Of a stretch of DNA of 64,000 nucleotides, positions 1 to 64,000 are shown one piece after another. The stretch covers positions 2,232,545 to 2,296,544 of the forward strand of contig CAXXKS010000001.1 of NCBI GenBank assembly GCA_963663355.2. The letters run 5' to 3'. The first letter of the stretch is position 1. Every line of letters starts with the position of its first letter. The translations under genes were made by a program, and so were the position numbers. Under the pieces are notes generated by a model that was not told the origin of the DNA, ran no database searches, and saw only the letters and a program-made list of their open reading frames with translations. The stretch comes from Alphaproteobacteria bacterium. Its GTDB lineage: Bacteria > Pseudomonadota > Alphaproteobacteria > UBA2966.

Positions 1-606
1 GAGGAACTCCGCGATGCGGGAGTGCGTCCAGGTGAACGTGTTCTCCCCGTCGCGCACGACGTCGAACGGCTCGTTCCACTTCTCGTCGGCGGTGACGTAG
101 AGATGGAGGCCCAGATTGACGAGGAAGAAGCCGCGGAAGAAGAGGTTGCCGTCGGCCCCGATGGGGTCCATCTGGAGGCCCCAGGGCTCGACGCCGTTGG
201 CGGTCCAGCCGGGCACGTCGTACTTGCCCCGGAGCGTCGGCGGGATCAGCGTCTCGTACCAGTCCTCCGGATACTGCTCGCGCCGGGGATCGTCGCCGAT
301 CTGGTCGAGCCAGTCCTTCGCGGCCCAGTAGCCGGTGAACCGCGCCACGAGCTCGTCCAGGATGGTGCCGTAGACCTCGCGCCACGCCGGCGTCACGTCC
401 GCCATGACGGCGACGGCCTGCGCCGAGTCCTGGAGGTCGAAGCGGTGCCAGGAACGCCGGGGCTCGCCCGAGACGCCGTCCCAGTGGGGGTGCGGCCGGC
501 CGTCCCTGTCCCAACTGTCCGGCGTGGTCGCCTTGCGGTACATGTAGCGCAGCCAGCCGCGCGAGCGGTCGGTCGTGGCCCCGTAGCCGCGAACGGTGCT
601 TGCCAT
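1..606 (-). CDS. conserved hypothetical protein, C-terminus cut by window edge (faint resemblance to linalool dehydratase/isomerase-domain proteins)
   Basis: Read by hand on the minus strand. ATG is the complement of 604-606, with a GGAGGAGGA Shine-Dalgarno just upstream. The GC3-rich frame is uninterrupted to position 1 (MASTVRGYGATTDRSRGWLRYMYRK...). It is absent from the ORF track because no stop lies in the window. Confidence 0.6.
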   Translation of the reverse strand, partial: MASTVRGYGATTDRSRGWLRYMYRKATTPDSWDRDGRPHPHWDGVSGEPRRSWHRFDLQDSAQAVAVMADVTPAWREVYGTILDELVARFTGYWAAKDWLDQIGDDPRREQYPEDWYETLIPPTLRGKYDVPGWTANGVEPWGLQMDPIGADGNLFFRGFFLVNLGLHLYVTADEKWNEPFDVVRDGENTFTWTHSRIAEFL

Positions 607-894
607 CCGTCCTCCTCCCTGCCGCCGGAATGTTACCGGGACGGGGACGGGCGCCGCAACCGGCGCGGGACGGCCCGGCGCCCGTTTCCGAACGACGCCC
701 CCGCGCGGCAGCGCCTCCGGCGGAAGCGGACAAATCCGCTTGCCAGCGGCGCCGTTCGGCCTGCACTCTCGGCCCATGACCCCCGACCCGGTCCCGGCTC
801 GAGACTGCCCGGTCGCGCCGTGCGGCGACCCCTGCCCGAGGGCCGCGGGCGTTGCCGAGGGCATCTCCCCCGACCAGACCGCGCGCATCCGCAC

Positions 895-1785
895 ATGAAG
901 GGCGGCGAACGGCCTCTCTCGATGCGGCGCGTCGGCGGGCAGACCGACATACTCGGCGAGTGCCCGCTCTGGCACGAGGGAGAGCGGGCGCTCTACTGGG
1001 TGGACATCCGGCGGCCGGCAATCCGGCGTCTCGACGACGCCACCGGGCACGTGGACTCCTGGATCATGCCGGATCTCGTCGGTTCCATCGCGTTCGCCGA
1101 CGACGGACGCCTCCTGGCGACGCTGCCGGACAGGATCGCCCTGTTCGACACGGCGACGGAGCGGTTGCAGACGATCGCGGTCCCGCCGGTGCGTGTCCCG
1201 GACCATCGCTTCAACGACGGACGGTGCGACCGCCAGGGGCGGTTCTGGGCCGGCACGATGCACAATCTGACACGTGCGCCCGAAGGCGTGCTCTATCGCC
1301 TCGTCGGTCGGGACCTGACCGGGACGATGTCGGGAATCCGCATCCCCAACAGCCTGGCGTGGAGCCCCGACGGGCGGACCATGTACTTCGCCGATTCCCG
1401 TCTCTACAGCATCTTCGCGTTCGACTTCGACACGTCGTCGGGCGAGATCGGGAACAGGAGGGTATTCGCGACGACCCGGGCGCCGGGGTTTCCCGACGGC
1501 TCCGCGGTCGACGCGGAAGGTTTCCTGTGGAACGCGGAGTTCAACGCCGGGCGTATCGTCAGGTACGCGCCCGACGGCCGTGTCGACCGCGTCGTCGAAA
1601 CGCCCGTCGACCGGCCGACCTGCTGCGCGTTCGGGGGATCGGAACTGAGCACCCTGTTCGTCACGTCGACGAGCCAGTTCATGACGCGGGACGAGCGCGC
1701 GGCGCAGCCCCTGGCCGGAGCGCTGTTTGCGCTCGAGGCACCGGTCAAGGGACTTCCGGAGCCTCGATTTGCGATTTGCGCGTAG
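895..1785 (+). CDS. SMP-30/gluconolactonase/LRE-family lactonase
   Basis: C-terminal ~295 aa of ORF 22..1785. Motifs GECPLW, YWVDI, RFNDGRCDRQGRFWAG, PNSLAWSPDG and PDGSAVDAEGFLWNA are typical of the six-bladed propeller family. ATG at 895, alternative at 922. Confidence 0.85.
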   Translation: MKGGERPLSMRRVGGQTDILGECPLWHEGERALYWVDIRRPAIRRLDDATGHVDSWIMPDLVGSIAFADDGRLLATLPDRIALFDTATERLQTIAVPPVRVPDHRFNDGRCDRQGRFWAGTMHNLTRAPEGVLYRLVGRDLTGTMSGIRIPNSLAWSPDGRTMYFADSRLYSIFAFDFDTSSGEIGNRRVFATTRAPGFPDGSAVDAEGFLWNAEFNAGRIVRYAPDGRVDRVVETPVDRPTCCAFGGSELSTLFVTSTSQFMTRDERAAQPLAGALFALEAPVKGLPEPRFAICA

Positions 1786-1941
1786 TGTCCCGTCGCCCGT
1801 GACGCGCCGTCATCGTTCGCGGTTCGGCCGGTGCCCGGCAGTTGTCGTGCGACAGGACGATCGTGGTATGGCCTTGCGCCCGTGGGCGGCGCCCGTCCGG
1901 CGGCCGCATGCCCCCTCTACGTTCGACGATGGGAGAAGCCG

Positions 1942-2769
1942 ATGAACGACACGCAGGACCGGATCGCGCGACTGACGCCGGTCGATATCGCGAAGCGGAA
2001 GGGAGGGCGGAAGGTCGTCGCCCAGGTCGCCTACCACTCGAGCGTCGCCGGGATCATCGACCGTCATTGCGACTTCATTCTGGTCGGCGATTCGCTCGGC
2101 ATGAATCTGCTTGGCATGGACACGACCGTACCGGTGACGCTCGAAGCGATGATCCAGCAGGGACAGGCGGTGGTGCGCGCGACCCGCCAGGCGCTGATCG
2201 TCGTCGACCTGCCGTTCGGCTCCTACGAAGAGAGCCCCGAGCAGGCATTCAGGAACGCTTCCCGCGTCATGAAGGAAACCGACGCGGGAGCCGTGAAGAT
2301 GGAAGGCGGCGCCCACATGGCCGACACCGTCTCGTTCCTGGTCCGGCGCGGCATTCCGGTCATGGGCCACGTCGGCCTCACGCCGCAGGCGGTGAATGCC
2401 ATGGGCGGCTTCCGGGTCCAGGGCAAGGCCGAGGGCGCCGACGACATCCTGACGGCGGACGCCAGGGCCATTTCGGACGCGGGCGCTTTCGCGATGGTCA
2501 TCGAGGGTGTCGTGGAACCCGTCGCGCGCAGGATGACGGAGAGCGTCCCGACCGTGACGATCGGCATCGGCGGGTCGCCGGCCTGTGACGGCCAGATCCT
2601 GCTGTTCGACGACCTCATGGGCATCAACGACCGGGTCCCCAAATTCGTGCGCAAGTTCGCCGCTCTCGGACCGGAGATCGACCGCGCCGCCTCGGAATAC
2701 CGCGAGGCCGTGCTGGACGGCTCGTTTCCGGCCATGGAGGAGACCTACCGGGTCAAACGGCCGAAATGA
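1942..2769 (+). CDS. panB: 3-methyl-2-oxobutanoate hydroxymethyltransferase
   Basis: ORF 1831..2769. Motifs [32 protein letters not shown] and IGIG. GGGAGAA Shine-Dalgarno before ATG 1942. Confidence 0.9.
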
Positions 2770-2832
2770 GCTGCCGCTTCAATCCGCCCGGCGCGTAGCG
2801 CTCGCAAGACCGCGACGCCGCGCACCGGAGGA

Positions 2833-5337
2833 TCAGAACGCCGCCGTCAGGGTCAGGAAGAACGTCCGTCCCCTGGCGCTGTCCAGGTCGAGAAAGAAGG
2901 AGCCGGGGTTGGCGCTGTCGATGGAAGGCCCCTCGTCGCCGAGATTGATGACGCCGGCGGTGAGGCTCGCGCCGGAGAGCCCGAGGGGGTCGCGCACGTC
3001 CAGGGCGAGGTCGTGGCCGATCCAGGATCCGAACCTTCCGGTTCCCCTCGCGTTGGCGTAGCCGGACCGGGCGTTGACGCTCCAGTTCGCGGCGACGCCG
3101 CCCCGGCCCGCCCGGAGCGTCGCGTGGACGCTGTCGCGCGGCAGATGGCCGGGGAGCCGCGCGCCGGCGTTCCAGGCCTCGTAGTCGGCGCGGCGCAGCC
3201 AGTGCAGCGTCAGTCCCAGATCGGCCCGGTCCGTCCGCCACGCGCCGTCCAGGGCGACGTCGAAACCGGAGACCTCTTCCCTTCCGGTATTGCCGTAGGA
3301 ACTGCGGACCGCGACCGGGTCGCCCCGCCCGTCCCGAGCCACGGCGACGCCGTCCGGCAAGGCGCCCGCCGCCTCCAGGTCCAGGATATCCTGCGCGGAG
3401 CCGGAAAACGCCAGCGGCGTCCGGGACAGCTCCACGCGGAACCAGTCCGCGCTCAACGACACCGGCCCGAAATCCAGCGCCGTCCCGACGCTCGCGGTTC
3501 TCGACCGCTCCGGGTCGAGCGCCGGGTTCGGGACGACCTCGTGCGTCACCTTCCGGAGTGCGCAGGGCTCTCCGCTGCCGCCGTGACTCCCGCTGTCGCA
3601 GACCCACGCGGCGCTTCGGGACGCCTCGCGGTTCAGGGCGGCGAAGCCCGGCGGCCGCGCGCCGGCGCCGACGGAGCCGCGCACGGCGACCCCGTCGCTC
3701 AACCGGTAGCGGGTCTCGGCGCGCCAGGCCGGCGCGCCGCCGACGTCGTCGTACTCGTCGCCCCGCCCGGTCAGGACCACGTCCCAGCCGGCGCCGGCCG
3801 GGAGCGAGAGCTCCGCGAAAACCGACGCTCTCCGCCGCTCGCCGTCGTATTCGGTCCTGTCGCTGGCGCTACGGATGCCGAGGACGTCGCCGGCCGGATA
3901 CGCCCGGCCGGCGACGTCCCGGTAGTCGACGCGGTTGCGCCGCTCTTCCGAGGCCAGTTCGACCCCGGCCGTCCATGCCGCCGCGCCGCCGCGGAGCGCG
4001 ATGCCGGCGCCGTCCAGAGCGACGCGAAGCTCCCTGTAGCCGGCGCGGTATTCCCGGTCGAGGCGGAGGCCGGTGTTGCGGACGACGTCCTCCGGCGAGG
4101 ACAGGGGGTTCGCCAGATCGTAGCCGCCGCCGTCGACCGCGGCCCGGATCGCGCTTTCGCTCACGAGCGAGTCGACCGTGCGGTCGAATTCGTAGCGGTA
4201 CGCGGTGACGTGCGCCTCGTAGCCGAGGCCCGCCGCCGTCCGGCCCCGCACGCCCGACGACAGCCGGTGCTCCCGGCCGGCCACGCGCAGCTCGCGGTCG
4301 CCGTGCGCGGCGAAGGTATGCGCCACGCGGAACAGGTCGTCGCCGGTTCCGCCGAAGTCGGCGGGGTCGGACGGCGTGAACTCGAACTGTCCGGACGACG
4401 GGGCGAAGCGCGCGAGCGCTTCGGATTCGAGCATGAGCCGCGCGTCCGCGAAGATCTCGGCGTCGTTTCCCGCCGGGTGGGTCAGCGTGGCCAGGACGCC
4501 GGCCTGGTCGTAGCGGAGCGAGAGCCAGTCGCGGTCGCCGGTGGCGAAGCCGCACCCCGTGTCCCCCTCTCCCATGGAGCCGAAGGGGTTTCCGAGAGCG
4601 CCGGTATAGCCGTCTTCGGCGCGGCACTCCCCGAGCGAGCGGAAGCTCTTGGTCCTCTCGGTCTTCGTGGGCCGCAGGCGGTTCCGGTTCACGATCACCG
4701 TGTTGCCCGCGGGGCTCACGCCGACCGTGTCCGCGAAGCCGCCGCCGTCCCGCCAGGAGGCTCGGGTGTAGCTCCGGTCCGCCCTCCGGATCTCGTCGCG
4801 CCGGAAGCCGTCGACGCCGAGCGTCATGCGCCCCTCGCCGATCCGTCCGCCCCAGAGGACGCCGCCCGACGGGGACCCGGCGCCCCTCCCGGTCGGCCGC
4901 GTGACGGCGGCCCGCGTCTCGAACCCCTCCAGATCCTTGCGCAGGACGACGTTGACCGCGCCGCTCGCGGCGTGTCCGGCAAGCGCCCCCACGGCGTTGC
5001 CGTCCAGAATCTCGACGCGCTCGACCATGGACAGCGGGATCGTGTCGCGGTCCCCCAGCGGACCGGCCCTCCGTCCGTCGATGAGCAGCGCCATGCGGCT
5101 CCGGTCCGCGGCGAGCAGCCGGCCCAGGCCGAAGAAGTTCGTCGTGCCGTGCAGGTCCAGCAGCTCCAGCAGCGTGTGCTGGCCCGAAAGGGCCATGTCC
5201 GCCCGGTCGATCGTCGTCACCGGGCGCAGCGCGGCCGTTCCGATGCCGTCGCGCGCGATATCGCCGGCGTGGACGGGAACGCTCCATGCGGCGGCGAGAG
5301 CGGCCAGGAAAACGGCGAACGGACGGTTCATCGGCAT
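2833..5337 (-). CDS. TonB-dependent outer-membrane receptor
   Basis: Real part of ORF 2833..6060. Signal peptide MPMNRPFAVFLAALAAAWSVPVHA, plug region (VERVEILDGNAV), a long G/Y/R/D-rich barrel and a terminal aromatic (...LTLTAAF). Start is the complement of 5335-5337. Confidence 0.85.
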   Translation of the reverse strand: MPMNRPFAVFLAALAAAWSVPVHAGDIARDGIGTAALRPVTTIDRADMALSGQHTLLELLDLHGTTNFFGLGRLLAADRSRMALLIDGRRAGPLGDRDTIPLSMVERVEILDGNAVGALAGHAASGAVNVVLRKDLEGFETRAAVTRPTGRGAGSPSGGVLWGGRIGEGRMTLGVDGFRRDEIRRADRSYTRASWRDGGGFADTVGVSPAGNTVIVNRNRLRPTKTERTKSFRSLGECRAEDGYTGALGNPFGSMGEGDTGCGFATGDRDWLSLRYDQAGVLATLTHPAGNDAEIFADARLMLESEALARFAPSSGQFEFTPSDPADFGGTGDDLFRVAHTFAAHGDRELRVAGREHRLSSGVRGRTAAGLGYEAHVTAYRYEFDRTVDSLVSESAIRAAVDGGGYDLANPLSSPEDVVRNTGLRLDREYRAGYRELRVALDGAGIALRGGAAAWTAGVELASEERRNRVDYRDVAGRAYPAGDVLGIRSASDRTEYDGERRRASVFAELSLPAGAGWDVVLTGRGDEYDDVGGAPAWRAETRYRLSDGVAVRGSVGAGARPPGFAALNREASRSAAWVCDSGSHGGSGEPCALRKVTHEVVPNPALDPERSRTASVGTALDFGPVSLSADWFRVELSRTPLAFSGSAQDILDLEAAGALPDGVAVARDGRGDPVAVRSSYGNTGREEVSGFDVALDGAWRTDRADLGLTLHWLRRADYEAWNAGARLPGHLPRDSVHATLRAGRGGVAANWSVNARSGYANARGTGRFGSWIGHDLALDVRDPLGLSGASLTAGVINLGDEGPSIDSANPGSFFLDLDSARGRTFFLTLTAAF

Positions 5338-5342
5338 CACGC

Positions 5343-5903
5343 TCACAGGCGGCCGCCGAGCCCGCGGTAGCCGCGGGCCAACTCGATATTCGTCTCCGCC
5401 ACGTCCTCGGAGAACGCCCTGACGTCCGCCGGGACCCGGGGAAGGCCCGCGGCATCGGCGTCGGACCGGACCGTCGTCGTGGACGGCACGTGGCGACCCG
5501 GCGGCACGCGGCAGCCTTCGACCACCGCATTGTGCCGGATGACGGCGCCGTCGCCGATCGCGCAGTCGAACAGGACGGCGTTGAAGCCGACGAAGACCCC
5601 GTCGCCGACCGTGCAGGGCCCGTGGACGATCGCGCGGTGGGCGATCGACGTGCGCGCGCCGACGGTGACCGCGGCTCCCGACTTGGAGTGGATGACCACG
5701 CCGTCCTGTACGTTCGACCCCCGGCCGATGCGGACCGTCTCCATGCCTCCGTCGCCGTCGGTCTCGTCCGCCCGGACCACCGCGTACGGCCCGATGAAGA
5801 CGTCCTCCTCGACGACCACCTTGCCGCAGACGATCGCGGTCGGATCGACGAAGGCGCCGTCGGCGACCTCCGGCCTGTCCCCCCGTGGATTGCGCCTGAT
5901 CAT
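5343..5903 (-). CDS. Cam-type gamma-class carbonic anhydrase (left-handed beta-helix)
   Basis: C-terminal part of ORF 5343..7289. Hexapeptide repeats. His-containing segments VVIHSK and IAHRAIVHGP align with the Cam metal ligands, and the C-terminal helix is Cam-like. The stop lies 5 nt before the TonB-receptor start. Confidence 0.75.
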   Translation of the reverse strand: MIRRNPRGDRPEVADGAFVDPTAIVCGKVVVEEDVFIGPYAVVRADETDGDGGMETVRIGRGSNVQDGVVIHSKSGAAVTVGARTSIAHRAIVHGPCTVGDGVFVGFNAVLFDCAIGDGAVIRHNAVVEGCRVPPGRHVPSTTTVRSDADAAGLPRVPADVRAFSEDVAETNIELARGYRGLGGRL

Positions 5904-5931
5904 GGAAGCTCGGGGTCCCCTTCCCGTGGAA

Positions 5932-6148
5932 GGATTCCTCTGCGAAAGCGGTCCGGCCGCGCCACGGGAACAGGGCAGGGGTGCCGAGACGCCGTCCACC
6001 CCCACCCTGTCCCTCCCCCTTCCAGGGAGAGGGGACCCGAGAGGCGCGGCCGCGCCCCAATGGTCCCCTCTCCCGCGTGCGGGAGAGGGACAGGGTGAGG
6101 GTGTCGGAGAACGATGCGCCGCCCCGACCGCGTTTCGCAGAGGAATCC
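5932..6148 (+). repeat. 217-bp MITE-like element with ~22-bp terminal inverted repeats (GGATTCCTCTGCGAAA...), copy 1, nested in a REP hairpin
   Basis: Left end GGATTCCTCTGCGAAAGCGGTC. Right end is the reverse complement GGATTCCTCTGCGAAACGCGGTC. Flanked by direct TGGAA (5927-5931 and 6149-6153). Near-identical inverted copy at 11167-11383. Confidence 0.8.
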
Positions 6149-6241
6149 TGGAAGGGGGAGGGACAGGGTGGGGGTGGACCGGGGCGGGGCGGGCGGGGAT
6201 TTCTCTTCGTTCGTCATGACGTTCGTTTCCGTATCGGGACG

Positions 6242-7117
6242 CTACCAGTCCAGCCCCTCGAAGAACGCGATCATCTCGGCGTTGGCCCGGTCCGGCGCCT
6301 CGTAGGGCGCGAAGTGGCCCACGCCCTCGAAGACGCCCACGTCCACGTCGGCGAAGCACTCGCCCAGCCGGTCGCGCCACTCGACCCGGAGGATGCTGTC
6401 GTGCTCGCCCCACAGCACGCGGGTGGGGACGGCGATCGGCGCGAGGTCGCCGAGGTCGCCGCGCACCGTCCTGATCCGGTTCTCGTGATTGGCCTTGTAC
6501 CAGTCGAAGCCGCCCTGGACGTTGCCCGGCTTCATGAAGTTGTCGACCCAGGCCTCGAGGTCGTCGTCGAAGGCGTGCGGGTCGTGGCTCCAGTGAGACA
6601 GGAAGTGGGAGATGTAGGCCCGGCAGTTCTCGCGGCTCGAGGCGACCAGGGAGGCGGCGAAGGGAAGCTGCTGAAAGGCCTGGTACCAGACCTCCTTCAC
6701 GTGGTCGACGGCGTACCAGCGGTCGCCGATCTGCGGGTAGGGAAAGCTGTACAGGAACAGGCCCGAGATGCGCTCCGGACGCCGCCGCGCGTATTCCTGG
6801 ATGATCCAGGGCGCGAAATCGTGGCCGACGATGCCGACGCGCTCCAGGCCGAGGCGGTCGATCAGCGCGGCCAGATCCGCCACGTAGTCGTCCACGGTCG
6901 GCGTCCGCCCGCGCTTCTCCGAGTCGCCGAAGCCGCGCCAGTCCGGAGCGATGACGTCGAAGCGCTCCGCGAGCGCGGGGATGTTCTTGCGGTAGACGTA
7001 CCAGAATTCCGGGTAGCCGTGGCACATGAGGACGGGGCGGCCGCCGCCGTGCCGGACGTAGTGGATCCGGGCGCCCGGCAGGTCCGCGTACCGGTGGTTC
7101 CATTCGAGGCCGCTCAT
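6242..7117 (-). CDS. alpha/beta hydrolase (epoxide hydrolase / haloalkane dehalogenase-like)
   Basis: ORF 6242..7441. HGYPEFWY, nucleophile elbow GHDFAP and C-terminal GHF motif. GGGAGGAGA Shine-Dalgarno before the ATG (complement of 7115-7117). Confidence 0.85.
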   Translation of the reverse strand: MSGLEWNHRYADLPGARIHYVRHGGGRPVLMCHGYPEFWYVYRKNIPALAERFDVIAPDWRGFGDSEKRGRTPTVDDYVADLAALIDRLGLERVGIVGHDFAPWIIQEYARRRPERISGLFLYSFPYPQIGDRWYAVDHVKEVWYQAFQQLPFAASLVASSRENCRAYISHFLSHWSHDPHAFDDDLEAWVDNFMKPGNVQGGFDWYKANHENRIRTVRGDLGDLAPIAVPTRVLWGEHDSILRVEWRDRLGECFADVDVGVFEGVGHFAPYEAPDRANAEMIAFFEGLDW

Positions 7118-7257
7118 CCCGTCTCCTCCCGTCCTCCATGACATAGACCGTCCGGCCGTGCCCGCGCAACGCGGCGGAGATCGAAGGCGGAACGAAGCGG
7201 ATGCCCGGAACAGGGGAGCGTCCGCCGGGTGCCGCGGGCCTTCGCCGGTTTCCGTTC

Positions 7258-8634
7258 TCAGAGTCCCGCCTCGATCGCCGCGACGGCATCCTGGCCGACG
7301 ATCATGCCTGTCGTGTAGGCGACGAGCAGCCCGTTCCCCGACGTGTAGCCGCCTGCGGTATCGCCGGACAGCCCGGCCATGGTGTTGCCGCCGGCGTAGA
7401 GGTTCGGCACCGGAACGCCGTCCGGACGCAACACGCGGCACGAGGCGTCGACCTTGAGGCCGCCCTGGGTGTGCGCCATGGCGCCGGTGACCCGCGAGGC
7501 GCGGAAAGGCGGGACGAGGGGTTCGGCAAGTCTCTTTCGCCCCCAGGCGTCCGCTCCCGCGCGAACGCCGGCATTGTAGGCGTCGATGGTCTCATGAAGG
7601 GCTTGCGGCGGCAGGTCGAACCGTGCGGCGATGTCCGTGACGCTCCCGCAGGTCTCGATACCGCCCTTGCGCATCGCCTCCTTCATGACGTGCATGTTCA
7701 TCGTCATGCGCTGGATGCGCTCGTCCCAGATGAACACGGCAAACCCGCCGGGCTGCGCCCGGTAAACCGCCGCCAGTTGCGAGTAGTCCCGTTCCTCGTC
7801 GACGAACCTCCGTCCCGTCTTGTTGACGGCGATGCCGCCTTCGTTGATCACTCCCGGCGTAAGGCGCGTGCCGTCCGAGAAAATACAGTCCCGGCCCTGA
7901 TAGCCGGTCATCCGGTCGGTCGCGGCGCCGGCCTCCCGGCCCCAGAGGATGCCGTCGCCGGTGTTGGACCTGGCGCCGATGTTGGGCGCATCGGCCATCT
8001 CGGGGATGTAGCGCGCCAGCATCTCCCGGTTGGCGTTGAAGCCGCCCGTCGTGAGCACGGTCTTCTTCGCGCCGATCCGCAGTTCCGCGCCGCCGCGAGC
8101 CGCCGTGACACCGGTGACCGTTCCGGTATCGTCCACCACCAGGCCCGTACCGGGAGTCCTGTCGCAGTACTTGGCATTGCCGCGGGACGCGAGATGGGCG
8201 CGCATGCGCTCGACGATGGGCACGCCGATCCGCGTCGGATGGCTGTGCATGCGCTGGCGGCTATGACCGAACCACGCGACTTCGGATGCGAATTCCAGAT
8301 CGACGCCGAGTCCGTCGATGAACCAGTGGATCGTCTCCGCCGACCGGCGGCACAGTGTCAGCGTGACCTCGCGATCGCTCGTATGGCCGTTCTTGCGGAG
8401 GATGTCGTCGGCCATGATCTCGGGCGAGTCCTCGATGCCCGCCGCTCGCTGCAACCGGGAACCGGCGGCCGGTATGAAACTGCTGGTGATTACGGACGTA
8501 CAGGGATCGCCGGAGTCCTTCTCGAGCAGAACGACGTCCAGTCCGTCCCGAATCGTCGCGGCGGTCGCGGCCGCCATGAGACCGGCCCCGCCGCCGCCCA
8601 CGACGACCACATCGGTCTCGAAATCCCAACTCAT
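7258..8634 (-). CDS. FAD-binding dehydrogenase (fumarate reductase / 3-ketosteroid dehydrogenase flavoprotein family)
   Basis: N-terminal DVVVVGGGGAGL dinucleotide fold, TTGGF motif and C-terminal NLYAGGN motif. Confidence 0.8.
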   Translation of the reverse strand: MSWDFETDVVVVGGGGAGLMAAATAATIRDGLDVVLLEKDSGDPCTSVITSSFIPAAGSRLQRAAGIEDSPEIMADDILRKNGHTSDREVTLTLCRRSAETIHWFIDGLGVDLEFASEVAWFGHSRQRMHSHPTRIGVPIVERMRAHLASRGNAKYCDRTPGTGLVVDDTGTVTGVTAARGGAELRIGAKKTVLTTGGFNANREMLARYIPEMADAPNIGARSNTGDGILWGREAGAATDRMTGYQGRDCIFSDGTRLTPGVINEGGIAVNKTGRRFVDEERDYSQLAAVYRAQPGGFAVFIWDERIQRMTMNMHVMKEAMRKGGIETCGSVTDIAARFDLPPQALHETIDAYNAGVRAGADAWGRKRLAEPLVPPFRASRVTGAMAHTQGGLKVDASCRVLRPDGVPVPNLYAGGNTMAGLSGDTAGGYTSGNGLLVAYTTGMIVGQDAVAAIEAGL

Positions 8635-8674
8635 CCCGACGCCCGGGCCGGCCGGCCTCCCGTGAGGAGACCGC

Positions 8675-9706
8675 TCACGGGCCGGCCTCTCCGGAGTCGG
8701 GAGAAATCGCGCCGGCGAAGGCGCCGCGGTACCCGAACAGCCCCGCGCTGCCGCCGGTGTGAACGAAGACGACGTTCTCGTCCCGGGCGAAACGGCCCTT
8801 GCGGACGAGGTCGATCAGCCCGGCCATGCCCTTTCCCGTGTAGACGGGGTCGAGGAGGATGCCCTCGAGGCGCGACAGCAGGGTCACGGCCTCGACCATC
8901 CCGTCCGTGGGCACGCCGTAGCCGTCCCCCACGTAGTCGCAGTTCGCCGCCACCCGCTCGCGCCGGATGTCGATGCCCGTATCCAGCAGTTCCGCGGTGC
9001 GGCGGGCGAGGCCGTGCACCCTCTCCTCCTGGACCTCCCTGGGCGCGTTGACGCCGATTCCGAGGACCGGGATGCCGCTGGACGCGCCTTCGAGGCCCGT
9101 CACGAGGCCGGCCTGCGTTCCCGCGCTGCCGGTGGCGTGGACGACGCGGTCTATACGAAGGCCCTGCCCGCTCGCCTGGTTGAGCAGCTCCATCGCGCAC
9201 TCGACGTAGCCGAGGGCGCCGACCGGGTTGGAGCCGCCGCCCGGAATGACGTACGGCGTGCCCCCTTCGCTCCTGACCTCTTCGGCCACCTCCTCCATCG
9301 CCGCGTCCATGTCCGTGCCGGCCCGGTAGCGGCGGATGCGGGCGCCGAAAAGCCGGTCGAGGAAGACGTTGCCGGACTGCGTGAAGTCGGGGTCCCGGCT
9401 GCCCGTGCGGTTCTCCAGCAGGACCTCGCACGCCATGCCGAGCCTCGCCGCGGCCGCCGCGGTCTGGCGGCAGTGGTTCGACTGCGTGGCCCCCTGGGTG
9501 ATGACCGTGCCGGCGCCGCTGCGGACCGCGTCGGCCATCAGGAACTCGAGCTTCCGGGTCTTGTTGCCGCCGGTGGCGAGCCCGGTCTGGTCGTCCCGCT
9601 TGATGTAGATACCGGGTCCTCCGAGTTCCCCGGAGAGGTTGGGGAGCGGCTCGAGCGGCGTGGGCAGATGCGCGAACCGCAGACGGGGGAAACGGCCGAG
9701 ATTCAT
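8675..9706 (-). CDS. PLP-dependent D-cysteine desulfhydrase / ACC deaminase-family lyase (possible L-cysteate sulfo-lyase CuyA-like)
   Basis: ORF 8675..9757. Motifs [16 protein letters not shown] (PLP lysine), QGATQSNH and HTGG. Start MNLGRF is the complement of 9704-9706. Confidence 0.8.
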
Positions 9707-9828
9707 GAGGACACCTTCTCTCCCGCGGATCTGGGAGCGGGAGCGCACACATAGCACGGCGGCGCGGGCCCCGCACGTTTCCCACCGCGCGGATTCTGGG
9801 GTAGAGAGGCCCGCGAACCGGAGGACCC

Positions 9829-10362
9829 ATGACCGACTCCCCAGCGGCCTGGCCGAACGACGTCCACGCGGCCCTGAAGGCGCTCGGCGTCCGCCACGTG
9901 CCCTACGTGCCCGACGCCGGCCACGCGCGCCTCATCGAGCTGTGCCGGGACGACGACGGGATGCGCGCGGTGCCGCTGACGACGGAGGAGGAAGGCGTCG
10001 CCATGCTGGCGGGAAGCTGGCTCGGCGGCCGGCGCGGCGCGCTGCTGATGCAGTCGAGCGGCGTCGGCAACTGCGTCAACATGTTCTCGACCGTCCGCGT
10101 CGGACGCTTCCCCCTGCTGACCCTGATCGCCATGCGCGGACAGTGGGGCGAGGCGAACCCCTGGCAGATGCCCATGGGCCGGAACGCCGCCGCGATCCTG
10201 GAGCTGTGCGGGTTCCAGGTCCTCCGCCTCGACGACGCCGGCATGGCCGCCGAGACGGTCGCCGCGGGCGGCCGGACGGCGTTCGAGGCCAACGAGATGG
10301 TCGCTGTGCTCGTCTCCCAGCGCCTGATCGGCTCCAAGGCGTTCGCGGCGGGGGACGGCTGA
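9829..10362 (+). CDS. comD: sulfopyruvate decarboxylase alpha subunit (TPP enzyme, N-terminal pyrimidine-binding half)
   Basis: 177-aa split TPP protein ([29 protein letters not shown]). Followed 1 nt later by the beta subunit. Confidence 0.75.
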
Positions 10363-10363
10363 C

Positions 10364-11068
10364 GTGTGGGACCCGGACCGCGCCGGCCGCTACCCCCTGC
10401 GCCGCCGCGAGGTCGTCGCGCACCTCCTCGCCGGCATGGACGACCTGCTGGTCGTCGCGGGGCTCGGCGCGCCGGCCTGGGACGCGGCGGCGGCGGGGGA
10501 CCGCGACCTCCTCTACCCGCTGTGGGGCGCCATGGGCGGGGCCGCCATGATCGGTCTGGGCCTCGCCCTGGCGCGGCCGGACCGCCGGGTCCTGGTCCTG
10601 ACGGGCGACGGAGACATGCTCATGGGGCTGGGCTCCCTCGCCACCGTCGCCCTGCAGGGACCGGCCAATCTCTCCATCGTCGTCCTCGACAACGAGCGTT
10701 ACGGCGAAACGGGCATGCAGGCGACGCACACGGCCGGCCCCGCCGACCTCGCCGCCGCGGCCCGCGCCTGCGGGTTCGAGCAGGCGGCGACGCTCTACGA
10801 CGCGGACGAGCTCGACCGGGCGGCGCCCGCCATCCTGGAGGGCGAAGGCCCCCTCTTCTTCGCCGTCAAGGTCCGCGCCGAGGAGCCGCCCCTCGTCCTC
10901 CCGCCGCGCGACGGCGCCCACCTCAAGGACCGCTTCCGCGCGGCCCTTCTCGGCCGGGAGGCCGGCGTCAACCCGGCGGCCCGGCCGAGAAGGGCCGCGC
11001 CCCAAGGGTCCCCGCTTGCGGGGGAGGGACAGGGTGAGGGTGACGGCCGGGCGCGCGGCGACCGGTAG
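10364..11068 (+). CDS. comE: sulfopyruvate decarboxylase beta subunit (TPP-binding half)
   Basis: GTG start directly after the comD stop. GDGDMLMGLGSLATV...VLDNERYGETG TPP motif. The last ~30 codons run into a REP element. Confidence 0.75.
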   Translation: MWDPDRAGRYPLRRREVVAHLLAGMDDLLVVAGLGAPAWDAAAAGDRDLLYPLWGAMGGAAMIGLGLALARPDRRVLVLTGDGDMLMGLGSLATVALQGPANLSIVVLDNERYGETGMQATHTAGPADLAAAARACGFEQAATLYDADELDRAAPAILEGEGPLFFAVKVRAEEPPLVLPPRDGAHLKDRFRAALLGREAGVNPAARPRRAAPQGSPLAGEGQGEGDGRARGDR

Positions 11069-11166
11069 CCGGCAGGGCGATCGCGCCATCGGGGTCCCTT
11101 CCCCCCTGGAAGGGTCGGGGTGGGGGTCGACGGCATATCCATTTTCATTCTTGACCCTCTCCCTGT

Positions 11167-11383
11167 GGATTCCTCTGCGAAACGCGGTCGGGGCGGCGCA
11201 TCGGTCTCCGACACCCTCACCCTGTCCCTCTCCCGCACGCGGGAGAGGGGACCATTGGGGCGCGGCCGGGCCACTCGGGTTCCCTCTCCCTGGAAGGGGG
11301 AGGGACAGGGTGGGGGTGGACGGCGTCTCGGCACTCCTGCCCTGTTCCCGTGGCGCGGCCGGACCGCTTTCGCAGAGGAATCC
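11167..11383 (-). repeat. 217-bp MITE-like TIR element, copy 2 (inverted relative to copy 1), inside a larger REP mosaic (about 10995-11425)
   Basis: The reverse complement differs from 5932-6148 at only a handful of positions. Flanked by direct TGT in the loop of a CCCTC(T/A)CCC-TGTGCA-GGGAGAGGG hairpin. Confidence 0.8.
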
Positions 11384-11483
11384 TGTGCAGGGAGAGGGGA
11401 CCCGGCGGCGCCGTCCGTCGCTCCGGCGGCCGGAGGAGCGTTCGCGCCGCCTCCAAGGGTTTGCGGGGCGAGGGTAACGCGCG

Positions 11484-13303
11484 CTACCGCGCGAACGTCC
11501 GGGCAACGCGGAACCCGTAGTCGTCGTTCCGTATGCTGGTCCCGAGCCAGATGCGGCTTGCCGAGCGGAGGACCTTCGGTACTTTGAACCAGGAACCGCT
11601 GCGGAGAACGCGACGGGAGCAGACGCCCGCCGTCCACGCGGTCCCGTCCGACGGCGCACCCCGGTAGAGGCGATTCCAGCAGTCCTCTACCCACTCCCAC
11701 ACGTTGCCGTGCATGTCGTGCAGTCCGAACCCGTTCGCCGCGAACGACCCCACCGGCGCCGTGCTCTCGCCGTCCCAACGGCTCCCGCAGCCGCGGCAGT
11801 TCGCCCGGTTTCGGCCGACCTCGTCCCCCCAGGAATAGCGCGTCGCCGTCCCCGCCCGCGCCGCGTACTCCCACTCCGCCTCCGACAACAGGCGGTAGGA
11901 CTCTCCCGTCTTCTCCGACAGCCAGCGCACGTACGCCTTCGCGTCGTCCCAGCTCACATTGATCGCGGGGCGGTCGTCCCGGCCCCAACCCTTGTCGTCG
12001 GGCCTGTACCCGCCGCAGCCCCCCGCCGCCGCGCACGCGTCCCACTCCGCGAACGTCACCTCGTACCTGCCCACCGCGAACGGCTCGGCGATCGTCACCC
12101 GGCGGACCGGGCCTTCGGTACTGAAGCGGCCCTCCTCGGACGCGGGCGAGCCCATGGAGAACGCGCCCGCCGATACCACCACCATCTCCGGGCAAACGTC
12201 GCAGTCCCGGAACGTCCGGCCCGGCCGCCTCCCCTCCCTGAACTCCGCCAGCGTCATGCCCTGCAACAGGGCCGCGACGGCCGGGGGCGAGTCCCTCCTC
12301 CGCGCGCCTTCCCCGTCGCCGTGCTTGAGCCGCCACGCCTCGCCCGCCGTCTTGCCCCCGGGTCCCGCGATCATGGGATCGCCCCCGCCTCCATCAGCGC
12401 CACGACGATCTCCGTGTGCCCGTGCACCGCCGCGATGAACAGCGCCGTCGCCCCGTCGGGCGCGCGCAGGTCCGGGTCCGCCCCCGCCTCCAGCAGGGGC
12501 CGCGCCAGCAGCGTGTAGCCCCTGTCCACCGCGTGCATCAGCGCCGTCCAGCCCTTCCCGTCCCGCGCGTCCGCCTCGGCGCCCGCCGCCAGCGCCGCCG
12601 TCAGCCCGTCCATGTCGCCCGCCCGCGCCATCCGGTGCAGCGCGTCCCGCGGCAGCGCCGGCGCAGGCGGCGCCGCGGCGGCAGCCGGCTCCCCGCCCGT
12701 CGCGATCCCGCGCATCGCCCGCAGCGCCTCCGGCGTCAGCGCCTCCTCCGGCGGCAGCCCCGCGTCGCGCAGGAACGCCGCGTAGGCGCTCCCCGTGCGC
12801 GCGCCCCACTGCCCGTCCGCCGGACCGGGTGCGTAGCCCAGCGCCGCCAGCAGCTCCTGAGCCTCCCGGATCGCACGCGGCGGCGGCGGACCCGGCGGCG
12901 CGGGCGACGCACCGGCCCGCGCGGCGGGCGCCGCGGCCGCGCCCGGCTTCCACGATCGCGCGGCCTTGCGCGCCTCCGCCTGCTCCTCCACCGTCATCTT
13001 CGCGGCCAGCGCGTCGCGCTCCGACGCCGCCTCGGCGTCCCCCCGCCCCGCCGCCAGATTCAGCCACTTGTGCGCCTCGATATAGTCCTGCGGGACGCCG
13101 AGGCCCGCCACGTACATCCGCCCCAGCGCCCGCATCGACCGCGCGTCACCCGCCGACGCCGCTCCCCGCCACTCCGCCAAAGCCTCCGCGTAGCGCTTCG
13201 AATCCCACGCGCGCTGCCCGTCGTAGTAGTCCGCGCGGACGGCGGAGGCGGAGACCAGCGCCGCCGCCAACGCGAGCGCGGCAACGAACGTTCCCTTCGA
13301 CAT
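11484..13303 (-). pseudogene. Sel1-repeat / peptidoglycan-binding / ankyrin / FGE(SUMF1)-domain secreted protein, copy 1, split by a 1-nt deletion (ORFs 12371..13303 and 11484..12374)
   Basis: Collinear with the intact paralogue 13390..15234. At 12380/12381 one base present in the paralogue (GGGATCAGCC versus GGGATCGCC) is missing. The N-terminal ORF stops at 12371-12373 and overlaps an ATG (12372-12374) that restarts the FGE part. Confidence 0.8.
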
Positions 13304-13389
13304 GGCGGTCCTCCCTTTACAACGGACGCCCCTGCCTTCGCCTCCTCCTCCGCGACGCGCCCGGACTCCGGAGGGAGAGAGGCCAAGAC

Positions 13390-15234
13390 TCATGGAGCAA
13401 ACGTCCGGGTAACGCGGAACCCGATGATGGCGCTCCGGAACCCGATCCCGTTCTTGCTGCGGTCGGCCGAGCGGAGGAACTCCGGTCCGTTGTCCCAGGA
13501 GCCGCTACGGCGAACGCGGCGGACACAACTGCCCGCCTTCCACGCGCTTCCGTCCGAAGGCGCGCCCGCGTAGCTGCCGTTGTAACAGTCATCCACCCAC
13601 TCCCATACGTTGCCGTGCACGTCGTGCAGACCGAACCCGTTCGCCGGAAACGAGCCAACCGGCGCCGTGCTCTCGTTGTCCCAGCGGCTCCCGCAGCCGT
13701 CGCAGTTCGCGCGGTTCCGGCCGATGCCGTCCCCCCAGGAATAGCGCGTCGCCGTCCCCGCCCGCGCCGCGTACTCCCACTCCGCCTCCGACAACAGGCG
13801 GTAAGGCTCCCCCGTCTTCTTCGACAGCCAGCCGACGTACGCCTTCGCGTCGTTCCAGCTCACGTAGATCGCGGGGCGGTCGCCCCGGCCCCAGCCCTTG
13901 TCGTCGGGCCTGTGCCTGCCGCAGCCCCCCGCCGCCGCGCACGCGTCCCACTCCGCGAACGTCACCTCGTACCTGCCCACCGCGAACGGCTCCGCGATCG
14001 TCACCCGGCGGACCGGGCCTTCATCGGCGTCGCGGCCCTCCTCGGACGCGGGCGAGCCCATCGTGAACGCGCCCGCCGGTACCACCACCATCTCCGGGCA
14101 AACGTCGCAGTCCCGGAACGTCCGGCCCGGCCGCTTCTCCTCCCTGACCTCCGCCAGCGTCATGCCCCGCAGCAGGGCCGCGACGGCCGGGGGCGGGTCC
14201 CTCCCCCGCGCGTCTTCCCCGTCGCCGTGCTTGAGCCGCCACGCCTCGCCCGCCGTCTTGCCCCCGGGTCCCGCGATCATGGGATCAGCCCCCGCCTCCA
14301 TCAGCGCCACGACGATCTCCGTGTGCCCGTGCACCGCCGCGATGAACAGCGCCGTCGCCCCGTCGGGCGCGCGCAGGTCCGGGTCCGCCCCCGCTTCCAG
14401 CAGGGGCCGCGCCAGCAGCGTGTAGCCCCTGTCCACCGCGTGCATCAGCGCCGTCCAGCCCTTCCCGTCCCGCGCGTCCGCCTCGGCGCCCGCCGCCAGC
14501 GCCGCCGTCAGCCCGTCGATGTCGCCCGCCCGCGCCATCCGGTGCAACGCGTCCCGAGGCAATGCCGGCGCAGGCGGCTCCGTCGCGGCGGCGGCCGGCT
14601 CTCCGCCCCCGCCCGCCGCGATCCCGCGCATCGCCCGCAGCGCCTCCGGCGTCAGCGCCTCCTCCGGCGGCAGCCCCGCGTCCCGCAGGAACGCCGCGTA
14701 GGCGCTCCCCGTGCGCGCGCCCCATTGCCCGTCCGCCGGGCCGGGCGCGTAGCCCAGCGCCGCCAGCAGCTCCTGAGCCTCCCGGATCGCACGCGGCGGC
14801 GGCGGACCCGGCGGCGCGGGCGACGCACCGGCCCGCGCGGCGGGCGCGGCCTCCGGCGCGGCGGCGGCGCTGTCCGGCCGCCACTCCAGGGCGCGGTCCT
14901 GCGCCGATGCGATCTGTCCCGGCGTCATCTTCGCGGCCAGCGCGTCGCGCTCCGACGCCGCCTCGGCGTCTCCCCGCGCCGCCGCCAGGTTCAGCCACTT
15001 GTGCGCCTCGACGTAGTTCTGCGGCACGCCGAGGCCCGCCACGTACATCCGCCCCAGCGCCCGCATCGACCGCGCGTCGCCCGCCGACGCCGCCACCCGC
15101 CACTCCGCCAAGGCCTCCGCGTAGCGCTTCGAATCCCACGCCCGCTGCCCGTCGTAGTAGTCCGCGCGCGCCGGCGGCGCGGAAGCCAGGACCGCCGCAA
15201 GCGCGAGGGCCAGGCAAAAGGCTCCCATCGGCAT
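13390..15234 (-). CDS. secreted Sel1-repeat / PG_binding_1 / ankyrin-repeat / FGE-sulfatase(SUMF1)-domain protein, copy 2 (intact)
   Basis: 614-aa ORF. Signal peptide MPMGAFCLALALAAVLASAPPARA. Sel1 units (SMRALGRMYVAGLGVPQNYVEAHKWLNLAA). PG-binding motif (LLAALGYAPGPADGQWGARTGSAYAAF). Ankyrin repeats (GWTALMHAV..., DGATALFIAAVHGHTEIV). FGE domain (RLLSEAEWEYAARAG, GLHDVHGNVWEWV, RSGSW). Confidence 0.85.
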   Translation of the reverse strand: MPMGAFCLALALAAVLASAPPARADYYDGQRAWDSKRYAEALAEWRVAASAGDARSMRALGRMYVAGLGVPQNYVEAHKWLNLAAARGDAEAASERDALAAKMTPGQIASAQDRALEWRPDSAAAAPEAAPAARAGASPAPPGPPPPRAIREAQELLAALGYAPGPADGQWGARTGSAYAAFLRDAGLPPEEALTPEALRAMRGIAAGGGGEPAAAATEPPAPALPRDALHRMARAGDIDGLTAALAAGAEADARDGKGWTALMHAVDRGYTLLARPLLEAGADPDLRAPDGATALFIAAVHGHTEIVVALMEAGADPMIAGPGGKTAGEAWRLKHGDGEDARGRDPPPAVAALLRGMTLAEVREEKRPGRTFRDCDVCPEMVVVPAGAFTMGSPASEEGRDADEGPVRRVTIAEPFAVGRYEVTFAEWDACAAAGGCGRHRPDDKGWGRGDRPAIYVSWNDAKAYVGWLSKKTGEPYRLLSEAEWEYAARAGTATRYSWGDGIGRNRANCDGCGSRWDNESTAPVGSFPANGFGLHDVHGNVWEWVDDCYNGSYAGAPSDGSAWKAGSCVRRVRRSGSWDNGPEFLRSADRSKNGIGFRSAIIGFRVTRTFAP

Positions 15235-15405
15235 GTCGGTCCCCCTTTCACGAAGTCACGGCGGCGCCGCCGGTCGCGGCGCGGACCGCGCACCCGGATC
15301 CGCGCGGGCCACGTATACCATGCCCCTATTCCCGTCGCGCCCGGCACCGCCGGGCCCCGACTCTCCCTGCGAGGAGGGAGACCGAGTGGCCCGGCCGCGC
15401 CCCGA

Positions 15406-15448
15406 GGGTCCCCTCTCCCGCGTGCGGGAGAGGGGCAGGGTGAGGGTG
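15406..15448. repeat. REP-type hairpin (GGGTCCCCTCTCCCGCGTGCGGGAGAGGGGCAGGGTGAGGGTG)
   Basis: Imperfect palindrome of the family recurring at about 5990-6110, 11000-11330, 15870-15925, 45470-45550, 56136-56226 and 63517-63607. Confidence 0.8.
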
Positions 15449-15520
15449 CCCGCCGGAGAGCGCGGCTGCGAACGACCCGCCGCCATGAACCAGGGGGGCG
15501 GACGCGGATGCCCGTGTCCA

Positions 15521-15558
15521 TGGAATTTCATTAACTTATTGATTCATATACTAAATAT
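15521..15558 (+). promoter_or_regulatory. conserved AT-rich motif containing an IHF-consensus match (TAACTTATTGATT, 15532-15544)
   Basis: TGGAATTTCATTAACTTATTGATTCATATACTAAATAT is conserved with the reverse complement of 41972-42010. It stands out against the GC-rich background. Confidence 0.35.
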
Positions 15559-15826
15559 TTCCTCATTCATCATGTCGGCGGCTCCCCGGGGACGTGTCTC
15601 AAGCGCCGGACGCTCTTTCTCCAGTCTGGCGCGCCATCGTAGCGGAACCGCGCGGCTTGTGCGAGGAAAAATTTCCTTATCGGGAATTTTTCCCAACTGA
15701 CTTTTCCGGTTCGGCACAAAGCCGCGCGCGTACACCTCCCCCGATGTCGTGCGAACTGTGCGAATTCAGATGCGCGGCCTTCGCCCCGCATCGTGCGGCC
15801 GTGCCCCCGGGTCCCCTCTCCCGCAA

Positions 15827-15943
15827 GGATTCCTCTGCGAAACGCGGTTGGGGCGGCGCATCGTTCTCCGACACCCTCACCCTGTCCCTCTCCCTGAGCA
15901 GGGAGAGGGACAGGGTGAGGGTCGAAAGAGGGAAAGGGAATCC
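15827..15943 (+). repeat. short (117-bp) variant of the GGATTCC-TIR MITE nested inside element A
   Basis: Starts GGATTCCTCTGCGAAACGCGG and ends ...GGGAATCC. Contains the perfect palindrome ACCCTCACCCTGTCCCTCTCCCTG-AGC-AGGGAGAGGGACAGGGTGAGGGT. Confidence 0.65.
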
Positions 15944-16107
15944 ATGCCGTCGAGCGCCGGCTCTCCCCCGGCTCCGTGCGAACTGTGCGAATTCGTCCCG
16001 GCGGGGGCGGGGTATCGAGTTGAAGGCGGCGTGGGGCGCCGTTACAGTCCACCGTCGGGATCCGGCCCGCGGCGGGCGCCGGACGGGACCACGGAACGCA
16101 CGGACTC

Positions 16108-17133
16108 ATGGACGTTCGCGACGGATTCACCGATACCATCGGCAACACCCCCCTCATCCGGCTGCGCAGGCTGTCCGAGGAGACCGGGTGCGAGATCCTC
16201 GGCAAGGCCGAGTTCCTCAATCCCGGCAGCTCGGTCAAGGACCGCGCGGCGCTGTTCATCGTCGAGGACGCCGAGAGGAAGGGCCTGTTGCGGCCGGGCG
16301 GGACGATCGTCGAGGGGACCGCGGGAAACACGGGGATCGGACTGGCCCTGGTCGGGAACGCGCGGGGCTACCGCACGGTGATCGTCATCCCGGACACGCA
16401 GACCCAGGAGAAGAAGGACATGCTGCGCATGTGCCGCGCGGACGTCCGCGAAGTCCCCGCCGTGCCCTACCGGGACCCGAACAACTACGTCAAATATTCC
16501 GGCCGGCTGGCCGAGGAGCTCGACAGGACGGAGCCCAACGGCGCGATCTGGGCGAACCAGTTCGACAACACGGCGAACCGGGACGGCCACTACCGGACCA
16601 CCGGTCCGGAAATCTGGGAGCAGACGGGCGGCAGGGTCGACGGGTTCGTCTGCGCCGTCGGCACCGGCGGCACCCTCGCGGGCGTCAGCGCGTTCCTCCG
16701 GGAACGGAATCCGAACCTCAAGGTGGGCCTCGCCGACCCGCCCGGCGCCGCGCTCCACAACTACTACGCCCACGGCGAACTGAAGGCGGAAGGCTCGTCG
16801 ATCACCGAGGGCATCGGCCAGGGGCGCATCACCGCGAACATCGCGGAGCTCGAGGTGGACTTCCCCTACCGCATCCCGGACGAGGAATGGCTCCCCTACC
16901 TCTACGGCCTGGTGGAGGACGAGGGGCTCGTGCTCGGCAGCTCCTCGGGGATCAACGCCTGCGGCGCGGTCAGGCTGGCCCGGGAGCTCGGCCCGGGGCA
17001 CACGGTCGTGACGGTGCTGTGCGACTACGGCGCCCGCTATCAGAGCAAGCTGTTCAACGCCGAATTCCTCAGGGAAAAGGGTTTCGACTTTCCCGACTGG
17101 GTCGAACGGATCGGCGGCGGACCCCAGGGATGA
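16108..17133 (+). CDS. PLP-dependent cysteine synthase family protein (CysK/CBS-like)
   Basis: Motifs IGNTPLIRL, NPGSSVKDR (PLP lysine), GTAGNTG and GTGGT. Confidence 0.85.
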   Translation: MDVRDGFTDTIGNTPLIRLRRLSEETGCEILGKAEFLNPGSSVKDRAALFIVEDAERKGLLRPGGTIVEGTAGNTGIGLALVGNARGYRTVIVIPDTQTQEKKDMLRMCRADVREVPAVPYRDPNNYVKYSGRLAEELDRTEPNGAIWANQFDNTANRDGHYRTTGPEIWEQTGGRVDGFVCAVGTGGTLAGVSAFLRERNPNLKVGLADPPGAALHNYYAHGELKAEGSSITEGIGQGRITANIAELEVDFPYRIPDEEWLPYLYGLVEDEGLVLGSSSGINACGAVRLARELGPGHTVVTVLCDYGARYQSKLFNAEFLREKGFDFPDWVERIGGGPQG

Positions 17134-17155
17134 ACGCAACGCCGGCGGACGTGAC

Positions 17156-17863
17156 GTGACGGAAGCGATATTTCGCGAAGACGCCTACGCCCGGACCTGC
17201 GCGGCCGCCGTCGTTTCGGTGGACGCGCGGGGCATCCGGCTGGACCGGACCGTGTTCTATCCCGCGGGCGGCGGACAGCCGGGAGACCGCGGCACCCTCA
17301 CGACGGACGACGGAACCGCGGTTCCCGTCGCCGACACGGTCAAGGGCGACGGACCCGACGGCGTCCTGCACGTGCCGGCGGAGGACGCGCCGCCGGTCCC
17401 GGCCGGCGCGCGGGTCACGGCCGCGATCGACTGGGAGCGGCGCCACCGCCTGATGCGCATGCACACCTGCATGCACCTGCTCTCCGCCGTTCTCCCCTAC
17501 CCCGTCACGGGCGGCCAGGTGGGCGACGGGAAGGGCCGGCTCGACTTCGACGTCCCGGAGGCCGCCCTCGACAAGGAGCGTATCGCGGCGGAACTCAACC
17601 GCCTCATCGAGGGGGACCATCCCGTCGGTTCGGAATGGATCTCCGACGAGGCGCTCGACGCCCGGCCCGACCTGGTCAAGACGATGGCGGTCAAGCCGCC
17701 GCGCGGGTCGGGCCGCGTGCGCCTCGTCCGCATCGAAGGCCAGGACCTGCAGCCCTGCGGCGGAACCCACGTCCGGCGCACCGGCGAGATCGGCCGCGTC
17801 CGGGTCGACAAGATCCAGAGCAAGGGGAAGCGGAACCGGCGCGTCTCGCTCTCCTTCGCCTGA
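17156..17863 (+). CDS. alaX: alanyl-tRNA editing protein AlaX-type (Thr/Ala-tRNA synthetase second additional domain)
   Basis: GTG start. Zn motifs HRLMRMHTCMHLL and CGGTHV. Confidence 0.8.
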   Translation: MTEAIFREDAYARTCAAAVVSVDARGIRLDRTVFYPAGGGQPGDRGTLTTDDGTAVPVADTVKGDGPDGVLHVPAEDAPPVPAGARVTAAIDWERRHRLMRMHTCMHLLSAVLPYPVTGGQVGDGKGRLDFDVPEAALDKERIAAELNRLIEGDHPVGSEWISDEALDARPDLVKTMAVKPPRGSGRVRLVRIEGQDLQPCGGTHVRRTGEIGRVRVDKIQSKGKRNRRVSLSFA

Positions 17864-20800
17864 CGCCGGGGCCGGACTCCATGCACTACGCCAGGCCCGA
17901 GGCCCTCGTCTCCACGGAATGGCTGGCCCAGCACCTGGACGATCCGGAGGTGGCGGTCATCGACGCCTCCTGGTATCTGCCCGCGCAGAACCGCGACGCC
18001 GACGCCGACTACCGCCGGGCGCACGTTCCGGGCGCCGTCCGCTTCGACATCGACGAGATCTGCGACCCCTCGGCGGGCGACCTGCCCCACATGATCCCGA
18101 GCGCCGGGGACTTCGCCGCCAGGGCCGGGGCCCTCGGCCTGGGAAACGGCTTCCGCGTCGTCGCCTACGACTCGGGGAGCATGATGGCGTCCTGCCGGGC
18201 GTGGTGGATGTTCCGGCTGTTCGGCCACGACGACGCGGCGGTGCTCTCGGGCGGATTCGCGAAATGGCGGCGGGAGAACCGGCCCGTCGAGTCCGGAGAG
18301 GCCGCCCCGGTGCGCCGCGCCTTCGGCGCCCGCTTCCGGCCGGAGCTGGTGCGCTCGCTGGACCGGATGCGGGACAACCTGCGGTCCGGGGCCGCGCAGG
18401 TGCTGGACGCCCGGTCGCGGGGGCGGTTCCACGCCACGGAGCCGGAGACCCGGCCGGGCCTGCGGGGCGGCCACATCCCGGGCAGCATCTGCCTCCCCTA
18501 CCCCGAGCTGACCGATCCCGAGACGGGCGAAATCCTCGAGGCCGGCAAGCTCAGGGCCGCCTTCGAGGACGGCGGGGTCGACCTGGACCGGCCCGTCGTC
18601 GCCACGTGCGGCTCGGGCGTCAGCGCCTGCGTGCTCGCGTTGGGGCTGCATCTGCTCGGCCACGAAGACGCCGCGGTGTACGACGGGTCCTGGACCGAGT
18701 GGGGCGGCCGCCCCGATACGCCCATCGAGACCTGACGGCGACGGCGCGGCGCCGCTTCGGCGACCTCGGCCCCCGGCCTCGCGGATGGCGCGCCAGACCC
18801 GCTGCGGCGTGGCCGGTCCGTCCAGGCGGGTCACGCCGAGGGGCGCCAGCGCACGAAGGACCGCGTTGACCACCGCCGGAAATGCGGCGACGGCGCCGGC
18901 CTCTCCCAAGCCCTTCACGCCGAGGGGATTGGTCGCGCACGGAACGCCCTGGAACGCGAGATCGAAGGACGGCAGGTCGTCGGCCCTCGGCAGCGCGTAG
19001 TCCATGAAGGACCCGGTCAGCAACTGGCCCGTGTCCGGATCGTAGACCGCGTGCTCCAGCAGCGCCTGGCCGACGCCCTGGGCGACCGCGCCGTGGACCT
19101 GCCCCGCCGCGATCGTGGGGTTGACGATGACGCCGAAGTCGTCGACGGCCACGTAGCGCAGCAGCGTCGCCGCGCCCGTATCGGGATCGACCTCGACTTC
19201 GGCGGCGTGGCAGCCGTTCGGGAACGTTCCGTGCTCGCGGGCGAACGAGTGACAGGCGTCGAGGCCCGGTTCCATGCCCGCGGGCAGGTTGGCGGGATCC
19301 CGGGCCAGCCGGGCGACCGCGAAGAGATCCACGGCGCGGTCCGTTCCCGCCACCCGGAACCGCCCGTCGGCGAACTCGACGTCCGCTTCCGCCGCTTCGA
19401 GGAACCGCGCGGCGATCGTCCGCCCCTTGGCGACGATCTTCCCGGCCGCGAAATGCATCGCCGTCCCCGCCATGAACGTCGCGCGGGAGCTGCCGTGTCC
19501 GCCGCCCTTCGCAATGAGGTCGGTGTCGCCCGCGAGGTACCGGACACGCGCGTTGGGCACCCCCAGCATCCCGGAAACGAGCTGCCGGAAGGTGGTCTCG
19601 TGCCCCTGGCCGATCGCCGTGGTCCCGGTGACCAGCGATATCCGGTCGTCGCCGTCGAAGCGAAGCTCCACGTTCTCCTCGGGAGGACCCATGGTGATCT
19701 TGATGTGGTGGACGATCCCGTAGCCGCGCAGGCGTCCCCGCGCTTCGGACCGTTTCCGCCGCGAGTCGAACCCGGCGACGTCCAGCCCGGCGGCCGCGGC
19801 CTCCTGGTTGGCCGGGAAGTCCCCGCTGTCGACGGTCGTGCCGTGCGCGTTGGTGAACGGCATGGCCGACCTACGCACCAGATTGCGGCGGCGCAATTCC
19901 GCGGGCGCGACGTCCATGTCCCGGGCCGCCCGGTCGATCGCGCGCTCCATGAGATAGACCGCCTCGGCGAACCCGGGACCCCGCGTGACGCCGACCGGCG
20001 CCGTGTTCGTGTGCACGGCCCGGAGGTGGACGTGAAAGGCGGGCAGCGCGTAGACGGTGCCCGTGAGGGCGACGTACTGCGCGCCGCCGACCGCCCCCAT
20101 GGCGCCGGTCAGGTAGGCGCCCAGGTTGGCGGATGCCGAGACGCGCAAGGCGAGGAACCGCCCCTCGGCGTCGAGCGCGAGTTCCCCGCGGCTGACGTGA
20201 TCGCGGGCGTGGTCGCCGCCGGCGAAGGTGTCGCCGCGGGTATCGATCCACTTGACGGGACGGCCCGTCTCGCGGGCCGCCCAAAGGGTCAGCGCGTATT
20301 CCGGACAGGGGAAATTCTTCGCCCCGAACCCGCCGCCCACGTCCGGCGCCATGAAGCGGACGCGTCCGGGCTCCACCCCCAGCGTCGCCGCGACGTTGTC
20401 GCGGACCAGGTGCAGTCCCTGGCAGGAAACGTGCAGCGTGTACCGCTTCGATTCCGCGTCGAACACGCCGACGGCGCCGCGCGGTTCCATGGGACTCGCG
20501 ACGACGCGGTGATTGACCGCGTCGACCCGCGCCACGTGCGCCGCGGCCTCGAACGCCGCGTCGACCGCGGCCCGGTCGCCGACGGACTCCTCGGCGCACA
20601 GGTTGCCGCCGGAGCCGCCGTTCGGCGGGCCCGCGGCGGCGGCGAGCGCGGCGGCAGGCGTCGCCGCCGCCGGCAGACTCTCGTAGGCGACCGCGATGCG
20701 CTCGCCGGCGTCGCGCGCCCGCTCGCGCGTCTCCCCCACCACGACCGCGACCGGCTCTCCCACGTGCCGCACGCGGTCCACCGCGAGGGGCAGGCGCGGC

Positions 20801-21096
20801 GGATACGCGAACGGCCTGTCCGTCAGGGGACTCCGCGACCGGTAGGGCGCGATCGGCCGAATCCCGGCGCCCGCCTGATCGGAGCCGGTCAGGACGGCCA
20901 GCACGCCGGGCGCCGCGCGGGCGCCCTCCGTCCCGATGTTCAGGATGCGGGCGTGGGCGTGGGGCGAGCGGAGCACGACGGCGTGCGCCATCCCGTCCAG
21001 AACCATGTCGTCGACGTAGACGCCGGCGCCGGTCAGGAACCGTTCGTCCTCGACGCGCTTGGGCGCCTCGCCGACGCCGGCGCGGCTTCCGTCCAT
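17497..21096 (-). CDS. xanthine dehydrogenase/CoxL-family molybdopterin-binding subunit, paralogue 1. The conserved domain ends near 18750, but no in-frame stop occurs until 17497.
   Basis: Embedded in ORF 17497..22587. GGGAGGAC Shine-Dalgarno before the ATG (complement of 21094-21096). Motifs RVEDERFLTG, APDVGGGFGAK, GQGHETT and NPLGVKGLGEAG. Checked codon by codon: there is no TTA/CTA/TCA triplet in frame between 18736 and 18800. Confidence 0.7.
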   Translation of the reverse strand: MDGSRAGVGEAPKRVEDERFLTGAGVYVDDMVLDGMAHAVVLRSPHAHARILNIGTEGARAAPGVLAVLTGSDQAGAGIRPIAPYRSRSPLTDRPFAYPPRLPLAVDRVRHVGEPVAVVVGETRERARDAGERIAVAYESLPAAATPAAALAAAAGPPNGGSGGNLCAEESVGDRAAVDAAFEAAAHVARVDAVNHRVVASPMEPRGAVGVFDAESKRYTLHVSCQGLHLVRDNVAATLGVEPGRVRFMAPDVGGGFGAKNFPCPEYALTLWAARETGRPVKWIDTRGDTFAGGDHARDHVSRGELALDAEGRFLALRVSASANLGAYLTGAMGAVGGAQYVALTGTVYALPAFHVHLRAVHTNTAPVGVTRGPGFAEAVYLMERAIDRAARDMDVAPAELRRRNLVRRSAMPFTNAHGTTVDSGDFPANQEAAAAGLDVAGFDSRRKRSEARGRLRGYGIVHHIKITMGPPEENVELRFDGDDRISLVTGTTAIGQGHETTFRQLVSGMLGVPNARVRYLAGDTDLIAKGGGHGSSRATFMAGTAMHFAAGKIVAKGRTIAARFLEAAEADVEFADGRFRVAGTDRAVDLFAVARLARDPANLPAGMEPGLDACHSFAREHGTFPNGCHAAEVEVDPDTGAATLLRYVAVDDFGVIVNPTIAAGQVHGAVAQGVGQALLEHAVYDPDTGQLLTGSFMDYALPRADDLPSFDLAFQGVPCATNPLGVKGLGEAGAVAAFPAVVNAVLRALAPLGVTRLDGPATPQRVWRAIREAGGRGRRSGAAPSPSGLDGRIGAAAPLGPGPVVHRGVFVAEQMQPQREHAGADARAARGDDGPVQVDPAVLEGGPELAGLEDFARLGIGQLGVGEADAARDVAAPQARPGLRLRGVEPPPRPGVQHLRGPGPQVVPHPVQRAHQLRPEAGAEGAAHRGGLSGLDGPVLPPPFRESAREHRRVVVAEQPEHPPRPAGRHHAPRVVGDDAEAVSQAEGPGPGGEVPGARDHVGQVARRGVADLVDVEADGARNVRPAVVGVGVAVLRGQIPGGVDDRHLRIVQVLGQPFRGDEGLGPGVVHGVRPRRQAKESETRRFRFPLLWILSTRTRPISPVRRTWVPPQGCRSWPSMRTRRTRPDPRGGLTAIVLTRSGRASSASSEIHSEPTGWSPSMRRLSSAAIRSLSRAASGTSKSSRPFPSPTWPPVTG
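17881..18735 (+). CDS. sseA: 3-mercaptopyruvate sulfurtransferase (tandem rhodanese)
   Basis: Part of ORF 17635..18735 from ATG 17881. YRRAHVPGAV, GHIPGS and active-site loop CGSGVSA. Confidence 0.85.
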   Translation: MHYARPEALVSTEWLAQHLDDPEVAVIDASWYLPAQNRDADADYRRAHVPGAVRFDIDEICDPSAGDLPHMIPSAGDFAARAGALGLGNGFRVVAYDSGSMMASCRAWWMFRLFGHDDAAVLSGGFAKWRRENRPVESGEAAPVRRAFGARFRPELVRSLDRMRDNLRSGAAQVLDARSRGRFHATEPETRPGLRGGHIPGSICLPYPELTDPETGEILEAGKLRAAFEDGGVDLDRPVVATCGSGVSACVLALGLHLLGHEDAAVYDGSWTEWGGRPDTPIET

Positions 21097-21183
21097 TCTT
21101 GTCCTCCCGTCCCTCCCGAACGATACTGCCGCCGGCGCGACGCATCCGGCACCCCGGCCGTGGCGCAGACGAGGTTCCCGCGA

Positions 21184-22527
21184 ATGGCCATCGACCGCCC
21201 CCCGAATATCATCTTCATGCATTCCCACAACACGGGGAGGTTCGTTCAGCCCTACGGCCACGCGGTGCCGACCCCCCGTCTGCAACGCCTGGCGGAAGAG
21301 GGCGTGCTGTTCCGGCAGGCGTTCTGCGCCGCGCCCACGTGCTCGCCCAGCCGCGCGAGCTTCCTTTCGGGCATGTTTCCCCACTCGTGCGGCATGTACG
21401 GACTCGGACACCGCGGCTTCAGGATGACCGACTTCCGGCATCACGTGGTGCGCACCCTCGGGCGCAACGGGTACCACACCGCGCTCGCGGGCGTGGAACA
21501 TACAGCGCCGGACCCGACCGCCGCCGGCTACGCCGAGCTGCTCTCCACCGAGGACACCAACTATCCGGAGTTGGCGGATACGCGGGACCCCGTGGAGGCC
21601 ACCGTCGAGTTCCTGGCCCGGGACCATGCGCGGCCGTTCTTCGTCTCCTTCGGCCTGAACGCCACCCACCGTCCGTTCCCGCCGCCCGACCCGGCCAACC
21701 ATCCGGCCGAGGACGAACGCTACTGCGCGCCGCCCCCGCCCTTGCCCGACGTCCCGGAGATCCGGACCGACATGGCCGGATTCAAGGCGTCCGCCCGCGA
21801 GATGGACGCCTCCTACGGCGCGGTGATCGACGCGCTCGACGCGAACGGCCTGGCCGAACGGACCCTGGTGTGCTGCTTCACCGATCACGGGCTGCAGTTT
21901 CCGCGCCACATGAGCAACCTCGAGGACCCGGGCATCGCGGTCTATCTGATCGTCCGGGGACCGGGCGGCTTCACCGGCGGACAGGTCGTGGACGCGATGG
22001 TCGGCCTGACGGATCTGGTGCCGACGGCCTACGATCTCGCGGGCATCGAGCGGCCGGCGTTCGTGGAGGGCGTGTCGCTGCGCCCTCTGGTCGCGGGCGA
22101 GCGGGACAGCGTGCACGACACCGTCTTCGCGGAGAGCAACTACCACGCGGCTTACGAACCCATGAGGTGCGCCCGCACCAGGCGCTACAAGTACATCCGC
22201 CGCTACGACGGCCGGGACCGGCCGAACCTGCCCAACGTCGACGACACCGACAGCAAGGCGTTTCTGCTGGAACAGGGCTGGCGGGATCGGGCCCGCGACC
22301 CGGAAGCGCTCTACGACCTGGTCTTCGACCCGTACGAGACCGACAACCTGTTCGGCCGTCCCGCGATGCGGGAGGTGACGGCGGATCTGCGCGGGCGCCT
22401 CGAGACCTGGATGCGGGACACCGGCGACCCGCTGCTCGAGGGCGGCACGGTACCGGCGCCCCGTGGCGCGGTGGCCAACGATCCGGAGGGCGAATCGCCC
22501 AACGAACCGGCCATGACGATCGTCTGA
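21184..22527 (+). CDS. Cys-type (formylglycine-dependent) sulfatase
   Basis: C-terminal part of ORF 19051..22527 from ATG 21184. PNIIFMHSHNTG and the signature CAAPTCSPSRASFLSG (C-x-P-x-R). Confidence 0.85.
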   Translation: MAIDRPPNIIFMHSHNTGRFVQPYGHAVPTPRLQRLAEEGVLFRQAFCAAPTCSPSRASFLSGMFPHSCGMYGLGHRGFRMTDFRHHVVRTLGRNGYHTALAGVEHTAPDPTAAGYAELLSTEDTNYPELADTRDPVEATVEFLARDHARPFFVSFGLNATHRPFPPPDPANHPAEDERYCAPPPPLPDVPEIRTDMAGFKASAREMDASYGAVIDALDANGLAERTLVCCFTDHGLQFPRHMSNLEDPGIAVYLIVRGPGGFTGGQVVDAMVGLTDLVPTAYDLAGIERPAFVEGVSLRPLVAGERDSVHDTVFAESNYHAAYEPMRCARTRRYKYIRRYDGRDRPNLPNVDDTDSKAFLLEQGWRDRARDPEALYDLVFDPYETDNLFGRPAMREVTADLRGRLETWMRDTGDPLLEGGTVPAPRGAVANDPEGESPNEPAMTIV

Positions 22528-22585
22528 CACGGAACCTCGACACGGGACGCCGGATGACGCGCCGTCCGACGAAAGAATCTCCGCC

Positions 22586-23680
22586 ATGATTCGCGTGGCC
22601 TCCGTCGGCTACGGCGACATCGCCCGCCGGCGCCACTTTCCCGAACTCCTGGACTTGCGCGGCCGCGCCGAGCTGGTCGCCATCGCCGGCCGGGACGAGT
22701 CCTCGCTCGAGGCCTGCGCCCGCGAGCTCGGCATCCCGGACCGGTACACGGCGGCAGACGAGATGCTGGCGCGCGACGACGTCGACGCCGTCCTGATCCT
22801 GACGCCGCCGGACAGTCACGGCCCGTTCGCGCGCAAGGCGATCGAGGCCGGCAAGCACGTCCTGCTGGAAAAGCCGCTCGTCACGTCGTTGGAGGAAGCG
22901 GCCGACCTCCTCCGGGCCCTCGAAATCCAGCAGCGGAGGAAGCCGATCACGTTCCTTCCCCTGCCCCATGTGGAATCGCCCGAGCACAGGGCCGTCGCCC
23001 GCCTGATCGCGGCCGGCGCGATCGGCGATGCGACCGGCGTCGAATGCCATCGCGGCCATCGGGGACCCACCCACGCCGACTGGTTCTATCGGAAGGAACG
23101 CGCCGGCGGCGGGGTGCTCTTCGACCTCGGCATCTACCAGGTCAGCGCCGCGGTCTCGCTGTTCGGCCCCGCCCGGACGGTGACGGCACTGTGCGGGCGC
23201 CGCTACGAGACGCGGACGATGGACGACGGCTCGACGATCGTACCGGACGTCGAGGACAGCGCGCTCGTGAGCCTGCAGCTCGAGAACGGCATGGCCGCGT
23301 CCGTCAACGCCAACTGGAACGGGTACGTCACCCACCATGCCACGCGGCGGCGGGTCACCGTGATCGGGCGCGAAGGCAGCCTGCATTTCGGCGTCGACGA
23401 CGGCGGCATCTACATCCACCGGTCCGACGGCGACTACGGCATCGTCGGAGGCCCGTCGGAAGAGGCCCGATTCGACGGATACGCCTGCCGCCGGCTCGTG
23501 CCCCGCGGCGGCGCGCCGCCGCCGACCGCGGTCGGCGACTTCGTGAATCTGATCGAGGCGGGAGAGGCGTCGACGCGCGCCCTGGAGATGCAGGTGCACG
23601 TCATGGAGATCGTCTTCGAGGCCTACCGGGCGAGCGACGCCAACGGGGCACGACCGCTCACGACGCGATTCTCATTCTGA
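22586..23680 (+). CDS. Gfo/Idh/MocA-family NAD(P) oxidoreductase
   Basis: N-terminal Rossmann fold IRVASVGYGDIARRRH and the EKP motif (VLLEKPL). Confidence 0.85.
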   Translation: MIRVASVGYGDIARRRHFPELLDLRGRAELVAIAGRDESSLEACARELGIPDRYTAADEMLARDDVDAVLILTPPDSHGPFARKAIEAGKHVLLEKPLVTSLEEAADLLRALEIQQRRKPITFLPLPHVESPEHRAVARLIAAGAIGDATGVECHRGHRGPTHADWFYRKERAGGGVLFDLGIYQVSAAVSLFGPARTVTALCGRRYETRTMDDGSTIVPDVEDSALVSLQLENGMAASVNANWNGYVTHHATRRRVTVIGREGSLHFGVDDGGIYIHRSDGDYGIVGGPSEEARFDGYACRRLVPRGGAPPPTAVGDFVNLIEAGEASTRALEMQVHVMEIVFEAYRASDANGARPLTTRFSF

Positions 23681-26029
23681 CGGCCGGACCTTCGGGAGCG
23701 GAGGATCGGCCGCCCCCGTCCTCAGGCACCGCCACACGGCCTCCGGCGTCGCCGGGCCCTCGAACCCGCCCGCGCTGCGGGGACCGAGGGCGTCGATCAC
23801 GGCGTTGACGACCGCCGGAAAGGCGCCGACGGCCCCGGCCTCGCCGCAGCCCTTCACGCCCAGGGGATTGGTCGCGCACGGCACCCCGTTGAAGGAGAGG
23901 TCGATGTCGGGCATCTCGTCGGCGCGGGGCACGGCGTAGTCCATGAACGTGGCCGTGAGCATCTGCCCGGTCCCGGGATCGAAGCGGATCCGCTCCATCA
24001 GGGCCTGGCCGATGCCCTGGGCAAGGCCGCCGTGCACCTGGCCCGACGCGATCGGCGGATTGATCAGCGTGCCGAAGTCGTCGACGACCGTGTAGCGGAC
24101 CAGCGACACGGCTCCGGTCTCGCGGTCGATCTCGGCCTCGCACACGTGGGCGCCGTTCGGAAAGGTGGACGCCTCGCGCCGATACTCGCGCCAGGTATCG
24201 AGGCCCGCCTCCATGCCCTCGGGACGCCGCCGCGGATCGCGGGCGATCCGGGCGGCCTCCAGGATACCGAGCGCCCGGTCGGTGCCGGCGACGACGAAGC
24301 GCCCCTGGGAGAACTCGATGTCCGCTTCCGCCGCCTCCAGGACGTGGGCGGCGACGGCGCGGCCCTTTTCGACGATGGAGTCCGCGGCGAAGTGGAGCGC
24401 CGAGCCTCCCATGTGGGTGGACCGGGACCCGCCGTGCCCGCCGCCCCTGGCGATGAGGTCGGTGTCCCCCTGTCCGAACGCGATGTTCTCGAACGGGATG
24501 CCCAGCCTGGCGGAGAGGATCTGCGGAAAGGTGGTCTCGTGGCCCTGGCCGTTCGACCGCGTCCCCGTGGCCAGGGCGACCCGGTCGCCGTCCTCGAACC
24601 TGATCTCGACGCACTCCTCCGGCGGCCCCATGGTCATTTCCATGTAGTAGGCGACGCCGAGGCCGCGAAGCCTACCGGCCGCCTCGCTCCCGGCGCGGCG
24701 CGCCGGAAACCCGCCGGCGTCGGCCCGGTCCAGCGCGCGGTCGAGGATGTCCGCGCAGGCCCCGGTGTCCACCGTGACGCCATGGACGTTCGTGGCCGGG
24801 GCGGCGTCCGTCCGCAGGAAATTCCGGCGCCGCAGCTTCCGCGCGTCGATCCCCGTCTCCCGCGCGGCGGCCGCGACGAGCCGTTCCATCACGTTCATGG
24901 ATTCGGCGTAGCCGACGCCGCGGTAGGCCCCCAGCGGCGTGGCGTTGGTGAAGACCGCCTTGACGTCGAGGTGAACCGCCGGGATGTCGTAGACGCCGCC
25001 CGTGAGCGAGCCGTAGGCGACGGTGTGGAGCAGCGCCGCGGTCGCCGTGACGTACGCACCGAGATTGCCGAGCGTGCGCACGCGCAGTCCCAGGAACCTG
25101 CCGTCGGCGGCGAGGCCGAGCTCGGCGCGGGTGACGTGGTCGCGGCCGTGGTCGTCGCTGAGGAACGATTCGGTGCGCTCGTTGATCCACTTCACCGGCC
25201 GGCCGAGGCGTCGCGCCGCCCACAGGACGAGCACGGTCTCCGGGTACAGGAAGTTCTTCATGCCGAAGCCGCCGCCCACGTCGGGCGCGACGACGCGGAT
25301 GTCCTCCGCCGGCACGCCGAGAGAGTCGGCGAGGATGCCGCGGGCGAGATGGACGTTCTGGCCCGAGGTGTAGAGCAGGTAGCGCCCCTCGTCCCCGTCC
25401 CAGGCGCCCAGGGACCCGCGCGGCTCGATGGGATTGGCGATCACCCGGTGGTTGACGAGATCGAGGCCGACGACGTGCTCCGCGGCCGCCAGGGCCGCGT
25501 CGGCCGCCGCCGCGTCCCCCGCCTCCCAGTCGTAGCAAAGGTTCTTCCGCGGGCTGTCCCATATGGCCGGGGCGTCGCCGGCCAGCGCCGTCTCGGCGTC
25601 GGTGACGGACGGCAGGGGCTCGTAGTCCACGGAGACGAGCTCGGCCGCATCGAGCGCCTGCTCCCTCGTCCCGGCGATCACGAACGCGACCCCGTCGCCC
25701 TGGCAGCGGACACGGCCGGACACCAGCACGCGGCGCGGCGGCACGAAGAAGGGCGTCCCGTCCTTGTTGGCGGTGTGCGCGTGGGGCCGCACCGGCAGCA
25801 GTCCGTCGGCCGCGGCGTCGGCACCGGTGAGCACCGCGGCGACGCCCGGCGCCGCCTCCGCCGCCGCGGTGTCGATGCCGTGGACGGCCGCGTGGGCGTG
25901 GGGCGACCGCAGGACGACGCCGTGGAGCATCCCGTCGAGGACGATGTCGTCGACGAACCGGCCGGTTCCGGTGAGGAAGCGCCGGTCCTCGGCCCGCCGT
26001 ACCGCCTGCCCGATACCGTAAACCGCCAC
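23672..26029 (-). CDS. xanthine dehydrogenase/CoxL-family molybdopterin-binding subunit, paralogue 2
   Basis: ORF 23672..26074. Same motif set as paralogue 1 (APDVGGGFGMK, GQGHETT, NPLGVKGCGEAG). I prefer the GTG start (complement of 26027-26029), which lies 7 nt after an AAAGGAG Shine-Dalgarno. Confidence 0.8.
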   Translation of the reverse strand: MAVYGIGQAVRRAEDRRFLTGTGRFVDDIVLDGMLHGVVLRSPHAHAAVHGIDTAAAEAAPGVAAVLTGADAAADGLLPVRPHAHTANKDGTPFFVPPRRVLVSGRVRCQGDGVAFVIAGTREQALDAAELVSVDYEPLPSVTDAETALAGDAPAIWDSPRKNLCYDWEAGDAAAADAALAAAEHVVGLDLVNHRVIANPIEPRGSLGAWDGDEGRYLLYTSGQNVHLARGILADSLGVPAEDIRVVAPDVGGGFGMKNFLYPETVLVLWAARRLGRPVKWINERTESFLSDDHGRDHVTRAELGLAADGRFLGLRVRTLGNLGAYVTATAALLHTVAYGSLTGGVYDIPAVHLDVKAVFTNATPLGAYRGVGYAESMNVMERLVAAAARETGIDARKLRRRNFLRTDAAPATNVHGVTVDTGACADILDRALDRADAGGFPARRAGSEAAGRLRGLGVAYYMEMTMGPPEECVEIRFEDGDRVALATGTRSNGQGHETTFPQILSARLGIPFENIAFGQGDTDLIARGGGHGGSRSTHMGGSALHFAADSIVEKGRAVAAHVLEAAEADIEFSQGRFVVAGTDRALGILEAARIARDPRRRPEGMEAGLDTWREYRREASTFPNGAHVCEAEIDRETGAVSLVRYTVVDDFGTLINPPIASGQVHGGLAQGIGQALMERIRFDPGTGQMLTATFMDYAVPRADEMPDIDLSFNGVPCATNPLGVKGCGEAGAVGAFPAVVNAVIDALGPRSAGGFEGPATPEAVWRCLRTGAADPPLPKVRPSE

Positions 26030-26221
26030 GGCCCCGCTCCTTTCAGTGCCTCGCGGGCATTCCGGGACCGGCATGAAAGCCCTTGGGAATGTCCCGGCGC
26101 CAGCCTATTGAAAGGTCATATCCACGGCCGTTCAAGACAAGCTTGGGCCGCCGCCGCTTCCTCCCCGCGCAAGGGAAGGCGCGCTTGCGTCCGGCCGCGC
26201 CGCGGGTCTAGGCTCCGCGGC

Positions 26222-26749
26222 ATGAGCGCTACGTCCTTCGACACGCTGGCCGCCGCCCGCAGCCTCGAAGCTGCGGGCTTCGCCCAGGAACAGGCCGAGG
26301 CGATCACCAACGCCGTGCGCGACGCCGTGACCGAAAGCGTCGCCACCAAGACCGACGTCGCCGAGGCGAAGGCCGGACTCACGGCCGACATCGCCGACGT
26401 AAAGGCGGAGATCGCCGAGGTAAGGGCTGAACTCAAGGCCGAGATCGCCGAGGTAAGGGCCGAGATCGCCGAGGTAAGGGCTGAACTCAAGGCCGAGATC
26501 GCCGAGGTAAGGGCCGAGATCGCCGAGGTAAGGGCTGAACTCAAGGCCGGGACCACCGACGTGAAGGCGGAAGTCGGCCGGCTGGATGCAAAGATCTCCG
26601 ACGTGAAGGCCGATGTCGTCGACCTGAAATCCGAACTCAAGGGGGACATCGCCAAGCTGAGCGCGCGGATCGACGCGCTCATGCTCCGCTTCGCCGTGTT
26701 CGGCATCGGTCTCGTCGGCGTCGCGGTCGCGGCGATCAAGCTGCTGTAA
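26222..26749 (+). CDS. DUF1640-type coiled-coil membrane-anchored protein
   Basis: Tail of ORF 24032..26749 from ATG 26222. N-terminal FDTLAAARSLEAAGFAQEQAEAIT, heptad-rich middle and C-terminal TM helix FAVFGIGLVGVAVAAIKLL. Confidence 0.75.
   Translation: MSATSFDTLAAARSLEAAGFAQEQAEAITNAVRDAVTESVATKTDVAEAKAGLTADIADVKAEIAEVRAELKAEIAEVRAEIAEVRAELKAEIAEVRAEIAEVRAELKAGTTDVKAEVGRLDAKISDVKADVVDLKSELKGDIAKLSARIDALMLRFAVFGIGLVGVAVAAIKLL
26408..26548 (+). repeat. perfect in-frame tandem repeat, 54-nt unit x about 2.6 (EIAEVRAELKAEIAEVRA)
   Basis: Units 26408-26461 and 26462-26515 are identical. A partial third unit spans 26516-26548. Confidence 0.95.
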
Positions 26750-26781
26750 GCGAGCCCGGACGCCGGGGAAAAACGTCTTCT

Positions 26782-28194
26782 CTACAGCTCCGGCATCCGC
26801 TCGTGCCAGCCGGTTTCGCGCTGGTACAGGTGCGCCGCATTCAGCAGCCGGGCCTCCGCGAACGGCCGTCCGACCAACTGGAACGCGACGGGAAGCCCGT
26901 TGTCCGCGAACCCGCAGGGGACGGAGACGGCGGGCAGGCCGAGGTAGCTGATGGTCCGGGTGAACTTGGGGAAAAGGCCCATGGTCCGCACCGCGCGCTC
27001 CGGGGACGCCGGATCGCTGTCCGCCAGGGTCGGCGCCGGCGCCGGACCGGTCGGGACATGCAGGACGTCGACGCGCCCCAGCACCTCCTCGAGAAACTCG
27101 TCGAGCAGCGGACCGCGCAGGCGCAGGGCCTCGATGTACCGGGTCGCGGGAACGAACAGGCCCGGCTCCATCGGCGCGCGAATGGCGATCTGGTAGTCGC
27201 CGGGCCGCTCCGCCAGCCACTTTCCGTGAAGCGCGGCGGCCTCCGCCGCCAGGATGAGCTGTCCCAGGCGCATGGCGAGCCCCGGATCCGGCACGGAGAC
27301 TTCGACCGGCTCGGCGCCCAGCGTCCGGAATACCTCGCGGGACTCCGCCATGCCCCGGGCGACGTTCTCGTCGATGTCCTCGTTGTAGTAGTTGACGGGG
27401 AGGCCGACGCGGAGGCCCTTCAGCGTCTTCTCCAGCTCCGCCTCGTAGTCGGGGACGGGTTCGGCGCTCGATTGGGGGTCGCGGGGGTCGAAGCCGGCGA
27501 CGGCGGACATCATCCTGGCGACGTCCCGCGCCGTTCTCGCCATGGGACCCAGGGTATCCGTCGCCCAGGACCGGGGCATGACGCCGTATCGCGACACCCG
27601 GCCGTCGGTGGGCTTGAGCCCGACGACACCGCAGAGACCGGCCGGAATGCGCACGGACCCGCCGGTGTCCGAACCCAGGGACCCGGTCACCATGCGCGCC
27701 GCGACGGCGGCACCGGACCCGCTGGACGATCCCCCCGGTATGTGATCCGTGTTCCACGGGTTCCGGCAATCGCCGAAGTGCTCGTTGTGTCCGGTTCCGC
27801 CGGCGGCGAATTCCGCCATGTTCAGGGCGCCGATCTCGATCGCGCCCGCCGCGTCCAGCCGCTCCAGGGCGGTCGCGGTGACGTCCGCCGCCGCGTCACG
27901 CCGAATTTTCGAACCGCATGCCGAAACGCGGCCCTTGCGATAGAGCAGGTCCTTGTGCGCCAGGGGCACGCCGAAAAGGGGCGGCACCTCGCTTCCGCTG
28001 GACAGCTTCGCGTCCGCGCGCCGGGCGGCATCGAGCGCCCCGTCTCCATCGACACGGACGAAGGCATTGACGAGGGGCTGCAGCCGGCCGATTCGGGCCA
28101 GCGTGGCCTCCATCGCCTCGACGGCGGAGACGCGGCGCGCCCGAATGGCCTCGGCGAGGCCGCACAGCGTGTAGCCGGCGATGTCCACGCTCAC
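26782..28194 (-). CDS. amidase-signature enzyme (AtzE/GatA-like)
   Basis: Motifs GVPLAHKDL, GGSSSGSGAAVA and GSDTGGSVRIPA. The GTG start overlaps the stop of the upstream small ORF (GTGA). Confidence 0.85.
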   Translation of the reverse strand: MSVDIAGYTLCGLAEAIRARRVSAVEAMEATLARIGRLQPLVNAFVRVDGDGALDAARRADAKLSSGSEVPPLFGVPLAHKDLLYRKGRVSACGSKIRRDAAADVTATALERLDAAGAIEIGALNMAEFAAGGTGHNEHFGDCRNPWNTDHIPGGSSSGSGAAVAARMVTGSLGSDTGGSVRIPAGLCGVVGLKPTDGRVSRYGVMPRSWATDTLGPMARTARDVARMMSAVAGFDPRDPQSSAEPVPDYEAELEKTLKGLRVGLPVNYYNEDIDENVARGMAESREVFRTLGAEPVEVSVPDPGLAMRLGQLILAAEAAALHGKWLAERPGDYQIAIRAPMEPGLFVPATRYIEALRLRGPLLDEFLEEVLGRVDVLHVPTGPAPAPTLADSDPASPERAVRTMGLFPKFTRTISYLGLPAVSVPCGFADNGLPVAFQLVGRPFAEARLLNAAHLYQRETGWHERMPEL

Positions 28195-28400
28195 GATCCC
28201 CCCCGTTCCCGCGTGGCGCGGGTCAGAGCCTGGCGGGCGCTCAGCAGCTCGTCGTTGAAGTCCGGCTCGCGCCCCGCGCGGCCGGCCGCCCCGGCGATCT
28301 GTGTGACCTGGCCCGCGATCTCGGCGGCCCGGTCCTCCGTCAGCTCGATGCCGTAGAGTTCCCGGGCCATCGCCCGGACGGTTTCCCCGCTGTGGTCCAT
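28191..28400 (-). CDS. small AtzG-like / DUF4089 (GatC-like) amidase partner protein
   Basis: 69 aa from ATG (complement of 28398-28400), with a GGGGAGG Shine-Dalgarno. Translationally coupled to the amidase. The size and position mirror the AtzG-AtzE arrangement. Confidence 0.55.
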   Translation of the reverse strand: MDHSGETVRAMARELYGIELTEDRAAEIAGQVTQIAGAAGRAGREPDFNDELLSARQALTRATRERGGS

Positions 28401-28534
28401 GTCAGCCTCCCCGCGAGAGATCGCTCCCCGCATTCTTACATCAACGGCCGTCCCGGCGCACACGGCTTCGACCGCGCCGTCGCGCGATGTATGCTTGCGG
28501 CCGTTCCAGGCACCGCGGAACGGGAAAGGATCGC

Positions 28535-29299
28535 ATGCCCCGCATACTCGTCATCGTGCCGGCGCCGGTCTCCGGAGAACAGCTCGGCCTGCGCGCGGCG
28601 CAGGCCGCGGCCGCCGGGCTGCCCGGCGACGTGGAGGTGGACTACCGCGCGGTCCGCGCGTCGGCGGACAACCAGGTCAGCCACCACGACTATGCCCTCA
28701 GCGAGATCTGCATCCTGGAAGCGGGACTGACGGCGGAGGAGGACGGCTACGACGCGGTGTGCGTCGACACGGTCAGCGACAGCGGCGTGAACACCCTGCG
28801 CTCGATGCTCGACATCCCGGTCGTCGGTCCCGGACGGACGGGCTTCCTGGTCGCGCTCATGCTCGGCAACCGGTTCTCCGTCGTGACGATGTGGGACAGG
28901 TGGAAGCCGCTCGTCAGGAAGACCCTGACCGACCTCGGGATGCTGGACCGCTGCGCCTCGATCCGGGCCATCGGCATGGAGCCCGACACGCGCGGCCTGC
29001 TCGGCGGCAAGGAAGAGGAGACCTTCTCGGAGATGCTCGAGGCCGCGCGGCTGTGCGTCGACGAAGACGGCGCGGAGGTGATCTGCCTGGGCTCCACGAC
29101 CATGCACGACGCCGCCGAATTCCTGAAAGCCCGGCTCGAGGTTCCGGTCGTCAACCCCGGGCCCCTGTCCTATCAGGTCGCCGCCGCGCTCGTCCGCCTG
29201 CGGCTTGCCCAGAGCCGCGCCGCCTGGCCGTCTCCGGTCAAGCCCAAGGAAGACATGATCCATGCCATGATCGAGGCGGCGACGGCCTTCACCAGGTAG
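28535..29299 (+). CDS. Asp/Glu/hydantoin racemase-family protein
   Basis: ORF 28487..29299 from MPRILVIVP, with a GGAAAGGA Shine-Dalgarno. Two Cys-containing active-site segments (AVCVDTVSD, VICLGSTTM). Confidence 0.75.
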   Translation: MPRILVIVPAPVSGEQLGLRAAQAAAAGLPGDVEVDYRAVRASADNQVSHHDYALSEICILEAGLTAEEDGYDAVCVDTVSDSGVNTLRSMLDIPVVGPGRTGFLVALMLGNRFSVVTMWDRWKPLVRKTLTDLGMLDRCASIRAIGMEPDTRGLLGGKEEETFSEMLEAARLCVDEDGAEVICLGSTTMHDAAEFLKARLEVPVVNPGPLSYQVAAALVRLRLAQSRAAWPSPVKPKEDMIHAMIEAATAFTR

Positions 29300-29348
29300 T
29301 CCACGACCGCCTCCGATCGCCAACGCCGCGCCGGCTGGAGGAAGCACC

Positions 29349-30854
29349 ATGCCCAAGGACGGAGCCCGGCACCTCGAGTCGCTCCGCGACGGTCGGGAGG
29401 TCTTCATCAACGGCGAACCCGTCGCCGACGTGACCGCCCATCCGGCATTCCGCAACGCGACGCGGTCGGTGGCGTCTCTCTACGACTTCCAGGCGGCGGG
29501 CGACAATGTCGAGCGCATGACGTTCGCCTCCCCCGCGACGGGCGAGCGCGTCAACCTGCAATGGCAACTCCCCACGTGCCGCGAGGAACTGGCGGCGCGC
29601 CGCCGGGCTATCGAAGCCTGGAACGAAGTGCACTACGGATTCATGGGCCGGGCGCCGGACCACGTCGCGTCCACCCTCGCCGGCTTCATGATGGGGATCG
29701 ATCTCCTGAAGGCGCACGAACCCGGCCGCGCCGCCGCCCTTCGCGACTACTTCGCCTTCGTCCGGGACAACGACCACTACGTCACCTACGTCATCGTCAA
29801 TCCCCAGGGCGACCGCTCGAGGGCGACATCCGATCAGGGCGACGAGTTCCACACCGTCGCCGTCGTCGACGAGGACGGCGAGGGCATCACCGTCAAGGGC
29901 GCCAAGATGCTCGGGACCGGAACCGTCATGTGCAACGAGGTGCTGGTGGCCAGCCTGCTGCCCCTAAAGAAGGGGGAGGAGCGCTACGCCGTCACGTTCG
30001 CCCTGCCGATGAACGCGAAGGGCCTGAAGCAGATGTGCCGCCGGTCCTACGAGGAGCATGCGGCGTCCGTCTTCGACAATCCCCTCTCCTCGCGCTTCGA
30101 CGAGAACGACGCGATTCTTTATTTCGACGAGGTCAAGGTGCCGTGGGAACGGGTCTTCGCGCTACGCGATCCGGAGATCTGCCGCGGCCTGTTCCACACG
30201 GCTCCCGGGCACGCGATGCAGAACTACCAGTCCATGATCCGCCTGACGGTGAAGATGCGGTTCCTGGTGGGCATCGCCCGCATGGTCGCCGAGACGACGG
30301 GTGTCGTGAACTTTCCACAGGTTCGCGAGAAGCTCGGCCAGCTCACGTCGGAAGCCCATATGATCGAGGCGCTGGTCCACGGCATGGAGGCCGGCGCGCG
30401 CCGGGTCGGACCCTACCTCGCGCCGACGCGCAACGCGGTGATTTCCGGCCTCGTCCTGGCTCAGCAGCTCTACCCGAAGGTGATCACCGCCATACGGGAG
30501 CTGGCGGGAGGCGGTTTGATCATGCTGCCCTCGGACGTGCGCGACTTCGCCAACCCCGAGCTCGCCGATCTCATCCACAAGACTCAGAAATCCTCCCGCT
30601 ACGCGCCGGCGGACCGGGTGAAGGCGCTCAAGCTGGCGTGGGACGCCACAGGGTCCGAGTTCGGATCGCGCCACACCACTTACGAGATGTTCTACGCCGC
30701 GCCGAACTTCATGAACCAGGCCATGGCCTTCGATTCCTACGACTGGGACCGGGCCACGGACATGGTGGAGCGCATGCTTGCCAGCTACGATCTCCGGGAC
30801 TCCCTGAAGGACGCAGCCTCGGCCCGCCGGGCGCCGGCGGCGTCGCGCCCATGA
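29349..30854 (+). CDS. 4-hydroxyphenylacetate 3-hydroxylase (HpaB)-family flavoprotein
   Basis: 501-aa ORF with a GGAGGAAG Shine-Dalgarno. Family-typical N-terminus (HLESLRDGREVFINGE.V.DVT.HPAF) and C-terminal domain. Confidence 0.75.
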   Translation: MPKDGARHLESLRDGREVFINGEPVADVTAHPAFRNATRSVASLYDFQAAGDNVERMTFASPATGERVNLQWQLPTCREELAARRRAIEAWNEVHYGFMGRAPDHVASTLAGFMMGIDLLKAHEPGRAAALRDYFAFVRDNDHYVTYVIVNPQGDRSRATSDQGDEFHTVAVVDEDGEGITVKGAKMLGTGTVMCNEVLVASLLPLKKGEERYAVTFALPMNAKGLKQMCRRSYEEHAASVFDNPLSSRFDENDAILYFDEVKVPWERVFALRDPEICRGLFHTAPGHAMQNYQSMIRLTVKMRFLVGIARMVAETTGVVNFPQVREKLGQLTSEAHMIEALVHGMEAGARRVGPYLAPTRNAVISGLVLAQQLYPKVITAIRELAGGGLIMLPSDVRDFANPELADLIHKTQKSSRYAPADRVKALKLAWDATGSEFGSRHTTYEMFYAAPNFMNQAMAFDSYDWDRATDMVERMLASYDLRDSLKDAASARRAPAASRP

Positions 30855-32947
30855 ACGCCACACGCGAGTCGGAATACCGGTTCGGCTTCGATATCGGGGG
30901 AACGTTCACCGATGTCGTCGTGTCCGACGCCGGCGGCGGCCTCCACGTCGGCAAATGCCTGTCGCGGCCCGACGCGATCACGCGGGCCGTGGTCGAGGGC
31001 CTCATCGACCTCGTCGAACGCGAGTCGATCCCCCGCGACAGAATCCGGGAGACGATCTCGGGCGCCACGACCGTCGTGACCAACCTCATCATCGAGGGCC
31101 GGGGCGCGCCCACGGGCCTGCTGACGACCGAAGGCTTCCCCGACCTCATCGAGATCGCCCGCGAAGTGCGCTACGACATCTACGACATCACGGCGAGGCT
31201 GCCCGCGCCCGTGGTTCCCCGGCGATGGCGCAAGGAAGTCCCGGAGCGGATAGACAAAGACGGCAGCGTCGTCGTCCCCCTCGACGAGGATGCCGCGCGG
31301 CGCGCCGTCGAGGACCTCGCCGCCGGGGGCGTGACGTCGATCGCCGTCTGCTTCCTGCACGCCTACCGCTACCCGGCCCACGAGCGGCGCGTTCGCGAGA
31401 TCGCCGCGGAGACCGCGCCGGACCTGTTCGTCTCGCTGTCGTCGGACGTGCTGCCGGAAATCCGGGAGTACGAACGCACCGTCGCCACCGCGCTCAACGC
31501 CTACGTCCGTCCCCACATCGGTCGATACCTCCGGGACCTGGAGCGCGACCTCGGGGCGGTCGGCGTGAACGCGAAGCTGAACATCATGCAGTCGAACGGC
31601 GGGGTGATCTCGCGCGACTTCGCCGAAACGATGCCCTTGCGGATGCTGGAGTCGGGCCCCGCCGCGGGTGCCCTCGCGGCCTCGCACGCCGCAAGGTTCG
31701 CGGGCCTGGAGAACGTGCTGTCCTTCGACATGGGAGGGACGACGGCCAAGTCCTGCCTCGTCACCGGCGGGCGCCCGGAGATAACCCTCGACTTCGAGAC
31801 GGCGCGGGTCCAACGCTTCAAAAAGGGCAGCGGCCTGCCGGTCAGACTGCCGGTCGTCGACATGATGGAGATCGGCGCGGGAGGCGGCTCGATCGCCCGC
31901 GTCGACGAGACGGGCCTCCTGAAGGTGGGACCGGACAGCGCCGGAGCCATGCCCGGCCCCGCATGCTACGGTCTCGGAGGCGAGGAGCCGACGGTAACGG
32001 ACGCCGCCCTGGTGCTGGGATACCTGGACCCGGCGGCGAAGCTCGGCGGCGCCGTAACGCTCCATCCGGCACGCGCGGAAACGGCCATCGCGAAGTTCGT
32101 CGCCGAACCCCTCGGCATGACGCCGATCGAGGCGGCCAGCGGCATCCACCGGATCGTGTGCGAGAACATGGCGTCGTCGGCCAAGGTCCATTCGGTCGAG
32201 AAAGGGAAGGACATCCGGCGCTACACACTCGTGGCGTTCGGCGGCGCCGGCCCCATGCACGCGCGGGAAGTCGCCAACCGCCTGGGGTGCGGCCGGATCC
32301 TGGTGCCGCCCGACGCCGGCGTGTTCTCCGCCGTCGGCCTCCTCGTGGCGCCCGTCATGACCGACGCCGTGCGGACCCACTACACCCCGGTCGCCGGGGC
32401 CGACTGGGCGGCCATCGACCGCATCTACGCGGAGCTCGCCGAGGCCGCGTCGCAGGCCCTGATCCAAACCGGAATCCCGGCCGGCTCGATCGCGTTGGAG
32501 CGCAGCGCGGACCTGCGCTACGTGGGCCAGGGGTTCGAGGTGACCACGCCCCTCCCCGACTGCTTCGGTCCGAACGCCTCCGACGAGACGCTGGCCTCCT
32601 TCCATCGGACGTACGACGGGCTGTTCGGCCACCATCTGACGAACGTCGGCGTCGAGGCGCTGACCTGGCGCCTGCGCGCCACGGCGCCGCCGCCCGCGCC
32701 GCCCGCCGTTCGCCGAGAGAACGGTTCGGACCTGACCCGGACGACGGGGAGTACGCGCCGGGTGTACTACCCCGACATCGGGGAGTTCCACGACACGCCG
32801 GTGCTGGACCACTCCAGACTGCAGGTGGGCCGGGACCTCGAAGGCCCCGCGCTGATCGAGCAATCCGGGTGCACGGCCGTGGTCGGCCGGGGAGAGCGCT
32901 TCTCCGCGGACGACGGCGGCAATCTTCTGATCTCGCTGCCGGGATGA
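30851..32947 (+). CDS. hydantoinase/oxoprolinase family, A (HyuA-type) subunit
   Basis: Within ORF 29561..32947. The ATG 30851 overlaps the HpaB stop (ATGA). Motifs FGFDIGGTFTDVV and SFDMGGTTAK. Confidence 0.85.
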   Translation: MNATRESEYRFGFDIGGTFTDVVVSDAGGGLHVGKCLSRPDAITRAVVEGLIDLVERESIPRDRIRETISGATTVVTNLIIEGRGAPTGLLTTEGFPDLIEIAREVRYDIYDITARLPAPVVPRRWRKEVPERIDKDGSVVVPLDEDAARRAVEDLAAGGVTSIAVCFLHAYRYPAHERRVREIAAETAPDLFVSLSSDVLPEIREYERTVATALNAYVRPHIGRYLRDLERDLGAVGVNAKLNIMQSNGGVISRDFAETMPLRMLESGPAAGALAASHAARFAGLENVLSFDMGGTTAKSCLVTGGRPEITLDFETARVQRFKKGSGLPVRLPVVDMMEIGAGGGSIARVDETGLLKVGPDSAGAMPGPACYGLGGEEPTVTDAALVLGYLDPAAKLGGAVTLHPARAETAIAKFVAEPLGMTPIEAASGIHRIVCENMASSAKVHSVEKGKDIRRYTLVAFGGAGPMHAREVANRLGCGRILVPPDAGVFSAVGLLVAPVMTDAVRTHYTPVAGADWAAIDRIYAELAEAASQALIQTGIPAGSIALERSADLRYVGQGFEVTTPLPDCFGPNASDETLASFHRTYDGLFGHHLTNVGVEALTWRLRATAPPPAPPAVRRENGSDLTRTTGSTRRVYYPDIGEFHDTPVLDHSRLQVGRDLEGPALIEQSGCTAVVGRGERFSADDGGNLLISLPG

Positions 32948-32959
32948 GAGACTCCGGCG

Positions 32960-34582
32960 ATGGATAGCGCGGCCCCGCGAATCGACCCGGTCGATCTGGA
33001 GATCTACTGGAACCGCCTGATCGCCATCGTCGACGAGGCGGGCGCGGCCATGAAGCGGACGTCGTTCTCCACGGTGGTCCGGGAGTCCAACGACTACACC
33101 TGCGTCATGCTCGACGCCGACGGCGCCCTGCTGGCCCAGTCTTCGCGGAGCGTTCCCGGGTTCATCGGAACGACTCCCCATTCCCTGCGGCGCTTCCTCG
33201 CCGTCTATCCCAGGGAGACGCTCTCGGACGGCGACGTCATCCTCTCCAACAATCCCTGGATCGGCTCGGGCCATCTCAACGACCTCACGATGGCGGCGCC
33301 CATCTTCCACGAAGACCGCCTCGCCGCCTTCGTCGTGACGGTGGCGCACCTTTCGGACATCGGCGGGCGGCAGTGGTCCGCGAGCGCGACAGAACTGTTC
33401 GAGGAAGGGCTGCACATGCCCGTCCTCAAGCTCTACGAGGCGGGGGCCAGGAACGAGGCACTCATCAGGATTTTCGAGGCCAACGTCCGCCTGCCCGGCC
33501 AGGTGGTGGGCGACATCGAAGCCCAGGTGGTGGCGATCGACGTGGTGAAACGGCGCCTGCTCGAATTCATGGCGGAGTACGGCCTGGAGGACATCGGCGC
33601 TATCGCCCGGGCCATCTACGGCGTGACGGAAGCCGCGGTCCGCAAGCAGCTCCGCGGCATCCCCGAAGGCACCTATTCCGCCGAGGTGGAGGGTGACGGC
33701 TGGAACGAGAGCATCCGCATCAGGGCCACGGTCACGGTCGGGGACGGCCGGATCCGCGTCGACTACACGGGAAGCTCGCCGCAGGTCCGCTACGGCGTCA
33801 ACGAGTCGTACAACCACACCCACGCGTACACGGTGTATCCCTTCAAGTGCATGCTGGCGCCGGGGCTGCCCAACAACGACGGATTCATCCGCCTGTTCGA
33901 CGTGATCGCCCCCGAGGGCCTGATCGTGAACGCCAGGTTCCCCGCCGCCGTCGGCGCCCGCCAGCTCGTCGGGCACATGCTCCAGGGCGCCGTCTTCGAG
34001 GCCATGTCCGGCGTCATGCCCGACAAGGTCCAGGCGGACAGCGGAACACCCCTGACCGTGCTGGTCTTCAAGGGCCTCGACATCGAATCGGGGGAGTCGT
34101 TCCAGCAGATCACGTTCTTGAACGGCGGCATCGGCGCCACCAGGGGCCGGCATGGGGAGCCCTGCTCCAGCTTCCCGGCGAACATCTCGAACACGCCGGT
34201 CGAAATCCTCGAGAACCTGGCCCCCGTGCGCTATCGCCAGAAGCGCATCCACGAAGGGTCCGGGGGCGCCGGCACGTTTCGCGGCGGCGACGGCCAGATC
34301 GTGCAGATCGAATCCTGCTGGCACAAGCCGATGACCGTCGCCCTGCTGACGGAGAGAACGCGGAAGGCGCCGCGCGGCGTGCTCGGCGGGGAGCCCGGAG
34401 CGTGCGGATTCGTCCGAAAGAACGGAGAACCCGTCGCCGAGACCAAGGGTGTCGTGGAGCTGGCGCCCGGCGACGTGCTGGAAGTCGCGCTGCCCGGCGG
34501 CGGCGGCCTCGGCGCGGTGACGGAGGCCGCCGCGCGGCCCTCTACATGCCCCCCGTCAGGAAATCCCCCACCACCTGGTTGA
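32960..34582 (+). CDS. hydantoinase/oxoprolinase family, B (HyuB-type) subunit
   Basis: 540-aa ORF. DPVDLEIYWNRL..., SFSTVVRESNDY and NNPWIGSGHLND are typical of HyuB. Confidence 0.85.
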   Translation: MDSAAPRIDPVDLEIYWNRLIAIVDEAGAAMKRTSFSTVVRESNDYTCVMLDADGALLAQSSRSVPGFIGTTPHSLRRFLAVYPRETLSDGDVILSNNPWIGSGHLNDLTMAAPIFHEDRLAAFVVTVAHLSDIGGRQWSASATELFEEGLHMPVLKLYEAGARNEALIRIFEANVRLPGQVVGDIEAQVVAIDVVKRRLLEFMAEYGLEDIGAIARAIYGVTEAAVRKQLRGIPEGTYSAEVEGDGWNESIRIRATVTVGDGRIRVDYTGSSPQVRYGVNESYNHTHAYTVYPFKCMLAPGLPNNDGFIRLFDVIAPEGLIVNARFPAAVGARQLVGHMLQGAVFEAMSGVMPDKVQADSGTPLTVLVFKGLDIESGESFQQITFLNGGIGATRGRHGEPCSSFPANISNTPVEILENLAPVRYRQKRIHEGSGGAGTFRGGDGQIVQIESCWHKPMTVALLTERTRKAPRGVLGGEPGACGFVRKNGEPVAETKGVVELAPGDVLEVALPGGGGLGAVTEAAARPSTCPPSGNPPPPG

Positions 34583-35297
34583 AGAGGTCCGGCCTTTCCA
34601 GGTGCAGGTTGTGAGCGGCGCCCGGCAGGATGGCGAGGCGCGCGTCGGGCAGGCCCTCGAACAGGCGCATGGACCGCCCCGGCGGCGTCCCCCGGTCTCC
34701 GTCGCCGCAGATCGCCAGGGCCGGGGCCGCGATCTCGTGGAGCCGGCCATCCGCGCTCCAGGTCTTCATCGCGGTCAGCGCGTTGACCGCGGCCGCCGCG
34801 GTCGCGCCGCGGCCGGCCCGAAGACAGAAGTCGAAGGCCGGCGCGCGATCCCCGTGGAGAAACCACGATTCCGCGAAGCGGACCGCCGTCCGTTCGATAC
34901 CGTCCTCCTTCAGCTTTGCGATGCTGTCGGCGATGGTCTCGAACCGGCCCGGGATCTCGCCGACCGACGAGGCCCCGTAGAACACCACCCGCTCCAGGCG
35001 ATGCGGATGGTCGAGCGCCACCTGCTGGGCGATCGAGCCGCCCAGGGAATGCCCCACGAGGGAGAACGTCCCGACCCCCAGTTCGTCCAGCAATCCGATC
35101 AGGGCGCCGGCGAATCCCTCGATCGAATCGGGCGCCGCCATGTCCGCGCTGCCGGCGAAGCCGGGAAGATCCGGCGCGATCACGTCGAACCTCGGGCAGA
35201 GATACTGGAGCTGGGGAAGCCAGTAGCCCGATCCCCCCAGGAACCCGTGTTGCAGGACCACCGTGGACCCCGCTCCCGCGCGCAGGTACTTCTGCAT
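34542..35297 (-). CDS. alpha/beta-fold hydrolase
   Basis: 251 aa. HGFLGG, nucleophile elbow GHSLGG and C-terminal AAHNLHLE. Has a convergent 41-bp overlap with hyuB. Confidence 0.8.
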   Translation of the reverse strand: MQKYLRAGAGSTVVLQHGFLGGSGYWLPQLQYLCPRFDVIAPDLPGFAGSADMAAPDSIEGFAGALIGLLDELGVGTFSLVGHSLGGSIAQQVALDHPHRLERVVFYGASSVGEIPGRFETIADSIAKLKEDGIERTAVRFAESWFLHGDRAPAFDFCLRAGRGATAAAAVNALTAMKTWSADGRLHEIAAPALAICGDGDRGTPPGRSMRLFEGLPDARLAILPGAAHNLHLERPDLFNQVVGDFLTGGM

Positions 35298-35345
35298 CCG
35301 TTCTCCCCCTTCCCCGCCGCGCCGCTTCTCGGAGGTCCGCGGCGC

Positions 35346-35771
35346 TCACCCGAACGCTTCCCGTGGAATGTCGGCCGTTCCGTCCATCAGGCGCCGGCCG
35401 TCGGGCCCCTCGCACCAGACCTCGTAAGTCACGACGCCGGAACCGCTCTCCGGCGCGCGGTCCGCCCGCGCGGCCCGCATGGTCAACCGGTCGCCCGGGC
35501 GGGCGGGGGCGCGGAACCGGACGTCGAGAGCGCCCTCCGACAGCCATGACTCCGGACGGTCGAGGCCGCGGGAAATCTGCTCCGCCATCGCGGCGAACAG
35601 GAGGAACCCCTGGCCGATGGTCCCGCCGAGGGGCGTTCTTCGGGCGAATTCCGGATCCACGTGGATGGGATCGTTTGCCCCCGCCACCTCGGCGTAGGCG
35701 TCGATCCGCTCCTGGGTCAGCGTCCAGGAGCGCGGCGGCAGTTCTCCCGGAGCCGCGGCGCCGGCCGTCAT
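35346..35771 (-). CDS. MaoC-family (R)-hydratase hot-dog protein
   Basis: Tail of ORF 35346..36995. Hydratase-2 motif YAEVAGANDPIHVDPEFA. The ATG overlaps the upstream stop (ATGA). Confidence 0.8.
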   Translation of the reverse strand: MTAGAAAPGELPPRSWTLTQERIDAYAEVAGANDPIHVDPEFARRTPLGGTIGQGFLLFAAMAEQISRGLDRPESWLSEGALDVRFRAPARPGDRLTMRAARADRAPESGSGVVTYEVWCEGPDGRRLMDGTADIPREAFG

Positions 35772-36190
35772 ACCGGCCACACGACCGTCATTTCGCCCCT
35801 CGCCACCTCGGCACCGTCGAGGTCCGAGAGCGTCGACTCGAAGACGACCCAGGGCTTGTCCTTGCGGACGTATTTCTCTTTCAGGCCGATGCGGACCCGC
35901 AGGGTCGATCCGGCGGCGACGGGCCGGGCCCAGCGCCAGCTCTGGCGCGCGTGGATACCGCCGGCCGGGACGTTCCATTCGCGGAACATGACCCGCGGAA
36001 CCGTCCACATGGCCGCCATCGTCGGGGGCGCGGTGCCTTCGCCTGCCTCGCCGCCGCGTCCGGAGTCGACGGAGGTGGCGCGGCGGAACCCGGTGATCGA
36101 TTCGGCGGTGACGGTCACCGTCGAATCGACGAAAACGTCTCCGACGGACATGCCGTCGTAGGTCAGGTCGGGCGCGTCCGGGTTCGACAT
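35768..36190 (-). CDS. MaoC_dehydrat_N / FAS1-type hot-dog protein
   Basis: 140-aa ORF forming the usual partner half for the downstream MaoC protein. Confidence 0.65.
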   Translation of the reverse strand: MSNPDAPDLTYDGMSVGDVFVDSTVTVTAESITGFRRATSVDSGRGGEAGEGTAPPTMAAMWTVPRVMFREWNVPAGGIHARQSWRWARPVAAGSTLRVRIGLKEKYVRKDKPWVVFESTLSDLDGAEVARGEMTVVWPV

Positions 36191-36196
36191 CGCCGC

Positions 36197-37249
36197 TCAA
36201 TCCTCCAGGACGCGGTAGCCCATGACCTGGCGTTCGGTGATCAGCGCGCGGCCCGACGCGGTGCCGTAACGGTTGAGGGTATCGACCATGACGGACGGCC
36301 CGACGGCGTGGTCCGGACGGAAGGCCGCCCCCGCGAGAACGCAGTCCGCCGCGAGCGTCTCCCCGGGGCGGACGAGGGAATGGATCTCCACGAAATTCCC
36401 ACCGTTGAAGATACCTCCGGGAGGCACGCCCAGCCGCGCGGGATCGAGACGGCCCACGTCCGTGACGCCTTCCCGGCCCAGCGTCGCCGGATCGGGATCG
36501 AACGGCTTGGCGTCGGGCCACGACTCCAGGCCGTGCAGCGGATACAGGGGCATCGCCACCACGCCTCCGAAGGGGCCGTCCTCCGCCTTCTCCGGGTGGT
36601 AGTGCCAGGGATGCACGTTCATCACCGCGTCGGCCATCAGCCGCAGGCGGCTCAGGTCGACCGGGACGACCGACTCGACCGCGTCCATCCGCTTCCCGAC
36701 CATCTCCCGGATGCGGTCCGGCACGCCCTCGTCGGCCTCCCGGATCCCGGTGTCCACGCGCCACCCGTCCGGCAAGTCCCGGTCGTCGACCTCGACGACA
36801 TGGCGTCCGTCCGGATCGAGCAGGACGATGGCGTCCCCCACGGTCGTGTCCGCGCCCTGGTCGGGATTGTGGATGCGAAAACCGACCCGCGCGGCGACGT
36901 AGCGCCCCGCCTCCGCGACTTCCCGGATCGCGCCGTGAACGGCGAGACGCTCCTCGGCGAAGTCCATCCCGCGAAAATCCGTGTCCACGCGCCACACCCA
37001 GCCCCGATGGCCGAACGACGCGCCCAGGAACTGGACGATCGATTGCGCCTTGATCGCGCCGTTGACGTACACGTCCTTCAGCTTACCGCGCTCGCGGGCG
37101 TAGTCCTGGTTGTAGTGGACCTTGTCCCAGTTCTGCTGGGCGGCGCACCACCGGGCGAGGTGCTTGTAGCCGATCGGGCCCTTGTCCAGCGGAGGCAGGT
37201 CCGCGCCCGCCCGCAGGGGCGTGTCGAGTCCCGGAATCCGTATCGCCAT
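36197..37249 (-). CDS. double hot-dog acyl dehydratase (mesaconyl-/itaconyl-CoA hydratase-like architecture)
   Basis: 350 aa. The N-terminal half carries a degenerate hydratase motif (WDKVHYNQDYA). The C-terminal half is a second hot-dog-like region. Confidence 0.6.
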   Translation of the reverse strand: MAIRIPGLDTPLRAGADLPPLDKGPIGYKHLARWCAAQQNWDKVHYNQDYARERGKLKDVYVNGAIKAQSIVQFLGASFGHRGWVWRVDTDFRGMDFAEERLAVHGAIREVAEAGRYVAARVGFRIHNPDQGADTTVGDAIVLLDPDGRHVVEVDDRDLPDGWRVDTGIREADEGVPDRIREMVGKRMDAVESVVPVDLSRLRLMADAVMNVHPWHYHPEKAEDGPFGGVVAMPLYPLHGLESWPDAKPFDPDPATLGREGVTDVGRLDPARLGVPPGGIFNGGNFVEIHSLVRPGETLAADCVLAGAAFRPDHAVGPSVMVDTLNRYGTASGRALITERQVMGYRVLED

Positions 37250-37264
37250 CCCTCCCTCCGGCCG

Positions 37265-38746
37265 CTACCCGGCCGCGTTGGCGAGGTGGAACGACCTGAT
37301 GCTGCCGCGCTCGGAGAGCTCCTTCATCAGGGTCGCGAGCGGGGTCGGACCGACGGCGTAATCGGTGTCGATGGGCCCCGCGGCCTTCAGGGCGCCGTAC
37401 TCCCTTTCGGCGTAATAAGCCGCCAGCAGCAGGTCGTCGTCGCCGGCGAAAGGTCCCCGCTCTCCCCGGATCCGCGGCAGCGCGGGAGGCACCAGGGCGC
37501 CGGGACGCTCCGTCACGGGCTCCTCGCCGCGCGTGATCTTGTCGTAGAGGTTCGGGTCGATCGGCCCCGCGATCTCGCCGTAGTAGCCGAGGACGTACTT
37601 CCTGACCTCGTCGGGTACGGTGTCGTAGCGATCCTTGCCCTGAAGCTCTCCCATCACGTTGAGCACGGCCTGCGTCATGACGTACTGCGCGAAGGGGCTC
37701 ACGATGATGGGATAGCCGAGCTCGCGGCGCACGTGGCCGGCCTCCTCCATCACGTCGTCCAACTTGTCGACGATGCCCAGCGGCTCGAGCTGCGACTTCA
37801 GGTTCGAGATCATCCCGCCCGGGACCTGGTGGTGGTAGTGGAACTCGTCGTACTCCACGGGCTCGCCCGTGGGCTTGTCCTCGCGCGCCGCGATGTAGCG
37901 CAGCTTGTCGGCGGCCTGCTCGACCGGACCGAGGTCGAGGTCCACGGAATGGCCCCGGCGGCGGACGTTCCGCACGAACCGTTCCGTCGGCGGATGGGAC
38001 GCGGCGTTGGCCAGGGTGGACGTGGCCGTATGCACCACGTCGACGCCGTGGTCGACGGCGAGAACCGCGACGTACGGCGACAGCCCCGACAGGCAATGGC
38101 TGTGAAGCTGGAGCGGGACGGCGCCGCAGACCCCCTTGAGGGCCGGCACCAGGGTGGGCACGCGCTCCGGCCGCAGCAGGCCGCTCGGGTCCTTGATGAA
38201 TATCCCGTCCACGCCGAGCTTCAGGAGCTCCCGCGCCTTGGAGACGTAGTAATCGTCCGTATGCACGGGCGTCTCGGTGTAGACCAGCCCGCCGACCGTG
38301 TGCATCCCGAGGCGCTTGGCGGCGCGGATGCACACCTCCAGGTTGCGGATGTCGTTCAGGGCGTCGTAGGTCGTGTGGTAGCGCATGCCGTTGGCGATCA
38401 TGCGCTCGGCCGTGAGCTCCACGACGTCGTCCGCGAACAGCTCGAATGTGAACAGGCTCTGCCCGCGGTGATGCAGGATGAGGGGCGTGTCCGTCACCCA
38501 GCCCGACAGGATGCGCATGCGCTCCCAGGGATCTTCTCGGAGGTAGCGGACGCAGACGTCGAACACCGCGCCGCCCACGAGGTCGATGGCCTCGAACCCG
38601 GCCCGGTCCAGCAGCGGCGCCGTCTCCCGCATCATCGCGGTGGTCATGCGCGTGGCCCACAGGCACTGGTGGGCGTCGCGCAGCGTCACGTCGATCAGAT
38701 TTACGGTCCGCCCGCCGTTCCCTGGAGGCGCTCCCGCCGCCGTCAT
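37265..38746 (-). CDS. biotin-dependent carboxyltransferase, 5S / OadA / PycB type, without a biotinyl domain
   Basis: ORF 37265..38830 from MTAAG (complement of 38744-38746). Motifs DVTLRDAHQ, IKDPSGLL, LHSH and HHQVPGGMISNLKSQL. Confidence 0.8.
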   Translation of the reverse strand: MTAAGAPPGNGGRTVNLIDVTLRDAHQCLWATRMTTAMMRETAPLLDRAGFEAIDLVGGAVFDVCVRYLREDPWERMRILSGWVTDTPLILHHRGQSLFTFELFADDVVELTAERMIANGMRYHTTYDALNDIRNLEVCIRAAKRLGMHTVGGLVYTETPVHTDDYYVSKARELLKLGVDGIFIKDPSGLLRPERVPTLVPALKGVCGAVPLQLHSHCLSGLSPYVAVLAVDHGVDVVHTATSTLANAASHPPTERFVRNVRRRGHSVDLDLGPVEQAADKLRYIAAREDKPTGEPVEYDEFHYHHQVPGGMISNLKSQLEPLGIVDKLDDVMEEAGHVRRELGYPIIVSPFAQYVMTQAVLNVMGELQGKDRYDTVPDEVRKYVLGYYGEIAGPIDPNLYDKITRGEEPVTERPGALVPPALPRIRGERGPFAGDDDLLLAAYYAEREYGALKAAGPIDTDYAVGPTPLATLMKELSERGSIRSFHLANAAG

Positions 38747-38865
38747 CTCCTTGCCCCCCTCGACTCCCGTGGCCCCTGTGCTAAAACGCCGTTCCCGGAG
38801 CATTATATCCCCGCGGCCGTCTCGCGCCATTTGCGGCCGGAACCCGCTCTCGAATCGGTTCCCGC

Positions 38866-39360
38866 ATGAGTCTGACCTACGCCGAAATCGCCGAGATCAT
38901 CAAGCTCATCGACGCCAGCTCCTGCGAGGAGATCACGCTCGACCTCGGCGAGATCAAGCTCTCCATGCGCCGCCACGGCGGCGGGCCGGCGACGGCCGCG
39001 ATCGCGCCGCCGGCCGCCGAAGGACACGCCGCGGGTGGGGAGCCGAGCGCCGCCCCGACCGGAGACGCGCCGGCCGCCGCCTTGTCCCGGACCGAGGCCC
39101 CCGCGCCCGCCGGCGACGGCATGTCGGAAATCCGTTCCCCCATGGTCGGGACGTTCTACCGGGCGCCCTCGCCCACCTCGCCCCCGTTCGTCGAGGTCGG
39201 CAGCGAGGTCGGCGCGGACGATCCGTTGTGCCTCATCGAGGTGATGAAGCTCTACACCACGATCTCCGCGACGGGTCCCGGCCGCGTCGCCGAGATCCTC
39301 GCCGAGAACGGCGCGATGGTGGGAGCCGACGAGGTCCTGTTCCGCATCGAGCCCCTGTAG
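38866..39360 (+). CDS. biotin carboxyl carrier protein (BCCP)
   Basis: 164 aa. Ala/Pro-rich linker and C-terminal biotinyl domain with EVMKL. Confidence 0.8.
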   Translation: MSLTYAEIAEIIKLIDASSCEEITLDLGEIKLSMRRHGGGPATAAIAPPAAEGHAAGGEPSAAPTGDAPAAALSRTEAPAPAGDGMSEIRSPMVGTFYRAPSPTSPPFVEVGSEVGADDPLCLIEVMKLYTTISATGPGRVAEILAENGAMVGADEVLFRIEPL

Positions 39361-39398
39361 GCGCGCGCCCCACGCCCGATGCCTGGAGAGACGCCGGC

Positions 39399-40319
39399 AT
39401 GAAGCCCAAGGCCGCCTACATCGGCATCGGCGCCATGGGGTTCCCCATGGCCGGACACCTTGCGGACAACGGTTTCGACGTCTCCGTCTTCGACACGGAT
39501 CCGGTGCGCATCGAGGCCTGGACGCGACGGTACGGGGGGCACGGCCGGCCGTCGGCGGCCGCCGCGGCGGCGGGCGCCGGGTTCGTCTTCTCGTCGGTGA
39601 GCACGGAACGGCAGGTGCTGGCGTCGACGACGGACGAGGCCGGCGCCTTCCGCTCCATGGCGCCGGGCGGGATCTACGTGGACCACACGACCACCTCCGC
39701 CGTGCTGGCGCGCGGCCGGGCGGACGCGGCACGGGAGCTCGGCCTCCACTACCTGGATGCCCCGGTCGCGGGCTCGCCGGCGGAGGCGGCCCGGCGCGGC
39801 TCCCTGACGATCATGGCGGGCGGCGACCGCGACGCCTTCGAGCGCGCCTTGCCGGCGCTGCGGTGCTACGGAACGGAGATCGAGCACCTGGGTCCGTCCG
39901 GCGCCGGCCAGCTCGCCAAGATGGTCAGCCAGATCGCCATCGCCGGCATCGTGGAAAGCCTCGCGGAGGCGCTCCACTTCGCCCGGCGGGCGGGCCTCGA
40001 CGGGAAACGGGTTGCCGGCCTCCTGTCACGGGGTCCGGCCACCTCCTGGTGGATGGTCAACCGGGCGGAACCGATGCTGGAGGACCGGCACGACGTGGGC
40101 GGGCCGGTACGGAACATGCTGAAGGACTATGCTCTGTGCCTCGCCGAGGCGGAGCGGCGCGGCGCCCGCCTGCCGGTCGTCGAGCTGGTCCACGGGTTCT
40201 GTGAGGCGATCGCCGCCCAGGGCGACGGGGAGCGGGACTTCACGGGGCTGATCAAGCACCTGGACGACACCGCGGCAGGCGGACGGGGCGGTCAGGCGCC
40301 CCGTTCCATCTCCCGGTAG
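39399..40319 (+). CDS. NAD(P)-dependent 3-hydroxyisobutyrate/6-phosphogluconate dehydrogenase-family oxidoreductase
   Basis: Tail of ORF 38586..40319 from ATG 39399. Motifs GIGAMGFPMAGHL, LDAPVAG and GAGQLAKMVSQ. Confidence 0.8.
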   Translation: MKPKAAYIGIGAMGFPMAGHLADNGFDVSVFDTDPVRIEAWTRRYGGHGRPSAAAAAAGAGFVFSSVSTERQVLASTTDEAGAFRSMAPGGIYVDHTTTSAVLARGRADAARELGLHYLDAPVAGSPAEAARRGSLTIMAGGDRDAFERALPALRCYGTEIEHLGPSGAGQLAKMVSQIAIAGIVESLAEALHFARRAGLDGKRVAGLLSRGPATSWWMVNRAEPMLEDRHDVGGPVRNMLKDYALCLAEAERRGARLPVVELVHGFCEAIAAQGDGERDFTGLIKHLDDTAAGGRGGQAPRSISR

Positions 40320-41635
40320 CGCTCGCGCACGAAGGCGCGGCGCTCGTCCCCGAAGAGGCGCGCGCTCTCCGTCACCGTCTCGAACACCTTCCGTCCGGTC
40401 TCGCGCAGCAGGGCGCGGTCCGCCCCGCCGCCCGCGGGCGGGATCTCCAGCACCGCGTCCTGGGTGAAGGTGTTGATGTGGGGGCCGCCGGTTCCCCGCT
40501 GGGAACGGGCGACCGCCTCCGGGATCTCGCCGCGCGCCGCCGCGCGCAGCAGCCGCCGCAGCATCGTCACGCCCGCGTCGTGCACGCCGAGATGCTCGAG
40601 CGCATGCACGGCGATAGGGCGCTGACCGGTCAGCACCTCCCAGTCTCCGGGCTCGCGCTGCCGCTCCGCGTAGCCGCGGTTGCCGTCCTGGCCGAAAAGG
40701 TCGATGGAGTTCGGTCCGCACAGCTCCTCCCGCCCCTCGCCGCGGGGGTCGACGATGTCGCCGAAGTGGCGCCAGCCGATCATCGTGCACTCGTCGTTGC
40801 CGATGGGCACGCACCACCGCGTGTTGCCGGCCCGCGCGAAGTAGGTGGACACGTGGGTGCGCGGGAAGATCGGGGCGACCTGGAGGAAGTTGGGCAGCAG
40901 GGCGTGGTTGGTCCGCACCCAGACGCGCCCGCCGACGCGGCGGGACGTCACGAACAGCATGCCGCTGCCGCCCTCCGTCTCGTGGAACTCGAGCTCGGGA
41001 AGGCTCCCGAAGTCCTCGGAGAGCTGGAGGTTCGTCATGTTGACGTGCAGGAAGCAGGCATGGATCGGATCCATGATGTTCTCCTGCACCTGGAGCCAGT
41101 TGCATCCGTGCCAGACCGAATACGGCACCGTGCGGACGCCGGGCTCGTCGCAGGTGTCGAACAGGGGAAACTCGGGCTCTTCCCCGGGCGGCCCCATGTA
41201 GGCGAAGACGAGGCCGCGATGCTCCCGCGCGGGGTAGGCGCCGTGCCGGAACGATTCCTTCAGGCGGGAGCCCGGAGGCTCGCCCGGCGTCTCCAGGATC
41301 GTCCCGTCGGCGGCGAACAGCCAGCCGTGATAGCAGCATCGCAGTCCGCGCTCCGCGACGATGCCGTATTCGAGGGAGGTGCCGCGGTGGCTGCAATGGC
41401 GGTGCAGAACCCCGACGCCGCCAGACTTGTCGCGGAAGGCGACGAGGTCCTCCCCGAGTATCCGGACGGCCTTGGGCAGGTCCGTCAGTTCCTGGCTCAG
41501 GCACACCGGCTGCCAGAAGCGGCGCATGAGCTCGCCCATCGGCGATCCCGGCTCCGTGTGCGTGAGCTCCGCGTCCTCCGCAGGCACGTCCCGCAGCAGA
41601 TAGCCCGAATAGGGCTCGGTCACCGCCATGGTCAT
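40292..41635 (-). CDS. Rieske [2Fe-2S] non-haem-iron oxygenase alpha subunit, paralogue 1
   Basis: Rieske motif CSHRGTSLEYG...CCYHGW, followed by a catalytic domain with His-containing segments. Confidence 0.85.
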   Translation of the reverse strand: MTMAVTEPYSGYLLRDVPAEDAELTHTEPGSPMGELMRRFWQPVCLSQELTDLPKAVRILGEDLVAFRDKSGGVGVLHRHCSHRGTSLEYGIVAERGLRCCYHGWLFAADGTILETPGEPPGSRLKESFRHGAYPAREHRGLVFAYMGPPGEEPEFPLFDTCDEPGVRTVPYSVWHGCNWLQVQENIMDPIHACFLHVNMTNLQLSEDFGSLPELEFHETEGGSGMLFVTSRRVGGRVWVRTNHALLPNFLQVAPIFPRTHVSTYFARAGNTRWCVPIGNDECTMIGWRHFGDIVDPRGEGREELCGPNSIDLFGQDGNRGYAERQREPGDWEVLTGQRPIAVHALEHLGVHDAGVTMLRRLLRAAARGEIPEAVARSQRGTGGPHINTFTQDAVLEIPPAGGGADRALLRETGRKVFETVTESARLFGDERRAFVRERYREMERGA

Positions 41636-41785
41636 CCGCGTCTCCTTCCCGCCTCACGATGCCGAACCGGCGGCGCCTGTCAAGACGCACTCCGGCTTCA
41701 TGACCACTCCTCCCCGCCCGGGACCGCCCTATCAAGACACCCCGGAGGGAAGACGGAGCGGTTCCGGCCGGTCGGCGGCCGAGAC

Positions 41786-42010
41786 GAATTCGCACAGTTC
41801 GCACGGAGTCGGGCCGGTCGCGCGGGTTTCGTGTTCGGTTCCCCGGGTACGCGGGCGTCCCGCACGCACGATGCGGGCCGGAGGCCCGCATACCGAGGTT
41901 CGCTGTCGTCCCCGAAAACGCCTCGTTGAATTCGCACACTTCGCACGACATCGGGAGGGGTGCGCGAGATGATATTATGTATATGAATCAATATGTTATC
42001 CGAAGTTCCA
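41786..42010 (-). repeat. composite intergenic element B (inverted): two GAATTCGCACA(G/C)TTCGCAC boxes (41786-41804, 41928-41946) plus the AT-rich module (41972-42010)
   Basis: The reverse complement aligns module by module with 15521-15994 and 51121-51260. Co-oriented with, and ending 150 nt upstream of, Rieske paralogue 1. Confidence 0.7.
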
Positions 42011-42413
42011 CGGTACGCAGGCGTCCTGCCCTCATATCCGGCCCGCCCCCTCGTCATGCCGGGGACAGGGCCATTGCCGCCCGGTTCGATTTTGGCGAAC
42101 AAGTTGCGTGGCCTGGATTCAAGCGGGTCTTGCAAGACCGAATCGAGGCTTGCAACGGAGCCCGATCCATGAACGCCGCCGATACCCCCCTCCCGACCTC
42201 CCCTTGCAGGGGGGCTGGGTGGGGGATGTTTGAGTGTCAGGGTCCACGAACTCCCGGACCCCGTGGCGGCAACCGTCGAGGACGGACGGCGGGAGCTCTC
42301 GCTGTGAGCCGGTCGCGTGGACGAACGATCCATGGGCGCTCCGCATCGATACGGCATCGCCACCCGGAATAAAGACGACCGGGTCGCGGCGGCGGCGAAG
42401 CGCGGCGCGGCCG

Positions 42414-42662
42414 TCAGGCGCCGCCGAGCGGCCTGAGGAAGCCGACCGTCAAGGCGGTTTGCGCGGCGACGATTGCGAAGGCGAGTCCGACACCGAACCT
42501 GAGCATCCGATTTTCAAGCGCGGCGAGACCGGCCTTGGTCGCGACGCCCTCCGAGACGGCATCGCGCGTGATCCCGGTAATGGCTTCCGCCTGGTCCGCG
42601 TCGAAGCCGGCAGCGGTGAGCGCCTTGGCGGCCCGGAGCGTATCGAACGTGCCGGCGGCCAT
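42414..42662 (-). CDS. short DUF1640-like membrane-anchored protein
   Basis: 82 aa. N-terminal FDTLRAAKALTAAGFDADQAEAIT parallels 26222..26749. The C-terminal TM helix is present but the coiled-coil middle is lacking. Confidence 0.6.
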   Translation of the reverse strand: MAAGTFDTLRAAKALTAAGFDADQAEAITGITRDAVSEGVATKAGLAALENRMLRFGVGLAFAIVAAQTALTVGFLRPLGGA

Positions 42663-42724
42663 GGCTGGCTCCGCTGTCGGTACGGGGAGGTTCGATCATG
42701 CTGCCGGCCGCCGTCCCGCCGGGC

Positions 42725-43591
42725 CTATTCGAGGCCCAGGTACTCCGCCTCCCGGGCCCGCCACCACTCGGTGTTGACCGCCGTTTCGCGGTCCATCCAC
42801 GACGCCATACGGTCCTCGTAGCGCTCGGTGTCGCCGTCCTCCCGGAGCACCCGGAGCACCTCCTGCGCCGCGAAGATGGCGGCGCGGTGGGTCTGGTTGG
42901 GATAGATGCCGATGCGGTAGCCCATCTCGGCGAACTCCGCCCTGGGAAGGACGGGCGTCTTGCCGCCCTTGAAGACGTTCACCAGCGCGGGCGCGGCGAT
43001 CCGCGAGGGGATGGAGCCGAGCTGCCCGCGGTCCCGGGGCGCCTCCACGAAGCCCACGTCGGCCCCCGCCTCGATGTAGAGGTTCATGCGGTCGATCGCG
43101 GCGTCGAACCCTTCCACGGCGATCGCGTCGGTGCGCGCGATGACGACGAGGCGGTCGTCCTTCCGCGCATCGACGGCGGCCTTGATCTTCCCGGCCATCT
43201 CCCCGGGCGGCACGATCTCCTTGCCCTCGTAGTGTCCGCACTTCTTGGGCGCCACCTGGTCCTCGATGTGGATGCCGGAGACGCCGGTCCGTTCGAACTC
43301 CCGCACCGTGCGCACCACGTTGACGGCGTTGCCGTAGCCGGAGTCCGCGTCGGCGATGACGGGAATGTCCACGGCGTCGCACACGAGGCCGACCCAGTGG
43401 GTGACCTCGAGCATCGTCATCAGTCCCATGTCGGGGTAGCCGTTGGCCCGCGAGAAACCGCCGCCCGTCAGGTAGAGGGCCTCGAAGCCGGCGATCTCGA
43501 CGAGGCGGGCGGTCAGGGCGTCGAAGGCGCCGGGAACCACGAGGTACCCGTCCCCGGACAGGTGCTTGCGGAGTTGTGCGCGCGGTTCCAT
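42725..43591 (-). CDS. isocitrate lyase / PEP mutase-family enzyme (2-methylisocitrate lyase / carboxyvinyl-carboxyphosphonate phosphorylmutase-like)
   Basis: 288 aa. Motifs PGAFDALTA, IADADSGYG, IEDQV.PKKCGH and ARTDA. Confidence 0.8.
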   Translation of the reverse strand: MEPRAQLRKHLSGDGYLVVPGAFDALTARLVEIAGFEALYLTGGGFSRANGYPDMGLMTMLEVTHWVGLVCDAVDIPVIADADSGYGNAVNVVRTVREFERTGVSGIHIEDQVAPKKCGHYEGKEIVPPGEMAGKIKAAVDARKDDRLVVIARTDAIAVEGFDAAIDRMNLYIEAGADVGFVEAPRDRGQLGSIPSRIAAPALVNVFKGGKTPVLPRAEFAEMGYRIGIYPNQTHRAAIFAAQEVLRVLREDGDTERYEDRMASWMDRETAVNTEWWRAREAEYLGLE

Positions 43592-43719
43592 GTCGAGACG
43601 TCCTCCCTGTGGGCCGCGGCGACTCTTCGGGGCGCGCCTCCGTCTGTCAACCGGGCGAACGGTCTATACTCCCCGCCGAATCCGCCCGGGGAGCCGCGGC
43701 GGACCGGTCCGGAGACGCC

Positions 43720-44604
43720 GTGTTCGACACCGCCTTCAGAAGATCGCTGCTGCTCCTGTGCGTCGGCTCGGGCGCGATGTGCGCCCTCATGGGCGCCTGG
43801 TACTGGACGACGCCGGGACCCGCCGGGCCGGAGGCGCCGGCCGCGGACCTGACCCTCACCCTGACCATCGACCTGTCCGAGTACTGGCGGCCCGAGTTCG
43901 CGTACGCCGTCCTGGTGACCGCGGCGGGCGGCATGCTCCAGGGCTTCACGGGCTTCGGCAACACCCTCGTCATGGTGCCCCTGCTCACGTTCGTCTACGG
44001 ACCGGCGGAGTCCGTCGCCGTCGGCATCGGCCTCTCCGCCCTCGGCACCGTCCTGCTGCTGCCGGAGATATCCCGCGACGCGGACTGGCCGGACGTCCTC
44101 CCCGCCTGCCTCATGGGGTTCGTCATGGTGCCCGTCGGCGTCGCCCTCCTGCTCACCGTCGATCCGGGCGTCACGCGCCGGCTGATGGGCGGCATCGTCA
44201 TCCTGGTGGCCCTGATCATGATCCGGGGCTGGAGCTACGCCGGACCGCGCAACGCGCTGACCAGCGGGACGGCGGGCGCGTTCAGCGGCTTCACCGCCGG
44301 CTTCTTCGGCATGGGCGCCCCCGGAGTGACCCTCTACTACCTCTCGGGGACCGTCCGGGCCGCCGTGCAGCGGGCCAACATCCTCGTCGTCCTCGGGGTG
44401 GTGTCGGCGGCCACCATGACGGGGGTCGCCGTCGGCGGCGGCGCGGACCTGGGCTCCCTCCTCCTGGGCATCGCCCTGATCCCGCCCTTCGCGCTCCCCG
44501 TGTGGGTGGGCGCCCGCTACTTCCGCCGCGCCTCCAACGAGGTCTACCGGAGGGTCTGCCTGTGGCTGCTGATCGTCATGGGCACCGCCGTCATCGTGCT
44601 GTAG
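43720..44604 (+). CDS. TauE/SafE (TSUP) family anion/sulfite exporter, copy 1
   Basis: Part of ORF 43576..44604. GTG 43720 follows a GGAGA Shine-Dalgarno, but the start is uncertain. Polytopic protein with GFTGFGNTLVMVPLL. Confidence 0.7.
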   Translation: MFDTAFRRSLLLLCVGSGAMCALMGAWYWTTPGPAGPEAPAADLTLTLTIDLSEYWRPEFAYAVLVTAAGGMLQGFTGFGNTLVMVPLLTFVYGPAESVAVGIGLSALGTVLLLPEISRDADWPDVLPACLMGFVMVPVGVALLLTVDPGVTRRLMGGIVILVALIMIRGWSYAGPRNALTSGTAGAFSGFTAGFFGMGAPGVTLYYLSGTVRAAVQRANILVVLGVVSAATMTGVAVGGGADLGSLLLGIALIPPFALPVWVGARYFRRASNEVYRRVCLWLLIVMGTAVIVL

Positions 44605-44638
44605 CGCCGCGCCGCCGCCCCGCCCCGGCGCCTCCCGG

Positions 44639-45379
44639 ATGATCGAGCTCTCGCCGTTCCTGACCCCGGCGTTCGCCTTCGCCGCCGCCGCCGCCGCGCT
44701 GGGCGGCATCCTCATGGGGTTCACGGGGTTCGGCTCGACGCTGGTGATGGTCCCGCTGCTCTCCATCCTCTACGGCCCCGCCGAGGCGGTGGCCGTGGGC
44801 GTCTCCGTCTCCGCCGCGGGTCTGGCGCAGACGGTGCCGCGGGCATCCCGCGACGCGGCGTGGAGGGAGGTCGTCCCGGCCTGCCTCGGCGCCGCGGCGC
44901 TGATCCCGGCGGGGACCGCGCTGCTCCTGCACGCGGATCCCGAGCTGACCCGGCGGCTGATCGGCGCGGCGGTCCTCCTGACGGCGCTCGCGATGCTGCG
45001 CGGCTGGTCGTACGCCGGGCCGCGCAACCGCTGGACCGCGGGCCTGTGCGGGGCCGCCGGCGGGTTCACCAACGGCTACTTCGGGATCGGCGCGCCCGCG
45101 GTCACGTTCTACTTCCTCGGGCCGGGCGTCCGCGCCGCGACGGCGCGGGCCAACATCCTGCTGACCATCGGCGTCTTCTCGGTGGCGACCGTCGCCGCGC
45201 TGGCGACAGGCGGCGGCATCGGCCCCGGCACGTGGATACGCGCCGCCGTCCTGTTCGTGCCCTATTCCCTGTCGCTCTGGATCGGATCGCGGCTGTTCGG
45301 GCGCGCCTCCGACGGCCTGTACCGCGACGTCGCCCTGTGGCTGCTCGTGGCCATGGGCGCGACGGTACTCGTGTCGTAG
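44639..45379 (+). CDS. TauE/SafE (TSUP) family anion/sulfite exporter, copy 2
   Basis: 246 aa. GFTGFGSTLVMVPLL. Collinear with copy 1. Confidence 0.8.
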   Translation: MIELSPFLTPAFAFAAAAAALGGILMGFTGFGSTLVMVPLLSILYGPAEAVAVGVSVSAAGLAQTVPRASRDAAWREVVPACLGAAALIPAGTALLLHADPELTRRLIGAAVLLTALAMLRGWSYAGPRNRWTAGLCGAAGGFTNGYFGIGAPAVTFYFLGPGVRAATARANILLTIGVFSVATVAALATGGGIGPGTWIRAAVLFVPYSLSLWIGSRLFGRASDGLYRDVALWLLVAMGATVLVS

Positions 45380-45431
45380 CGCGGCCTTTCCGGGGTGTGC
45401 GCGGCCCCTCCCGACTTCTTCCCCTCTACCA

Positions 45432-45594
45432 GGAGCCTCTGCGAAACGCGGTTGGGGCGGCGCGTCGTTCTCCGACACCCTCACCCTGTCCCTCTCCCGC
45501 GGAGCGGGAGAGGGACCCTCGGGGCGCGGCCGGGCCACTCGGGTCCCCTCCCCTGTTCCCGTGGCGCGGGCGGACCGCTTTCGCGGAAGAATCC
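45432..45594 (-). repeat. deletion variant (~163 bp) of the TIR MITE
   Basis: Termini GGAGCCTCTGCGAAACGCGG ... CCGCTTTCGCGGAAGAATCC. The interior matches 11167-11383 minus one hairpin module. Confidence 0.65.
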
Positions 45595-45620
45595 TGACAG
45601 GGGGGAGGCCGGGAGGAGCG

Positions 45621-47012
45621 CTATTCCGCCGCCCGTCTCCCGGCGAACTCGGGCCGGTCCTTGATCCGGGCGAGCTCGGCCTCGATATGGGCCGCCCGCT
45701 CCCCGCGCGGCAGCCCGTCCGCCGAACGGAGAACCTCGACGACGGCGCCGGACACGCGCCGCCGCAGCTCCTCGTCGTCCCCGCCCGGCGCCTCCGGCAC
45801 CGGGATGATCGTGTCGCTGCACCAGGACGGCACTTCCGCGCCGTTCTGCGGCGGCCGGGCGGGCGGCTCCCCGTTCCGCACCCGCTCGAGGCCGGCGCGG
45901 AGGTTCCTGCGCAGGATGGCGACGCCCCGGTCCGTGTGGCCGAGGTTCTCGGTGCCGTGCACGGCGACGAGCCCCTGGCCCACCTGCGCCTCGTAGTCGC
46001 TCGGAACGCGCTGGCGCTCCTCGTAGGGCCGGTCCGCGGTCTGGCCCAGGAAGTCGACGGTATCCTTGCCCACGAGCTCGCGCCGCCCCAGGCCGTCCGG
46101 GTCGACGGCCTTGCCGAAGTGCCGCCACGCCGTGATCCTGGTCGTCGTGTCGTCGACCGGCACCGTCCACTTGGTGATGGCGGCGCGCTGGAAGTACTTC
46201 TCGTCCTCCGCGGTCTCGAAGAACGATCCGACCTGGCTGAAGCTCGGGAAGAAGGTCTCGTAGACCCGCACCCAGACGTTGTCCTTCCAGCGGAAGGTAC
46301 AGACGTTGCAGGTGTGCCGCCCGTTCTCGTGCTCGTACCAGTCGATGACCGGCATCTCGCCCCAGCTCTCCTCGAAGTGGTCGACGGAGTGGTTCGCATG
46401 CAGGAACACCGTGTGATAGGGGTCCGTGGTGTTCTCCGCGATCTGGAGCCAGTTCGCCGGATACGAGATGGAATACGGCACCAGCTCGTCGTCGGCGAGG
46501 TTGAAGGTGTCGTAGACCGGGAACTCCGGCATCCAGTCCTGCGGCCCCATGTACACGAACAGCAGCCCCTTGAACTCGACCACGGGATAGGCGCCGTGGA
46601 ACACCCGTTCCTTGATCCGGCTGCCCGCGGGCTCGCCGGGCGTGTCGAGGATGGTGCCGTCCACGGCGTACTCCCAGCCGTGGTAGCAGCAGCGGATGCC
46701 GCGCTCCGTCACGTGTCCGAACTCGAGGGACGTGTTGCGGTGGCTGCAGTTCAGGTGCAGGCAGCCGTAGTCGCCCCGGCGGGTCCGGAACAGCACGAGG
46801 TCCTCGCCGAGGAGCCGGGTCCTGTGAGGAAGGTCGCCGGGAACCTCCTCCGTCATCCCGACGGGCCACCAGAACGTGCGCAGGTATTCCCCGCACGGCG
46901 TGCCCGGGCCGGTCTCGGTCAGCAGCGGGTCGGGCGGCGGGCGGACGGCCTTCCGCGCGCCGCGGAAGTCGCCCTTCGGCGTTTCGGGCCGGACGTATTC
47001 CGCAACGCTCAT
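45621..47012 (-). CDS. Rieske [2Fe-2S] non-haem-iron oxygenase alpha subunit, paralogue 2
   Basis: ORF 45621..47078 from MSVAEY (complement of 47010-47012), with a GGGGAGAGG Shine-Dalgarno. Rieske motif CSHRNTSLEFG...CCYHGW. Confidence 0.85.
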   Translation of the reverse strand: MSVAEYVRPETPKGDFRGARKAVRPPPDPLLTETGPGTPCGEYLRTFWWPVGMTEEVPGDLPHRTRLLGEDLVLFRTRRGDYGCLHLNCSHRNTSLEFGHVTERGIRCCYHGWEYAVDGTILDTPGEPAGSRIKERVFHGAYPVVEFKGLLFVYMGPQDWMPEFPVYDTFNLADDELVPYSISYPANWLQIAENTTDPYHTVFLHANHSVDHFEESWGEMPVIDWYEHENGRHTCNVCTFRWKDNVWVRVYETFFPSFSQVGSFFETAEDEKYFQRAAITKWTVPVDDTTTRITAWRHFGKAVDPDGLGRRELVGKDTVDFLGQTADRPYEERQRVPSDYEAQVGQGLVAVHGTENLGHTDRGVAILRRNLRAGLERVRNGEPPARPPQNGAEVPSWCSDTIIPVPEAPGGDDEELRRRVSGAVVEVLRSADGLPRGERAAHIEAELARIKDRPEFAGRRAAE

Positions 47013-47304
47013 CGGACCTCTCCCCTCTCGCCGCGTTCGCGCCGCACCGGGGCGCTCGCGGGACTCTCGCCGCGGCAACTATGCCCCAGGCGAACGCACG
47101 CCTTCAACCGGCGGGCCTGCCGGCCCGCTCGATCGGCGTGCGAACGGCGACCTCGGCCTCGGCGAGGCTCGGCCGACGGCGTGCTTCCGAACTGGGGCGC
47201 GTTGGGGTCGAGGTTCGACGCTCCAAAACCGCACTGTCCATATCCCGGCCTTTACCTCCGATGTCGGGCTGCCCCGGACAGCGACTCTACTTGCAAAGTA
47301 ATAT

Positions 47305-47322
47305 ACAACGTTATAACATTTC
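47305..47322 (+). promoter_or_regulatory. Zur box (ACAACGTTATAACATTTC) overlapping a putative promoter (TTGCAA-17 nt-TAACAT)
   Basis: AT-rich island directly upstream of zur. The right half TATAACATTTC matches the proteobacterial Zur-box half-site. The core palindrome is GTTATAAC. Confidence 0.6.
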
Positions 47323-47352
47323 TTGCATGTCTCGCAAGACCGAGGCCGGGAG

Positions 47353-47853
47353 ATGACGAAACCGTCTACCCGGCCCCGCACCGATCCGGATTGCCGCGGG
47401 CGGCACTCGCCGCTCGAGCGGGTCGCGCTCGCGGTATCGATTTGCGAGGAGCGCGGCGTACGGATGACGGAGCTGAGGAGGCGTGTCCTGGAGCTGCTTT
47501 GGGCGAGCGGTCGGCCGACGGGCGCCTACGAACTCATCGAAGCGGTCAGGCTCGGAGGTTCACGTCCGGTCGGACCGCCGACCGTGTACCGGGCGCTTGA
47601 GTTCCTGATGGCGCAGGGCCTCGTTTCGAAGATCGAAAGCCTGAACGCCTACGTCCCGTGCGTCCATCCCGAGCACGACCACGACTGCCTGTTCTTCATC
47701 TGCAGCGGCTGCCGCGCATCGGTCGAGCTCGAGGATCCGCGGATCGGAGGACTGCTTGCCGAGGATGCCGCCGTCATCGGGTTCGTAGCGACACGTCGGA
47801 CGGTCGAGGTCGAGGGCATGTGCGCACGGTGCGCGGAAGCCGGCGCGGCGTAG
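47353..47853 (+). CDS. zur: Fur-family zinc uptake regulator
   Basis: ORF 47323..47853. I prefer ATG 47353 because 47323 sits inside the operator. The winged-helix segment is YRALEFLMAQGLV. Motifs HDH..FFIC..C and C-terminal CxxC. Confidence 0.8.
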   Translation: MTKPSTRPRTDPDCRGRHSPLERVALAVSICEERGVRMTELRRRVLELLWASGRPTGAYELIEAVRLGGSRPVGPPTVYRALEFLMAQGLVSKIESLNAYVPCVHPEHDHDCLFFICSGCRASVELEDPRIGGLLAEDAAVIGFVATRRTVEVEGMCARCAEAGAA

Positions 47854-47949
47854 GCGGGAACGAGGAGCTCCACCCATGGAGAACCGGTATCCGGATGAAT
47901 CGCGGGCGCGGCTGGACGTGAGCGCCCCCGCTCGGCAGGAAGCGCCGGC

Positions 47950-48084
47950 ATGAGGACGCGGCACGCGGCTTCGATCCAGCTGCTGCTGCTCGGCGCCGGC
48001 CCCCGGCTGCTCGGAGCGGCCCTGATCGTGGCCGCGCTCTGGGGCGCGTTCTTCTTGGCGACGTCCACGCCGGGTGGACCATGA
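47950..48084 (+). CDS. 44-aa hydrophobic small protein (unannotated-type sORF) coupled to znuC
   Basis: Read by hand, as it is below the track cutoff: MRTRHAASIQLLLLGAGPRLLGAALIVAALWGAFFLATSTPGGP. AGGAAG Shine-Dalgarno 8 nt upstream, GC3-rich codons, and a stop that overlaps the znuC ATG (ATGA). Confidence 0.45.
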   Translation: MRTRHAASIQLLLLGAGPRLLGAALIVAALWGAFFLATSTPGGP

Positions 48085-48825
48085 CCTGCGCCCTCGAGTT
48101 TCAGGATCTGAGCCTCGGCTACGACCGGCATCCGGCCGTGCACCGCCTGCGCGGCGAAATCGCCGAGGGCAGCCTGACCGCCATCGTCGGACCCAACGGG
48201 GCCGGCAAGTCCACGGTGCTGAAGGGGGTGATCGGCACGCTCCACCCGCTCGAAGGCCGGATCGCCTTCGGCGGGATCGCGCGGAGCGAGATCGCCTACC
48301 TGCCGCAGCAATCGGACGTCGACCGGTCTTTCCCGATCGCGGTCGCCGACCTCGTGGCGATGGGCCTCTGGCGGGAGATCGGCGGCTTCGCGGGCTTGCG
48401 GGCCAGTTCACCGCGCGCGCGTCGCCGAGGCGATTTCCGCGGTCGGGCTCGAAGGGTTCGAGAAGCGGCCGATCGGGTCGCTTTCGGGAGGTCAGATACA
48501 GCGTGCGCTCTTCGCGCGGCTTCTGTTGCAGGACGCGCGGCTCGTCCTGCTCGACGAACCCTTCACCGCGGTCGACGCGAGAACCGTGGCCGACCTGATC
48601 GGCGTGGTGCGGCGCTGGCACGGCGAAGGCCGCACGGTGCTCGCCGTCCTGCACGACGTCGACACGGTGCGGGCCCACTTCCCCCGCACGCTGATGCTGG
48701 CGCGCGAGCTCGTTGCCCATGGACCCACGGCGCAGGTGCTGACGGCCGAAAACCAGTTCCGCGCGCGCCAGATGTGCGAGGCCTGCGCCGGCCCCCCGCA
48801 CATATGCGGGCGAAGCGCCGCATGA
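48081..48825 (+). pseudogene. znuC: zinc ABC transporter ATP-binding protein, interrupted by a 1-nt insertion near 48400-48402
   Basis: Walker A (GPNGAGKST) is in the frame of 48081. LSGGQIQRALFARLLLQDARLVLLDEPFTAVD and the remainder are in the +1 frame (ORF 48526..48825). The junction is at the GGG run 48400-48402. Confidence 0.8.
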
Positions 48826-49691
48826 TGTGGGAGGTCCTCGTTCAGCCCTTCGCCGATTTCGGCTTCATGCGGCGCGCGCTGACGGGCTGCATCGCGATCT
48901 CGGTCGGCGCGACGCCGGTCGGCGTGTTCCTGATGCTGCGCCGCATGAGTCTGACGGGCGACGCGATGGCTTGTGCGATCCTGCCGGGCGCGGCCGTCGG
49001 CTATCTCGTCGCGGGCCTCTCGCTCGGGGCGATGACCGTCGGCGGGCTGATCGCGGGCATGACCGTGGCGCTGCTTGCGGGCTTCGTGACCCGCGTCACG
49101 GCGCTGCGCGAGGACGCGAGCCTGGCGGCCTTCTACCTGATCTCGCTGGCGGTGGGCGTGCTGATCGTGTCCACCCGGGGCAGCAATGTCGACCTGATGC
49201 ACGTGCTCTTCGGGACCGTGCTCGCGCTCAACGACGCCACCCTGACCCTGCTCTGTTCCTTCGCGAGCGTTTCGGTCTTCGCGCTCGCGGCCCTGTTCCG
49301 GCCGCTCGTGCTCGAATGCGCGGACCCGCAGTTCCTGCGCTCGGTCAGCGGGCTCAGCGCCATGACGCATTTCACGTTTCTCGCCCTCGTCGTGCTGAAC
49401 CTCGTGGCCGGCTTTCACGCGCTCGGCACGCTGATGGCCGTCGGCATCATGATCCTTCCTGCCGCCGCCGCGCGGTTCTGGGCGGTCGGCATCGGCGCCC
49501 TGATCGCCGTCGCGGTCTCGGTCGCGATGCTCTCGAGCCTGAGCGGCCTTCTTCTCTCCTACCATTTCAGCCTGCCGTCCGGGCCCGCGATCATCCTCGT
49601 CGCGGGTCTCGCCTACGCGCTGTCGCTGGTCTTCGGACCGGTGAGCGGTCTCGCCGGGCGGGCCTTCCCGCGCCGCCATCTCGAAGTCTGA
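48822..49691 (+). CDS. znuB: zinc ABC transporter permease
   Basis: Distal part of ORF 48081..49691 from ATG 48822, which overlaps the znuC stop (ATGA). ABC-3 polytopic sequence. Confidence 0.85.
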   Translation: MMWEVLVQPFADFGFMRRALTGCIAISVGATPVGVFLMLRRMSLTGDAMACAILPGAAVGYLVAGLSLGAMTVGGLIAGMTVALLAGFVTRVTALREDASLAAFYLISLAVGVLIVSTRGSNVDLMHVLFGTVLALNDATLTLLCSFASVSVFALAALFRPLVLECADPQFLRSVSGLSAMTHFTFLALVVLNLVAGFHALGTLMAVGIMILPAAAARFWAVGIGALIAVAVSVAMLSSLSGLLLSYHFSLPSGPAIILVAGLAYALSLVFGPVSGLAGRAFPRRHLEV

Positions 49692-49702
49692 AAGGAGTTC
49701 CG

Positions 49703-50761
49703 ATGCTTGCCCGCAGAGCGCTTCCGGTATCCGCCGCCGCCGTCCTCGCCCTGTCGCTCGCCGCCCCGGCGATCGCACGGTCCGACGGACCCATCCCGGC
49801 GGTCGCCACCTTCTCGATCCTCGGCGACATGGTGAAGCGCATCGGCGGCGAGCACGTCGCAGTCACGACGCTCGTCGGCCCCGACGGGGATACGCATGTC
49901 TACCAGCCCACCCCCGCCGACGCGCGGGCCGTCAGCGAAGCGACGATCCTTGTCGTCAACGGGCTGCAGTTCGAAGGCTGGCTGGACCGGCTGATCGCCG
50001 CTTCGGACTTCCGCGGCGTCCGGGTGGTGGCGACCGACGGCATCGAGCCGATCGCGTTCGACGACGAGCACGACGACGAGCACGATAACGGCGGCGGCCA
50101 CGAAGACCACGCAGAAGAGGCCGGTCATGACCGTGATCACGATGACCACGCCGAGGCCGGGCATGATGACGACCACGAGGCACGCACGAGGCGCATGACC
50201 GAGGGCGACGATGACGACCACCATCACCATGGCGCTTTCGACCCGCACGGCTGGCAGAGCCTCCGCAATGCCGTGACCTATATCGACAACATCACTGCCG
50301 CTCTGGCTCACGCCGACCCGGCGAACGCGGCCGACTTCCACCGGAACCGCGCAACTTACGGCGCCGAGATCGAGGCGCTCGACGCGGAGATCCGCGAGCT
50401 CGTGGCGGGCCTGCCGGCCGACCGCCGCACCGTCGTCACCTCGCACGATGCGTTCCAGTATTTCGGCCGCGACTATGGGCTTACCTTCCTGGCACCCCAG
50501 GGGCTCAGCACGGAGTCGGAGGCGTCGGCGCAGGACGTCGCCCGGCTGATTGAGCGCATCCGTGACGAGGGTATCTCGGCCGTTTTCCTTGAGAACATCA
50601 CCGATGGGCGCCTGCTCGAGCAGATCGCAAACGAGACCGGGGCCACCATCGGCGGCACGCTTTATCCGGGCGCGCTGTCCGGCCCGGACGGTCCGGCACC
50701 GACCTACCTCGACATGATGCGGCACAACGCGATGACGCTCGCGCGGGCGCTGACTCCGTAA
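49703..50761 (+). CDS. znuA: periplasmic zinc-binding protein with His/Asp-rich loop
   Basis: Part of ORF 48827..50761 from ATG 49703, after an AAAGGAG Shine-Dalgarno. Signal peptide, DTHVYQP, and an acidic His-rich insert (DDEHDDEHDNGGGHEDH...DDDHHHHG). Confidence 0.85.
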   Translation: MLARRALPVSAAAVLALSLAAPAIARSDGPIPAVATFSILGDMVKRIGGEHVAVTTLVGPDGDTHVYQPTPADARAVSEATILVVNGLQFEGWLDRLIAASDFRGVRVVATDGIEPIAFDDEHDDEHDNGGGHEDHAEEAGHDRDHDDHAEAGHDDDHEARTRRMTEGDDDDHHHHGAFDPHGWQSLRNAVTYIDNITAALAHADPANAADFHRNRATYGAEIEALDAEIRELVAGLPADRRTVVTSHDAFQYFGRDYGLTFLAPQGLSTESEASAQDVARLIERIRDEGISAVFLENITDGRLLEQIANETGATIGGTLYPGALSGPDGPAPTYLDMMRHNAMTLARALTP

Positions 50762-50888
50762 GGCTCGGCGCGGATTTCGGAAGATCGAGGCGAATCGAGG
50801 CGCACACAGGAACCCGAGCCGTCGACTCCGTTTGCGGCACGGCGGGGCCTGGAGACACCGCAGGGGCGTCCGCCCAAGGACACGGCTT

Positions 50889-51260
50889 CGAACGACCCGC
50901 CACCATGAACCGGGTGGACGGACATGGATGCCCGGAAGAAGGGATCGACAAACCTGTCGACCCGGATCGAGCGAGAGGCGACAGCGAAGCCGACGGTGCT
51001 TCCCTTCAACTCCGAGGGGGCGGCGGGAGTGTCGGCGGAGTTTCGGATCGGCATCCCGCGGCACCGAGCGCCGCGTCGGTGCCGGCCCGAGACGGGCGTG
51101 GCCGCCCTATCTGCAACATGGTGCGAACTGTGCGAATTCACCGGGGTGCATGAGCGTCCGGCCCGCATCGTGCGGATGGGACGCCCGCGTACCCAGGGGA
51201 CCGGGGGCCGGACGCGAAACCCGCGCCCTCCCCCCTACTCCGTGCGAACTGTGCGAATTC
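50889..51260 (+). repeat. composite intergenic element C: conserved 5' module (50889-50935) and two GTGCGAACTGTGCGAATTC boxes (51121-51139, 51242-51260)
   Basis: The 5' module matches 15469-15514. The core GGCCCGCATCGTGCG..GGGACGCCCGCGTACCC matches element B. Ends 102 nt upstream of the co-oriented crotonase gene. Confidence 0.7.
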
Positions 51261-51362
51261 GTCCCCGCCGCCGACCGGCCCCGACTCCCGCGGCCGCTTC
51301 GTGTAGATTGGCGCCGTCCCCGGATGGCGGGGGGCGCGAACCGTGAGACCGCGGGAGGGGGC

Positions 51363-52172
51363 ATGGCGACGGGGTACGGCGCGGACGACGTGGTGCTGGT
51401 GGAGCGCGGCGGCGACGTGGCCACCGTGGCGCTGAACCGGCCGGAGAGGCTGAACGCGCTCAACCGGGAGATGTGGGCCCGCGTCGGCGAGGCGTTCCGC
51501 GCGCTCGACGGCGACGACGGGCTGCGCTGCGTCGTGCTGCGGGGCGCGGGCGACGAGGCCCTCGCGCCGGGCGCCGACATCGGCGAGTTCGCCGACGTGC
51601 GCAACGATTCCGGCCAGGCGGCCGAATACGGCGGCCTCATGCACGAGGCCATGGCCGCCGTCCGCGACTGCCCCGCTCCGGTGGTCGCCCGCATCGGGGG
51701 GCTGTGCGTGGGCGGCGGCCTCGAGCTCGCCCTCATGTGCGACCTCCGCATCGCCGGCGCGGGGGCCCGCCTCGGCGTGCCCGTCAGCCGCCTGGGGCTG
51801 GTCATGGCCTATCCCGAGGTGGAGGCGCTCGTCGATCTGGCGGGACCCTCGGCGGCCCTCGAGATCCTGCTGGAGGCGCGCGTGTTCAGCGCGGAGGAGG
51901 CGAGGGACAAGGGGCTCGTCAACCGCGTCGTCCCCGACGGCGAGCTGGACGCGGAAGTCGCCAAGACGGTCGCGCGCATCTGCGCGGGCGCGCCGCTGGT
52001 CAACCGCTGGCACAAGAAGTTCGTCCGGCGGGTGGCCGCGGGCACCCGGACGCCCGCCCCCCTCGCGCCGGACGAGGCCGCCGAGGGCTTCGCCTGCTTC
52101 GATACCGCGGACTTCCGCGAAGGCGTCCGCGCCTTCCTCGCCAAGGAAACGCCGCGGTTCGAGGGCCGGTGA
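51363..52172 (+). CDS. enoyl-CoA hydratase/isomerase (crotonase) family protein
   Basis: Tail of ORF 50832..52172 from ATG 51363. Motifs LNRPERLNAL and GGGLELALMCDLRIA. Confidence 0.85.
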   Translation: MATGYGADDVVLVERGGDVATVALNRPERLNALNREMWARVGEAFRALDGDDGLRCVVLRGAGDEALAPGADIGEFADVRNDSGQAAEYGGLMHEAMAAVRDCPAPVVARIGGLCVGGGLELALMCDLRIAGAGARLGVPVSRLGLVMAYPEVEALVDLAGPSAALEILLEARVFSAEEARDKGLVNRVVPDGELDAEVAKTVARICAGAPLVNRWHKKFVRRVAAGTRTPAPLAPDEAAEGFACFDTADFREGVRAFLAKETPRFEGR

Positions 52173-52174
52173 GC

Positions 52175-53389
52175 ATGACGGACGGCGGAGGGGATGGCGG
52201 CGGCGGACTGCTGTCGGGCGTCCGGGTGGTCGAGATGAGCCACGTCATGGCCGCGCCCGCGTGCGGGCTGCTGCTCGCCGACATGGGCGCCGACGTCATC
52301 AAGGTGGAGCGGCTTCCCCACGGGGACGGCATCCGCGGCAACGGACCCTTCGCGGACGGCGAATCGGCCCCCTTCGCCATGATGAACCGCAACAAGCGGG
52401 GCGCGGCCCTCGACACGGGGACGGACGGCGGCAAGGCGGCCCTGCGGCGGCTGATCGCGGGCGCGGACGTGTTCGTCGAGAACTACCGCCCGGGCGCCAT
52501 GGATCGCTACGGCGCGGGCTACCGGGAGATGGCGAAGGCCAATCCCGGACTGGTCTACTGCTCGGTCTCGGGCTTCGGCGGCACCGGGCCGTACGCCGGA
52601 CGCGGCGGCTTCGACCTCGTGGCGCAGGGCATGAGCGGCCTCATGAGCATCACCGGCGAAGGCCCCGGCAGGCCGCCGGTCAAGGTGGGCGCCCCCGTCA
52701 CCGACATCACCGCCGGGACGCTCGCCGCGCTCGGCATCGTGGCGGCCCTGTTCAAGCGCGCGGGCACGGGGCGGGGCCAGCTCGTCGACACCTCCCTCCT
52801 CGAGGCCGGCATCCTGCACACGTGCTGGCAGTCGGCGATCTTCCTGGCCTCGGGCGAGCGGCCGGCGGCCATGGGGTCGGCCCATCCCCTGATGGCCCCC
52901 TACCAGGCGTTCCGGACCGGCGACGGCTGGATCAACGTGGGCGCCGCCAACCAGGGCCTGTGGCTGAAGCTCGTGGAGATCCTCGGCGTCCCCGAGCTCG
53001 CCGGCGACCCGCGCTTCGCGGGGCCGGAGGAACGCCGGGCCAACCTCGCGGACCTGCAGGAGGCCCTCGCGCCCGTCTTCGAGACCGACACCGCCGACGG
53101 CTGGTTCGCGAGGCTCGACGCCGCCGGCATTCCGGCGGGCCCGGTCCTCGACATCGCGGGAATGACGACAGACGAGCACGTTCTGGCCCGCGGGATGATC
53201 GCGGAGGTGGGAACGTCCCGGGGCGGACCCATGCGGGTCCTGGGCCACCCCGTCAAGTACTCGGAGAACCCCGCCGCCATCCGCCGCCGGGCGCCCCGGC
53301 TCGGCGAGCACACGCGGGAGGTGCTCGGCGAGGCCGGCTACTCCGGCGAAGAGATCCGGGCGCTCGAGGCCGCGGGCGCCATCGCCTGA
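52175..53389 (+). CDS. family III CoA-transferase (CaiB/BaiF)
   Basis: Tail of ORF 51473..53389 from ATG 52175. Motifs VRVVEMSHVMAAPACG, ADVIKVE and VENYRPG. Confidence 0.85.
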   Translation: MTDGGGDGGGGLLSGVRVVEMSHVMAAPACGLLLADMGADVIKVERLPHGDGIRGNGPFADGESAPFAMMNRNKRGAALDTGTDGGKAALRRLIAGADVFVENYRPGAMDRYGAGYREMAKANPGLVYCSVSGFGGTGPYAGRGGFDLVAQGMSGLMSITGEGPGRPPVKVGAPVTDITAGTLAALGIVAALFKRAGTGRGQLVDTSLLEAGILHTCWQSAIFLASGERPAAMGSAHPLMAPYQAFRTGDGWINVGAANQGLWLKLVEILGVPELAGDPRFAGPEERRANLADLQEALAPVFETDTADGWFARLDAAGIPAGPVLDIAGMTTDEHVLARGMIAEVGTSRGGPMRVLGHPVKYSENPAAIRRRAPRLGEHTREVLGEAGYSGEEIRALEAAGAIA

Positions 53390-53401
53390 CCCGCCCGCCG
53401 C

Positions 53402-54385
53402 TCAGCCCGCGAGCGACCGGCAGGCCGCCGCGACGTGGCGGGCGCTCATGCCGTAGCGGTCCCGGACCTTCCCGGTCGGTCCCACCACGGCGTATTCGGC
53501 GGGCATGCCGACGAAGCGCATGGGCGTGGGATGCTCCTCGGCCAGCAGCTCGGCGACGGCGCCGCCGAGGCCGCCGGCCAGACGGTGCTCCTCCGCCGTG
53601 ACGATCCCGCCGGTCTCGGCCGCCGCCGCGAGAACCGCGTCGCGGTCGAGGGGCTTGATCGTGTGCATGTTGACCACCCGCGCGCCGATGCCCTCCCCCG
53701 CCAGGGTTTCGGCCGCGGACAGGGCTTCCGGCACCATGCAGCCGCAGGCGATCACGGTCACGTCCCCGCCTCCGCGCAGGACGTCGGCCCGGCCGATGCG
53801 GTAGTCCGCGTCGACCGGCGTCGCCGGGGTCTCGACGGCCCGCCCACCCAAGCGGAGATAAACGGGGCCGTCGTGGTCTTGGGTGGCCAGGGTGGCGTGG
53901 TAGCCCTGGTGGGCGTCGGCGGCGACGATCACGGTCATGTTGGGCAGGGTGCGCATCAGGGCGATGTCCTCTACCGCGTGATGGGTCCCGCCCGACACCG
54001 CGAGGGAGATGCCGCTGCACGCCGCGCCGATGACGACCCGCTGGTTGGCGTAGTCCACGTCGTTGCGCAACTGCTCCATCGAGCGCGCGGTGATGAACGG
54101 CGCGTAGCCGCAGAGATAGGGATGCAGGCCCGTGGTCGCGAGGCCGCTGGCGACCCCCATGGCGTTCTGCTCCGCGATGCCGACGTCGATCACGCGCTCG
54201 GGATGCCGCTCCATCAGCGTCCGCAGGCCGATCAGGTCGAGGGTGTCGGCCGCCACGGCGACGACGCCGTCGTCCCGGTCCGCCAGCTCCGTGACGGCCA
54301 GGCCGAACGACAGGCGAGACTGGTTGGCGGCGAGGCCGACCCATTCGGGCGCGTCCGCGACTCCCGCGCCGGCGCCGGCCGTCAT
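53402..54385 (-). CDS. transketolase-family, C-terminal (pyrimidine-binding) subunit
   Basis: Part of ORF 53402..55384 from MTAGAG. GIAEQNAMGVASGLA. The ATG overlaps the upstream stop (ATGA). Confidence 0.85.
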   Translation of the reverse strand: MTAGAGAGVADAPEWVGLAANQSRLSFGLAVTELADRDDGVVAVAADTLDLIGLRTLMERHPERVIDVGIAEQNAMGVASGLATTGLHPYLCGYAPFITARSMEQLRNDVDYANQRVVIGAACSGISLAVSGGTHHAVEDIALMRTLPNMTVIVAADAHQGYHATLATQDHDGPVYLRLGGRAVETPATPVDADYRIGRADVLRGGGDVTVIACGCMVPEALSAAETLAGEGIGARVVNMHTIKPLDRDAVLAAAAETGGIVTAEEHRLAGGLGGAVAELLAEEHPTPMRFVGMPAEYAVVGPTGKVRDRYGMSARHVAAACRSLAG

Positions 54386-55224
54386 GTCCGCGCCTCCTCC
54401 AGCTCCGCGAGGGCCTGCGCGTAGACCTCGTCGGTCACGGCGTTGTTGTGCCAGAGGTAGGTGTCCTCCGCGAAGCTGGCGCCCTTGCCCTTGACCGTGT
54501 GGGCGATCACGAAGGACGGCTTGTCCTCCTCCAGGGGAAGCGCGTCGAGGACGTCGACGATCTCGCCCACGTCGTGGCCGTCGACCTCCCGGACCGCCCA
54601 GCCGAAGGCGCGCCACTTTTCGGCCAGGGGCTCCAGCGCCATCCTGTCGCGGACGTGCCCGCTCTGCTGGACCTTGTTGTAGTCGACGATGGCGGTGAGG
54701 CTGGAGAGCGACATGTGCGCCGCGGCCATCGCCGCCTCCCAGTTCGAGCCCTCCTGCAACTCGCCGTCGCCGATCATCACGACGGTGCGGAACGCCTTCT
54801 TCCGGAGGCGCGCGCCGAGGGCCATGCCCATGCCGACGGAGAGGCCGTGGCCCAGCCCGCCGGTGCTCATCTCCACGCCCTCGCACTTGATGTCGGGGTG
54901 CATGCCGAGCAGCGACTCGTAGGCGTAGAAGTCGTCGAGGCGGCTCTCCTCGAAGAAGCCGGCCTGGGCCAGCACCGCGGCCAGCGCCGCGTTGCCGTGG
55001 CCCTTCGACAGCACGAAACGGTCGCGGTCGGGCCAGTCCGGCTCGTCGGGCCGGAGGCGGAGATGATGGAAGTAGAGCGCCGCCAGCAGCTCCGCCGCGG
55101 AGAGTGCGCCCCCGACGTGGCCGGCGCCCGCCGCGCGCAGCGCGCGCCAGGAGTTGCGCCGGATGTCGCGGGCCTCGTCCCGCAGCCGTTGCAGCACGGC
55201 GTCCCTGTTGCTCGTCTGGGGCAT
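54382..55224 (-). CDS. transketolase-family, N-terminal (TPP-binding) subunit
   Basis: 280 aa. Motifs GHVGGALS, SKGHG and GDGELQEGSNWEA. Confidence 0.85.
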   Translation of the reverse strand: MPQTSNRDAVLQRLRDEARDIRRNSWRALRAAGAGHVGGALSAAELLAALYFHHLRLRPDEPDWPDRDRFVLSKGHGNAALAAVLAQAGFFEESRLDDFYAYESLLGMHPDIKCEGVEMSTGGLGHGLSVGMGMALGARLRKKAFRTVVMIGDGELQEGSNWEAAMAAAHMSLSSLTAIVDYNKVQQSGHVRDRMALEPLAEKWRAFGWAVREVDGHDVGEIVDVLDALPLEEDKPSFVIAHTVKGKGASFAEDTYLWHNNAVTDEVYAQALAELEEART

Positions 55225-55403
55225 GGAAGACCCTTTCGTACGCCGCGGGGGAACGGCACCGGGGGCGGATCATACCGAACCGGGCGGGGGCGACAAACGT
55301 CCGCGTCCCGCCCGCGTGCCGGCGCAGCGGTCCCTGTGGTAATGTCCCGCCGTATCCGCCCGGCGGCGGAGCGGAGCGGACCAACGGGGAAGGAGTGGAC
55401 GAG

Positions 55404-56072
55404 ATGGGTTCGACGCGGACATTGAAGGCGGGCGACGGCCACGAGCTCGGCGCCTACGAGGCGGTCCCCGAAGGCACGCAGCGCGGCAGCCTGGTCGTGA
55501 TCCAGGAGATCTTCGGGGTCAACGTCCACATTCGGGACGTCTGCGACAGGTTCGCGGGCGAAGGCTACCGCTCCGTCGCACCGGCGCTGTTCGACCGGGT
55601 GGAGCCCGGCGTGGAGCTCGACTACACGCCCGGGGACATCGAGCGCGGCCGCAACCTCATGGGGCAGCTCAGTTGGCGCAACACGATGGCGGACGTAACG
55701 GCTGCCGCGGACGCTGTGGCCGGCGGCAAGCGGCCGGGCGTCGTCGGCTACTGCTACGGGGGCACCGTGGCCTGGGTCGCCGCCTGCCGCCTCGACCTGA
55801 CGTGCGCGGTCGGATACTACGGCGGCGGCATCATCGACTTCGTCGACGAATCCCCCGGGTGCCCCACCATGCTTCACTTCGGCGAGCGGGACGCCGGCAT
55901 CCCCATGAGCGACGTGAAGGAGATCTCCGGCAAGCACCCGGAGATCACGGTCCACACCTACGCCGAGGCCGAGCACGGCTTCAACTGCGACCGCCGCGCG
56001 TCCTATCACGAAACGGACGCCAGGCTCGCGCTGGAGCGCACCAACGCCTTCTTCTTCCAGCAATTCCTGTAG
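55404..56072 (+). CDS. dienelactone hydrolase-family protein
   Basis: Tail of ORF 55104..56072 from ATG 55404, after a GGAAGGAG Shine-Dalgarno. Motifs VIQEIFGVN, GYCYGG and HGF. Confidence 0.8.
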   Translation: MGSTRTLKAGDGHELGAYEAVPEGTQRGSLVVIQEIFGVNVHIRDVCDRFAGEGYRSVAPALFDRVEPGVELDYTPGDIERGRNLMGQLSWRNTMADVTAAADAVAGGKRPGVVGYCYGGTVAWVAACRLDLTCAVGYYGGGIIDFVDESPGCPTMLHFGERDAGIPMSDVKEISGKHPEITVHTYAEAEHGFNCDRRASYHETDARLALERTNAFFFQQFL

Positions 56073-56135
56073 GCCCGAAGCCGATGTCCGGGGATCGGAA
56101 AAAACGCTCGTGCGGCAAGGACGGACCGCGCCGCC

Positions 56136-56226
56136 GGGTCCCCTCTCCCTGCACAGGGTGAGGGTCAAGAACGAATCTGCCGTCGACCCCCACCCCGACC
56201 CTCCCCCGCCCAGGGGGAGGGGACCC
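56136..56226. repeat. REP-type double hairpin
   Basis: GGGTCCCCTCTCCCTGCACAGGGTGAGGGTC ... GACCCCCACCCCGACCCTCCCCCGCCCAGGGGGAGGGGACCC. Related to 11085-11165 in inverse orientation. Confidence 0.75.
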
Positions 56227-56337
56227 AGGTGGCGGCGACCGCGCAGGGGGCATCCGCCGCTCCGTGACCCGTCCTCATACGCGGGACGTTCAGACAGATA
56301 GCGTGGCCACCGCACGACGCGAGCCCTCTCGAGGCCC

Positions 56338-57778
56338 ATGGCGACAGCGAAACCATCGAACCTGGCCGCGATTCCGTCCGTGGACCGGGTGCTCCGGGAG
56401 CCGGCGGTCGCGGCGCTCGCGGACTCCCACGGGCAGCCCGCCGCCACGGACGCGGTGCGGGAGGTCCTGGCCGACCTGCGCGCCGCCCTGACGGCGGACG
56501 GCGGCGCGCGGCTGGCGGCGCGCCCGCCCGCCGACCTCGCCGGCGCCGTCGCTGCGAAACTGGAGGCCGCCGCCGCGCCCAGCCTGAGACCCGTCTTCAA
56601 CCTCACCGGCACGGTGCTCCATACGAACTTGGGACGCGCGCCCCTGCCGCCCGAGGCCGCTGAGGCCGCGGTCCGGGCGGCGTTGCGGCCCACGAACCTC
56701 GAATTCGACCTCGACGGCGGGCGGCGCGGCGACCGGGACGGCCACCTCGAGGCGCGCCTGCGCGCGCTCACGGGCGCCGAGGCCGCGACCGCCGTCAACA
56801 ACAACGCCGCCGCCGTCCTGCTGACCCTCAATTCCCTGGCGCTCCGCAAGGAGGTGGCGGTCTCCCGCGGCGAGCTGATCGAGATCGGCGGCTCGTTCCG
56901 CATGCCCGACATCATGGCCCGCGCGGGATGCCGGCTGCGCGAGGTCGGCACGACGAACCGGACGCACCTCCACGACTACGCCGCCGCGGTCGGCGCGAAG
57001 ACCGCCCTGGTCATGAAGGTGCATACCAGCAACTACGTCGTCCGGGGGTTCACCGCCGAGGTCCCCGAACGGGACCTCGCCGAGACTCGCCCGCGCGCGC
57101 GGCCTGCCCTTCGTCGTCGATCTGGGCAGCGGCTCCCTCGTCGACCTGACGCGCTGGGGGCTGCCCCGCGAGCCCACGCCCCGCGAGACCCTGGCGGCGG
57201 GCGCCGACCTCGTCACGTTCAGCGGCGACAAGCTCCTGGGCGGACCCCAGGCCGGAATCGTTGCCGGGCGCGCGGACCTCGTCGCCCGGATCAAGCGCAA
57301 CCCCATGAGACGGGCGATGCGGCTCGGCAAGCTGTCGATCGCCGCGCTGGAGGCCGTCCTGCGCCTCTACGACGATCCCGGCCGGCTGGCGGAGAAGCTT
57401 CCGGCCCTGCGTCTCCTGACCCGCCCGGCCGGGGAGATCGAGGCCGCCGCCGAACGCCTGCTGCCGGCGCTCGCGGACTGGGTCGGCGACCGCGGTACCG
57501 TGACCCTCCGCTCCGTCCGAAGCCAGATCGGAAGCGGCGCGCAGCCTTCGGCGTCCCTGCCGAGCGCCGCGCTGGCCGTGCGCCCGAGCGGCGGACGGCG
57601 CGGGGCCGGGTCCCGCCTGCGGGAGCTGGCCGGGGAGCTGCGCGGCCTGCCGGTCCCGGTGATCGGCCGGATCGAGGACGGCGCGCTCGTCCTCGACCTG
57701 CGCTGCCTCGACGACGAGGCGGCGTTCGCCGCCCAGCTCGGCCCGGCGGGTCCGGGGACGGGAGGGCAGCCGGCATGA
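56338..57778 (+). pseudogene. selA: L-seryl-tRNA(Sec) selenium transferase, interrupted by a 1-nt insertion near 57085
   Basis: The N-terminal 249 aa are in the frame of 56338. ...[21 protein letters not shown]...[13 protein letters not shown] (PLP lysine) and the C-terminus are in the +1 frame (ORF 57305..57778). The extra base lies at GAG-A-CTCGCC. Confidence 0.8.
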
Positions 57779-59706
57779 TCGTCGCCACCGCGGGGCACAT
57801 CGACCACGGCAAGACGCTCCTGGTCAAGGCCCTGACCGGCGTCGACGCCGACCGCCTGCCCGAGGAGAAGCGGCGGGGCCTGACCATCGACCTGGGCTTC
57901 GCCTACCTCCCCCTCGACGGCGGTCCGACCGTCGGCTTCGTCGACGTCCCCGGACACGAACGCTTCATCCGCAACATGCTGGCGGGCGTGTCCGGGATCG
58001 ACCTCGCGCTCCTGATCGTGGCGGCCGACGACGGGCCCATGCCCCAGACCGAGGAACACCTGGCCATCCTCGACCTGCTCGACGTCCGACGGGGCGCCGT
58101 CGCGGTCACGAAGACCGACCGCGTGGGCGGGGAGCGCATCGCGGAGGTCGAGGAGGACATCCAGATCCTGCTGGCCGGGACGTGCCTCGAGGACGCACCC
58201 GTGTTCCCCCTGTCGGCGCGGGCGGGAACGGGGGTGGCGGCGTTGAAGGCGTTCCTCGGGCGCGCCGCCCGCGCCATCCCCCCGCGGACCGATGCGGGCG
58301 GGTTCCGCCTGGCCGTGGACCGCGCCTTCCACCTGAAGGGGGCCGGACTCGTGGCGACGGGCACCGTGTTCGCGGGCGAGACGCGCGCGGACGACCGGCT
58401 CGTGGTGGCGCCGCGCGGCGTCGAGGTCCGCGTGCGCGGCATCCATGCCCAGAGCCGCGAGGCGGACAGGGGCACGGCGGGGCAGCGCTGCGCCCTCAAC
58501 CTGACCGGGCGCGGACTCGGGCGGGAGTCCGTCGCGCGCGGCGACTGGCTCGTCTCTCCCGCGCTCGGTTCCCCGACGCGCCGGTTCGACGCGCGGCTGA
58601 AGGTCCTGCGGAGCGAGACGCGCCCGCTCCGGCACTGGACCCCCGCCCACGTCCACGTGGGCGCGGCGGCGCTGACCGGCCGCGTCGCCCTGCTCGAGGA
58701 CCGGTCCCTCCGGCCGGGCGAGGCCGGGCTGGCGCAGATCGTGCTCGACTCCCCCACGAGCGTCGTCTTCGGCGACCGCTTCGTGATCCGGGACCAGTCG
58801 GCGCGGCGGACGGTCGGCGGGGGCCGCGTGATCGACCCCTTCGCGCCGGGACGCGGGCGCCGCGCTCCCGGCCGCCTGGCCCTCCTCCGGGCCGGCGACG
58901 AGGAGGATCCGGCGGCGGCCCTCCGGGGCATGTGCGCCGCGTCGCCGCGCGGCGTCGACCTCGACCGGTTCGCGGCGGCGCGGAACCTGTCCGGAGCGGA
59001 CGCCTCCGCCGCGGTCCGCGGCGCGGGCGCCGTCGTCGCCGAGACGGGCGGGACGGGAACCGCGGTCGCGCGGGAGAGCTGGGAGCGGACCCGGTCCGGC
59101 ATCGTGGACGCCGTTGCCCGCCACCACGCGGGCGCGCCGGACAGCCCGGGGATCTCTCCCGGCGAGCTGCGGGCGGCGGCCGGTCGGGAGCTCGGCGGGG
59201 CGCCGTTCGAGGCGGCCGTCGCCGACCTCGTGAGGTCCGGCGCGGTCGTCCGCGAGGCGGGCCGCCTGCGGCGGGCCGGCCACGAGGCCGTCCTCTCGCC
59301 GGAGGACGCGGCCCTCTGGGACAGGGTCGCCGCACTGCTCGAAGCGGACCGGGGGCGTCCGCCGTCGGTCCCCGCCCTTGCGGCCGGCCTGGGCCTGTCC
59401 CCCCGGACCCTGGAGCGGTTCCTCGTCGGGCTGGGACGCCGGGGCGTCGCGGTGCAGGTGTCCCGAAACCGCTTCATGACCCCGGACATGGCGCGGCGGC
59501 TGGCGGAGACCGCGGAGCGGGTGGCCGCCGGCTCGCCGGGCCGGCGCTTCACCGCGCGCGCGTTCCGCGACGCGACGGCCCTGGGCCGGAACTTGACGAT
59601 CGAAGTGCTGGAGTTCTTCGACAGGTCCGGTTTCACCCGCCGCGCCGGAGACGAGCGGACGGTGCTGAAACCGGCGGCCGACGCGTTCGGACCTCCGCGC
59701 GCGTGA
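57775..59706 (+). CDS. selB: selenocysteine-specific translation elongation factor
   Basis: Distal part of ORF 56338..59706. The ATG 57775 overlaps the selA stop (ATGA). Motifs [16 protein letters not shown] and TKTD, with C-terminal winged-helix domains. Confidence 0.85.
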
Positions 59707-59751
59707 CGGGCCGGGGCCGCGGAAGGGAATCGTCTCCGGTGGGGCGGCCGG
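59560..59751 (+). repeat. direct repeat, left copy (selB last ~49 codons + 14-nt spacer + first 31 nt of tRNA-Sec)
   Basis: 192 bp matching 60481-60672 at a constant offset of 921 with 3 mismatches. Weaker homology extends ~20 bp further left. Confidence 0.95.
59721..59751 (+). pseudogene. 5' stub of tRNA-Sec (acceptor 5' strand + D-arm + start of anticodon stem)
   Basis: 31 nt identical to 60642-60672. It diverges at position 32, before the anticodon loop. Confidence 0.85.
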
Positions 59752-59800
59752 ACGGGCAAGGGGCGGCCCCGGTTCACCGGATTGTCCCGCTCCCGCGCCG

Positions 59801-60091
59801 TCAGGCGGCCGGCGAGAGACGCTCGACCTCGATACTGTCGGCCTTGTCCATTGCCTGGGCCAGTTCCCAAGTCGATTGGAGGCGATACCACGTTTCGGCC
59901 CCGCCGCCGAACGCCTTGTCGAGACGGATCGCCATCTCGGGCGAGATGCCGGAGCGGCAGTTCACGATGTCCGACAGTTGCTTGCGGCTGACGCCGAGCT
60001 TCCGGGCGGCTTCCGATACGGTGAGCCCCAAAGGCTCGAGGCAGTCGTGACGCACCGACAGGCCTGGATGGGGCGGGCTCTTCATCGGCAT
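59801..60091 (-). CDS. higA: HigA-family antitoxin (XRE helix-turn-helix)
   Basis: ORF 59801..60115. ATG is the complement of 60089-60091, 7 nt after a GGGAGGA Shine-Dalgarno. HTH segment [22 protein letters not shown]. Confidence 0.8.
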
Positions 60092-60111
60092 GTCGTGATC
60101 CTCCCATGCTC

Positions 60112-60390
60112 TCAATGATAGTCGACCAGGTCCACGTCCCTCACGTCGCGGCCCTCGAAGCGAAAGACAATGCGCCAGTTACCGGACACGGCAACCGCCC
60201 AGTAGCCGGCGAGTCCGCCTCGCAACGGGTGCAATCGGAAACCCGGCAGGTTCATGTCACCGGGTCGTGCCGCTTCGTCGAGACGGGCAAGAACACGCTC
60301 GACCTTTGGGACCATATCGGGCGAAACGCGTCTACCGTCACCCCTCTCGAACAGACGCCTCAGGCCCGTGTGGCGAAAGCCGAGAATCAT
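60112..60390 (-). CDS. higB: HigB-type toxin (RelE/ParE superfamily, killer-protein family)
   Basis: 92 aa. [13 protein letters not shown]...[41 protein letters not shown]. The toxin-first order is typical of higBA. Confidence 0.8.
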
Positions 60391-60459
60391 GTTCGTTCAT
60401 GTAACCTGTCACGGGATACCTTACAACATGAAACGCTACCGCCACCCCCGGCCTCGCGT

Positions 60460-60627
60460 TCGGCCCGCGCTTCGCCGCACGCGTTCCGCGACGCGACGGC
60501 GCTGGGCCGGAACTTGACGATCGAAGTGCTGGAGTTCTTTGATAGGTCCGGTTTCACCCGCCGCGCCGGAGACGAGCGGACGGTGCTGAAACCGGCGGCC
60601 GACGCGTTCGGACCTCCGCGCGCGTGA
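60460..60627 (+). pseudogene. orphan 3' fragment of selB (right copy of the duplicated segment)
   Basis: Encodes ...[48 protein letters not shown], identical in protein to the selB C-terminus. It has no upstream selB body. Confidence 0.85.
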
Positions 60628-60641
60628 CGGGCCGGGGCCGC

Positions 60642-60736
60642 GGAAGGGAATCGTCTCCGGTGGGGCGGCCGGGCTTCAAACCCGTGCTGGGGCGCTCAGC
60701 GTTCCTGGTGGGTTCGACTCCCACTCTCTTCCGCCA
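60642..60736 (+). tRNA. selC: tRNA-Sec (anticodon UCA)
   Basis: Folded by hand, 95 nt. 8-bp acceptor stem (GGAAGGGA/TCTCTTCC), 6-bp D-stem with a 4-nt loop, and anticodon loop CU-UCA-AA. Also a 7-bp long variable arm (GGGGCGC-TCA-GCGTTCC), T-arm GTGGG-TTCGACT-CCCAC, discriminator G and an encoded CCA. Confidence 0.9.
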
Positions 60737-61859
60737 TCCCCCGGCCCGGCCCGGCCCGTTCCGCCGCGGCGGATGCGCCGATCGCGGCGTTGACCCGGGG
60801 CATGACCTCTTCCGCGAAGAGCTGCATGGACCGCCTGCCGAGATCCGCGTCCAGCCAGTCGTGGCCGCAATAGACCAGGTGCCCGAAGTCCCCGGTCTTC
60901 TCCCGGAAGGCCAGGATCTGGTCGACGACGCTGTCGACGGTGCCGGCGATAACGAGGGAGTCGACCACCCAGTCCGGGGTGACGTCCTCGTCGGGCATGG
61001 CCGGGTCGGCCTTGAAGGTGCCGATGCGGCCCGCGTCGGCGAGCTTGCCCATGAGCGTCCTGAAGTAGTGCGCGTAGGGGCCGTCCGGCCCCTTGCCGTA
61101 GCGCCGCGCCGTCGCCTCGTCGTCGGCGACGAAGATGCTCTTGCCGACGCGCCACTCGGAGACCCTCGGCACGGCGCCGGCGTTCCGCCGGCCCCGGGCG
61201 TACATCGGCCAGTGGGTGGCGACGACCTCGGGCTGGACGAAGCTCGACGACAGCGGCAGCCAGCCCCGTTCCGCCGTCTTCATCAGCCCCTTGGAGTTGG
61301 GGGCGATGGTCGTGACGACGATGGGCGGGTGCGGCCGCTGGTACGGCTTGACGAAGATCCCCTGCCCCACCTCGGGCAGCAGCGTGCGCTCGGTGCTGAT
61401 GTTCCAGAACTCGCCCTTCAGGTCGTAGGGCGGCTCCCCCGCCCAGATGGCGAGGATGTGGCCGATGGACTCGACGAACATGGCGGCGCGGTCCCGGTCG
61501 ATGTTCTCGAACACCTCCATGTCCGAGCGCAGGCCCCCCGGTCCGATGCCGAACATGAACCGGCCCTCGAGCAGGTGATCGAGCATCGCCACCTGCGCGG
61601 CCACCTGGGCCGGATGGGCGTTGGGCAGGTTGACCGTCCCGGAGCCCAGCCTGATGTCCCGCGTGGCGTCGACCAGCGTGGCGAGGAACAGCGTGCACGA
61701 CGTGATCGGCTCCGTCCGGTCCGAGACGTGCTCGCCGACGTAGGCCTCCTTGAACCCCAGCTTGTCCGCGAGGACGATCGCCTCGCGGTCCTCCTTGAGG
61801 ACCTGGGTGTAGTCCCGCTCCATGTCGTGGAGGGGCATCATGAACATGCCGTAATCCAA
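60696..61859 (-). CDS. LLM-class (luciferase-like) flavin-dependent monooxygenase
   Basis: 387-aa ORF with TIM-barrel LLM motifs (FKEAYVGEH, GSGTVNLP, FMFGIGPG). The last 13 codons overlap selC on the opposite strand. Confidence 0.8.
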   Translation of the reverse strand: MDYGMFMMPLHDMERDYTQVLKEDREAIVLADKLGFKEAYVGEHVSDRTEPITSCTLFLATLVDATRDIRLGSGTVNLPNAHPAQVAAQVAMLDHLLEGRFMFGIGPGGLRSDMEVFENIDRDRAAMFVESIGHILAIWAGEPPYDLKGEFWNISTERTLLPEVGQGIFVKPYQRPHPPIVVTTIAPNSKGLMKTAERGWLPLSSSFVQPEVVATHWPMYARGRRNAGAVPRVSEWRVGKSIFVADDEATARRYGKGPDGPYAHYFRTLMGKLADAGRIGTFKADPAMPDEDVTPDWVVDSLVIAGTVDSVVDQILAFREKTGDFGHLVYCGHDWLDADLGRRSMQLFAEEVMPRVNAAIGASAAAERAGPGRGMAEESGSRTHQER

Positions 61860-62008
61860 GCGGGCGTCCTCCGCCGGCCACCGTGCCGCGGCGGCATCCT
61901 ATCCGCTCCCCCCGGCCGCGGCCAGCGACGGACGTTTGGCTTACACGGCCAAGTCATGACGCGGCGGATGTCCCGTACGCGGTCCCCGCCACTTGGGCCC
62001 CCCCTCCC

Positions 62009-63516
62009 GCTCTGATGTCCTTCGTCAAGCCCGAGGTCGAGTTGGAGCCTCGACTGCCACGTGGCGTCGGCCTCGAAAGATGTACGCATATCGGTGGGGG
62101 CGCGGCCCGAGACGGTGGTGAACAAGCTCTGATGCGCGGGTCGAAACCGCATGTCCATGAATTCGTCCGGGGCTGGTCCTCTCTTGCAACGGGCGTCGGC
62201 ACTGCCGGCCACAAAGCGGGAACGGGAGTTCCCCTGTCGTCGCCGCGCCCCCGCCGATAAGCGCGATGTGGGCGATCCGTTCTCTTCGGATCAGGCTTCC
62301 GCCGGCTCCATCAGGGCGATCGCCCACATGAAGCCGACCAGTTCGCGGGCCACCGCGGTGGTCGCGACCGTGCTGCGCTTGCCCCGCGCGGTCAGCGCGC
62401 GGTAGCGCCGCGTCAGGCGCGCCTGCGCCTTCCAGGCCACCTCCCGGACCGCTTCCGGCAGGTGCCGCGTCGCGAAGTACTTCCGCTTGCCCACCCTGGC
62501 GGGATGCCGGTAGGTCCACGCGCTCTCGGCCAGCACGCGGCGCACCCGAGCGTTGCCGGTCTTGGTGATGCCGCCGCGCCGAACGCTGGCGCCGGTGGAC
62601 CGCTCGGAGGGCACCAGGCCGAGATAGGCCATCAACTGCCGCGGATGTTCGAAGCGGCGGATGTCGCCGACCTCCACCATGAAGGTGACCGCGACGATCA
62701 GCGAGACCCCGCGCAGCGCCTGAAGGCGTCCCACCGCCGGGGCGAGCGACCAGTCGAGCAGGCCGTCCTCGATCGCCGCATCGAGGCGCGCCACCCGCTC
62801 GCGGCTCTGCGTCTCCGCGACGATCATCTCGTGCAGAACCACCTTCTGGGCCGGCCAGCCGAAGCTCAGCTCGTGGAGCCACTTGAAGTACTTCGTCCCC
62901 CACGCCTTCTTCCCCGCATAGAGCTTGCCGTGACGCAGCAGGAAAGAGCGGATCTCCTGGCGCTTGCGGGTGCGGTCCTTGACCGCCGCCTCGCGGGCGC
63001 GGACCAGATCGCGCATCGCCTCATGGGCCTCGTCCGGCGTCCAGACCTCGGTCAACTCGCCGGCCCGGTACAGCCGCGCCAGCTTCACCGCGTCCCGGCG
63101 GTTCGTCTTCACCCGCTCGCCGGGCCGGCGCGGGATCAAGGACGGCGCGATCACGGCGCAGTCGTGGCCGAGACCCTCGATCAGACGCTGCAGCCCGTAG
63201 CCCGTCGGCCCCGCCTCGTAGCAGAAGCGGAGCGCCACGCCCCGACCCTCCAGCTTGCGCACGAAGCGGCGCACCGAACCGCCGTCGGAGCCGATCTCGC
63301 CAAAATACCTCACCTCCCCATCACGGCCGCCATCGGCCACCGCCACGGCATGGCGATCCTTCGACACGTCCAATCCGATGAAAACTTCGCTACAGTCCAC
63401 CATGGTTCGCCCTCCTGGCTTGAGGCACTGCTCATCGAGCAACCCTCGTTGAAAACCGCCAGTGTAGGGCGAACCGCCCTCTCACATGCCGGCCGCACAA
63501 GGACATACGGTCTTGC
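62009..63516 (-). mobile_element. IS110-family (IS1111-like) insertion sequence inserted in a REP hairpin
   Basis: About 1.5 kb. Subterminal inverted repeats ATGTCCTTCGT (62015-62025) and ACAAGGACAT (63497-63506). The left flank GGGCCCCCCCTCCC is a 12/14 match to the REP left arm, and the right flank GGGGGAGGGACAGGGTGGGGGTGG is an exact REP right arm. GC dinucleotide at both junctions. Confidence 0.7.
62291..63403 (-). CDS. IS110-family DEDD transposase/recombinase
   Basis: ORF 62291..63442 from MVDCSE, with an AGGAGG Shine-Dalgarno. N-terminal FIGLDVSKDRHAVAV (DEDD RuvC-like). C-terminal Transposase_20 region (LQALRGVSLIVAVTFMVEVGDIRRF, SERSTGASVRRGGITKTGN). Confidence 0.9.
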   Translation of the reverse strand: MVDCSEVFIGLDVSKDRHAVAVADGGRDGEVRYFGEIGSDGGSVRRFVRKLEGRGVALRFCYEAGPTGYGLQRLIEGLGHDCAVIAPSLIPRRPGERVKTNRRDAVKLARLYRAGELTEVWTPDEAHEAMRDLVRAREAAVKDRTRKRQEIRSFLLRHGKLYAGKKAWGTKYFKWLHELSFGWPAQKVVLHEMIVAETQSRERVARLDAAIEDGLLDWSLAPAVGRLQALRGVSLIVAVTFMVEVGDIRRFEHPRQLMAYLGLVPSERSTGASVRRGGITKTGNARVRRVLAESAWTYRHPARVGKRKYFATRHLPEAVREVAWKAQARLTRRYRALTARGKRSTVATTAVARELVGFMWAIALMEPAEA

Positions 63517-63607
63517 GGGGGAGGGACAGGGTGGGGGTGGGCGGCATGAGGGAGTCTTCGGCCCGACCCTCACCCTGTCCCTCTCCCTGAGCAGGGAGAG
63601 GGGACCC
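63517..63607. repeat. REP-type hairpins abutting the IS
   Basis: GGGGGAGGGACAGGGTGGGGGTGG ... ACCCTCACCCTGTCCCTCTCCCTG-AGC-AGGGAGAGGGGACCC. Confidence 0.8.
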
Positions 63608-63724
63608 GGCGGCGCGGGCCGTCGTTGCAGCGCCGTGGCGGGTTGGCCTCGCCGTGGTCTTGCCCCTAAACTCCCGCCTGTGCCGCGGCCCAGCCGGCCG
63701 CGGCGGTTCAGGGAGGAGAGCGGC

Positions 63725-63973
63725 GTGATCATCAAGTCGATGGCCGGCGAGTTCGAGATCTCGATCGAGGGATTCGAGATCGAGGGACGCCACCTCGTCA
63801 TGGTCGGACGCATGGGGGTGTGGGACGCGAGGACCTACATCGGCGTTTCCGATCTCCTCTCCGTGTTCGGAAGGCTGCTGCGGCCGGGCGTTCTCTTCGG
63901 CCTCGTCACGCTGCCCTTCCGGCGCGCCGCCCCCCCGACAGGAACCCAGACGGAGGACGACGATGACCGATGA
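63725..63973 (+). CDS. hypothetical small protein
   Basis: Tail of ORF 62462..63973. GTG 63725 lies 5 nt after a GGGAGGAGA Shine-Dalgarno. GC3-rich, with a hydrophobic C-terminal stretch. No family recognised. Confidence 0.4.
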   Translation: MIIKSMAGEFEISIEGFEIEGRHLVMVGRMGVWDARTYIGVSDLLSVFGRLLRPGVLFGLVTLPFRRAAPPTGTQTEDDDDR

Positions 63974-64000
63974 CCCCAAGTTCAGCGTTCTGCCGGAATT
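63963..64000 (+). CDS. hypothetical protein, N-terminal 12 codons only (runs off the window)
   Basis: ATG 63963 overlaps the end of the previous ORF. MTDDPKFSVLPE... with GC3-rich codons. Confidence 0.3.
   Translation, partial: MTDDPKFSVLPE

Follow-up and report, generated by a model that had tools for sequence, protein, structure and literature searches.

The two tandem genes considered here, copy 1 and copy 2, lie on the minus strand of a 64,000-nt stretch of DNA (the window) and are likely to be paralogous variable proteins, that is, targets, of a diversity-generating retroelement (DGR), a link that is drawn from a conspecific contig (L001) and from homology. Our best reading of their present state is that they are static and probably decaying members of this class, either former or inefficient targets. 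In each protein, a Sec signal peptide would direct export, a PG-binding module is predicted to sit between Sel1 and ankyrin repeats, and a PvdO-like FGE-fold (C-type-lectin-fold) domain would close the chain, its last ~37 codons forming the putative variable region (VR). They probably function in ligand binding, located in the periplasm or anchored to the envelope, with a specificity that can be adapted. The sequence-only reading had put the pair forward as its best candidate for an uncharacterised system; however, no described class of DGR targets is larger than the one in which FGE-sulfatase-type C-type-lectin domains are fused to diverse N-terminal modules (PMC5758913), and the DGR link of FGE-type domains in conflict systems has already been published (PMC8195603). 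The pair is a known type of system with an undescribed front end. A word search of the text of PMC5758913 for "Sel1", "ankyrin", and "peptidoglycan" returned none of them, and literature searches on sponge-symbiont DGRs and on the Sel1/PG-binding/ankyrin/FGE architecture turned up nothing relevant.

The earlier claim that both genes encode the same four modules was borne out by Pfam, which placed Sel1, PG_binding_1, Ank, and FGE-sulfatase above the gathering cut-off in both copies (FGE-sulfatase E-values of 1.4e-54 and 3.9e-57), except that copy 1 is split by a 1-bp deletion (Table 1). By inspection, both copies begin with a Sec-type N-terminal signal peptide that ends in ARA or VRA preceding DYYDG. 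Copy 2 is identical to the database protein P0123, which comes from a 2,922,496-bp NCBI/ENA contig (the source contig). In copy 1, the frameshift created the TGA at which the 5' fragment stops, and the 3' fragment, whose ATG (12372-12374) joins the preceding ORF in an ATGA stop/start overlap, contains the FGE domain only and lacks a signal peptide; copy 1 is probably a pseudogene. The deletion is not present in the 98%-identical contig L001, which has several 1-bp indels of its own and is possibly an error-prone assembly, and it is therefore either strain-specific or a sequencing error. The architecture, which had been thought unusual, proved to be common, with more than 100 full-length database relatives at 50-72% identity.

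Table 1. Coordinates of the features of the gene pair within the window (aa, residues of the copy-2 protein)
Feature	Position	Strand	Description	Basis or comparison
Copy 2	13390..15234	minus	intact 614-aa ORF	Pfam, AF2 model
Copy 2, N-terminal modules	aa 1-24; 25-120; 149-201	minus	signal peptide; Sel1-like helical repeats; PG_binding_1	
Copy 2, C-terminal modules	aa 230-320; 379-609	minus	three ankyrin repeats; FGE-sulfatase/C-type-lectin-fold domain	
Putative VR of copy 2	13406..13517	minus	encodes VRRSGSWDNGPEFLRSADRSKNGIGFRSAIIGFRVT	gap-free alignment to the L001 TR core (4167-4278)
Copy 1, 5' fragment	12371..13303	minus	310-aa ORF: signal peptide, Sel1, PG_binding_1, Ank	
Copy 1, 3' fragment	11484..12374	minus	296 aa, FGE-sulfatase in the other frame	Pfam 5.9e-58
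1-bp deletion, copy 1	12381..12381	minus	GGGGGC^GATCC	missing base is T in copy 2, G in L001
Homogenised central tract, copy 1	12122..12809	minus	copy-2 partner ~14028-14725	site patterns, sliding identity
Putative VR of copy 1	11500..11611	minus	encodes VLRSGSWFKVPKVLRSASRIWLGTSIRNDDYGFRVA	aligned to the L001 TR
Short GC hairpin	11478..11493	minus	CGCGCG-GTAG-CGCGCG, copy-1 stop codon in loop; then GTTACCCTCG	
REP-like palindromic repeat cluster	15361..15935		upstream of copy 2	
Further cluster of these REP-like repeats	10993..11420		downstream of copy 1	

The two paralogues are 89.7% identical across 1859 nt, and the mosaic of a near-identical centre and diverged ends that had been described from the sequence was seen. 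Identity was 65% in the first 60 nt, 60-67% in the post-Sel1 linker, which also has a 15-nt indel, mostly 92-100% in the centre (copy-1 coordinates 12898-11829), and 68-78% in the final 180 nt. When site patterns were compared among four sequences (both copies in the window and in L001), the centre had 10 concerted sites, 6 crossed sites, and at most one orthology site, and the two ends had 122 orthology sites versus a single concerted one. Because the centre shows concerted evolution, the view that gene conversion has homogenised the two copies is supported there, in a tract that spans the PG-binding module, the ankyrin repeats, the linker, and the start of the FGE domain. Gene conversion had been proposed for the mosaic as a whole, but it does not account for the distal FGE end, which appears to be more than a stretch that escaped conversion, as its last 112 nt align as a DGR VR. 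The ~100 nt located 5' of the VR are diverged as well (77-78% identity), beyond the extent of the template (TR).

The template comes from L001, which is 98.2% identical to positions 1478-15450 of the window. L001 has a bAvd gene (PF22296, 62 bits with a cut-off of 40), an RT gene (RVT_1, 56 bits), and an AAC-rich TR (4167-4278) encoding VLRGGSWNNEPGNLRSANRNRNGTGKRNDNNGFRIARTLE, which lie ~2 kb upstream of its counterpart of copy 2; the distance of this DGR from the two VRs is 2-6 kb. The RT sequence includes VGNLTSQ and YVDD, and the motif [ILV]GxxxSQ is a hallmark of DGR RTs. The TR differs from its adjoining VR, which belongs to a paralogous cognate target, at 13 positions, all of which are adenines (13/13). 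When the window VRs were aligned with this TR, the VR of copy 2 (VR2) mismatched 14 of the 27 TR adenines and 10 of the 85 other bases (Fisher p = 4e-5), and the VR of copy 1 (VR1) mismatched 14/27 adenines and 8/85 other bases (Fisher p = 9e-6), while VR1 and VR2 differed from each other at 18/27 TR-A sites and 11/85 others (p = 2e-7). Adenines account for 14/22 and 14/24 of the VR-TR mismatches in the window (~60%), compared with at least 90% in cognate pairs, and therefore ordinary divergence has acted as well. A TR from another locus was considered as a better match and rejected, the L001 TR being the best-fitting of the 21 compared; a better-matching second TR may be located elsewhere in the 2.92-Mb source genome. 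Both window VRs lie at the C-terminal end of the FGE-fold domain, with positions matching adenine-bearing TR codons, and across the family the entropy maxima are the TR Asn/Lys/Asp/Glu codons, so that the hypervariable columns coincide with adenine-bearing codons.

Similar loci were found in other lineages. In two MAGs, L003 (Alphaproteobacteria) and L024 (Ca. Poriferihabitans, Gammaproteobacteria), the gene for the four-module protein is immediately followed by Avd-RT-TR, and in L038 (a Binatia MAG) the four-module target is located 5 kb downstream of the TR. VR-TR mismatches in these three loci fall at adenines in 18/20, 16/17, and 16/18 cases, respectively. In such a system, a complex of Avd and RT would reverse-transcribe the TR RNA, randomising adenines, and the cDNA would then replace the VR, so that the surface that binds the ligand is rewritten on an unchanged scaffold. 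In the window copies, the divergence at the 3' end appears to bear the signature of this adenine mutagenesis, and conversion between the tandem copies would keep their centre uniform.

The sequences around and beyond the VRs, where an IMH-type 3' boundary and a hairpin would direct retrohoming, bear on whether the pair is still subject to this process. A conserved GCCCGGACG block and stop-proximal motifs are kept in both window VRs, the block carrying a C-to-T change, and GGACGTT is present in place of GGACGCT. A 9-bp hairpin with a GAA-type loop, which lies 3' of most cognate VRs in the related loci, is degenerate in both copies. The 3' flank of copy 2 resembles the TGA(A/G)TC...CCTC type common in the clade, without an intact hairpin; copy 1 has its stop codon in the loop of a short hairpin, an arrangement that the cognate VR of L001 shares.

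No RT, Avd, or TR was detected in the 64-kb window by tblastn with the L001 RT and Avd or by word-7 blastn, in which only the two VRs were matched. VR1 is 100% identical to its L001 orthologue, and VR2 differs between the window strain and L001 at 4/217 nt. Because the window lacks a DGR core and its VRs look static, we read the pair as former or inefficient targets, which appear to be no longer actively diversified. It is unlikely, although conceivable, that both genes are instead currently active remote targets, whose VRs are diversified in trans by a DGR located elsewhere in the 2.92-Mb genome. Remote targets have been documented for cellular DGRs (PMC5758913), at least two more paralogues whose VRs resemble the TR (P0006 and P0122) are encoded on the source contig, other genomes contain tandem arrays that have no RT within 10 kb, and the block and motifs described above are retained in both VRs. 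However, the VRs are unchanged between strains that are ~2% apart genome-wide even though the L001 strain carries a DGR close by, there are 8-10 non-adenine mismatches, the hairpins 3' of the VRs are degenerate, copy 1 is frameshifted, and the source contig has no cluster mate of the L001 Avd or RT. It is because of these observations that we favour the static reading.

Several searches were made for the L001 element in other collections. Copy 2 and P0006 themselves had no exact match in the contig index. The RT, Avd, and target B of L001 were each singletons, with no Avd or RT cluster mate from the source contig of the window at 90% identity. The exact 38-nt TR pattern had 0 matches in JGI metagenome contigs. 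Among species-representative genomes, the best match to the L001 RT was 75% identical, the species of the window being either absent from that set or without an RT. A protein search with the same RT returned nothing above 71% identity and nothing from the source contig, a weak negative in that the search also missed the RT of L001 itself. A phage origin was rejected, as no relative was found among viral contigs.

The AF2 model of copy 2 (mean pLDDT of 88) allowed the FGE domain to be superposed on the FGE fold, as had been suggested, and it was closer to PvdO (5hha, TM 0.87) than to FGEs (TM ~0.7) or TvpA (2y3c, TM 0.67; sequence match E = 1.7e-10). PvdO is also the nearest solved relative by sequence (E = 2e-65, 46% identity), with the same N-terminal CxxC and likewise no FGE Cys pair. 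TvpA is a lipoprotein, whereas the window proteins lack a lipobox and have a PG-binding module instead. PvdO is periplasmic and belongs to the pyoverdine operon, and we know of no DGR diversification of it. The sequence-only reading knew of no described periplasmic, PG-tethered version of the fold; a periplasmic FGE-fold protein without the Cys pair is already known in PvdO. One could further propose that the window proteins, like PvdO with dihydropyoverdine, carry out redox or maturation chemistry on some secreted metabolite in the periplasm, and that the C-terminal divergence is ordinary paralogue drift. PvdO is by far their closest characterised relative, with NCBIfam NF051459 ("dihydropyoverdine dehydrogenase") matched over nearly the full model at 247.6 bits, and the family conserves the CxxC and the further Cys positions that it has in common with PvdO. 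Nevertheless, we consider this improbable: the score is under the equivalog cut-off of 500 bits, no pyoverdine-synthesis Pfam match was found among the neighbouring genes scanned (PLP enzymes, TPP-enzyme subunits, an AlaX-like protein, a rhodanese, and a sulfatase), adenine-biased variation and DGR linkage in three lineages are not expected for an active site, and PvdO is a single-domain protein to which the three extra modules and the VR are foreign.

Still less probable is a role as sensors in a cytoplasmic, anti-invader conflict system like the FGS-domain systems of Kaur et al. DGR-diversified FGS domains do occur in such systems (PMC8195603), and Caspase-PG_binding-FGE and kinase-FGE targets are found within the same DGR clade. 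The likeness extends to an FGE-fold lectin sensor on variable N-terminal modules, multiple copies per genome, and diversification by a neighbouring or remote RT with a four-helix accessory protein. In contrast, the FGS lectin sensors are called intracellular (Kaur et al. 2021, PMC8195603) and are combined with STAND NTPases, effector-associated domains, and effectors, while the signal peptide and PG-binding module of the window proteins indicate the envelope, and neither these proteins, which otherwise contain only repeats, nor their neighbours include an NTPase, effector, or EAD partner. Assignment to a defence system was also rejected with PADLOC, which matched ankyrin repeats only.

That the pair are genuine FGEs maturing the Cys-type sulfatase at 21184-22527 we regard as practically excluded, in agreement with the sequence-only reading, in spite of the strong Pfam FGE-sulfatase (PF03781) matches, the overall FGE fold, and a sulfatase 6 kb away, because the catalytic Cu(I)-binding Cys pair (human C336/C341) is absent here and in the whole family and the sulfatase is transcribed separately, is set apart from the pair by several unrelated genes, and has no functional link to it. 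The peptides following RSGSW in the two copies are DNGPEFLRSADR and FKVPKVLRSASR, as had been quoted, and no Cys pair aligns with the active-site stretch of SUMF1, which in the HMMER alignment to 2aft is an insertion without a counterpart; RSGSWDNGPEFLRSADRS contains no Cys, and the family consensus likewise has none at the Cys-pair site.

As static DGR variable proteins, the pair most resembles category b of Wu et al. 2018 (prototype Treponema denticola TvpA, 2y3c), in which the VR is likewise C-terminal in an FGE-fold domain without the FGE Cys pair, the TR is AAC-rich, mismatches are biased to adenines, and multiple targets per genome, also non-adjacent ones, are known. It differs in its front end of Sec signal, Sel1, PG_binding_1, and ankyrin repeats, which the text of that paper does not mention, and in that the window lacks RT, Avd, and TR and its VRs look static. 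To judge from the N-terminal modules, the proteins would be tethered to the cell wall in the periplasm, unlike the surface lipoproteins and phage fibres on which work has been done until now. What was a mystery FGE-fold repeat protein therefore becomes testable as a retroelement-programmed binding protein, and the generic annotation "SUMF1/EgtB/PvdO family nonheme iron enzyme" gives a wrong impression of the four-module family. Three processes may be followed on one gene pair: gene conversion shapes the scaffold, the tip is subject to adenine mutagenesis, and decay sets in when the retroelement ceases to act. More speculatively, this DGR clade and its exported, PG-anchored ankyrin/Sel1 receptors might have spread horizontally among phylogenetically distant bacteria of one habitat, possibly as sponge symbionts, and might serve there as envelope receptors that can adapt to ligands of a host or a phage, in tandem arrays kept uniform by gene conversion except at the retroelement-written tip. 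If the habitat link is true, the "eukaryote-like" ankyrin/Sel1 proteins of symbionts would have built-in hypermutation.

The pair is flanked by the two clusters of REP-like repeats listed in Table 1, and the colinearity of the window with L001 stops within the one upstream of copy 2, at ~15450.

The feature picked out by the sequence-only reading is real and was placed correctly, and its two adjacent genes appear from sequence comparisons to be variable-protein paralogues of a diversity-generating retroelement (DGR), with one copy broken and both static in this strain, rather than the uncharacterised kind of system that had been proposed. The four modules read in them (Sel1, PG_binding_1, ankyrin and FGE-sulfatase) all exceeded the Pfam gathering cut-offs in both copies. 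The copies were 89.7% identical across 1859 nt in a nucleotide alignment, and the sliding identity profile bore out the mosaic that had been described, with near-identity in the centre (92-100% for the most part) and diverged ends: 65% at the signal-peptide end, 60-67% plus an indel in the linker after Sel1, and 68-78% in the final 180 nt. Copy 2 is intact, and copy 1 encodes two ORFs because of a 1-bp deletion, which is either a true mutation or a sequencing error; the 98% identical contig L001 does not have it. The frameshift also created an ATGA stop/start overlap at 12371-12376, so that the FGE fragment of copy 1 could in principle be translationally coupled; it would lack a signal peptide.

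Features of the gene pair, of the DGR on the conspecific contig L001 and of DGR loci elsewhere with the same target architecture
Feature	Position	Strand	Description
Copy 2	13390-15234	minus	intact ORF, 614 aa
Copy 1, 5' fragment	12371-13303	minus	310 aa: signal peptide/Sel1/PG-binding/ankyrin
Copy 1, 3' fragment	11484-12374	minus	296 aa: FGE; starting ATG overlaps preceding TGA
Copy 1, 1-bp deletion	12381	minus	GGGGGC[T]GATCC
VR1 (variable region of copy 1)	11500-11611		
VR2 (variable region of copy 2)	13406-13517		
bAvd (accessory protein)	L001, upstream of copy-2 equivalent		PF22296 (Pfam), above cut-off
Reverse transcriptase (RT)	L001, upstream of copy-2 equivalent		RVT_1; sequence includes VGNLTSQ and YVDD
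Template repeat (TR)	L001 4167-4278		112-nt AAC-rich repeat directly after RT
Target in L003 (Alphaproteobacteria)	directly upstream of Avd-RT-TR		Sel1/PG_binding_1/Ank/FGE; 18/20 mismatches at adenines
Target in L024 (Ca. Poriferihabitans, Gammaproteobacteria)	directly upstream of Avd-RT-TR		Sel1/PG_binding_1/Ank/FGE; 16/17 mismatches at adenines
Target in L038 (Binatia)	scored VR in copy 5 kb downstream of TR		Sel1/PG_binding_1/Ank/FGE; 16/18 mismatches at adenines

Among database proteins, the one nearest to copy 1 is P0007, which is encoded on the ENA contig L001. This contig belongs to the same species, since its positions 7280-21227 are 98.2% identical to window positions 15450-1478. The AAC-rich repeat of L001, which reads VLRGGSWNNEPGNLRSANRNRNGTGKRNDNNGFRIARTLE in the VR frame, is the TR of a DGR. 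In the target gene that immediately precedes Avd, the cognate VR departs from this repeat at 13 positions, and every one is a TR adenine. Compared with the window, the L001 paralogues (557-2631, 7088-9325 and 9397-11227) contain several indels of one base, which split gene calls. L001 looks like an error-prone long-read assembly, and therefore its broken genes should not be counted as pseudogenes.

When compared with the L001 TR, VR1 had mismatches at 14 of 27 adenines and at 8 of 85 other bases (p = 9e-6), and VR2 at 14 of 27 and 10 of 85, respectively (p = 4e-5). The two VRs differed from each other at 18 of the 27 TR-adenine positions versus 11 of the 85 others (p = 2e-7). Among 21 TRs from related loci, that of L001 gave the best fit to both. 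Its adenines fall at codon positions 1 and 2, AAC accounting for 9 of the adenine-bearing codons, and when 67 family members were aligned, the entropy maxima were exactly at these codons. VR1 and VR2 thus seem to bear the DGR signature, less cleanly than the cognate VR. The sequence-only reading had explained the mosaic by gene conversion, and this explanation stands for the centre of the genes. When informative sites were counted in an alignment of both window copies with their L001 orthologues, the two gene ends contained 122 sites grouping orthologues and 1 concerted site, and the centre (copy-1 coordinates 12708-12122) contained 10 sites grouping the copies of the same strain, 6 that were crossed and no more than 1 that grouped orthologues. 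This pattern is direct evidence that the PG-binding/ankyrin/early-FGE segment has continued to be homogenised since the strains diverged. The divergence of the 3' tip is probably due largely to adenine mutagenesis.

Searches with the L001 sequences found no RT, Avd or TR in the 64-kb window. Copy 2 is identical to P0123, which is encoded on a 2,922,496-bp NCBI/ENA contig, presumably the source genome, along with two additional paralogues (P0006 and P0122). A protein cluster look-up returned no cluster mates at 90% identity for the Avd, RT or second target of L001. When the L001 RT was used as query in a word-index search of proteins, its own 723-aa product was missed, although an exact look-up shows that the collection includes it; negatives from this search call for caution. 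Despite the DGR a few kb away in L001, VR1 is identical between the window and L001, and VR2 differs at only 4 of 217 nt. Each window VR has 8-10 non-adenine mismatches to the TR, both read GGACGTT where the aligned cognate VRs read GGACGCT, and the 9-bp hairpin with a GAA-type loop found 3' of most cognate VRs of the clade is present only in degenerate versions. Together with the frameshift, these observations point to targets that would no longer, or only rarely, be rewritten. Alternatively, an active DGR elsewhere in the genome might act on the pair from a distance; remote DGR targets have been documented (PMC5758913), and we regard this as improbable here. Colinearity of the window with L001 stops at about 15450, within a cluster of REP-like repeats, which suggests that a repeat-mediated rearrangement took place, that the DGR core was lost or that the assembly of L001 breaks at this point. 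Such palindromic intergenic repeats, with the core CCCTCTCCCGC..GCGGGAGAGGG, then ACAGGGTGAGGGT, flank the pair on both sides (10993-11420 and 15361-15935), and more copies lie near 5913-6148, 45420-45555, 56120-56157 and 63529-63617.

The C-terminal domain is predicted, from sequence and modelled structure, to be PvdO-like rather than a catalytic FGE. PvdO was the top NCBIfam match (247.6 bits, which did not reach the cut-off of 500 bits) and the top PDB sequence match (5hha, E = 2e-65), followed by SUMF1 (4e-23) and TvpA, itself a DGR variable protein (2y3c, 1.7e-10), and the AF2 model (mean pLDDT 88) had TM scores of 0.87 to PvdO, about 0.7 to FGEs and 0.67 to TvpA. In the alignment to SUMF1, the stretch bearing the Cys pair falls within an insertion and has no counterpart in the window proteins. 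A sulfatase maturase role was therefore rejected, as had been concluded earlier. The family alignment showed three invariant Cys pairs (C376/C379, C432/C438 and C550/C570), which are shared with PvdO, a periplasmic protein. These pairs, the Sec signal peptide without a lipobox and the PG-binding module point to a probable location in the periplasm or envelope. If Mtd and TvpA are a guide, the VR would build a solvent-exposed ligand-binding face upon a constant C-type-lectin scaffold (PMC5758913, PMC2408619), and the ankyrin and Sel1 repeats would add protein-protein surfaces.

Genomes scanned with the RT of L001 as query gave 64 loci, and in nearly all of these about 500 bp separate the RT from the end of an upstream FGE gene. 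In about 50 of the 64, a TR immediately followed the RT, and 75-100% of VR mismatches (mostly about 90% or more) were at adenines. The Sel1/PG_binding_1/Ank/FGE architecture is, as far as these loci indicate, a recurrent DGR target; other target types in the RT clade were caspase/PG_binding_1/FGE, Pkinase/FGE, Ank/PG_binding_1/FGE and Ank/FGE. Homologues numbered roughly 2500 in all; the protein family counts over 100 full-length relatives at 50-72% identity, often several per contig, named by NCBI solely as 'SUMF1/EgtB/PvdO family nonheme iron enzyme'. The RTs of L002-L065 are 62-75% identical to that of L001, and the titles of these MAGs cover Alpha- and Gammaproteobacteria, Binatia, Acidobacteriota, Spirochaetia, Nitrospirales, Dehalococcoidia, Latescibacteria and Longimicrobiales. 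The relatedness of RTs across these phyla implies that a single DGR clade has probably spread horizontally between them; no viral relative of the L001 RT was found in the viral contigs searched. MAG names (Ca. Poriferihabitans; Nitrospira sp. SB0677) hint that some hosts are sponge symbionts, and sponge rRNA reads match Nitrospira sp. SB0677 (PMC12203066). Four loci (L006, L027, L034 and L036) are multi-target, with 3-5 adenine-variable VRs per TR. Two others, L066 and L067, the latter sharing its metagenome sample with L001, contain tandem arrays of 2-4 Sel1/Ank/FGE paralogues adjoining transposases/integrases, with no RT within 10 kb.

FGE-sulfatase-type proteins form the largest DGR target class, with 19% of 372 DGRs and 13 domain compositions, in a survey whose text does not mention Sel1, ankyrin or peptidoglycan (PMC5758913), and Kaur et al. 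linked FGS domains to DGRs within NTPase-based conflict systems (PMC8195603). Our literature searches found nothing linking DGRs to the Sel1/PG-binding/Ank/FGE architecture or to sponge symbionts. The exported, PG-binding and repeat-rich N-terminal composition of these DGR variable proteins is undescribed.

The genes around the pair (8675-11068 and 16108-22527) have a sulfur/organosulfonate flavour. Two of them encode PLP-dependent (PALP) enzymes and another a rhodanese-domain protein, and a TPP enzyme is split into parts that resemble the subunits of sulfopyruvate or phosphonopyruvate decarboxylase. A Cys-type sulfatase (CSPSR motif) is also encoded, with neither a canonical FGE nor an anSME seen beside it.
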